The translations under genes were made by a program, and so were the position numbers. Shown piece by piece: positions 1 through 32,000 of a DNA stretch of 32,000 nucleotides; position 1 is the first letter of the stretch, and each line of letters begins with the position of its first letter. Below the pieces are notes generated by a model. The model was given only the letters and a program-made list of their open reading frames with translations. It ran no database searches and was not told where the DNA came from. This DNA is from Nostoc sp. PCC 7120 = FACHB-418 (lineage in GTDB: Bacteria; Cyanobacteriota; Cyanobacteriia; Cyanobacteriales; Nostocaceae): the NCBI RefSeq assembly GCF_000009705.1, contig NC_003276.1:1-32000 (forward strand). The letters run 5' to 3'.

Positions 1-208
1 GTCGACCCATAAAACTTCCACTTTTTCCAGTAATTCTGGGCGTTCTTCTAGTAACTCCATCAAAGCATAGGCAGCAAGTACTCTTTCTGGGGCATTTCCT
101 TCACTAACAATGACTTTCAGCAACAATCCCTGGCTATCAACTATGGTTTGTCGCTTTCTTCCTTTTACCTTTTTAGCTCCATCAAAGCCGTACACATCCC
201 CCTTTTTT
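1..208 (-). CDS. IS5-family transposase, catalytic part (orfB frame, -1 relative to orfA; partial at window edge)
   Basis: Reverse-complement translation gives DVYGFDGAKKVKGRKRQTIVDSQGLLLKVIVSEGNAPERVLAAYALMELLEERPELLEKVEVLWVD. This is colinear with GFDSGKKIKGRKRFITVDTLGLVLRVLVTAANV...IWVD of the intact transposase at 20196-20984. The frame is open to position 1. Confidence 0.7.
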
Positions 209-554
209 CAGCCGTTTTTACCGACTGACTATCTGCGGCGATCGCACTTGGTTGTGTTGATTTACCTAGTTTTGCGCGAACTTGACCCCGCAGAGTATGG
301 TTTAATTTTTCCCAAACTCCTTTGCGCTGCCACTTACGGTAATAGCTGTATACCGTTGAACTTGGGGGGAAATCGCCTGGAAGCATATTCCATTGACATC
401 CAGTCTTCAAATGATAATAGATGGCATTGCATATTTCACGCATATCTGTTGTGCGTGGATGTCCCCCTTCTTTAGCTGGTGGAATCAAGGGAGACAGGAT
501 TTCCCACTCCATATCAGTTAAGTCTGTGGGGTAAGACTTTCGTACCATAAGCAA
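165..554 (-). CDS. IS5-family transposase OrfA (N-terminal DNA-binding part)
   Basis: The 129-aa ORF reads YPTDLTDMEWEILSPLIPPAKEGGHPRTTDMREICNAIYYHLKTGCQWNMLPGDFPPSSTVYSYYRKWQRKGVWEKL...ADSQSVKTAEKRG. It is colinear with the N-terminus of the 262-aa transposase at 20196-20984. It ends shortly after an A6G5 slippery run. Confidence 0.85.
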   Translation of the reverse strand: MLMVRKSYPTDLTDMEWEILSPLIPPAKEGGHPRTTDMREICNAIYYHLKTGCQWNMLPGDFPPSSTVYSYYRKWQRKGVWEKLNHTLRGQVRAKLGKSTQPSAIAADSQSVKTAEKRGMCTALMELKR

Positions 555-640
555 CTATGTAAATACACTGTGTATAAGGTATCTTATACTTGCCAGGACT
601 CCTTTCTTACCGTTTTTAGATTTACTTTATAAATAACCTC

Positions 641-1715
641 TAACCGTACCTTGGGCGAGAAGAACTCTACGTTTAGCTCAACGACTAAGTGCGATTGCTT
701 TAGCTAATGGTGGTGCAGCCGGGGTAAGACTCTCGCAGCAATTAGGGATAAAAGTTTCTCGCAATACACTATTAAATTTAGTCCGTTCTATACCACTACC
801 ACCAATCGTAACGCCACATACTCTTGGGGTAGACGATTTCTGCTTTCGTAAATGTAAAACTTACGGAACAGCACTAATTGACCTGGAACGCAGACGACCA
901 GTTGCTCTACTAAAAGATGCTAAGGCTGAAACCTTGGCAGAATGGTTAAAAGCTCACCCTGGTGTCAAAGTTGTCTCACGAGATCGGTCAAAAACTTATG
1001 AAAGTGGTATTCGCCAAGGTGCGCCAGAAGCCATTCAAGTTGCAGACCGCTTTCATCTATTGCAAAACTTATCTCAAACGCTTTATCAAGTCTTTGGTAA
1101 TCACGCCAAAACACTAAAAGAAGTGGAAAAACAAGTCTTTAATACTGAAACTAAAGTGCATTTAGAGGTGGAAACAGCAAACAACCTTTCCATGATTGCT
1201 GAGGCTAATAAGAGTCCAGTTGTGCCGAGGTTTCCCCAAAACACATCTTTAAAAAGAAAAGTCCAATCCGCCAAGGCGCAGGCTAGACGAAGGGACATCC
1301 ATGCGCGAGTTTGGAGCTTGCGGTCTATTGGCTTATCAGTGCAAGCAATCGCTCAATCCCTGGGAGTTGCTAAAAATACCGTATATAATTACTTGCGTAG
1401 CTCAACTTTTACCGAACGTCGTGAACGTAGCGACAAAGGTCTGAGCCTTCTCAATCCTTATCATGATTACCTCCTCAGTCGCTGGAATAGCGGGAATCAC
1501 AGCACCCAAAAACTGTTTGAGGAAATTCGCGCCTACGGCTATACCGGTAGTTATGCCACGGTCTCTCGCTTCACTCGTTATCTCAAGACCGTGCCTGGAT
1601 TTGAACCAGCAAAAGGTTCAAGAAAAAACGCTTCTCTCAGGGTAAGCTCTTCCTCCCATCGTCCTCTCACCCCCAGTCGCGTCACAGCTTTAGTCTTGCG
1701 GCGACCAGAATTAAT
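641..1715 (+). pseudogene. ISL3-family transposase, central segment (5' part displaced by the IS5 element, 3' part displaced by the nested IS)
   Basis: Frame 1 is open from about 637 and reads PWARRTLRLAQRLSAIALANGGAAGVRLSQQLGIKVSRNTLLNLVRSIPLPPIVTPHTLGVDDFCFRKCKTYGTALIDLERRRPVALLKDAKAETLAEWLKAHPGVKVVSRDRSKTYESGIR...ADRFHLLQNL. These are ISL3-type motifs recalled from memory. The frame stops at a TAG created by the IS inserted at 1716. Confidence 0.8.
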
Positions 1716-1733
1716 CTAGCGTGGCAAAACTTA

Positions 1734-2540
1734 CTAGAGAAGACGACTCTCTAGATTAGCCAAGTAAGCCTTGGGGTCTCTGCGAAATCGATACTGTTCA
1801 ATTCTGGCTTTGTGGTGTTTTTGCAATTGAGAGCGTAATTCGAGCCAAGTATGAATATCAACTTGTGCTAAATCAGATGCGGTAAAAGAATGAAGCTTAG
1901 TAGCTATCGCACAGGCAAGTTTGACAGAACCACGAATAACGAGAGATGAGGGGGCAACCTTACGACCGGTACAACGACGTTGATGATAACGTAGCATACC
2001 AAAAGCGTGTTCTAAGTCATTATTAGTTCTAGGAAAATCTTCAATTTCATAACAATGAAAAAGTCCAGACCAGTAGCTGTGGGTGGTTTTTATAAAGTTA
2101 TCGATTGCAGTGTTCAGGGTACCAGCTTTCTGCTTTTGTTGAGACATTTCTGTCAACAGTTGCTGATAACTTTGTTTGACCCCAGCAGCATCAAGACCTA
2201 TTTTATTGTTGAGAATATTACTAGCTTTATCAACCCACTGATATGCAACCCTCACAGGTGAAAATAAAGATGCAGTAGCAGATAATCCCTTAGCTAGAAG
2301 GTGTTTTAGGTTAACTAAAGGTGGTGGTAAAGCACTTCTTTTTTCCATCCTTTCTAAGCTTTGTTCTATCAAAGTCAAATTTTCTTGTAACTTTAATCCA
2401 GATGCCTCTAACGGTGGATGTCCATCATTGGTTATAGAACTACGGACTGCCGAGCAATAATCTTCAATAATAGTCACCAAATCCTTATCTTCATTGGTAA
2501 CACTACGTTCAATTTCTCGTAATCCTCTAACTTTTTTTTT
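1734..2540 (-). CDS. DDE transposase of the nested IS, C-terminal segment (second frame)
   Basis: The frame is open from 2540 (KKKVRGLREIERSVTNEDKDLVTIIEDY...) to the stop at 1734. It contains FPRTNNDLEHAFGMLRYHQRRCTGRK, a transposase C-terminal-type motif. It joins the upstream segment only if one A of the A10 run is skipped. Confidence 0.7.
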   Translation of the reverse strand, partial: KKKVRGLREIERSVTNEDKDLVTIIEDYCSAVRSSITNDGHPPLEASGLKLQENLTLIEQSLERMEKRSALPPPLVNLKHLLAKGLSATASLFSPVRVAYQWVDKASNILNNKIGLDAAGVKQSYQQLLTEMSQQKQKAGTLNTAIDNFIKTTHSYWSGLFHCYEIEDFPRTNNDLEHAFGMLRYHQRRCTGRKVAPSSLVIRGSVKLACAIATKLHSFTASDLAQVDIHTWLELRSQLQKHHKARIEQYRFRRDPKAYLANLESRLL

Positions 2541-3315
2541 TCAATTCCTTTTTTGCATTTCTATCCGCCTCATATATGGGTTTAATTGCTTCTTTCAGGT
2601 AATGGTAATGACATAAACCATGAGCAATTTTAGGTAATGCTAACCCAACAGCTTTACGAATTGATTGTTGTCCATCACTAACAACTCCATCAATTGGTAC
2701 ATCCAGTGTATTAGCCACTTCTAATAATAACGCTACTAAATCTTCATTCCTTGATGATAATAAAGTTTTAGCAAGTAAAATTTCTCCTGATAGACAATCT
2801 CGAATTACCCATAATACCTCATGTCCAATTTCTGGCTGCATCCCATCAATGGCTAATATCACCCGTCCTTGATTAGCCACTATTGCTTTTAATCTTTTAT
2901 GGTCTTTTAGCCATAAAGAAAGTAACTCGTCATATCTGTCAATTAAGTGTGTGACCGTTCGTTTACTTATACATATACCCTTTAATTCAAGGTGAGTATG
3001 TATTTGAGGAACACTTCTATGTTCCTGGTAGCGTAATGCTCCTATATAAGCAATCACATCCAAACCAAATTCGTTCTGTGGTAGAGCGAGTGACCCTTCT
3101 TGCTCTGGTCGATATGCTTTTTTATACCGCATACATGACTTATTTTGACATCGCCGAATTTTTAGCTGTAGTTCTACTACCCCATTTAGCGTTCTTATAT
3201 GTCGAGGATTATTGTATTCATTCCACATTGCTTGACCACACGAAGGGCATTTTTTTTGAACACAATCGAGTACTTCAAACGATGTTGCCTCTGGTTTTAA
3301 ACTTTTTCTTACCAA
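2527..3315 (-). CDS. DDE transposase of the nested IS, N-terminal segment (zinc-finger plus first catalytic Asp residues)
   Basis: The 262-aa ORF has CPSCGQ...C..C zinc-finger-like cysteines, then ILAIDGMQPE and VVSDGQQSIRKAV (candidate DD residues) and CHYHYLKEA. It ends KKELKKKS* inside an A10 run (T10 on the + strand at 2532-2541). Confidence 0.75.
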   Translation of the reverse strand: MVRKSLKPEATSFEVLDCVQKKCPSCGQAMWNEYNNPRHIRTLNGVVELQLKIRRCQNKSCMRYKKAYRPEQEGSLALPQNEFGLDVIAYIGALRYQEHRSVPQIHTHLELKGICISKRTVTHLIDRYDELLSLWLKDHKRLKAIVANQGRVILAIDGMQPEIGHEVLWVIRDCLSGEILLAKTLLSSRNEDLVALLLEVANTLDVPIDGVVSDGQQSIRKAVGLALPKIAHGLCHYHYLKEAIKPIYEADRNAKKELKKKS

Positions 3316-3392
3316 GTTTTTGTACCATTATTTCGTTACAAGCTCAAGATTACAGGATCTCTGCTCCTCTCTAGTAAGTTTTGCCACGCTAG

Positions 3393-3743
3393 GAATTAAT
3401 ACAGCCTAATGAGCGTGAAGTCATCGCTCAACTACTTTCAGCCCATTCGGATTTGAAGTCAGCTATTGAACTAGCTCAACAGTTTGCATCTCTTGTGCGT
3501 CAACGTCTGAGCAAGCAGCTCGATGCTTGGTTAAACAAAGCTAAAAACAGCTCGGTTTCTTTGTTGCGCTCCTTTGCTGTTAGTTTAGAGTCTGACTACA
3601 ATGCTGTGAAAGCAGGTGTAACTATGTCAGTTAGTAATGGCCCAGTTGAAGGGCATATTAATCGACTGAAAATGTTAAAGCGGCAGATGTATGGTCGCGC
3701 CAAAATAGATTTACTGGAGCGACGGTTTTTGTTGACTATGTGA
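3393..3743 (+). pseudogene. ISL3-family transposase, C-terminal segment
   Basis: Removing 1716-3392 plus one GAATTAAT copy restores the frame: ...RRPELIQPNEREVIAQLLSAHSDLKSAIELAQQF...SNGPVEGHINRLKMLKRQMYGRAKIDLLERRFLL. The NGxxEGxxNxxKxxKRxxYG motif is the ISL3 C-terminal signature recalled from memory. Confidence 0.8.
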
Positions 3744-3775
3744 GGAGAAAATTTTGACAATTTACACTTGATTAT

Positions 3776-4126
3776 ATGAGTTATAGAAATCAGTTTATCT
3801 GGCAAAGAGCGGTTCAACTTGCTATCAATTGTTATAAATTTACCCGCCTATTTCCTCAGTCAGAATTGTATGGTTTAACCAGCCAAATCCGACGTTCATC
3901 TGTATCTGTAGCATCTAATATAGCAGAAGGCTATGGTAGACGCTCAAAGCCAGAATACATACAGTTTTTACATATTGCATTAGGTTCTTTGAGAGAATTA
4001 GATACGCAATTAATCATTGCAAAAGAAGTAGATTTAGCTGATAAAGACCTTTTTACTCCCATATTGAATGAGGTTGAAGAAATGCAAAGTATATTAGTTG
4101 CTACTTTAAACAAACTCAAAGGCTGA
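3776..4126 (+). CDS. Four-helix-bundle protein (23S rRNA intervening-sequence protein family)
   Basis: The 116-aa ORF reads WQRAVQLAINCYKFTRLFPQSELYGLTSQIRRSSVSVASNIAEGYGRRSKPEYIQFLHIALGSLRELDTQL. This is the characteristic pattern of the family (QxRRAxxSIxxNIAEG ... A.GSxxExxT), recalled from memory. Confidence 0.85.
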   Translation: MSYRNQFIWQRAVQLAINCYKFTRLFPQSELYGLTSQIRRSSVSVASNIAEGYGRRSKPEYIQFLHIALGSLRELDTQLIIAKEVDLADKDLFTPILNEVEEMQSILVATLNKLKG

Positions 4127-4150
4127 AATTATTACTTCTAGTCTTCCGAC

Positions 4151-4185
4151 TTCTGCCTTCTGCCCTCTGCCCTCTGCCCTCTGCC
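4151..4185. repeat. Tandem heptamer repeat (TTCTGCC x2, CTCTGCC x3)
   Basis: Five head-to-tail 7-nt units were read directly in the sequence. This short tandem repeat type is typical of Nostoc-like genomes. Confidence 0.9.
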
Positions 4186-4330
4186 TTTCCCCAACCAAGA
4201 TCACCAAAAGTTGCCAAGAACCGTATTATGGTTCACATTTAAAACACGCGGACATAATTTGATTCATAAATTTAAGTTTTTGATTGGCTCAAAAGCTTGA
4301 AATTACGTTAACTTTTTGTCACGTTATGGT

Positions 4331-5200
4331 TCAAAATTTGGTCATGCAGGGGGTAAAATCACAGTTATTAGCAGTCTTGTAATGAAAGTCTTTCCGAGTA
4401 TCAGCGACTTTCTTGTGCTGTTTGCCCAACTGCTGAATAGCTTTCTTGCGACGATTAGAACCCTTTTTGCGTCTTGAAACCTTGCGTTGTGCCAACTTTA
4501 ATTTACGTTCAGCTTTACGTAAAAACTTTGGCGCTGCTATCCTATCGCCATCTGAAGTAACAATAAAATCAATCAATCCTACATCAATGCCAACAATATT
4601 ATTGATATCAAGATCAGTCTTGATTGTTGGAACTGTCTTATCTTCTAAGCTCAAAGTCACATAGTAGCCATCTGCTTTTTTGGTTACAGATACAGTTTTA
4701 ATATCAAACCCGTCTGGTATTGGACGATGAACAATTACTTTGACTGTTCCAATTTTTGACAGTGTTATTTTATCTTTGGTGAAATGCTCCTTTTTGAATT
4801 GTGGATAGGTGAAAGTCTTGTACTGACCTTTCCCTTTGAATCTTGGTTTGCCACTACGTTTGCCATTGCTATCTCCTTTTAACCATCGGTCAAAAGCAAT
4901 TTCAACTTTTTTAGGTACTTCTTGCAACGTCTGAGAATGAATGCTTTTGTACCAAGGTCTGTCCTTCTTTAGTTGGGTTAGCGTTGCCTGTTGACTAAAG
5001 CGATTGGGCTTATCTCTTAACTCTGGGATATGACAAACAACAAGTGAGCATCTATCTACGGAGCAACGATTTTGCTCGTACCAATCAAACCTCTGAGCAA
5101 GCTGATAATTATACTGGCATCGAAGCATATCTAATGTTTTATCAATATGCAATGCTTGTTCTTTCGTTGGTTTTAGTGGGTACTGATAAGATATTCTCAC
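4331..5200 (-). pseudogene. tnpB: TnpB (IS200/IS605 OrfB) truncated at the 3' end
   Basis: The N-terminus is MRISYQYPLKPTKEQ... and the RuvC-I motif is IVGIDVGLIDFIVTSDG. Similarity stops after DTRKDFHYKTAN at about residue 280. The RuvC-II Glu, the zinc finger and the RuvC-III Asp segments expected in TnpB proteins of about 400 aa are absent. Confidence 0.8.
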
Positions 5201-5253
5201 TTGCTCGACTAATTAAGTGTTACTTTTTTAGTATACACTGATTTAGGCATAAC

Positions 5254-5673
5254 ATGAAAGATGATTTTGTTTCAAAAGGAAGGTCTGTTAGCGACCTAAA
5301 AGTGCATTTAGTATTGGTTACTAAATATCGGCGTAAAGCGTTTACGTCCGAGATGCTAAGTAGACTAAATGTTGTAATGCAAGAATTATTAGAAAAGTGG
5401 GATTGTAAGCTAGTAACGTTTAATGGTGAAGAGGATCATGTACACCTACTCTTTCAGTATCATCCAGACGTTGAACTTAGCAAGTTAGTCAATAATCTAA
5501 AGTCTGTATCATCGAGGAAACTTCGCCAAGAATTTGCAGAACATTTAGAAAGTTTCTATTGGAAGGACGTATTTTGGAGTGGTTCTTATTTTGTTGCTAG
5601 TTGTGGTGGCGTTACTGTTTCTACACTAAGAAAATATATTGAAGCGCAGGAATCACTCACACAATCAACCTAG
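5254..5673 (+). CDS. tnpA: IS200/IS605-family Y1 (HUH) transposase TnpA
   Basis: The 139-aa ORF has the HUH motif (EEDHVHLLFQY) and the C-terminal catalytic Tyr region (WSGSYFVASCGGVTVSTLRKYIEAQ). Size and motifs are typical. Confidence 0.9.
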   Translation: MKDDFVSKGRSVSDLKVHLVLVTKYRRKAFTSEMLSRLNVVMQELLEKWDCKLVTFNGEEDHVHLLFQYHPDVELSKLVNNLKSVSSRKLRQEFAEHLESFYWKDVFWSGSYFVASCGGVTVSTLRKYIEAQESLTQST

Positions 5674-5797
5674 AAATTGTTCGTTTCCTCCATATCCTCT
5701 TCTCTTGCCTACGGCATTGTTCAGAGCATTGTCGTCAACTCAATCGCATTCATCCCACACTCCTAAAAGTGAGATATGGAACCTCTGCTGAAATCAG

Positions 5798-7252
5798 TTA
5801 AATATTTGTCAAAATTCTAGCTTTTTTCAGGAGAAACTGTAGAATTATTGTTTCTGAAGAAAGAATATCTGCTCTTGCTTCCATGCCAGATTTAATTGCA
5901 CACTGGCGATCACCTGCTGTTAGTTCCAGTTTTTTTGGTTGGATAGTTACCTCATACATTGCTGGATTATTTTGATTACCAGAGTTAATGACATCAGGAG
6001 AAATGGCACTCACACTGCCTTTGAGAGTGCCGTATTCAGTATAGGAACAACTAGAAATTCGTAATTGTACTTCTTGATTTGTTTCTACTTTACGAATATC
6101 GGAAGCTGGTACCAGTGCTTTAATAATTAAAGGCGACTTTCGAGGAGAAATTTGAGCAACAATATCACCCGAACGTATTATTTGTGCAGGATTACGCAGA
6201 TTTAATTCCTGAATAATTCCAGAGGCAGAAGCGCGAATTGCTGTGTTAGCAATCTCACGCATAATTTGGTTTAGTTCCTGGCGATCGCGGCTCAATTGTT
6301 TTTGCAATTCTAATTTTTGCTGTAATAATTGTTCTCTTTCTTGATTTAATCTGCTTAAACTAACTTCACTAACAGCGCGTTCTGTAGCAATTTTTTCTTG
6401 AGCAATGACCACATTCGCATCACTAGGATTGAGATTAGCCAATGCCCCTTCCAGTCTAGCTTTTGCTGCTGCGATCGCATATTTTTGTTGTTGAATTGCT
6501 TGTTGGCTTTGTTCTACATTAGCTGTCTGCGATTCTAAGATCTGTTGTTGTTGTTCAAAAGCTAGTTGTACTTCTTGAAATTGATCTTGAGAAATTGAAC
6601 CTGTTTCTAGTAAGGGTTTATATCTATCTCGTCTTGCTTGTGCAGCCTTTAAAGAAGTTTCGCTAGATTTAAAATTGGCAATTGCTGATTTTAACTGACT
6701 TTGGGTTTTTTGTAACTCTTTCTCAGCTTGCTGGAGATTTGCTTGAGCCTCCCTAAATTGCACAGAAGAATTGATTTCCCGATCTTGAAAATCACGCTGA
6801 TTACGATTCAATTCAGCTTCCGCCGCAGATATCACCCGATTAATGCGATCGCGCTCTGCAATTATTTGTTTATTCAATGCCGTAATTTGGGCATCAATTT
6901 GAGTTAGTTGCAGTGTTGCTTGTTGAATATTCGTTTGTAGTTGGCTTTTTTGCGTTTGCAACCGATCATCCTCTACCAGGGCAATAATATCACCTTGATT
7001 AACTGTCTGATTAACCTGAACAGCCAAGCTTTTAATTTTGCCTTCCGTAGCTGCTTGCACCAAGCGCAACTCTCCATCTGGGCGCACAGTCGCCGGAACC
7101 TTTACAGTCACTCGATATTTAAGAATACTAGCCAGAAAAAAAGTAGTCGCAAAAATGCTTAAGAGAACCACACCCCCCATCGTTACCCAGCGATTAATCG
7201 GAGGCAAAAATTCATCAGGAGTCGCAGCGTGTAAGGAATAATTATCAGTCAT
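5798..7252 (-). CDS. HlyD-family secretion adaptor (membrane-fusion protein)
   Basis: The 484-aa ORF has an N-terminal TM helix (WVTMGGVVLLSIFATTFFLASIL), a lipoyl-like motif (GDIIALVEDD), a long Q/E-rich coiled coil and a C-terminal beta domain. It is the last gene of the minus-strand operon with the microviridin genes. Confidence 0.85.
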   Translation of the reverse strand: MTDNYSLHAATPDEFLPPINRWVTMGGVVLLSIFATTFFLASILKYRVTVKVPATVRPDGELRLVQAATEGKIKSLAVQVNQTVNQGDIIALVEDDRLQTQKSQLQTNIQQATLQLTQIDAQITALNKQIIAERDRINRVISAAEAELNRNQRDFQDREINSSVQFREAQANLQQAEKELQKTQSQLKSAIANFKSSETSLKAAQARRDRYKPLLETGSISQDQFQEVQLAFEQQQQILESQTANVEQSQQAIQQQKYAIAAAKARLEGALANLNPSDANVVIAQEKIATERAVSEVSLSRLNQEREQLLQQKLELQKQLSRDRQELNQIMREIANTAIRASASGIIQELNLRNPAQIIRSGDIVAQISPRKSPLIIKALVPASDIRKVETNQEVQLRISSCSYTEYGTLKGSVSAISPDVINSGNQNNPAMYEVTIQPKKLELTAGDRQCAIKSGMEARADILSSETIILQFLLKKARILTNI

Positions 7253-7320
7253 CAGTCATCACTTATCAGTTACTTGTACTGAGCGGAGTCGAGGTATCAG
7301 TTAAACCTCATCCCCCTCAT

Positions 7321-8292
7321 TCAAATATGACTTAGTAAAACTTTAGCGATCGCTTGAGAAATAGGCAAGCCAGGACACCGTTCTAACCAAAAGAATTCAC
7401 CTACAGGATTAACTTCTAGAAAAACATAGCGATTATCTGGGGTTAAAATTACATCAATTGCCCCGTAATTTAAACCAAAATGCGCCATCAGTTGCAATAA
7501 TTTGTCTGCCACATCTTGGGGTAAAGTATGGGTTTGCCAAGCATCAAGTAAAGCTACCCCCTGTTTTCGCCAATCGTAACGGGATTTATCTAAGGCTTGA
7601 GAATTTACAGCCGCAGTCAATATAGATTTACCCACAATCGTGATTCTTAGTTCTAAAACTTTGGCAATTTTTTCTTGAAATGTCATCGGACAAAAACGCA
7701 ATCCCTCTAAATTTTCTAAATCTTCGCTCTTTACGGGATTGGTAAATACTACTTGTTCTCCCCCTTTTTCGTCATAAATGGCAAAGGAAGAAAGCATTTT
7801 TGTAATTACATCCTGTTGACATTCTGCGGCAAATTCTTTGACGGCTTGGGGATTATTGGTAGTTAAAGTCCGTGGGGTATCCAAACCGATTTTTCTGGCT
7901 ACTTGCAGTTGTAGTTGCTTGTTTTCTGCACGACGAATATTTGGCACAGGGTCGAGGTGAAAACCTCTGATGCTGGCAATCATTCCTTGAATCGTGGCGC
8001 GAGATTCTTGAATAGAAGCTTGGCGCAATTGCTTATCCATAGTTGGAGGAATTTTTCCACCAATGGCGATGCGCCGATACCAAACTGCTGTTACTTCGTT
8101 TAAATCTAGCTTTTGGTCATCAGCAACCAGGACACATTTTTCCGTATTACTGTAATAAATATCTAGTTGTACTTCCGTGGGAAATCGGTCTGTGTCAAAA
8201 CGAAATGCTTTACCTCCCTGTGATTCAATTGCTTGAGTTACTAGAGAAATACTTTCGTTATCGTGGCTGTGAGTAATAATTAAGACATTCAT
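7321..8292 (-). CDS. mdnC: Microviridin-type ATP-grasp macrocyclase, MdnC/MvdD-like (omega-ester ligase by similarity)
   Basis: Starts at the internal ATG (MNVLIITHSHDNESISLVTQAIESQGGKAFRFDTDRFPTEV...). Other matching stretches are AENKQLQLQVARKIGL, FCPMTFQEKI, LRITIVG, NYGAIDVILTPDNRYVFLEVNPVGEFFWLE. It closely resembles MdnC as I recall it. The 28-codon upstream extension in the ORF track overlaps the preceding gene and was trimmed. Confidence 0.85.
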   Translation of the reverse strand: MNVLIITHSHDNESISLVTQAIESQGGKAFRFDTDRFPTEVQLDIYYSNTEKCVLVADDQKLDLNEVTAVWYRRIAIGGKIPPTMDKQLRQASIQESRATIQGMIASIRGFHLDPVPNIRRAENKQLQLQVARKIGLDTPRTLTTNNPQAVKEFAAECQQDVITKMLSSFAIYDEKGGEQVVFTNPVKSEDLENLEGLRFCPMTFQEKIAKVLELRITIVGKSILTAAVNSQALDKSRYDWRKQGVALLDAWQTHTLPQDVADKLLQLMAHFGLNYGAIDVILTPDNRYVFLEVNPVGEFFWLERCPGLPISQAIAKVLLSHI

Positions 8293-8303
8293 ATAAAAGA
8301 TTT

Positions 8304-9284
8304 TTAGTTTTGAATGAGAGAATCTGCGATTGCTTCGGAAATGGGATAATTTAAATCTCGCTCTAACATTCCCCATTCCCCTGTAGGATTAATTTCTAAA
8401 AAAACATATTCTTCTAATGGGGTAACGATGAAATCAAACGCGCCAAATGTCAAACCCAACCGCGCCATAAATTGATCAAGGTGCTGAATAATCTCCTTTG
8501 GTAATTCGTAAGGCTGCCATGTACAAGACTCTTGGTTAGCACGTCGCCAATCTTGGGTAGATGCTTCATAACTAGAAGCGTCTAAAGCTCCCACAAATAA
8601 ATTGCCATTGACATATACTGCTCGTAATTCCTGCTGTTTGGGAATTTGCGCTTGAAAAACCATTGGACAGTAGCGCAGAGTCTCAGCATCTAGCAAGTCC
8701 TCTTCTTTAACGGTGCTGGTGTACATGAAAAAAGATGAGCCTTCCATGCTGTAAGAAAGGGGTTTTAACAGTTTGGTGATCATTTTGCCGTTGACTTGCT
8801 CAAAAAATTCTCTGGCTTCTTTGGGGTTATTAGTCACTAAAGTTGGAGGAATCACCAAACCAACTTCAGCAGCTACTCTCAGTTGATATAACTTATTTTC
8901 AGCTGCATTTATCTTCTGTAAATCATCCACCCAATGAGCGTGTCTGAGGCTGTCCCAAAAGCCATCCCACACAGCTAAAGATTCTTTAGTACAAGCATCT
9001 CGATATTGCGGAGCTAATTCTGGACTCAAATGCGGTTGCCAAAGTCGCCGCATCCATACAGCTTGTACTTGCTCAGTATTTAAGGTTATGTCTCCATACT
9101 CAATCTGATGATGAGAGTTTGATTGATGGAAATAAGCTTGAATTTTAACCGTCATGGGAAACTTATCAGTATCGAGGCGAAACGACTGGACATTTCTCCT
9201 GGATAAAGCTGCGGCAACTCTATCAATTGTGAAATAATCACCACTATGAGTAATTAATAAAACTACATCACGCTGTAAAGGCAT
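8304..9284 (-). CDS. mdnB: Microviridin-type ATP-grasp macrocyclase, MdnB/MvdC-like (omega-amide ligase by gene order)
   Basis: Starts at the internal ATG (MPLQRDVVLLITHSGDYFTIDRVAAALSRRNVQSFRLDTDKFP...). Other matching stretches are AENKLYQLRVAAEVGL, YCPMVFQAQI and FGAFDFIVTPLEEYVFLEINPTGEWGMLE. It is a paralogue of the downstream ligase and sits directly after the precursor gene. Confidence 0.8.
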   Translation of the reverse strand: MPLQRDVVLLITHSGDYFTIDRVAAALSRRNVQSFRLDTDKFPMTVKIQAYFHQSNSHHQIEYGDITLNTEQVQAVWMRRLWQPHLSPELAPQYRDACTKESLAVWDGFWDSLRHAHWVDDLQKINAAENKLYQLRVAAEVGLVIPPTLVTNNPKEAREFFEQVNGKMITKLLKPLSYSMEGSSFFMYTSTVKEEDLLDAETLRYCPMVFQAQIPKQQELRAVYVNGNLFVGALDASSYEASTQDWRRANQESCTWQPYELPKEIIQHLDQFMARLGLTFGAFDFIVTPLEEYVFLEINPTGEWGMLERDLNYPISEAIADSLIQN

Positions 9285-9324
9285 AAAATATTTTTCTGGA
9301 TGTCTGCAACACAAACTCGTTAAT

Positions 9325-9355
9325 TATTAATAAACCAACCCTTTGAAGGGGTTGG
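9325..9355 (-). terminator. Hairpin plus T-rich tail between precursor and ligase genes (possible attenuator)
   Basis: On the minus strand: CCAACCC-cttcaaa-GGGTTGG (7-bp stem, 9335-9355) followed by TTTATTAATAA. It lies 74 nt after the precursor stop codon and upstream of the mdnB-like start. Confidence 0.45.
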
Positions 9356-9428
9356 CGACAATCAGTATATTCATTTATTGACAAAATTTTCCCAGTTCAA
9401 AACTTTATTTACTCAAAATTAGCTATTT

Positions 9429-9731
9429 CTAACCAACTGGTTGATCATCGTCATCAGATGGAAATTTCAGAGTAACAATTTCGCCACCACCATTGTCTTC
9501 ATTATCAGAAGGATACTTCAGAGTGACAGCAATGTCTTCATCACGAAGTTTCCCGGTTACACCATTACCATCTTCACAATCAGAAGGATACTTTCTTGTT
9601 TGCCCTCTTTTTCCACCACTAACTGCTTCTGATTCTTCATCTGTCAGGTCTTCACAGTTTTGACCTTCTAAGAAGCGGGCAAAAAAGGGAACTGCTTGTG
9701 CGTTCAAATCTTCTTGTCTATTCTCTGGCAT
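9429..9731 (-). CDS. mdnA: Microviridin-family precursor peptide with three core repeats
   Basis: 100 aa from the internal ATG: MPENRQEDLNAQAVPFFARFLEGQNCEDLTDEESEAVSGGKRGQ-TRKYPSDCED-GNGVTGKLRDEDIAV-TLKYPSDNED-NGGGEIV-TLKFPSDDDD-QPVG. It has the PFFARFL leader motif (9669-9689). The three TxK[YF]PSDx[ED][ED] cores lie at 9570-9599, 9495-9524 and 9444-9473. Confidence 0.9.
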   Translation of the reverse strand: MPENRQEDLNAQAVPFFARFLEGQNCEDLTDEESEAVSGGKRGQTRKYPSDCEDGNGVTGKLRDEDIAVTLKYPSDNEDNGGGEIVTLKFPSDDDDQPVG

Positions 9732-9974
9732 AAATATTCTCCTAAGACAAAAATAAGTGACAATCAATTAACATCTTTAAACCAGGGTATTACATAATGT
9801 TTAACTAGACAAGTTTTTAATTTCTCTTAAATAGTAGTTAACTTTTTCCATGCCCATATACATACAAAAAATTTATCAAAAAAACTAATATTAGTTACGG
9901 TTTAAGTATTACTTAGATAATGTTAAGTTTTATTAAAAAAATATTTTGTTTTGAACTTAGTTAATCCCAAAAGC
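9732..9974. promoter_or_regulatory. AT-rich divergent intergenic region (presumed promoters of the precursor operon and the exporter gene)
   Basis: A 243-bp AT-rich spacer lies between divergent start codons (9731 minus, 9975 plus). No specific -10/-35 elements were assigned. Confidence 0.35.
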
Positions 9975-12119
9975 ATGAAATATCAGATTGTTTTGCAACA
10001 CAGTGAAGAAGACTGCGGCGCAGCGTGTATTGCCACTATTGCCAAATATTATAAACGGGACTTTGCGATCGCTCGTGTCCGGGAAGCTGTGGGTACAGGC
10101 GCACAAGGGACAACTCTGGTAGGTTTAAGACGCGGTGCAGAAAGTCTAGGATTTCATGCACGGCAAGTAAAAGCAACGCCACAATTAATTAATCAACTCC
10201 AGGAAGCACCTCTGCCTGCGATTATTCATTGGAAAGGTTACCACTGGGTAGTATTGTATGGTCAAAAAGGGAAAAAATATGTAATTGCAGATCCTGGCGT
10301 TGGTATTCGCTACATCAACCGCGAGGAATTAGCCACAGGCTGGGCAAATTGCATTATGTTATTGCTAGTCCCAGATGAAATTCGCTTTTATCAACAAGAA
10401 TCAGATAAAATTAAGGGCTTCAGTCATTTTTTAGCCAGAGTCATACCTTATCGCCACATTTTAACGGAAGCATTTTTAATTAACTTAGCAATGGGAATAT
10501 TGTCCCTAGCTTCCCCTTTTTTGATTCAAATTTTGACTGATGACGTATTAGTTAGAGGTGATATACAGCTACTAACTACAGTGGGAATTGGGGTAATGGC
10601 AATGAATATTTTTAGTAGTAGCTTAAAACTCATCCAATCTAACTTAATTGCCCATTTTGCTCAACGTTTAGAATTAGGCTTAACTTTAGAATTTGGTAGA
10701 CAAATTTTGCGTCTACCTTTAACCTACTACGAAGCTCACCGGAGTGGAGAAATTGTGAGTCGTTTGCGGGATATTGAACAAATAAATCAACTTGTATCAC
10801 AAGTCGTTATTAGCTTTCCTAGTCAAATTTTAATTGCCATAATTTCCCTAGCATTTATGTTGATTTACAGTTTCAAATTACTAGGTGTGGCAGTATTAAT
10901 GGCATTTATTATGTCATTATCTACAATAATTTTTCTGCCGACATTACAGCGCAAAGTTCGTGATGTTATTGTCACTCAAGCCGAAAATCAAGGTATGTTA
11001 ATTGAAACTTTTAAGGGGATACTAACATTGAAAACTAGCAACACAGCGCCGCAAGCTTGGGAAGAAATTCAACAGCGTTTTGGCCATCTGGCAAATTTGA
11101 GTTTTAGCACTGTGCAAATTGGTATTATCAATAATGTATTTTCTGGCTTGGTTTATGGATTTAGTAATTTGGCTGTACTATGGTTTGGGAGCAGTTTAGT
11201 AATTAATCAAGAATTAAGTATTGGTCAATTGTTAGCCTTTAATGCGATGAATGCTAATTTTAATGGTTTAATTACTACCGTAATTGGTTTTGTAGATGAA
11301 TTTGCTAGAGTTAAAACTGCCACCCAACGGGTAACGGAAGTTATTGATAGTACCCCTGAAGATCAAAATGAACAAGCTAAACCTTGGGCGAATCTTCCTG
11401 AAAATACAGATATTATCTGCTCTCAAATTAATTTTCACCACATAGGTAGAGCCAACTTACTTACAGATTTTTCTGTAACTATTCCTGGGGGGGAAGTTAC
11501 AGCATTAATTGGTAAATCTGGTTGTGGTAAAAGCACTTTAGCAAAACTTATAGCTGGATTATATCCGTTACAATCAGGTAATATTCGTTTCGGAATTTAT
11601 AACCATCATGATTTATCTTTAGAATGTCGGCGACAGCAAATAATATTAGTCCCTCAAGAAGCCCATTTTTGGAGTCGTTCAATTTTTGATAACTTCCGCT
11701 TTAGTTATCCTGATGTTACTTTTGAACAAATTGTCAAAGCTTGTCAAATTGCTGGTGCAGATGAATTTATTAATGAATTACCGGATGGCTACCAAACTGT
11801 ATTAGGGGAATTTGGGGTAAATATTTCCGGTGGGCAAAAACAAAGATTAGCTTTAGCCAGAGCTATTGTGACCGAACCACCAATTTTAATTTTAGATGAA
11901 TCGACTAGTGCCTTAGACCCAGTATTAGAAGCCCAAGTATTAGATAAATTGTTATTTCATCGGCAAGGTAAAACGACTATTATTATTAGCCATCGTTCCC
12001 GTGTCATTTTACGTGCAGATTTGATTGTTTATTTAGATAAAGGGCATTTAAAACTACAAGGTACTCTAGACCAAATACAAGTTATTTCAGGAGAACACTT
12101 AGATTTTTTAAACCCTTGA
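9975..12119 (+). CDS. Peptidase-containing ABC transporter (C39 double-glycine peptidase plus ABC exporter)
   Basis: The N-terminal C39 domain has a catalytic Cys (QHSEEDCGAACIATIAKYY), His (YHWVVLYG) and Asp (VIADPG). Six TM helices follow, then Walker A GKSGCGKST, signature ISGGQKQRLALARA, Walker B ILILDEST and H-loop IIISHR. The ATG at 9975 is preferred over the TTG at 9951. Confidence 0.9.
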   Translation: MKYQIVLQHSEEDCGAACIATIAKYYKRDFAIARVREAVGTGAQGTTLVGLRRGAESLGFHARQVKATPQLINQLQEAPLPAIIHWKGYHWVVLYGQKGKKYVIADPGVGIRYINREELATGWANCIMLLLVPDEIRFYQQESDKIKGFSHFLARVIPYRHILTEAFLINLAMGILSLASPFLIQILTDDVLVRGDIQLLTTVGIGVMAMNIFSSSLKLIQSNLIAHFAQRLELGLTLEFGRQILRLPLTYYEAHRSGEIVSRLRDIEQINQLVSQVVISFPSQILIAIISLAFMLIYSFKLLGVAVLMAFIMSLSTIIFLPTLQRKVRDVIVTQAENQGMLIETFKGILTLKTSNTAPQAWEEIQQRFGHLANLSFSTVQIGIINNVFSGLVYGFSNLAVLWFGSSLVINQELSIGQLLAFNAMNANFNGLITTVIGFVDEFARVKTATQRVTEVIDSTPEDQNEQAKPWANLPENTDIICSQINFHHIGRANLLTDFSVTIPGGEVTALIGKSGCGKSTLAKLIAGLYPLQSGNIRFGIYNHHDLSLECRRQQIILVPQEAHFWSRSIFDNFRFSYPDVTFEQIVKACQIAGADEFINELPDGYQTVLGEFGVNISGGQKQRLALARAIVTEPPILILDESTSALDPVLEAQVLDKLLFHRQGKTTIIISHRSRVILRADLIVYLDKGHLKLQGTLDQIQVISGEHLDFLNP

Positions 12120-12277
12120 TTAGTATTTGTAATATGCACATGGCGAAATTGTTGAAATGTTGCGCTTGCGTGGCAAATAGATCGGAAGTACCATACTGTT
12201 TACCCAGAGTTTTGACAAACAAAAAGCTGCTGCCATTGCTGATCTAAGCTCAGACAAGTTCAATCTGCAAACAACTT

Positions 12278-12790
12278 GTGATTAACCTACGCCCCGCCAC
12301 TCTAGCCGATTTGAATTTGTTGCGACATTGGGATGAGCAACCTCATGTGATTGCTTCAGATCCCAATGATGACTGGGGTTGGGAGGTAGAACTTGCTCGT
12401 TCTCCCGATTGGAGAGAGCAATTGATTGTGGAAATTGATAGTCGTCCTATCGGATTTATCCAGATCATCGATCCAGCACAAGAGGATAGCCATTACTGGG
12501 GTGATGTTGGGGAGAATCTTCGTGCCATTGATATTTGGATTGGTGAAGAGACTGATTTGGGTAAAGGCTATGGAACGCAAATGATGCGGCTTGCACTTGC
12601 TCGATGTTTTGCTGATCCACTTGTGACAGCTATACTTGTTGATCCACTAGCCAGCAATACCCGTGTTCATCGCTTTTATGAACGCCTTGGCTTCAAATTC
12701 ATCGAGCATCGCTGTTTCGGTGACGATGAGTGCTTTGTTTATCGCCTAAACCGAGAAGATTGGCACTGCAAAAGTGAAGTGTATGTCTAG
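12278..12790 (+). CDS. GNAT-family N-acetyltransferase (AAC(6')-Ib / Acetyltransf_8-like)
   Basis: The 170-aa ORF has a GTG start and reads IDIWIGEETDLGKGYGTQMMRLALARCFADPLVTAILVDPLASNTRVHRFYERLGFKF. It resembles the GIDQ..LGKGLGT...DP..SN.RAIRCYEKAGF pattern of AAC(6')-Ib-type GNATs, recalled from memory. It follows the exporter gene. Confidence 0.8.
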   Translation: MINLRPATLADLNLLRHWDEQPHVIASDPNDDWGWEVELARSPDWREQLIVEIDSRPIGFIQIIDPAQEDSHYWGDVGENLRAIDIWIGEETDLGKGYGTQMMRLALARCFADPLVTAILVDPLASNTRVHRFYERLGFKFIEHRCFGDDECFVYRLNREDWHCKSEVYV

Positions 12791-12947
12791 ATCAATTTCT
12801 TGCGCTCGTTGAATGGGCAGTTGATTTTCCCAATCATCCAGCGCGATCGCTTGATGTAATGTTATCGAAAAATTGGGTTTAATACCATTTCACGAAAAAC
12901 ATGATACAAACGTAAACCCTAAAAGTCTTGCTGAATCTAGGTTTTTT

Positions 12948-12974
12948 AATTGCGAATTGCGAATTGTGAATTGG
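12948..12974. repeat. Tandem heptamer repeat (AATTGCG AATTGCG AATTGTG AATTGG)
   Basis: Read directly. The complementary unit family (CAATTCG-like) recurs at 26394-26421. Confidence 0.8.
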
Positions 12975-13032
12975 TATGACGGTTAGGCTGATGTAGCCTT
13001 TGAGAAAAATTTAGGTTCACCAAACTCAAAGG

Positions 13033-13800
13033 TTATTGCTGGGAGTTCGGCACTAAGTAAAATGTATCTAAATTTGCCTCTGGTGAATAATGCTTTCTAG
13101 CTAAAAGCTGTGCAACCATCTCTGCACGAGACGAAACTTTAAGCTTACGAAACATTCGCTTTAAAGCTTGCTTGACGGAATTTTCAGTAATCCAAAGCTG
13201 ATGCCCAATTTCTGCGTTAGTTAGCCCCAAAGCAACCAACTGAGCAATTTGTAACTCACGAGGTGTTAAGTGTTGGCGTAGCCCGCCGCAGGCATCGCTT
13301 TGAAAAGGATAGTGGTGCGACTTTGCTGTGGCAGTAGATTGTGAATCAACTGTTGCAGCCCAAACAGATAGGTGCAAGCAAATAGAACTCAAATCGGTGA
13401 GATTTTGTGTATCAAAGGCAGGCATTGATTTTTCACGGGTGCAACCTACTACGCCGACTATTTGATTGCGGTTAATGATCGGCCCCGCCATAACGTGCCA
13501 ATGATCTTGGCGGGGACAAATGACTTTCCAAGCCTTTGGTGACATCACTAATGCTTCATGGACAGGCGCATGACGTTCTACCAAATAATGCGCTATGGGA
13601 TTGTGTTCAATGGATAATGCAATTTTGAGAATTTTCTGAAGATTTTTATCAGCAGCTAAGGATAATTGCTCAAAGAAAAAGATGGAATATCGTTTTGCCC
13701 CAAAATACTCCCCAATTTGTGGCACAACTTGTAATCGTAGTTCATGCTCACTAGGGGCTTGGTTGATGGTTTCAAAAATCAGCTTTAGGGGAATTGTCAT
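13033..13800 (-). CDS. LuxR-family transcriptional regulator with N-terminal GAF-like sensor domain
   Basis: The C-terminal HTH is LTPRELQIAQLVALGLTNAEIGHQLWITENSVKQALKRMFRKLKVSSRAEMV, the LuxR/FixJ type. The roughly 170-aa N-terminal domain has a GAF-like pattern (..INRNQIVGVVGCTRE..). Confidence 0.85.
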   Translation of the reverse strand: MTIPLKLIFETINQAPSEHELRLQVVPQIGEYFGAKRYSIFFFEQLSLAADKNLQKILKIALSIEHNPIAHYLVERHAPVHEALVMSPKAWKVICPRQDHWHVMAGPIINRNQIVGVVGCTREKSMPAFDTQNLTDLSSICLHLSVWAATVDSQSTATAKSHHYPFQSDACGGLRQHLTPRELQIAQLVALGLTNAEIGHQLWITENSVKQALKRMFRKLKVSSRAEMVAQLLARKHYSPEANLDTFYLVPNSQQ

Positions 13801-13979
13801 GAGTAAAGTTGACTCAAGTGTACTCTTTCGAGGTCTAGGAGCATCGCAGCACAGAGACTATATTAACTTTAATCTCAATTCGATTTTGAGATAAGAAGCA
13901 ATCAAGAAATTCTACACGCATTGTATAGCAAGCTTTATGCTTTACCCATCAGCAGAATGAAAAAATTTAAGAGGAACCA

Positions 13980-14408
13980 ATGAGACAAGACGCAATCTTT
14001 AGTCCCTTTTTTGCATCAATGTTTTTAACACTCTTGGTCTGGGTGTATATGTACATTCGTCGTATTAGTTTCATCACAAGTAGAAAACTTAAACCCCAAG
14101 ACCTAGCTGTACCTAATACACTGGCACAAATTTCACCCCCAAGTGTATCTAATCCATCTGATAATCTGAAAAACCTGTTTGAGATTCCGGTACTTTTTTA
14201 TGCGCTTTTACTTTATTTGTTTATCACGCAGCAGGTGGATACAGTCTATGTGAATGCTGCGTGGATTTTCGTTTTGTTTCGTGTCTTGCATAGTGTGGTT
14301 CATTGCATATTCAATCTCGTTATACTTCGGTTCTATCTTTACCTATTTGCAACGCTGGCAGTGTGGTTTATCGCGTTCCGTGCAGCTTTTATTCACTTTA
14401 GTATATAA
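13980..14408 (+). CDS. MAPEG-family-like small membrane protein
   Basis: The 142-aa ORF has about four hydrophobic helices. It carries NLFEIPVLFY and FVLFRVLHSVVH motifs, which resemble MAPEG family conservation as recalled from memory. Confidence 0.55.
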   Translation: MRQDAIFSPFFASMFLTLLVWVYMYIRRISFITSRKLKPQDLAVPNTLAQISPPSVSNPSDNLKNLFEIPVLFYALLLYLFITQQVDTVYVNAAWIFVLFRVLHSVVHCIFNLVILRFYLYLFATLAVWFIAFRAAFIHFSI

Positions 14409-14490
14409 AGGAACTACCCAATAGCTATTAAATCAGTGAGGTATGCCAAATCTTAACCAAAGATGATGGCGATCGCAGGGGGAAAGCCCT

Positions 14491-14670
14491 TTACAGTTTC
14501 TTGAAGTACCTAGCAACTGGGAACAACCCAAAACCCAGTTTTTCATAGGTACAACGTGCTGGTGCATGACCAGGATCACCTCCAGTTTCGACCATAGCAA
14601 TGGAAATTCCCGTCGCTTTCATCCAATTAAGAGCAAAGTTTATCAGAGCAGAACCTACGCCTTGACACAT
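14491..14670 (-). pseudogene. C-terminal remnant of a GNAT acetyltransferase
   Basis: A 59-codon ORF below the track cut-off: MCQGVGSALINFALNWMKATGISIAMVETGGDPGHAPARCTYEKLGFGLFPVARYFKKL. It starts inside the acetyl-CoA-binding Q/RxxGxG/A motif, and an in-frame TAA lies 8 codons upstream of the ATG. The N-terminal half of the domain is therefore missing. Confidence 0.5.
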
Positions 14671-14721
14671 AGTTTGATAAACTACTTCAAGTTAAAGACT
14701 GTTAGTACCGTTTTTCGATAG

Positions 14722-15603
14722 ATGCAAGTAGAAGAAATTTTAGCTCAACTAGAAATTAATACTAAAACTTTCCCCCGTTTAGCTTTAGAAGCAGCCATCG
14801 AGCAGAGAGAAGCTATTACACCTATATTAATATCAACTTTAGATAAGTTAAGTGAGAATCTTGAACAGCTATTAGAGAAAGAAGACTATATTTTACATAT
14901 TCATGCTTTATATTTACTAGCACAGTTTAGGGAAGAGTCAGCATACCCTACAATTATCAAGTTTTTTTCAGTTCCTGGTGATGTTGCATTAGATGTAACT
15001 GGAGATATAGTAACTGAGGATTTAGGTAGAATACTCGCTTGCGTTAGTGGCGGAAGGATTGAGCCGATAAAACAACTTATAGAAAATTCAAAAGCTAATG
15101 AATATGTAAGGGGTGCTGCATTAGAAGCATTATTAGTTTTAATAGCTCAAGAAGTTATTACTAGAGAACAGGTTATACAATATTATGCCAAGCTGTTTTC
15201 AACTTTAGATAAAGAAGATCATTATATCCAAACTACTTTAGTAACCAATAGCGCACAGCTTTGTGCAGTCGAACTGCAAGAACAAATAAATCGGGCTTTT
15301 GAGCAAAACTCAGTTGATTTGTTTTTTATTGACCAGGAAGATGTAAGCACTTATCTAGTAGTAGAAAAAGAAGAAGCTTTAAATAGGCTACGTAAAAATC
15401 CCAAGTATTCTTTTATTAAAGATGTGATCTTAGAGATGGAGAATTGGAGTTGTTTCCAGCCACAAGAGAAATATCCATCATATAATATTTTTATTCCAGA
15501 AGGATTTAGCCTTGGAGTATCCAAAAAATCTAAAAATAAAGATAGGAACAAGAAAAAAATGCAAAAGCAGTCTCGGAGAAAAAATCGTTCCAAGAAAAAG
15601 TAA
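14722..15603 (+). CDS. Hypothetical protein, DUF1186-like, with Lys/Arg-rich C-terminal tail
   Basis: A 293-aa ORF in clearly AT-rich sequence. The N-terminal pattern (EILAQLE...FPRLALEAAIEQREAITPILISTL...ILHIHALYLLAQFREESAYPTIIKFF) matches my recollection of DUF1186. The tail is KKSKNKDRNKKKMQKQSRRKNRSKKK. Confidence 0.55.
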   Translation: MQVEEILAQLEINTKTFPRLALEAAIEQREAITPILISTLDKLSENLEQLLEKEDYILHIHALYLLAQFREESAYPTIIKFFSVPGDVALDVTGDIVTEDLGRILACVSGGRIEPIKQLIENSKANEYVRGAALEALLVLIAQEVITREQVIQYYAKLFSTLDKEDHYIQTTLVTNSAQLCAVELQEQINRAFEQNSVDLFFIDQEDVSTYLVVEKEEALNRLRKNPKYSFIKDVILEMENWSCFQPQEKYPSYNIFIPEGFSLGVSKKSKNKDRNKKKMQKQSRRKNRSKKK

Positions 15604-15662
15604 ACTATCATTAATTTTAGAAGTAATTATCAAACAAAGTAAGTATTGAAGTATTTATAAAA

Positions 15663-16238
15663 ATGCTAATACAGTACATAAATAGAAAAGAACAGGTGTA
15701 TTATCTTCATCAAGGCACTACCAAAACTGGTAAGCCCAAGTATTTCTTCTCTATGAAAGCTGAAGGAAATATATTAGAAGCTATACCTGAAGGTTATGAA
15801 ATTTATGAAAATCCTAACGCTCAAGTTTTTCTACGAAAAATTCAACCTAAAATTATCACTGATGAAGAAAAAATGATTGTAGAGTCAGGGATGAAGAAAT
15901 TTTCTAGATTACAGGATTATCAAATAGACATAAAGCAAGAAATAATTACTATATATACACCTAATCAGAATGTTAATCTATTGTCAGAACTGTTTAGTTA
16001 CTCTTTAGGGGATAAATTAAAAGAAGCAGAAACTATACTTAAGCGTTCCATTTCTTATTCACCAATGCTTCAGTTTGTTTTAATTGATGAACCTAAACGG
16101 ATATTTATTACGCAAAGATATTGTTTTTTAGGAAGAATTGATGATTGGATTAACATAGGTGAGTCAAATAATCTTCAGGCTCTAGTACAAAAATATGTGA
16201 AGCATTTGGGGCAAGAGTCATTCTTTGAACTTCATTAG
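15663..16238 (+). CDS. Hypothetical protein
   Basis: A 191-aa ORF on the same strand, 60 nt after the previous gene. No motif was recognised. Confidence 0.55.
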   Translation: MLIQYINRKEQVYYLHQGTTKTGKPKYFFSMKAEGNILEAIPEGYEIYENPNAQVFLRKIQPKIITDEEKMIVESGMKKFSRLQDYQIDIKQEIITIYTPNQNVNLLSELFSYSLGDKLKEAETILKRSISYSPMLQFVLIDEPKRIFITQRYCFLGRIDDWINIGESNNLQALVQKYVKHLGQESFFELH

Positions 16239-16290
16239 AGTAATACTAGAATTTGAAAAACTATTTTATCAACAATTTTCTGTTAATTCC

Positions 16291-16749
16291 TTATTTTTCT
16301 TCACTAGGATACCAGCCTGCGGGAATGACTTCAAAATCCCAAACATCTTTGAATATATATATACGCCCTACCATTTCTGAGGGAGAAAGTAGATTTTTAT
16401 CACCTTCTCGCCAATCTTTTTTATCAACAGTTCCCATAACTACATAATTATTGCCTATGATTTTGGGATTATTTTGAATAAAGGCAGCAGCCATCAATGG
16501 TTCAATTTCTTGTTTCTTAGCGATGATTAAGTCACAGCTTGGGCAATATTTACACTGTTTGTTCAACAAAAATAACTGTTGTGGTTCAATGTGAATGACT
16601 AAAGGAAATTTACGAACTTTTGTTTTCGTTTCACATTTGGGACATTTAGTAAAAGCGCAATCTTTATAAGAGTTAAGAAAAAATCTGTGTCTTTGTTTTA
16701 GTTGTTTAAGGTTTGGGTTACTAGAATTGTTTTTCCGCTTTTGGTTCAT
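16291..16749 (-). CDS. Hypothetical zinc-ribbon protein
   Basis: A 152-aa ORF with a basic N-terminus and two CxxC pairs (CPKCETK ... CKYCPSCD). Confidence 0.55.
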   Translation of the reverse strand: MNQKRKNNSSNPNLKQLKQRHRFFLNSYKDCAFTKCPKCETKTKVRKFPLVIHIEPQQLFLLNKQCKYCPSCDLIIAKKQEIEPLMAAAFIQNNPKIIGNNYVVMGTVDKKDWREGDKNLLSPSEMVGRIYIFKDVWDFEVIPAGWYPSEEK

Positions 16750-16908
16750 TTGAATATGATCAATTAACTAAAACTTAATAGAATACGTATTGATAATGGT
16801 AATTAGATTAAATTTTAAATCTACTATGAGTATGGATTTAATTAATCACTTTCTTTATATAAATTTAACTTAATTACCCATGTTACATTTTTTAGCGAAT
16901 TAACAGCC

Positions 16909-17562
16909 TTATTTAAAAGGTTGCCCCCACAATTCCCAATTTTCCTTGTTGAATGGGGATCGCCACTTCAATATCAGACTCAACTCCAACTGCTGCCGCG
17001 CTCGTCGCTCAACAGGCGTATCCCACCAAAAACCAATGTTAACAGCCGTTTCCATTTGATAGTGATAGTGTAGGTCTTGGTAACTGCCAATGTAATGTTT
17101 GCAATCATGAGTTCCTCGCCAACGTTTATTGCTGCGCTTGGTTTCTCCAACATAAAGCAATAGGGAAGCGGCAGAATCAATGACAAAGTACAAAGCAGCT
17201 TGACCAAAATCATCCGGCATCCGGTAAAAAGCCATTGGTTGTAAATGCAACGTGAACGGGTCTATTGCCTCCGGATCACAATGTGTAGGCGCTAGGTCAA
17301 ACAGTGTAGCTTGCTGTGGTGATTGGTTTACTCTTACCTGTTGCTGATGAGTCAGTATGCGCGATTTCCACTTTTGTAAGGCATCAGCACTCATCAGCAG
17401 AGTGTCTACTTTACTGCCGTAGCTGGGCGTAATTGTATTGTTGGCGAAGATGTTGAGTTGCTGTGGTTCCAATGGCGTTGGCTGAATGCGACCAGAGTCA
17501 TGATAAGGCATTGCAGCACCCAGATAATAGTAGCGATCGCCCAAAGCATAATTTGTTATCAA
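16909..17562 (-). CDS. Hypothetical protein with GIY-YIG-nuclease-like C-terminal domain
   Basis: A 217-aa ORF with a TTG start; an ATG at 17511 is an alternative. The stretch ALYFVIDSAASLLLYVGETKRSNKRWRGTHDCKHY resembles the GIY-(10-11)-YIG...R core. The assignment is tentative. Confidence 0.5.
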   Translation of the reverse strand: MITNYALGDRYYYLGAAMPYHDSGRIQPTPLEPQQLNIFANNTITPSYGSKVDTLLMSADALQKWKSRILTHQQQVRVNQSPQQATLFDLAPTHCDPEAIDPFTLHLQPMAFYRMPDDFGQAALYFVIDSAASLLLYVGETKRSNKRWRGTHDCKHYIGSYQDLHYHYQMETAVNIGFWWDTPVERRARQQLELSLILKWRSPFNKENWELWGQPFK

Positions 17563-17834
17563 AAGGTGGATACTGCTTAGGTAGAAGCGATGTCAAAGAT
17601 TTTAGCTTGAGCTTGATTGTAATTAATGCTAGAGAGTGTGTCTGTTTTGCGAGTAAATACATACTCTATTACCTTGTGCCGAAACTAAGTGTCTTAATAC
17701 GCTGTTAAGCAGTATTACTGAGAAATAAATTGATTTTCGGAAACTGGAAAAATAGTTTGGTAATTATACTATGTTATTTACTATAGATAGTTGTAATTTA
17801 TAGGAGTAATAAATTCATTAGACAAATTGAAATC

Positions 17835-18122
17835 ATGAACTTAATAAATAAAGCTCAATGGAATAATAGTTTATTAAACCAGTTAAGATATCAACTTGAA
17901 GTTATAGAAATCAATGATGCTAGAATAGCCAGATTCTTGTGTGGTTTGATTCCTTCTCATTGCCCATTTGAGAGAACTGTGTCTATTTTAGGACGAAAGG
18001 TATTTCAAATTCCACCTTTGTGTAAGTTAAACCCTTTTTATGAACAAATAGTTCTGCTTCGTTTTAAATGCTTGATGTATTTAGCAGATGACTGTGGTGA
18101 AGATGTAACTAAATACTGCTGA
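17835..18122 (+). CDS. Mo-dependent nitrogenase C-terminal domain family protein (small cyanobacterial protein)
   Basis: The 95-aa ORF reads ARFLCGLIPSHCPFERTVSILGRKVFQIPPLCKLNPFYEQIVLLRFKCLMYLADDCGEDVTKYC. It matches the conserved Cys pattern of that family as I recall it. Confidence 0.7.
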   Translation: MNLINKAQWNNSLLNQLRYQLEVIEINDARIARFLCGLIPSHCPFERTVSILGRKVFQIPPLCKLNPFYEQIVLLRFKCLMYLADDCGEDVTKYC

Positions 18123-18504
18123 ACTTAGGATTTACTAAAAAGGATATACTTAAGCAATAACTGTAGGAATACATATATTGCAGATGATTGACAAATAATT
18201 TCAGTATATTCTCTTATCTCAACTTAGCCATACCGTCAGTAAGACATATCTTAATCAAGCCAGTTGTTTTCTTGAATTACTAGATAACTACAGTAATTTA
18301 TAGTTGAAGACAACCTAAGAAATAACTTTTATAACTAAACCTTGAGGGCATATACCTCATCAGAAACCTAGTCATCATGGCTGGGTTTTTTGATAAGAAA
18401 GAACATCAGACCCATGAGAGCAATGGAATAGAAATGGCAATAGTTATCACATGACTTATGTCGATTACCGTACCATTGGCTTAAATCATTCTCAAGCGCC
18501 TCAA

Positions 18505-18546
18505 GCATAGCGATCGCCTATGGCGGGGCGCAGCCCATCGCTATGC
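18505..18546. repeat. Hairpin-forming short dispersed repeat containing HIP1
   Basis: GCATAGCGAT (18505-18514) pairs with ATCGCTATGC (18537-18546) around cgcctatggcggggcgcagccc. The core resembles 13275-13298 inside the LuxR gene. Confidence 0.5.
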
Positions 18547-18652
18547 TTATCGACTTACACCAGCAACTCTGTGATGCTGTGGGATTTCAGGCGAGGCAAG
18601 AAAAATACTGCGCCCTCTCAAGTGCGATGCTGTAACCGCCCAGCGTAGCTGA

Positions 18653-18811
18653 TCGCAACAACAGTGTGATCCTTCCTACCCAGATTTTTGCATTCCGCCC
18701 AATGCAGCAGATTTAGATTGCCGTGACATTCCTTACCGCAGATTTAGGGTGAATCAGCCAGATCCACATAACTTTGATAGGGATCGGGATGGGGTTGGGT
18801 GTGAGATATGA
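18653..18811 (+). pseudogene. Remnant of an Excalibur calcium-binding domain
   Basis: An open frame without a start codon: SQQQCDPSYPDFCIPPNAADLDCRDIPYRRFRVNQPDPHNFDRDRDGVGCEI*. It carries the DxDxDGxxCE Excalibur signature. An in-frame TGA lies at 18650-18652. Confidence 0.5.
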
Positions 18812-18870
18812 CCATTAGACGTAAGGCAATCAATTAATGTTAAGTATAAAAGAGGGTATGCTACTCAGTA

Positions 18871-20108
18871 TCATTTATACAGCAGCAGACGGTTTGTTGA
18901 TATTGCTATAGCCGCCAATATTAAGATACTTAGACTTAGAGATGGTTCAGGTACATCAGTAGAAGAAGCAATAGGCGTGAGAAGAAATGCCCGGTTTCTT
19001 AAACGATTACCATCTGGATCAATAAATTCTGAATTAGTTAAAATTTGCCCAAAATTATTAACTGCAATAGCAGAATTAAGAGTGACGTCCAGTGAAGAAG
19101 TAATTAGCTTATTAAGGTCAAATATTTGACCATTTTTATATAAGAAAGCCCGACGCTCACCATTCGCTGTAGTTGATTCACCAACAACTTGACCTAAATT
19201 ATTAATGTCATTTGCTAGACTAAATGAACCACCCAGTGTACCCAAATTACTATTATTTGAAATTGGACTATTAGGTGCTGTTAAAAAAGCATTAGTTTCA
19301 CCATTAGCCGTAGTTGAAAAACCAACAACTTGACCTAAGTTATTAATCGCCTTAGCCTCACTGTAGGAGCCGCCCAATGTCCCCAAGTCATCTGTATTTG
19401 GATTAATTGAACTATTGGGTGCAGTACGGAAGGCATGGGTTTGTAAATTGATGTCCCAAGACGCTCCCACTACTTGACCTAAATCATTGATGGCAAAAGC
19501 CGAGGTAAATCTAGCTCCAAAAGACGGTACATCCTTAACAATACCACCGAGTGAACCAATATCATCTGTTGCTTGGTTAACTGGATTATTAGGAGTAGTC
19601 CGGTAAGAGAATGAACCTAAAAATCGAGAAGATGTCACAATCGCTACTTGACCAGCATTATTAATACTTTGAGCGAAGCTAAAACTACCAAGACCAACAA
19701 GACCAAGTTTATCTGTTGCTGCATTGACTGGACTATTAGCAGAGGTTCGGAATGCTTCGTATAAATTCCACTCAGGATTACCAAAAGGTATAAGACCAAC
19801 GACTTGACCTAAATCGTTGATAGCAGAAGGGGAAGCAAATCCACCATTTGGAGGGTCGATATAATCCGTAATTGGATTGATAGGACTATTAGGAGTCGTG
19901 CGAAAGCCATGAAATTCTATCTGATTGTCCTTCAAGGGATCGTAGTAGCTCATCAAGCCAACGACCTGACCTTGATTGTTCATATTAGCTGCACGGATAT
20001 CTGTTCCCTCTGGGAGCAACTTACCAAGGTCAAGGACAGAGTAAACTGTTGCTGCGCTACTGGGTTGACAAATAGCTATTCCTAAACCAGTCAATACAAG
20101 CGCTGTTA
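18871..20108 (-). pseudogene. HAF-repeat extracellular protein with PEP-CTERM anchor, main body (gene interrupted by an IS at its 5' end)
   Basis: There are repeated units of the form ..AINDLGQVVG.....THAFRTAPNSPIN...D.LGTLGG. (HAF-type). The C-terminus is VPEPSLSLSILILAAIAISTNRLL (PEP-CTERM). The first 33 codons of the 445-aa track ORF lie inside the IS, so that ORF is chimeric. Confidence 0.8.
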
Positions 20109-21016
20109 GAGGGTGTTTGAAAAGTAGGGGATGTTGTAAAAAAACTCCCTCGGTATAAGCTGTGAATAGATAACAAACAGCACCGAGAGAGCGACATGAG
20201 TAAAGCATACCCCAGCAATCTGACCCGTGAGCAATATGAATTGATCAGGGACCTGATTCCAGAGGCAAAACCCGGTGGACGTAAGCGTGAAGTGGATATG
20301 TGGTCAGTCCTAAATGCAATTTTCTATATTTTGGTAGAAGGAGTGAGATGGCGAGGGCTACCAGGAGATTTTCCGCCCTGGCAAACAGTGTACACATATT
20401 TCCGTAACTGGCGTAAAGACGGAACGTGGTTACACATCCACGACAGGCTGAGGGAGTGGGTGCGGATAGAGCAGGAACGACACAAGAATCCATCAGAAGC
20501 GATCATCGATAGTCAAAGCGTCAAAAGTGCGGCGATGCTGAGTCAAGACGTAGGCTTTGATTCAGGTAAGAAAATTAAAGGGCGTAAGCGATTTATCACA
20601 GTCGATACCTTGGGATTAGTACTACGAGTCTTGGTGACGGCTGCCAATGTGGGTGAGCGTGCTGGTGGTCAACAAGTTCTCAAACGAGTTAAACAATCTC
20701 AGGCGAAAGATCGCTTAACCACCATTTGGGTTGATGGTGGCTTTGATGGGGAACCGTTCATGCAGTGGGTCATGAATTTTTGTCGTTGGATTGTACAGGT
20801 GGTGCTGCGGCCAGAGCAAACCAAGGGCTTTGTTTTGCTCAAAAAACGTTGGGTGGTAGAACGCACTTTTGGCTGGTTCATGGGATGTCGGCGATTGGTT
20901 AGAGATTATGAATTATTACCCGAAACCTCAGAAACATTTATCTACCTTGCAATGATCCGTATTATGGTGAAGCGATTGGCTTAATTTTGACTCCCTATAA
21001 CTTTTCAAACATCCTC
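20109..21016 (+). mobile_element. Complete IS5-family insertion sequence (908 bp)
   Basis: The terminal inverted repeats are GAGGGTGTTTGAAAAGT (20109-20125) and the reverse complement of 21000-21016, GAGGATGTTTGAAAAGT. A 3-bp direct duplication, TTA, lies at 20106-20108 and 21017-19. The element has a single transposase ORF. Confidence 0.9.
20196..20984 (+). CDS. IS5-family DDE transposase (single-frame)
   Basis: The 262-aa ORF has an N-terminal DUF4096-like region (LTREQYELIRDLIPEAKPGGRKREVDMWSVLNAIFYILVEGVRWRGLPGDFPPWQTVYTYFRNW). The DDE region reads IIDSQSVK...TVDTLGL...IWVDGGFDG...VVERTFGW. Confidence 0.9.
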   Translation: MSKAYPSNLTREQYELIRDLIPEAKPGGRKREVDMWSVLNAIFYILVEGVRWRGLPGDFPPWQTVYTYFRNWRKDGTWLHIHDRLREWVRIEQERHKNPSEAIIDSQSVKSAAMLSQDVGFDSGKKIKGRKRFITVDTLGLVLRVLVTAANVGERAGGQQVLKRVKQSQAKDRLTTIWVDGGFDGEPFMQWVMNFCRWIVQVVLRPEQTKGFVLLKKRWVVERTFGWFMGCRRLVRDYELLPETSETFIYLAMIRIMVKRLA

Positions 21017-21050
21017 TTAAACTAGCTTGATAAATACTGCGTAATTTCAT
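21017..21050 (-). pseudogene. Displaced 5' end (start codon and first signal-peptide codons) of the HAF/PEP-CTERM gene
   Basis: The minus strand reads ATG AAA TTA CGC AGT ATT TAT CAA GCT AGT TTA A. Joining it to 20105 and below after removing the IS and one TTA copy gives the in-frame sequence MKLRSIYQASLTALVLTGLGIAICQPSSAATVYS, a typical signal peptide. Confidence 0.75.
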
Positions 21051-21362
21051 ATTGAAGAATATATAAATTTTTATTACAAGTTTTAGAGTTCCTATACGCA
21101 AAACATACTATCCGAGTTATGTAGTTGTAAATCATACTTTAGTGGTATTACTAAAACCCAAAACTAAATATTAATGCCCATAACAAAAGCTGTGATTGAC
21201 GTTGCAAACATCCTGCTTTGGACAAGTCCGGTTCTGGGATGAGTGATGAAGATTCGGTTAACTTAGGAAAATCTGATGCTTGGGCGGGAAAACCCAAAGC
21301 ACCACCAGAGCATGATACTCAAGCGGCGAGTATGTATGAACTCGGTTACAGTGAGGGAGAGA

Positions 21363-24300
21363 TTAAAAATGGGTAGGAGAGTGAGCAGATATCACAATAA
21401 AACCAACAGAATCAAGTTTAAGTTGTGGCTGATGAATGCCTTGAACGATAGCGGACTTCAAAAGCCTTTCGATTTTCAATTCTTCAGCTAGAGTATTATC
21501 CCAAGCTTGTGTATTCAAACGTAAATTTAACTGCTCTACTTTAGCAGCTAGTTTCTGCTCTGCTAAATGAGCATAACGTTGACATAGTTGAATCAAGTGT
21601 TGACGTTGGGTGAGTAACGTCCTTGATGTATTACTAACTTCTTGACAAACTTTAGACCAATTAGTAGGCGCAATAAAATTGTCAATGATTCCTAAACGTT
21701 CTTTAGCAAGATTATGATCTTGTACTTCATGAGAAGTTTTATCTTTTTGATATGGGCGTTGTAATATACTCAAGAGTAATTCATCCTGAACTTCACTAAG
21801 TATTTCGGAACGAGCATCAATAAAGATAGTTTCAATCAATGGTGGAAATAAAGCGTCTACCTGACGCTTCAAGACGTTAAACCGAGAATTATCAAGTTGA
21901 TAATCTGTAAAAATCTGCTTGGCTTTTTCCAGATTAAATTCAACTAAATAGTTACATTGAAAACCAAACCATTCCATGCCCTCACTGCTGTCCCAAGATG
22001 AATCTTGTCGCCAAAGAGCAAAAGCTTGACCACGGTCATCCCATTCTATATATCTGGAAAGTGCATCTACCAACCCTTCTCCTATACGAAAAAGTTTGAT
22101 ACCAGGATTGTGGTTTGCTAGTTGGCGGTCATAAGTACCAAATTGGTTGAGATTGCTATGGATAAAGCGAGATTTCAACTCGTTGAGAGGGACTAAAGTA
22201 TACTTAGTTGCTTGATAATACTTGACATTTGCTAAATCTGGGTGATAAACAGATTTGAATTTTAGTGAATTATCAATCCAACCTTCTATAGCTCGTTTAA
22301 TTTCCAGATGATTAAGATCGTAACTATCTAGCTCTGGAAAAAATGTATCGTCATTCTCTCCAAGCAGAGCCTTATTTAATTTATGTTCTGCAATCACCTG
22401 GGATTGCGCTTGAGCAATTGTGTTTTTGATGGATTCTACTTGTTTGAGTAAACCAATAGCGCCTATTTGAAACAAGCTTTGTTCTAGATGTGATAATTCA
22501 TTATCTAATCGGAAACTAGCTATAGACTCAGTAAAAATGGAAAATCCATCCTTTAAAAGTTGATACCAAGCATAATGAAGACTATCATCTAAATCAGCGC
22601 CAACTAGTACGGTAAAATCAATATTTTTAGAACGCCCAATTTGGTCGAATCTAATAATTCTCTGTTCTAATTGATGTGGTTGCCAAGGTAGGTCAAAATT
22701 AATTACCCAATCAACAAATCCAAAATTATGACCCTCCTGTGCAGAAACATCACAGATAAAGATAAAGTAATTAGGATTAGTGTAAAACTGCTGTAAGTTT
22801 TTCTCGATTTCTCCCCAACTTTGTTCTGATTGATGGACAGCAATAGTTTCTGTACCAAAAGCATTTGCTAGTGAACGAGCGATTTCTAAGCAGGTTTGTC
22901 CAAAACTGGTAAATATCAATATCTTTGGCAAATAATCACCAGGAATAGGTCTAGAAATTCTCTGCCGGATTCTCTCGCTTAGTTTGCTAAGGTCGCTGCG
23001 AAATGATTGCAAACCAAAAATTTCTGATAAGCGGTAGAGAATGATGATTTTTAATAGTTCAATTCGATCTCCGTCTTCTGAAGGTTGATTAATAATTTGG
23101 CGTAAAGAGGTTAAAACCTCTTCTTCACCTTCAAACTTGGGAGTTTCAGTTAAGAGATTGACATCATCACTACTAAACTCTTTAAGTAGCAATGGATGAC
23201 GCACTCCACTCTGGCGTGCGGCTATTACTCGCTCTAAAATACCTAACCACGTACCAGAAGCTAAGAACAACAGCAGAAAAATGCGTTTATAAGCTTCCTG
23301 TTTGGGGGCAATAGTACGCCATTTCTCTAGCAGTTCATGAATATCAGGCGACCTCTCATCTAAATCGTATTCTTCCTTGGGTGTAATATTGCGGCTAAAT
23401 GTGTCATCTTCTAGATAAGCACGACGATTAGACAGTATTCGCTGATACAGTCGATAGTTTTCATTAATATAACTGCAAATTTCTTTAAGGGTTTTAGTAT
23501 GAGCAGACGAATCAGTGTTTAAGCCATCTTCCCATTTACCTAATAAAGTTAATAAATACTTGTCTTCGGGTAATAATGTTTGTAATTGCTTTAAACCATT
23601 GTGGACATTAGAAGTATTTTCCTCATTTATTAATGAGGAGATAAGTTGAGCTAGCAGTTTATCTTTATTAATTTTTAGCTGAAAATCTTCTAGATTATTG
23701 AGTTGATAAATTTTAGGCTCAAGTAAATGCAGCAGAACTAGTAACTCTTGCTCACATTGAAGAATATGACTTGCAGATAGTAAAAGTAAGTGTTCGCTTC
23801 TATGGGCTAGATACTTATAGATTTCAAAATCCTGGCGTAGTTTGCTATCTTGGGAATTAGCCATTGCGGCAATGTGGTGGGCTTCATCCAAAATTAGCAA
23901 GCCAATATTTTTCTGTGCATTAATTTTGGACGAATCCTCGTATGCCAGCACTACTACTCTTGTAGGAAACGAAGAAATATAGAATTTATTCTCTAACTCA
24001 TTTTTCCATTGTTGTAGTAATTTCCCTGGAACCAAGACTACTACTTTTTTTTCTGGCTCATCAAGTAGATATTGGCGCAGAATTACACCAGCTTCAATAG
24101 TTTTTCCCAGTCCGGCTTCATCAGCTAATATGTAGCGTTGAACTGAATCTTGTAATACTTGCCTGATGACTTCTACTTGATGAGGGTAAAGATGAATATT
24201 GGATGAAATTAGTCCACTCATCCCACGACTTACAGCCCTCTGCTGGATTAAGCATTTGATTAAAGCTGACCTTCTGTCGTGTAAATAGGGTGTTTCGTGT

Positions 24301-24668
24301 GCCTTGATTGCTAGTGTTTCAACCGGATCTTTTATTGTTAAATTACAACGGACATAAACTTCTTGTTCTGATTTAATTATAGATTTCTGCCCTGGCAAAT
24401 CAATTTCATACCTTTGGATGTCTTCATCCCATCCAGAAATTCTGCCAATTACCCATTTATATTTATCTTGCTCTTTTAATTGAACATAACATCGCGTTTG
24501 AGGTCTTAGTATAACCCCAGACAACGATTGTAAGGGTAAATGTTCTTGCCAGTGCTGTCCTATGGTACTAAAATACTCAACAACAATACTGCCACCAGAT
24601 ACTTCAATTACTTTACCTGTCCCCAAAGTATTATTTGAGGACTGCACTAATGAGCCAAGCTTAATCAT
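21363..24668 (-). CDS. SNF2-family ATPase/helicase, RapA-like
   Basis: The 1101-aa ORF has an N-terminal Tudor-like segment (LGTGKVIEVSGGSIVVEYF). SF2 motifs are LYPHQVEVIRQVL, ILADEAGLGKTIEAG (Walker A), LLILDEAHH (DEAH), LLLSAS, and QEGHNFGFVDWVINFDLPWQPHQLEQRIIRFDQIGR (motifs V-VI). The layout parallels E. coli RapA as recalled. Confidence 0.85.
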   Translation of the reverse strand: MIKLGSLVQSSNNTLGTGKVIEVSGGSIVVEYFSTIGQHWQEHLPLQSLSGVILRPQTRCYVQLKEQDKYKWVIGRISGWDEDIQRYEIDLPGQKSIIKSEQEVYVRCNLTIKDPVETLAIKAHETPYLHDRRSALIKCLIQQRAVSRGMSGLISSNIHLYPHQVEVIRQVLQDSVQRYILADEAGLGKTIEAGVILRQYLLDEPEKKVVVLVPGKLLQQWKNELENKFYISSFPTRVVVLAYEDSSKINAQKNIGLLILDEAHHIAAMANSQDSKLRQDFEIYKYLAHRSEHLLLLSASHILQCEQELLVLLHLLEPKIYQLNNLEDFQLKINKDKLLAQLISSLINEENTSNVHNGLKQLQTLLPEDKYLLTLLGKWEDGLNTDSSAHTKTLKEICSYINENYRLYQRILSNRRAYLEDDTFSRNITPKEEYDLDERSPDIHELLEKWRTIAPKQEAYKRIFLLLFLASGTWLGILERVIAARQSGVRHPLLLKEFSSDDVNLLTETPKFEGEEEVLTSLRQIINQPSEDGDRIELLKIIILYRLSEIFGLQSFRSDLSKLSERIRQRISRPIPGDYLPKILIFTSFGQTCLEIARSLANAFGTETIAVHQSEQSWGEIEKNLQQFYTNPNYFIFICDVSAQEGHNFGFVDWVINFDLPWQPHQLEQRIIRFDQIGRSKNIDFTVLVGADLDDSLHYAWYQLLKDGFSIFTESIASFRLDNELSHLEQSLFQIGAIGLLKQVESIKNTIAQAQSQVIAEHKLNKALLGENDDTFFPELDSYDLNHLEIKRAIEGWIDNSLKFKSVYHPDLANVKYYQATKYTLVPLNELKSRFIHSNLNQFGTYDRQLANHNPGIKLFRIGEGLVDALSRYIEWDDRGQAFALWRQDSSWDSSEGMEWFGFQCNYLVEFNLEKAKQIFTDYQLDNSRFNVLKRQVDALFPPLIETIFIDARSEILSEVQDELLLSILQRPYQKDKTSHEVQDHNLAKERLGIIDNFIAPTNWSKVCQEVSNTSRTLLTQRQHLIQLCQRYAHLAEQKLAAKVEQLNLRLNTQAWDNTLAEELKIERLLKSAIVQGIHQPQLKLDSVGFIVISAHSPTHF

Positions 24669-24689
24669 CAGAAAAATAGGTTTGAAACC

Positions 24690-24715
24690 CCGCCCTTTAG
24701 CAACGCGGAGGGCGG
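24690..24715 (-). other. Stem-loop in the 62-bp isrB-helicase spacer (terminator or IS200/IS605-type end hairpin)
   Basis: CCGCCCT (24690-24696) pairs with AGGGCGG (24709-24715) across a 12-nt loop. On the minus strand it is followed by GGTTTCAAACCTATTTTTC. Confidence 0.4.
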
Positions 24716-24730
24716 CTTTACAAATATCTT

Positions 24731-25825
24731 CTAGGCAACAATTAAGCCGTTGGAACGGCTAATTAACTGCACTTTACTAGAAGCAATCTGCCCTAACCGT
24801 TTCCAGTTAGCGTCGCTGACAGATACTTGTTTTTCGGTGTCTCCTGACACATAGCCAATCCCTTTAGGGGAAGTAACTAAATCCCCCTTGCGTAAGCCAT
24901 GACGAGTTGTAGAACCGCCATATTTACGACGTACACCACTTTTTGCAGGAACCATCAAGTGAAGTTGGCGGCGAGAGTAAGGAGGACGACGAATTAGTTT
25001 AAATAGCGCAAATGTAATCACAACATTTCCAAACCAATCGCCACCATTAACTTTTACTGTGTGATACTGGCGATACTCAACAAAAGCTGTAGCTGCAATA
25101 GCCACACCATCAACTGCATGAGTATTAAATTCTGACTTAGACTTGTCTGAAGAGTTTTTAGTCAGTCCCAGGTATTTACGAGTTGACGCGGTTTGATAAC
25201 CTTCGACTTTCGCTACTGGGGCAAACTGTTCTAACTGCTTCAACATCCACTTCTGCCCGACCATCACCGCAGAGAAACCTTTACCACTCCTAGCTTTTTT
25301 ACGTCCACTGGTCAGGTCTACATCTGCCCTAACGTACTCGTAACGAATTTCTGAGATTGGATAGATTTTGCATAGCTCAGAAACAATTCTCAACTCAAGT
25401 TGACGATTGGCGCGAATTGAAGGTGGAAGTTTACCCTGACGACGATTATCAAAGCGTTTCTGACGATGTGCGCGTTTTAAAAAATTAACCTTACGATCAA
25501 TCCTTCTACCTCTGCGACCACGCCGCATTAATCGTCTTGCGTCCATGCGATCACGCACTGTTTGGAATGGCAAAATCAAGTGAGCCGTGTACAGTGTGAA
25601 CTTGGCAGACTGTACACCGATCCCAGAAAACTTTTTACCTGGATCAATCCCAATAACAATATCTTGGGTTGCTCGTCCAGATGGTTCACCAGTAAGTTGC
25701 ACATAAAATTGTCCACAGTCTGAAGTGCGTTTTACCGCTTTACCCGACTCTACCCATTTCCTAGCCCTTGCGGGTGTTGTGGGCATTAGTGGTTGGTGGT
25801 TTTTATCTACTACAGGTACTCGCAT
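24731..25825 (-). CDS. isrB: IsrB-type OMEGA effector (PLMP domain plus split RuvC, no HNH); often annotated as RRXRR-domain protein
   Basis: 364 aa from the ATG at 25825. It reads MRVPVVDKNHQPLMPTTPARARKWVESGKA (PLMP motif), VIGIDPGKKFSGIGV (RuvC-I), RRLMRRGRRGRRIDRK...RFDNRR (Arg-rich bridge helix, RRXRR), ISEIRYEYVRADV (RuvC-II) and FNTHAVDGVAIA (RuvC-III). No Cys/His HNH insert lies between RuvC-II and RuvC-III. The C-terminal segment is GDLVTSPKGIGYVSG. Confidence 0.8.
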   Translation of the reverse strand: MRVPVVDKNHQPLMPTTPARARKWVESGKAVKRTSDCGQFYVQLTGEPSGRATQDIVIGIDPGKKFSGIGVQSAKFTLYTAHLILPFQTVRDRMDARRLMRRGRRGRRIDRKVNFLKRAHRQKRFDNRRQGKLPPSIRANRQLELRIVSELCKIYPISEIRYEYVRADVDLTSGRKKARSGKGFSAVMVGQKWMLKQLEQFAPVAKVEGYQTASTRKYLGLTKNSSDKSKSEFNTHAVDGVAIAATAFVEYRQYHTVKVNGGDWFGNVVITFALFKLIRRPPYSRRQLHLMVPAKSGVRRKYGGSTTRHGLRKGDLVTSPKGIGYVSGDTEKQVSVSDANWKRLGQIASSKVQLISRSNGLIVA

Positions 25826-26115
25826 TTTGGTATAACCCAATTTCTTGTTTTAGTCCCTTCCCGCAACAAGGTTAAGATGTCTTGGCTTTACCCAACTTCT
25901 GAACCAATCAGAATTACAGAGGGCTAAACTAGGGAAGCATTTAGCCGTGTTTACCAAACCTTGTCTCAATGCGGTATTCACCTTTTGCATTGTCTAAATT
26001 GGTTTAGACAATCCCTGCACTTTTAGAGGCAGGGATGGTGAAAGTTTTGTCCCCTAATCCTGAACCTTCTCAAATCCCAGCCAAAAATTTCGCAGAATTA
26101 CAATTCTAACTGGTT
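25826..26115 (-). ncRNA. Candidate omega-RNA scaffold upstream of isrB (boundaries approximate)
   Basis: About 290 nt are non-coding on the isrB strand and hold several perfect stems. The stem pairs are 25990-25998/26003-26011 (9 bp), 26013-26018/26029-26034 (6 bp), 25922-25928/25940-25946 (7 bp) and 25897-25902/25908-25913 (6 bp). The palindrome AGAATT..AATTCT lies at 26093-26106. The loop GGGAAG (25932-25937) can pair with CTTCCC (25857-25862), a possible pseudoknot. The position matches published IscB/IsrB omega-RNAs. Confidence 0.5.
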
Positions 26116-26176
26116 TTTGTATAGACGTGTTTCAGGAATTGATTGCCTCTACTCCAAAGCGATTGTCTGTAACTCT

Positions 26177-26473
26177 TCACCCCATCAATACCACCCAATC
26201 GGGAACCGCAGCTACCAACTGCTCAAACATCTGCGGCTCTTGCTCATCAATCGCCATTATCACGCCTCAGCGCTCGTCACTATTGAGGGTGGAGAGGAAC
26301 TGTTTGACTGCATCAACCCCATGCGTTACCCGTGACATCGCAAGCGTAGCGTAAGATTTTACTTGTTGCCACCATGAATCACAGGGGTCACAACAATTCG
26401 CAATTTCCAATTCACAATTTGCAGTTATTTCCTCATGAGTAAAGTCGGAGGCTTGGATATTGATGGCACACAT
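26177..26473 (-). pseudogene. Extra, diverged copy of the CyRepA C-terminal domain with an in-frame TGA
   Basis: It reads [97 protein letters not shown]. This is colinear with the last roughly 95 residues of the 1132-aa protein (PINIIG...[70 protein letters not shown]). TGA at 26267-26269 replaces the Trp codon. A 37-nt identical run lies at 26215-26251 and 27551-27587. Confidence 0.75.
26394..26421. repeat. Tandem heptamer repeat (CAATTCG CAATTTC CAATTCA CAATTTG) inside the CyRepA-C paralogue
   Basis: Read directly. It encodes the ..ANCELEIANC.. stretch, which has no counterpart in the full-length gene. Confidence 0.7.
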
Positions 26474-26756
26474 TTTATTTTTTCATCTCTTTATTAATGT
26501 GCTACTTGATATTTTGGCACAAGTAATATTATCCATTAGAAGATTTTTAAAGCTTTCTTTCAGAGATAGATACTTATAAAACTTAGTTAAAAAATCAAAT
26601 TGATATTTTATAGAAATTAAATATTGTGACAAATACTAAAGTGTCACTTAATTGATTGCTGATTGTGAAATGAAAATTTTATAGTTCGTTATATATTACA
26701 ACTACAGTTGGGTACTAGTAATAGCTAATAACGAGTAAATTTTACTAAGTTTTTAT

Positions 26757-27449
26757 ATGTTTACAGCCATCTCAAATAGAAAAGCGATACTAGCTCTGTT
26801 ACTGTTAGTACCAGTTCCAAGTGTTGGGGTAGCGGCTGGATTATATCTTCCCGGAATTTTAGGAACTTCAGTAGCTTTGTTTTCTAAAATCTGGATGTTA
26901 CTAGTACCAATTGTCTGGTTAGTGTTTATAGAGCCAGAGGATTTCCATCTAAAAGCTCAACAGGCTCAAGGACGTGATTTATTAGTTGGGCTGGGATTAG
27001 GATTATTGATGTTGGGCATGATTTTAATGACTTATAAGTGGCTAGGTTCACAATGGATAGATGTTGAATATGTTCGTGAACGTGCAAGACAAATTGGATT
27101 GAATAATTTTGTAATTTATTTGATAGGTTCAGGGTATTGGGTATTTATTAATTCCTTACTTGAAGAATTTGTTTGGCGTTGGTTTGTCTATCGCCAATGT
27201 GAAATACTAGTGTCTAGTCCATTTGCTGTAGTTTTATCAGCATTGTTTTTCACAATTCATCATATTGTTGGTTTAGCAGCATACTTCGACTGGCGTGCGA
27301 CAACATTATGTTCATTGGGTGTGTTCATTGCCGGGCTGATATGGTCATGGTGCTACTTAACTTATCGCTCAATCTGGGTTGGATACATCAGCCATGTTTT
27401 TGCAGATATAGCAATTTTTATCGTTGGCTGGCAACTTCTGTTCACGTAA
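26757..27449 (+). CDS. CPBP-family intramembrane metalloprotease (CAAX protease / Abi-like)
   Basis: The 230-aa polytopic membrane ORF has the three family motifs: EEFVWR (EExxxR), FFTIHH (FxxxH) and HVFAD (HxxxD/N). Confidence 0.85.
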   Translation: MFTAISNRKAILALLLLVPVPSVGVAAGLYLPGILGTSVALFSKIWMLLVPIVWLVFIEPEDFHLKAQQAQGRDLLVGLGLGLLMLGMILMTYKWLGSQWIDVEYVRERARQIGLNNFVIYLIGSGYWVFINSLLEEFVWRWFVYRQCEILVSSPFAVVLSALFFTIHHIVGLAAYFDWRATTLCSLGVFIAGLIWSWCYLTYRSIWVGYISHVFADIAIFIVGWQLLFT

Positions 27450-27520
27450 CTATCTCGGTTGCTCAATCCAGTTAGGAGGTTATTGCATCAACTCGGTATA
27501 ATCGCCCCAAACCTAAAAAC

Positions 27521-30500
27521 TCACCCCATCCACTGTACCCAATCGTGAGCCTGTGCCACCAACTGCTCAAACATCTGCGGCTCTTGCTCATCAATTGCCA
27601 TCATCACGCCCCATTTTTCATCACTAGTGAGGGTGCTGAGGAACTGTTTGACTGATTCCACCCCATGAGCTACCCGTTCCATTGCCAGTTGGGCATAAAA
27701 TTTTACCTGCCCCCACCAAGAATCACAGGGGTCAAGCTGTCCGTCCATACCCCCGCAATTATTATCTCCAATTATATTAATGGGGGGTGTGGACGGGGCA
27801 TCAATACCATACATAGCCTGTATCCTAGCCGCATACGCCGCCTGAGCCTCCCGTTCCTCTTGTCGTCGCCTTTCCCTCTCATCCCTCAACCGTTGCCGAT
27901 ACTCAAGAACCTTCTGGGTAAACGCAACATCCTCAGTGCTTAAGCGGTAATACCTCACACGCTTACCATCTTCTAAAGGCCGCCGCGACTGGGTAGACAG
28001 TGCCAGTTGACCCAGGTATTGACTTAAAATCCAAATTGGAGACTCATCAAGAGGTATAGTCAAGTTAAGGATGCCTTTGATATGGGTGGTATTACGTTTT
28101 GAGAAGTCAGCCAATGCTTCAATAGTCGCTTCATCTCCCTTAATCTCTACCCCATCCATCAAATCTGTCAATATCGCCCTCAAACCCAACCGATGACGTA
28201 TGAGCCAGGATGTGGAATGATTGCCCCAATCGGTACAAATAGCCAAGCGATCGCGTTCCCCCTTATCCCGTTCCACCACCACATCAGGCGGCGTAACGAA
28301 CTCGCGCCCCTGCTCATCAGTAACAACATCCCCTGGCGCTGCCAAGATAGCCTCAAGTGCAACAATCTTTTTAATGAGCCGTCCGCCGTCATCTTTCTCA
28401 ACTAGCTCAGGTGTAACAGCCATACCGTAGGTATCCCAAATACGGAATTTCTCACACTCTAGAGCTTCTTCTGGCTTGAGGTAGTCCTGGTGTTGCCTAG
28501 CAGTGTAAGTTTTTCTATCGATATCCTTGGCATTAGCCACTTTCTGATAATGTTCAGAGTCAATGGCATTTCCCGCCGCCTTCATCAAATGCCGTGCAGC
28601 TTCATCCATTTTATCCCCGGCTGGAACAATGGTGTTACCCATTTCCACGAGAAGCGATCGCAGATCAGCACGCAAATTATTGATAGACCAGTTCCTCTGC
28701 GCCTCAATCTGACAATACGTATCTAACGCCCAGTCTTTTTCCGCGCCGCGCTGACCCGTTTCCTTGTCGATGCGGATTAAAAACGCGGTCATTTCATTTT
28801 TCTGAAGGATTTTCTCTTTGATGTGCCGGGGGTTAGTTTCCGCATAACCAAACGGAGGGCGAGGCGCTACCCAAACGTGCATCGGGACGTTAGGACGATA
28901 CCGCCACAACTGTTGAACGCATTCAGTGGCTGATTGGGAAACGGCGTGAAACACCCCAAATATTACATCAAAATGGTAGGTGGAAATATCAACGCCAGTA
29001 CCGAGGCTAGGAGTAGTTAACAGCGCATCAACTGATTGAATTGCGGTGTTAATCTCCCTGATGAAAATAATATTCTCTTCACTACCGCTATTTTCTGAGT
29101 GAATAGTCCAAATCCTAAGCTGTCGGTCATCTTCTGATTCTGGCGCATTATCTTCGGGCAATTCGCAATTCTCCAAGTTGGGAATTGTTGCTGCCCTCTG
29201 CCCCTTGTCCTTTTTCCCCCTGTACATTTGCGCTGCTACTTCATTCAAAGCGCGTTCTAACTTTTTGATGAATCGTTTACTATCGCTGACGACAATCGGC
29301 TTCAGTCCTAACATCAACTGAACATGGATTTGAGCAACGATGGCGCTGCTGTCATCACCCTCATACCAATGAACTTTGCGATCGCCTGACCGATACTCAT
29401 TCTTGATGATGAAGGGTTTCTCGCCTTGGGGTCGCATCGCCCTGAAGAAGTCAATGGTCAAATCGTCTAAGTGGGCATCAGCCAAAACCACCAGCTTGGC
29501 ATTGTACACCAGATACTCTAACACCTCCAGAATCAGCCCCCGGTGTTCCTTACAGGTTTTGGACTGGAGTAAATGGGCGAGATACTGACAAGCTTCGTCG
29601 ATAAATATAATTTCATAAGCCCGTAAATCATTTGCCATCTTATACAATGAGTCTACGGTGATGCTGAGAGCGTGGACGGCTGCCCAATCGCCGCAAGCGA
29701 TCGCTGAGTACATGACAGTCAGCAGGCGATCGCTGAGATTCTTTAGCAAACTCACCCGATGCCCATTGTTCAAAAAGCTCAAATCTGGGTTATCTCTTCT
29801 GATAATAGCCATCAATTCTGTCTTGCCAGTACCCATATCCGAAGCCAAGCCAACCAAACCAGACTGAGGCAAGGAACCGATGGCTTGGGACAAATAACGG
29901 GTGTTAACTGTGACATTGGGCTTGTACTTATGTAGTCCTCTCGGCTTTTTGAAGAAAAACCTCTGGTGATATTCTTGCAGGGTAAGGGCATCAGCAATCA
30001 TTGCCGATACTGCCTTGTCAGCCTTCTTGCCTAAAGCCACCACCCAATCATCGATGCCCTTCTCTGGCCCTGGCAATAATGCGATACTACACTCGCAGCC
30101 AGCGTCTTGGATGACATGGGCGGTGCGGCGTGTGGCTTGAAAGACTTGCAGTTGTGTCTTGGGTTTAGTTTCGTAATCAAACAGGATGATGAATCTGCGA
30201 CCGGGTTGAGCCATCGGTACTAAGTCAGGGTGCAGCCGCTCGAAATCTTCCTTGCCGACGCGACCATTCCATATTCCAGGGAGTGCGATCGCGGCAAATC
30301 CCAGAGATAATAGACAAGCCGCCTTCTTCTCACCTTCGGTAAGAGTAATCGTTATTTCGGGATGTGCCAGCACCCAAGCCCAGAATCCTAAAGCTTCACC
30401 TTCTGGCGTGATGACGATATTCTCTGGCATCGGCACGTCATAGCGCAAAGATACCAACTGCCAAATGCTCAGGGTAACTCGGAAGTAACCCAGACGGTTC

Positions 30501-30919
30501 GGGGTTTTGGGGGGAGACTCGTATTTGATTGGCTTCGGCGAAGAAGCAGTGGAAGCAAGGGAGGCAGGGGAGGAATGAATACTAAATTCTCCCCCTGCTC
30601 CCCCTGCTGCACCCCTCCCCCTGCTGTGTTGTTCCCATTCCAGTCGCGGACAATCAGGCTTCAACCGTCCCCAGTCCATCGGCAGCCAGTCGTTGAGCGG
30701 GTCGAGTCCACTGACCCACCAAGCATTAGTGATGTGGGCGTATAGTCGCAAATACCCAAACCGTAGCCGTCCGTCGTTTCTTCTGGCAGTTTGGGGTAAA
30801 GCATACAACAAGTATTCGTATATTTCGTCTCCTAAGAGCGATCGCACGTTGAGCAAAATCAATTTTTCATCAACGCCACTGTTGAGCCATTCTTGCAAAT
30901 GATGAGGTTCGAGATTCAT
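27521..30919 (-). CDS. CyRepA-like plasmid replication protein (DUF3854/Toprim-like primase domain plus P-loop helicase domain)
   Basis: The 1132-aa ORF has a Toprim-like region ([45 protein letters not shown]). Walker A is [11 protein letters not shown] and Walker B is [10 protein letters not shown]. The overall architecture matches cyanobacterial CyRepA-type Rep proteins as I recall them. Confidence 0.75.
30589..30623. repeat. Three copies of the nonamer CTCCCCCTG inside the CyRepA-like gene
   Basis: The copies lie at 30589-30597, 30598-30606 and 30615-30623. GGCAGGGGAGG at 30563-30573 is nearly complementary. Together they encode the low-complexity stretch [26 protein letters not shown]. 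Confidence 0.7.
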
Positions 30920-30948
30920 ATTCCCCCCTATAGACGCATGAAAGAGTT

Positions 30949-30970
30949 AGCGGTATGGCCCCATACCGCT
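30949..30970. promoter_or_regulatory. Near-perfect 22-bp palindrome 30 nt upstream of the CyRepA-like start codon
   Basis: AGCGGTATGG-cc-CCATACCGCT has 10-bp arms. It lies in the 99-bp spacer between the 251-aa gene and the Rep gene. It could be an operator, a terminator/attenuator or an origin-related site. Confidence 0.4.
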
Positions 30971-31018
30971 AGAGAATGTCCGTAATGAAATTGGTTAGAT
31001 GCTTGAACTAGTTGATGC

Positions 31019-31774
31019 TTAGTTTTGTTCTTGGGAGAAAACCTCAATCAAAATACTTTCGGGGTAGAGTCCGACTCTGCCAAACCTGGGGTCACGAATG
31101 CGTTCTATTTCAATGCCTTTCTTGCGGCACAATGCACTAGCTTTTTTTCCTTTAGCACCAGCCTCTTTGGCTGATATCTCTAAACCCTGAAGATTGGCGA
31201 AACCCACGATGCTGTATTTATGACCACATGGGGCATTAAAGCGATCTTGTTCGACTTCCACTCCTTTAAGTCGATACAATATTTCGTGCTGGCGCTGTTC
31301 TTGCTCTAACAGCCGTTGCTCTTGTTGGGCCATTTGATGTGCGATCGCAGCAAGTAGTTGGATTTGGGTCATGCTGGTTTCGTCAGTTGCAGGTTTTGTC
31401 CAACCTAACTTTTCCTGAATCCAAGCGCGGATACCGATGGTGTTGAATGAACGGCAGACCAACCTTGCTTGCTTAGTACAATACCGCCCGGCATCGAAGC
31501 CGTAATATTCTAAAATGATGGCGATCGCCATATCTGGGATGCCTTCGGTTTTCCACCCTAACAGGTTAACGGCTTCAAACCCAGATTCTAAAAGCATTTG
31601 AGCTAATTTGGATGGCTCTTGGTTAACACTATCTAAGGTTTTGAGAATTGCTGTAGCACTTACCCCAGCCAATCTTGCGGTTGCCCGAAGGCTGGCTTTA
31701 GCTTTACCAGATGCGTCAACTTCAATCTCTTGTTTTATCTGTTCGATGATTTGTGCAATTTCGATTTGTGACAT
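31019..31774 (-). CDS. Hypothetical protein upstream of the Rep gene (possible phage antirepressor/KilA-like DNA-binding protein)
   Basis: The 251-aa ORF is on the same strand as the Rep gene. It has an N-terminal HTH-like segment (LRATARLAGVSATAILKTL) and a central Q/E-rich coiled region. The function call is weak. Confidence 0.5.
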   Translation of the reverse strand: MSQIEIAQIIEQIKQEIEVDASGKAKASLRATARLAGVSATAILKTLDSVNQEPSKLAQMLLESGFEAVNLLGWKTEGIPDMAIAIILEYYGFDAGRYCTKQARLVCRSFNTIGIRAWIQEKLGWTKPATDETSMTQIQLLAAIAHQMAQQEQRLLEQEQRQHEILYRLKGVEVEQDRFNAPCGHKYSIVGFANLQGLEISAKEAGAKGKKASALCRKKGIEIERIRDPRFGRVGLYPESILIEVFSQEQN

Positions 31775-32000
31775 AGTTTTAGTTGTGTGATGGAGGGAAC
31801 AAGTTAAAATCTGCTGAGGCTGGTGGAGAAATTCAGACCATCACCCGTACCAAGTCTGCTTCCTTCACCAATGAAAATCTGCGGGGCATCATGTCTATTT
31901 GTGGAAGAGTTGGGGAGATAGTTTCGATTAAATAAACCAACTCACCACGAACCAGCGCAACTCCCAAGACTAGCCTCTGTCTTGGGGCGGCACTGCAAGA

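Follow-up and report, generated by a model that had tools for sequence, protein, structure and literature searches.

The amdnA locus of plasmid pCC7120alpha: a known three-core microviridin precursor and its class II gene cluster

Does the 100-codon open reading frame considered here encode a microviridin precursor with three cores, and are those cores new? The window, that is, the whole 32,000-nucleotide stretch of NC_003276.1 that was analysed, holds this frame beside the genes of two ATP-grasp ligases. A sequence-only reading had taken the frame for the precursor of a microviridin-family peptide, with PFFARFL in its leader and three cores in tandem, and family models, the neighbouring genes and published biochemistry all agree with that description. 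The same reading went on to suggest that the cores may encode new protease-inhibitor variants. They do not, since the identical precursor has been published as AMdnA, the product of all7013.

The precursor gene and its published counterpart

Translation of the minus strand gives MPENRQEDLNAQAVPFFARFLEGQNCEDLTDEESEAVSGGKRGQTRKYPSDCEDGNGVTGKLRDEDIAVTLKYPSDNEDNGGGEIVTLKFPSDDDDQPVG, 100 residues followed by a stop codon. This peptide matches the Pfam family PF12559 (Inhibitor_I10) with an E value of 1.2e-33 and 115.5 bits (cut-off 21) and the NCBIfam model NF033738, 'microviridin/marinostatin family tricyclic proteinase inhibitor', with 85.6 bits (cut-off 26). The family match is far above chance. 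An AGGAG Shine-Dalgarno sequence stands 8 nt 5' of the ATG at 9731. For this reason, and since the published protein and all homologues begin with MPEN or MSE, a start at the upstream TTG at 9767, which would open a 112-aa ORF, was ruled out. The positions of the gene, of its parts and of its neighbours are collected in Table 1.

AMdnA is the three-core microviridin precursor of Anabaena sp. PCC 7120 described by Zhang et al. (2018, Nat Commun 9:1780; PMC5934393). Residues 2-100 of the window peptide are identical to the C-His AMdnA row in the supplement of that paper (PENRQEDL...DDDDQPVG), and the residues that the authors discuss (D51, E53, T59, D76, E78, D93, D95 and TGKLRDE at 59-65) all match it. 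The GluC fragment masses computed from the window peptide, 4629.06 for F1, 1992.89 for F2 and 1986.98 for F3, equal both the calculated and the observed values of the paper. AMdnC was amplified from 'NC_003276.1 REGION: 7321-8292' (PMC5934393), which is exactly the 323-aa ORF of the window. Some supplement rows read 'KYPSCDCED'. This was taken as a PDF-reading artefact rather than a real sequence variant, given that the C-His row is free of it and that the F1 mass fits the window sequence exactly. The locus tags all7010, all7011, all7013 and alr7014 used in two further papers (PMC12267927 and PMC8557916) also fit the window genes, and the all7011 peptide IGLDTPRTLTTNNPQAVK occurs in the window AMdnC ORF. 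In a paper of 2026, AMdnA stands as the model example of a class II precursor.

There is very little doubt that the locus is amdnA, the class II precursor gene of plasmid pCC7120alpha in Anabaena/Nostoc sp. PCC 7120, acting by a mechanism that we in part infer. No evidence contradicts this identification. The plasmid is assigned through the agreement of coordinates and sequences with Zhang et al. (2018), the window being taken as its first 32 kb. Megablast of the cluster against PLSDB gave only short unrelated matches, and an exact 45-nt pattern had no hit in the representative genomes. Because the window peptide is identical to AMdnA, published in 2018, the locus is not a discovery. The gene is annotated, biochemical work on AMdnA and one ligase has been published, and a crystal structure exists for the other ligase. 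The supposition that the core sequences were uncatalogued failed in the same way, identical cores being already known.

Table 1. Features of the amdnA locus, in window coordinates (nt), with residue numbers of AMdnA where they apply
Feature	Position	Strand	Basis
amdnA (all7013), class II microviridin precursor	9429..9731, stop included	minus	100-aa translation
Leader peptide, aa 1-40	9612..9731	minus	PFFARFL motif and double-glycine G39-G40
PFFARFL ligase-binding motif, aa 15-21	9669-9689	minus	Translation and coordinates
Double glycine G39-G40	9612-9617	minus	End of AMdnA leader
Core 1 TRKYPSDCED, aa 45-54	9570..9599	minus	Lactone acceptors D51 and E53 published (PMC5934393)
Quasi core TGKLRDE(D), aa 59-66	9534..9557	minus	PMC5934393; alignment with four-core relatives
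Core 2 TLKYPSDNED, aa 70-79	9495..9524	minus	Lactone acceptors D76 and E78 published (PMC5934393)
Core 3 TLKFPSDDDD, aa 87-96	9444..9473	minus	Lactone acceptors D93 and D95 published (PMC5934393)
Terminator-like hairpin with T-rich tail, between amdnA and amdnB	9334..9356	minus	1 site against 0.2 expected from shuffles
amdnB (all7012), MvdC/MdnB-type ATP-grasp ligase	8304..9284	minus	TIGR04185, 547.7 bits (cut-off 425), obtained on ORF 8304..9314
amdnC (all7011), MvdD/MdnC-type ATP-grasp ligase, lactone-forming	7321..8292	minus	TIGR04184, 568.7 bits (cut-off 475), obtained on ORF 7321..8376
HlyD-family membrane-fusion protein (all7010), exporter partner	5798..7252	minus	PF13437, E 3e-20
C39-peptidase ABC exporter (alr7014)	9951..12119	plus	Peptidase_C39, E 1.6e-36; ABC_membrane; ABC_tran

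The leader carries the PFFARFL motif at residues 15-21; its role in ligase binding is documented in PMC5934393 and PMC7823629. Residues P15-R19, L21, G39 and G40 are invariant across a 17-sequence alignment of precursors (alignment A1), and F20 is nearly so. All three cores are exact fits to T-x-K-[YF]-P-S-D-x-[DE]-[DE], with the Thr, Lys, Ser and three acidic residues that had been ascribed to them, and the published consensus is T-x-K-Y/F-P-S-D-x-D/E-E/D (PMC5934393). The Cys noted in core 1 is Cys52, at the second variable position (X2), the acceptors of core 3 are Asp at all three positions, and each of the three cores lacks the aromatic tail, as had been read from the letters. Thus, every stated detail of the feature stood. 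That reading had left the minus strand unstated, and the first spacer, GNGVTGKLRDEDIAV, is not inert, for it includes the published quasi core TGKLRDE (see below).

AMdnA contains two Cys residues, Cys26 in the leader (QNCEDL; nt 9654-9656) and Cys52 in core 1 (nt 9576-9578). Both are kept in the closest relative, P0001, and a leader Cys at the Cys26 position recurs in only a few other relatives (P0007, P0013 and P0049).

At the DNA level, a 34-nt repeat coincides with the three cores, at spacings of 51 and 75 nt, and its copies are 62-79% identical. Tandem Repeats Finder detected no array in amdnA because the cores are too diverged at this level. Scanning the full window for Rfam families and tRNAs gave no match.

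How usual such a precursor is can be judged from 118 homologous precursors, with 359 cores in total, retrieved from a search of 5.8 billion proteins. Three cores are the modal number (52 precursors), followed by four (34), two (27), one (3) and five (2). All-Asp acceptor sets occur in 51 of the 359 cores (14%) and as a rule belong to the last core of the precursor. Gly is the commonest residue directly after a core, and cores of this class therefore normally have no aromatic tail. Cys at X2, on the other hand, is found in two cores only, one of them in P0001, which shares 87% identity with AMdnA and lies on a 1.6-kb contig. Among the features that had been singled out, only this Cys is rare; the rest are ordinary for the class. 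More than 380 loci in species-representative genomes encode relatives, nearly all of them in Nostocales.

A complete class II cluster and its surroundings

The genes follow the order all7010 (HlyD), all7011 (AMdnC), all7012 (AMdnB) and all7013 (AMdnA), with alr7014, encoding the C39-ABC exporter, in divergent orientation. AMdnB, identical at 326 of 326 residues to the 'AMdnB protein' of PDB 7M4S, is predicted to be the lactam-forming enzyme. The best PDB match of AMdnC is MdnC (5IG9), and K165 and D280 are present in its ORF. Alr7014 aligns over its full length with PCAT1 (4RY2), with DCGAAC, H-x-VV and ADPG conserved, and its true start is likely the ATG at 9975. The HlyD protein is named as the partner of Alr7014 in PMC12267927.

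Class II, as defined by Ahmed et al. (2017) and relayed in PMC7823629 and PMC13039773, combines one leader and two to five tandem cores with a GG at the leader end, a C39 transporter and often an HlyD protein. The cores, the GG, the ligase pair, the C39 exporter and HlyD are all present in the window, which holds a complete class II microviridin cluster. Among 55 related loci with full 8-kb flanks, the ligase pair lies within 8 kb of the precursor in 47, HlyD in 17 and a C39-ABC exporter in 15. Export by the C39-ABC and HlyD pair is therefore not universal in the family, since these genes are found near only about 30% of the related loci.

The hairpin between amdnA and amdnB is also seen in the MFE fold. 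The intergenic region as a whole folds no better than shuffles (z -0.66), and this local hairpin alone stands out. It may be an attenuator through which precursor transcript would outnumber ligase transcript.

The association with an exporter has a bearing on another role proposed for All7013. It is one of several candidates in PMC12267927 for an EbfG-like secreted protein that bears a GG motif and would contribute to the biofilm matrix. All7013 has such a motif, and its gene adjoins those for HlyD and for Alr7014, the best PteB homologue, at 57.7% identity (PMC12267927). However, blastp in that study gave no EbfG homologues in Anabaena, and its authors favour another cluster. The strong microviridin family match and the fact that AMdnC has been shown to modify AMdnA argue further against a matrix role, which we regard as highly improbable. 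The assignment of All7013 as a microviridin precursor is the one retained here.

A GNAT acetyltransferase gene (PF13523; 12278..12790, plus strand) adjoins the exporter gene. It was considered as an MdnD-type member of the cluster and rejected. None of the 55 related loci has a GNAT homologue within 8 kb of the precursor, and a gene 94% identical at the DNA level resides on plasmid NZ_CP091915.1 of Nostoc sp. UHCC 0870, where it adjoins an HsdR-N-domain gene. A 99-nt fragment of the latter is present in the window, in the intergenic stretch 12146-12244. Hence, the GNAT gene is probably foreign to the cluster; by comparison with this plasmid, it and the HsdR-N fragment resemble a separately acquired block rather than an MdnD gene.

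About 240 bp past the GNAT gene lies the gene of a GAF plus LuxR/GerE-type regulator (13033-13800, minus strand). This regulator is probably not dedicated to the cluster, because no LuxR-type regulator is found near the precursors of the 55 related loci. Further along, a 59-aa ORF (14491..14670, minus strand) resembles, by eye, a GNAT C-terminal remnant. It adjoins the gene of a DUF1186 protein (14722..15603, plus strand; E 4e-121) whose C-terminal tail is very rich in Lys.

The end of the replicon covered by the window is rich in insertion sequences. An IS200/IS605-type element (4331-5673) is located directly 3' of the HlyD gene. It comprises a Y1 transposase gene, tnpA (5254..5673, plus strand; PF01797, E 1e-44), and, in divergent orientation, a TnpB/OrfB-like ORF (4331..5200, minus strand), which may be truncated since its OrfB_IS605 match ends at profile position 97 of 120. 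Other transposases or remnants are an ISL3-type fragment (934..1719), a weak MULE-type match (2527..3315) and an intact-looking IS4/IS5 DDE transposase (20196..20984). Beyond these, a run of large plasmid or defence-type genes occupies 21363-30919 on the minus strand, including those of a SNF2/ResIII helicase of 1101 aa (21363..24668), an RRXRR-family protein (24731..25840) and a DUF3854 protein of 1132 aa (27521..30919).

Is the cluster active in PCC 7120? It could be cryptic, its genes intact yet yielding no product in laboratory culture. Indeed, no isolation of a microviridin from this strain was found in the literature searched, and insertion sequences flank the cluster, the IS200/IS605 element on its HlyD side and more transposases nearby. 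Against this, the ORFs of all five cluster genes are intact. Furthermore, Tables S3 and S4 of PMC8557916 place All7010, All7011 and All7013 among the MS-detected modified proteins of PCC 7120, one all7011 peptide being weak (score 58.7, PEP 0.018). The detections entered in these tables are modest evidence against a silent cluster, and we consider silence unlikely.

Maturation and the form of the mature product

The action of AMdnC on AMdnA has been described in vitro (PMC5934393). The AMdnA leader is required and recruits AMdnC in trans. The enzyme installs two omega-ester rings in each core, and up to seven dehydrations take place. The order of ring closure is strict, the larger Thr-to-Asp ring (acceptors D51, D76 and D93) being formed before the Ser-to-Glu/Asp ring (E53, E78 and D95). 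The mutants D51A and E53A in core 1, and D76A, E78A, D93A and D95A, are described in the same work. AMdnC is distributive and prefers, but does not strictly follow, an N-to-C order of cores. The enzyme accepts engineered substrates that carry one to four cores, while variants devoid of the quasi core (M1V2 and M2M3V2) are not processed. The influence of AMdnB is stated as not known in the same paper.

The seventh dehydration was attributed to the quasi core, where a single lactone between Thr59 and Glu65 was inferred (PMC5934393). The spacing of these two residues (i+6) is that of the first lactone in the true cores. In alignment A1, the quasi core, written VTGKL-RDED, shares its columns with a complete TxKYPSDxED core of the four-core relatives, and P0002 carries an intermediate form, VTDKCGSDND, at the same columns. 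In addition, the 3' end of the quasi core shows a weak DNA-level similarity to that of core 2. Because of the alignment with a full core and of the P0002 intermediate, the quasi core looks like a decayed fourth core, and probably marks one of four ancestral core positions. In P0001, Gln replaces the acceptor Glu65, which argues against selection on the Thr59-Glu65 ring. Comparison among relatives thus suggests a small addition to the published work, namely the origin of the quasi core by decay.

Each AMdnA core also has the Lys and the acceptor Asp needed for an omega-amide. By homology, AMdnB would close the Lys-to-Asp omega-amides K47-D54, K72-D79 and K89-D96, D54 thereby being the presumed lactam acceptor of core 1, and the outcome would be three tricyclic cages. 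Again by homology, the C39 domain of Alr7014 would cut after G39-G40, and Alr7014 together with HlyD would export the product. In the literature searched, no account was found of AMdnB closing a lactam on AMdnA, of cleavage by the C39 domain, of any mature PCC 7120 product, of protease inhibition or other bioactivity by the AMdnA cores, or of the product of any class II cluster.

What is known of microviridin-protease complexes points to the residue that separates Thr from Lys as P1. It follows that core 1, with Arg at this position, should be directed at trypsin-like proteases, and cores 2 and 3, with Leu, at those of the elastase, chymotrypsin or subtilisin type.

What form would the mature product take? 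One possibility is a secreted polypeptide of about 6.3 kDa (about 60 residues, K41-G100) that would bear all three cages and the quasi-core lactone and be released by one C39 cut after G40. The computed monoisotopic mass of K41-G100 is 6510.08 without modification, 6347.98 after the loss of nine H2O and 6329.97 after that of ten. A leader-type recognition sequence precedes one GG site alone, and spacer 1 is devoid of GG. The cluster encodes no further protease, and the spacers are short, Gly-rich and linker-like. In the graspetide plesiocin, repeated cores stay in a single molecule, which also counts for this model, as does the failure of AMdnC to process the variants devoid of the quasi core (PMC5934393). 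However, all isolated microviridins are single-cage peptides of 12 to 20 residues (PMC5934393, PMC7823629), and those of class I are trimmed by host aminopeptidases and endopeptidases. Moreover, the GGG in spacer 2 could serve as a second C39 site, so that a partial variant with a second cut at this place is possible. A cut at G82/G83 would yield K41-G82/83, with a computed mass of 4489.11 or 4546.13 Da (-6 H2O), and a core-3 peptide of 1876.88 or 1819.86 Da (-3 H2O). On balance, the single polypeptide is a tentative proposal to which we give less than even credence. If it is true, the molecule would be a ribosomal 'multi-headed' protease inhibitor with cages of different specificity (P1 Arg, Leu and Leu).

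Whatever the form of the product, the value that remains in the AMdnA cluster is that of a well-defined test bed for the late maturation, products and activity of class II microviridins.

Comparison with known systems

The nearest known system is the locus itself. AMdnA, AMdnB and AMdnC of PCC 7120 (PMC5934393; PDB 7M4S) agree with the window in peptide, numbering, masses, coordinates and AMdnB sequence, with no difference.

Next come the other class II precursors of Nostocales, P0001 at 87% identity and those of named Nostoc, Calothrix and Aliinostoc genomes at about 60%. They share the PFFARFL leader, the invariant GG, two to five TxK[YF]PSDx[DE][DE] cores without aromatic tail and the Gly-rich spacers, and many adjoin the same ligase pair. 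AMdnA stands apart in the Cys at X2, which is rare among them but shared by P0001, and in the probable decay of one core position to a quasi core.

Class I microviridins (MdnA-E of Microcystis, for microviridins J and B, and MvdA-E of Planktothrix) have in common with AMdnA the PFFARFL motif, the topology of Thr/Ser esters and Lys amide, and ligases of the MdnC and MdnB types. The window ligases match the class I structures 5IG9 and 5IG8 with about 438 bits. Unlike AMdnA, the class I precursors have only one core, which carries an aromatic C-terminal tail, and no GG. Their ABC transporter lacks a C39 domain, their clusters include the acetyltransferase MdnD, and the leader is removed by NosP-type peptidases whose genes are not in the cluster.

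Plesiocin and other multi-repeat graspetides (PsnA2/PsnB) resemble AMdnA in having one leader, repeated cores and a distributive ATP-grasp ligase. In contrast, their core motif and ring topology are different, and they form ester rings alone and lack a lactam ligase. The structure of PsnB (7DRM) is only a distant match, at 48 bits.

Follow-up and report, generated by a model that had tools for sequence, protein, structure and literature searches.

An apparently intact IsrB element inserted at the dpdE start codon of Nostoc sp. PCC 7120

The window, by which we mean the whole 32,000-nt stretch of Nostoc sp. PCC 7120 DNA analysed here (NC_003276.1, positions 1 to 32,000), carries on its minus strand a mobile element of 1374 bp (24669–26042) that consists of an omega-RNA scaffold, the isrB gene and a 3′ end, and that contains no transposase gene. 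The ends of this element are known to the base because two related plasmids keep an uninterrupted site: in plasmid A of Trichormus variabilis ATCC 29413 (L001, junction 1756|1757) and in pNOS3756_1 of Nostoc sp. NIES-3756 (L002, junction 1601|1602), both flanks are joined directly. Comparison of the filled and empty sites shows that the element, carried by what is almost certainly plasmid alpha, was inserted between the dpdE 5′ spacer and the dpdE ATG without target-site duplication, and terminal inverted repeats are likewise absent. Furthermore, in more than 20 other genomes homology begins at the first base of the element and stops 4 nt beyond its last base; among related insertions the left (guide-side) flank is wholly variable, and this variable 5′ flank starts precisely at the insertion boundary.

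At its other end, the element adjoins ATGA (24665–24668, minus strand; TCAT on the plus strand), the target-adjacent motif (TAM), whose ATG is the start codon of dpdE. Because both empty sites carry ATGA, this motif is host sequence and not part of the element; it directly follows the element in all related insertions that were examined and agrees with the NTGA/NTG motif of the IsrBs tested previously (PMC9581776). The downstream gene, with which the element is co-oriented, is identified as dpdE by the NCBIfam DpdE model (893 bits). At its 3′ end (24669–24730, minus strand; the transposase ‘left end’ on the plus strand), read directly from the sequence, the element contains a subterminal hairpin pairing CCGCCCT (24715–24709) with AGGGCGG (24696–24690), followed by GGTTTCAAACC and then by the T-rich terminus TTTTTCTG. 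This end, of the form ...GGGGTTTCAAACC(N)TTTTTCTG adjoining TCAT, is conserved in phage copies and in 40 distinct insertions across many cyanobacteria, which share the structure of their ends and the ATGA flank. Subterminal hairpins are found at both element ends (24690–24715 and 26013–26034), and these hairpins, the fixed short motif (TCAT/ATGA) at all insertions and the absence of duplication match the pattern of non-autonomous IS200/IS605 elements.

The isrB gene (25825–24731, minus strand) starts with ATG and specifies 364 amino acids followed by a stop codon; a TTG five codons upstream is unused by the homologues, all of which start with MR(V/I)PVV. The protein comprises, in order, PLMP, split RuvC with an Arg-rich bridge helix, and C-terminal TAM-interacting (TI) domain. 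The 364-residue ORF and all five motifs quoted in the original prediction are present: the PLMP motif occupies residues 12–15, RuvC-I (IGIDPG) residues 58–63, the bridge helix RRLMRRGRRGRR residues 97–108, RuvC-II (EIRYEYV) residues 159–165 and RuvC-III (THAVDG) residues 235–240. The Pfam scan returned only RRXRR (residues 3–176, E 5e-51), a region that aligns with the PLMP domain of DtIsrB, and the best match among solved structures was the DtIsrB nickase (PDB 8DMB), aligned over residues 2–361 with an E-value of 1.2e-44. The protein belongs to a Nostocales-centred subclade with an internal identity of 79–92%. It is 100% identical to the NCBI entry ‘RRXRR domain-containing protein (plasmid) [Anabaena sp. 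FACHB-709]’, and all contexts retrieved for the identical protein represent the same locus. An AlphaFold model built from an alignment of 48 homologues with 79–93% identity (pLDDT 48, pTM 0.41) was too poor for use.

We considered whether the protein could be an IscB with a hidden HNH domain, and rejected this assignment on three grounds: no HNH family appeared in the Pfam scan of the protein at E ≤ 1; the NCBIfam IscB model matched only over its positions 3–161 of 314, with 111 bits against a cut-off of 175; and IscB chains aligned only with the N-terminal ~120–175 residues. The 8DMB alignment, on the other hand, continues through RuvC-II into the interval up to RuvC-III, in line with the absence of HNH between these two motifs that had been proposed. 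Only two cysteines occur in the whole protein, and none lies between residues 153 and 364. Profile searches accordingly neither moved the protein out of the IsrB clade nor revealed an HNH domain, and the combination of PLMP, split RuvC and bridge helix without HNH supports its classification, made by sequence comparison, as IsrB.

Six residues (D61, E163, H236, D239, R343 and Q346) are invariant in the 48 homologues. The first four, which we take to be catalytic from general knowledge of RuvC and Cas9, align with the DPG, E, H and D motifs of 8DMB. R343 and Q346 align with R323 and Q326 of DtIsrB, which read G3 and A4 of the TAM (PMC9581776), and as the alignment reaches the end of 8DMB, a C-terminal TAM-interacting domain predicted to read NTGA is indicated at the sequence level. 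The same order of PLMP, RuvC-I, bridge helix, RuvC-II, RuvC-III and TI without HNH characterizes DtIsrB from Desulfovirgula thermocuniculi (Hirano et al. 2022, PMC9581776), with which the window protein aligns over its full length; both proteins share the Arg and Gln that read the TAM, and ATGA, the motif in the genome, agrees with NTGA. The window protein differs from DtIsrB by an insertion of ~28 residues after RuvC-III (residues 248–275), and its host, unlike that of DtIsrB, is a mesophile.

Immediately 5′ of isrB lies the omega-RNA scaffold, a 217-nt segment (25826–26042, minus strand) of group B without SL3 that was delimited with Rfam HEARO and covariation in 41 sequences. HEARO is an RNA family later shown to be the omega-RNA of IscB and IsrB. 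Infernal matched HEARO (RF02033) at 25847–26042 on the minus strand over the whole model (1–211 of 211) with 55.5 bits and an E-value of 2.2e-10; the hit adjoins the gene on its 5′ side and has the position and orientation expected of an omega-RNA. This score lies below the curated Rfam gathering score of 83 bits. At gathering thresholds Rfam yielded nothing in the whole window, and HEARO appears at an E-value threshold only. Judged by sequence, the homology of the leader to HEARO is clear, and curated Rfam membership is not reached. None of 20 related loci reached the gathering score either, and this clade is therefore under-detected by the Rfam HEARO model. With the protein grouping with 8DMB and the leader matching HEARO, the original prediction of an IsrB-type locus with an omega-RNA leader stands.

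Alignment of 41 homologous leaders revealed strong conservation and covariation: 95.6% of cells were paired over 53 base pairs, compared with 28–47% in the slid-partner control, and 44 of the 53 base pairs showed compensatory changes on both sides, with the observed values matched by none of 500 shuffles. The leader is thus confirmed as non-coding and structured far beyond chance. Its 5′ domain (25977–26042, minus strand) is closed by an outer stem of TTCACC (26042–26037) with GGTGAA (25982–25977), which encloses SL1 (26034–26013) and SL2 (26010–25991); helices 1–3 of this domain were 90–98% paired, with compensatory changes in 12 of 17 pairs.

Two pseudoknots complete the fold. In the adaptor pseudoknot (25903–26003, minus strand), the SL2 loop ACCAAU (26003–25998) pairs with the SL5 loop AUUGGU (25908–25903); 92% of cells were paired and all six pairs showed both-side changes, so that the loop-to-downstream pseudoknot suspected earlier proves to be real. 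In the nexus pseudoknot (25854–25935, minus strand), the SL4 loop UCCCU (25935–25931) pairs with AGGGA (25858–25854), with 99.5% of cells paired and compensatory changes in three of five pairs. They are the counterparts, respectively, of the SL2–SL5 pseudoknot in group B IsrB omega-RNAs and of the SL4 nexus pseudoknot of DtIsrB (PMC9581776), whose omega-RNA likewise belongs to group B and carries both. In the copy in the window, none of the scaffold helices and neither pseudoknot is disrupted, and the alignment shows that the 5′ 217 nt of the element fold into a group-B IsrB omega-RNA scaffold. The DtIsrB omega-RNA is longer (262 nt), and in the window ~6 unpaired nucleotides take the place of SL3. 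A group B omega-RNA without SL3 is also found in the cyanobacterial subgroup B2 proteins CwIsrB (Crocosphaera watsonii) and DsIsrB (Dolichospermum sp.), which nick in vitro next to an NTG TAM (PMC9581776). Crocosphaera watsonii WH 8501 sequences (L039, L041 and L048) are 60–62% identical to the window protein and do not necessarily include the CwIsrB copy that was tested. An nhmmer search with the scaffold profile detected no second scaffold copy in the window.

Directly 5′ of scaffold position 1, just outside the element, host DNA supplies the predicted 20-nt guide, CAGGAUUAGGGGACAAAACU (26043–26062, minus strand), which makes up the final 20 nt of the spacer 5′ of dpdE. The guide length was adopted from DtIsrB (PMC9581776), and it was placed beyond the transposon end in accordance with Meers et al. 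(bioRxiv 10.1101/2023.03.14.532601). Across the 41 aligned loci this stretch lacks conservation; it has no other match in the window with up to 3 mismatches, and differs from the two empty sites by 1 and 2 bases, which are TAM-distal. A guide near 26110–26135, as initially proposed, is wrong by ~70 nt. The description of the ~290 nt upstream of the ORF as a non-coding, structured leader holds in those respects and overstates its extent: beyond the 217-nt scaffold, the other 134 nt, which reach to the CyRepA remnant, are host spacer and are found at the empty sites too. The part of this spacer beyond the guide (26063–26176, minus strand), which ends at the stop codon of the CyRepA1 remnant (26179–26177), is homologous to the CyRepA1–dpdE spacer of L001 and L002, and is presumed to be the source of the transcript that joins guide and scaffold. 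A promoter and terminator scan of 24500–26600 gave counts no higher than those of shuffled sequence and placed nothing upstream of the guide, a sigma-70 consensus promoter included.

As to mobilization, no Y1 tnpA adjoins the element, as originally stated, but the window does hold one at 5254–5673 (Pfam Y1_Tnp, E 1e-44), within an unrelated IS605 copy that also carries a truncated tnpB (4331–5200). The ends of the IsrB element gave only chance matches of 9–16 nt with the rest of the window, including this IS605 copy, and since that copy shares no DNA similarity with the element ends, we do not propose its TnpA as the mobilizer. No cognate TnpA with matching ends was found in the element or the window, and a Y1 tnpA within 3 kb was found in only 1 of 80 related loci. 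This lack of a cognate transposase, the undetected promoter, and the nested ~56-nt scaffold insertions or truncated genes seen in some relatives would suit a decaying, immobile relic that has ceased to make its RNA and protein or in which the two have ceased to cooperate. We regard such a relic as highly improbable, for the ORF is full length with all family-invariant residues kept, the scaffold helices and both pseudoknots are all intact, and comparison with relatives shows that neither element end lacks a single base. Collectively, we consider it very probable that 24669–26042 is a non-autonomous element that belongs to the IS200/IS605 family, is of IsrB (OMEGA) type and appears functionally intact.

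How such an element might persist can be outlined from work on DtIsrB, CwIsrB, DsIsrB and GstIscB, from which we infer the steps that follow. IsrB nicks the non-target strand beside NTGA/NTG under a 20-nt guide, with the Crocosphaera and Dolichospermum orthologues among those tested (PMC9581776), and the guide of IscB lies outside the transposon end and requires transcription from outside (bioRxiv 10.1101/2023.03.14.532601). Here, transcription from the upstream host DNA would yield an RNA whose first ~20 nt (26062–26043) form the guide, joined to the scaffold. IsrB with this RNA would recognize guide-matching DNA followed by ATGA, namely CAGGATTAGGGGACAAAACT + ATGA, a combination expected only at an element-free copy of the site, whether this arises by excision or lies on a sister replicon or a related one. 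The occupied site would be spared because the guide match there runs into TTCA, the start of the scaffold, and not into NTGA. Nicking of the non-target strand at the element-free site, followed by repair from the occupied copy, would then restore or spread the element. Movement itself would need a Y1 TnpA in trans, inserting the element 3′ of TCAT on the plus strand, and precise excision would leave the donor joint ACAAAACT|ATGATT.

This outline parallels the ISGst IscB elements of Geobacillus stearothermophilus (bioRxiv 10.1101/2023.03.14.532601), which are likewise non-autonomous IS200/IS605 elements in which one end of the transposon supplies the scaffold and the flanking DNA encodes the guide. 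The motif of IscB is shared with TnpA, and that of GstIscB, TTCAT, is the complement of ATGAA; the window has TCAT on the plus strand. The orientation bias of ISGst elements toward that of the upstream gene is also counted as a likeness. ISGst IscB contains HNH and cuts both strands, whereas the HNH-less window protein would be expected to nick a single strand only.

Nuclease-dead TnpB relatives (TldR) act in cis on other genes, and a comparable fate could be imagined for this IsrB, recruited by the host into the Dpd defence or, for instance, into RNA-guided regulation, with a cis effect on dpdE expression. The exact, co-oriented position at the start codon of dpdE, the lack of a nearby tnpA with matching ends, the single context in the genome and a family-wide bias toward start codons that could hint at an effect on downstream genes are all compatible with such recruitment. 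We nevertheless find it very unlikely. A TldR-like, nuclease-dead protein is rejected, as the RuvC catalytic residues are not lost; they are intact and invariant, unlike those of nuclease-dead exapted relatives. Moreover, the dpdE site is empty in two related plasmids, and dpdE therefore needs no element; each insertion has another downstream gene; and the guide match at the occupied locus has no TAM, so that the complex should not bind its own locus. Of the phrase ‘non-autonomous or domesticated’ in the original prediction, the first term agrees with the data and the second does not, given the two empty sites, dozens of independent insertions and identical ends.

The locus is an ordinary, intact member of a known IsrB element family: the literature already describes the family, its RNA and its mechanism, tests exist for two orthologues from cyanobacteria, and NCBI lists the protein under RRXRR. 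Its value lies in being a clean natural example, in which the element is delimited to the base by one filled and two empty sites, the host spacer directly reveals the guide, and the TAM inferred from genomes agrees with the in vitro motif and with the TAM-reading residues. In a genetically tractable cyanobacterium, it offers a test case for whether a nickase-only OMEGA system supports transposon retention, for how the guide-bearing transcript is made, and for the effect of start-codon insertion on the gene that follows, which in this case encodes part of the Dpd DNA-modification defence system.

Only the start-codon bias may be a new observation. Across ~70 loci, about 52–65% of related insertions abut a host-gene start codon in the same orientation, against an expectation of 4–12%, and the downstream gene is different at every insertion. 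We tentatively suggest, at slightly less than an even chance, that this IsrB element family is adapted to dock flush against co-oriented host start codons, with ATGA doubling as ATG + A. Under this docking reading, the element would separate the host promoter and 5′ UTR from the coding sequence; the omega-RNA with its guide would be transcribed from the host promoter, the host 5′ UTR would serve as the guide, and the ribosome-binding region of the gene behind the element would give way to the conserved T-rich end. If the bias reflects targeting or adaptation and not only survivorship, it would amount to an unreported rule tying RNA-guided transposon insertion to host gene expression. A literature search yielded no account of IsrB from Anabaena/Nostoc PCC 7120, nor any of start-codon insertion. 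Integration next to ATGA or GTGA was, reportedly, already described in the HEARO paper of 2009.

The window carries an intact, non-autonomous IsrB/omega-RNA element on the minus strand (26042-24669), which confirms the observation of the original prediction and supports its interpretation, with the coordinates of the guide and the scaffold corrected. Elements of this kind are already well described, and the locus adds one member; its added value lies in a base-exact natural comparison of filled and empty sites and in a pattern of docking at start codons.

The 364-aa ORF (ATG at 25825, stop at 24731, minus strand) encodes a protein that its sequence identifies as IsrB. All five of the IscB/IsrB motifs that had been quoted were present: PLMP (residues 12-15), IGIDPG (58-63), RRLMRRGRRGRR (97-108), EIRYEYV (159-165) and THAVDG (235-240). 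The sole Pfam match was RRXRR (PF14239; E 5.4e-51, residues 3-176), and the NCBIfam IscB model aligned over its N-terminal half only (positions 3-161 of 314), its 111 bits falling short of the 175-bit cut-off. When all solved structures were compared, the top match was 8DMB, the IsrB nickase of Desulfovirgula thermocuniculi (DtIsrB), with E 1.2e-44 over residues 2-361, so that the alignment crosses the interval from RuvC-II to RuvC-III uninterrupted; matches to IscB chains were limited to the first ~120-175 residues. The protein contains two cysteines in total, with none beyond residue 152. No HNH domain was found by Pfam, the NCBIfam IscB model, the 8DMB alignment or the cysteine count, and the profile and structure matches agree with the proposed IsrB rather than IscB architecture. 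Furthermore, D61, E163, H236 and D239 were invariant across 48 homologues, as were R343 and Q346, whose aligned counterparts in DtIsrB, R323 and Q326, have been shown to recognise positions G3 and A4 in the target-adjacent motif (TAM). The protein is 100% identical to the NCBI entry 'RRXRR domain-containing protein (plasmid) [Anabaena sp. FACHB-709]', and CP183474.1 is identical to the window across the 2101 nt compared. Relatives numbered 2775 proteins at an E-value of 1e-10 or below, and all 80 of the related genomic loci fetched were cyanobacterial.

BLAST against plasmids returned two records in which one flank of the locus runs straight into the other: Trichormus variabilis ATCC 29413 plasmid A (L001, junction 1756/1757), which reads GGGGACAAAACT before and ATGATTAAGC after the junction, and Nostoc sp. 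NIES-3756 pNOS3756_1 (L002, junction 1601/1602). Because these empty sites join the flanks directly, the insertion comprises 26042-24669 (1374 bp); comparison of filled and empty sites left neither junction ambiguous and revealed no target duplication. The first base of the element coincides with position 1 of the HEARO RNA model, and element homology begins at the identical base in more than 20 other genomes, where it stops 4 nt past the element's last base, these 4 nt always being ATGA. Given that ATGA is also found at the empty sites, it is host target sequence outside the element. The 2009 HEARO paper reportedly described integration adjoining ATGA or GTGA. The flanking ATGA fits the NTGA/NTG measured for DtIsrB and cyanobacterial orthologues (PMC9581776), and its opposite strand, TCAT, is close to the TTCAT common to Geobacillus TnpA and IscB (bioRxiv 10.1101/2023.03.14.532601).

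Among 41 aligned leaders, the DNA 5′ of the scaffold was unrelated from locus to locus. By the published rule that places the guide directly outside the transposon end (bioRxiv 10.1101/2023.03.14.532601), and with the 20-nt length that it has in DtIsrB (PMC9581776), the predicted guide is 26062-26043, CAGGAUUAGGGGACAAAACU; its earlier placement at 26110-26135 was ~70 nt too far upstream. This guide differs from the empty site by one base in Trichormus and by two in NIES-3756, all within the six TAM-distal positions. Where the element is present, TTCA instead of NTGA comes after the guide match, and the element's own locus should therefore be spared. By analogy with characterised orthologues, the element would function as a guide-directed nickase targeting the empty site.

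The 350 nt 5′ of isrB, up to the stop codon of a CyRepA1 remnant (26179-26177), contained no notable same-strand ORF. At Rfam curated thresholds the entire window gave zero matches; at an E-value threshold, HEARO (RF02033) aligned along its full model (positions 1-211) to minus-strand 26042-25847, with 55.5 bits (E 2.2e-10) against a gathering score of 83 bits. None of 20 related loci reached that gathering score, indicating that the model systematically under-scores this IsrB clade. HEARO has since proved to be the guide RNA of IscB/IsrB (bioRxiv 10.1101/2023.03.14.532601). RNAalifold identified 43 pairs in the 41 aligned leaders, 37 of them with compensatory changes; adding the outer TTCACC/GGTGAA stem and an ACCAAU/AUUGGU loop-loop pseudoknot brought the model to 53 pairs. 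This model was 95.6% paired, versus 28-47% in slid controls with partners moved by 1-3 columns, and 44 of the 53 pairs had changed on both sides. The covariation score of 0.61 compared with 0.05-0.11 in the slid versions and was matched by none of 500 shuffles. The suspected loop-to-downstream pseudoknot is thus part of a strongly covarying structure, and a second one, UCCCU/AGGGA, was 99.5% paired, with three of five pairs compensated. The first is the adaptor pseudoknot (SL2-SL5) and the second the nexus pseudoknot (SL4) of group B IsrB omega-RNAs, and the scaffold resembles the subgroup B2 RNAs of Crocosphaera and Dolichospermum in having ~6 unpaired nt in place of SL3 (PMC9581776). Judged from these comparisons, the leader is an omega-RNA; its proposed identity stands, with the scaffold now placed at 26042-25826 in place of a leader of ~290 nt. 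In three otherwise typical loci (L010, L016 and L044), a ~56-nt G+C-rich, hairpin-capable insertion breaks the scaffold near SL6, about 70-130 nt 5′ of the isrB ATG; this insert could represent a nested miniature repeat element.

The element lacks a tnpA gene, as had been noted for its immediate surroundings, but a Y1 transposase gene is present elsewhere in the window (5254-5673, plus strand; Pfam Y1_Tnp E 1.3e-44; NCBIfam IS200, 136 bits). It lies beside a divergent truncated tnpB missing its C-terminal end (4331-5200, minus strand; model positions 1-279 of 389), forming an IS200/IS605 copy (4331-5673) whose DNA showed no similarity to the IsrB element ends. Of 80 related loci, only one had a Y1 tnpA within 3 kb, consistent with the ~1.5% association reported for iscB genes (bioRxiv 10.1101/2023.03.14.532601). 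The window is a transposon-rich stretch of plasmid, with further transposase genes or fragments (IS4/IS5 DUF4096 and DDE, ISL3, MULE-like) at 165-554, 934-1719, 2527-3315 and, directly past the 3′ end of dpdE, 20196-20984. It also holds a microviridin-type peptide gene cluster (7321-12790), comprising two MvdD-like ATP-grasp ligases (7321-8376 and 8304-9314), an Inhibitor_I10 precursor (9429-9767), a C39-peptidase ABC exporter (9951-12119) and a GNAT acetyltransferase (12278-12790).

The dpdE gene (21363-24668, minus strand; NCBIfam DpdE, 893 bits) takes its start codon, ATG, from the flanking ATGA, and in Trichormus this ATG is the annotated dpdE start too. Upstream of the element lie, in order, a 134-nt host spacer, the CyRepA1 remnant (26177-26473; the C-terminal ~100 codons, with an internal stop), an Rce1-like gene (26757-27449) and a full CyRepA1 gene (27521-30919). 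Trichormus plasmid A, in contrast, has a full CyRepA1 gene ahead of dpdE; the remnant in its place, with a full paralogue 1.3 kb beyond, indicates that the region was rearranged.

We examined start-codon docking across L003-L082, L089, L092-L102 and the window site (24665-24668). An ORF of 60 aa or longer, in the isrB orientation, began at the ATG of the flanking motif in 28 of 40 distinct insertions. Under a strict test, with empty sites reconstructed and an ORF of 100 aa or more required that lacked an in-frame upstream ATG, 15 of 23 insertions passed, against expectations of 3.6% from all other ATGA sites of the same loci (p about 1e-16) and 12% from 'tolerated' ATGA only, intergenic or at gene starts (p 3.6e-9). 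In a boundary-free test, such an ORF began within 150 nt past the isrB stop in 37 of 71 loci, compared with 6.4% of random 150-nt windows, and 33 of these 37 starts sat 57-67 nt past the stop, the usual element tail length. In annotated records, likewise, the element adjoins a gene start: that of gp170 in Microcystis phage Ma-LMM01, and that of an HTH gene carried by a Dolichospermum plasmid. In an independent set of viral contigs, all eight distinct insertions had the ATGA junction, and the ORF opened by its ATG was 100 aa or longer in four and 56-57 aa in two more. Overall, ~52-65% of related insertions were flush with a same-orientation host start codon, where 4-12% was expected. Guide production needs outside, co-oriented transcription (bioRxiv 10.1101/2023.03.14.532601), and the simplest reading of the bias is this need combined with selection against gene disruption: together, the two pressures would favour sites inside transcription units and outside coding sequence, of which a start-codon ATGA is a common example. 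Active targeting, or an adaptation of the T-rich element end that supports translation of the downstream gene, may also play a part. A literature search, covering sources other than the 2009 HEARO paper and Altae-Tran et al. 2021, found no description of this bias.

The same element family occurs in Microcystis phages (Ma-LMM01, MaMV group) and IMG/VR viral contigs (hits H12-H20; contigs L093-L103), with 68% DNA identity across nearly the whole element, suggesting that phages may carry it between hosts. In Ma-LMM01 (L089, 1370-1500), the stretch just 5′ of the element holds three additional copies of the omega-RNA 5′ end (GTCACTAACC with part of SL1) ahead of the real scaffold start. These copies are degenerate and in tandem, and each is followed by different sequence; they resemble a repeat-spacer arrangement and could be a repeated partial end duplication. 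The IsrB element of a Hydrococcus MAG (L022) is preceded, at a distance of about 840 nt and in the same orientation, by a cobalamin riboswitch (1695-1941; Rfam, 53.9 bits).
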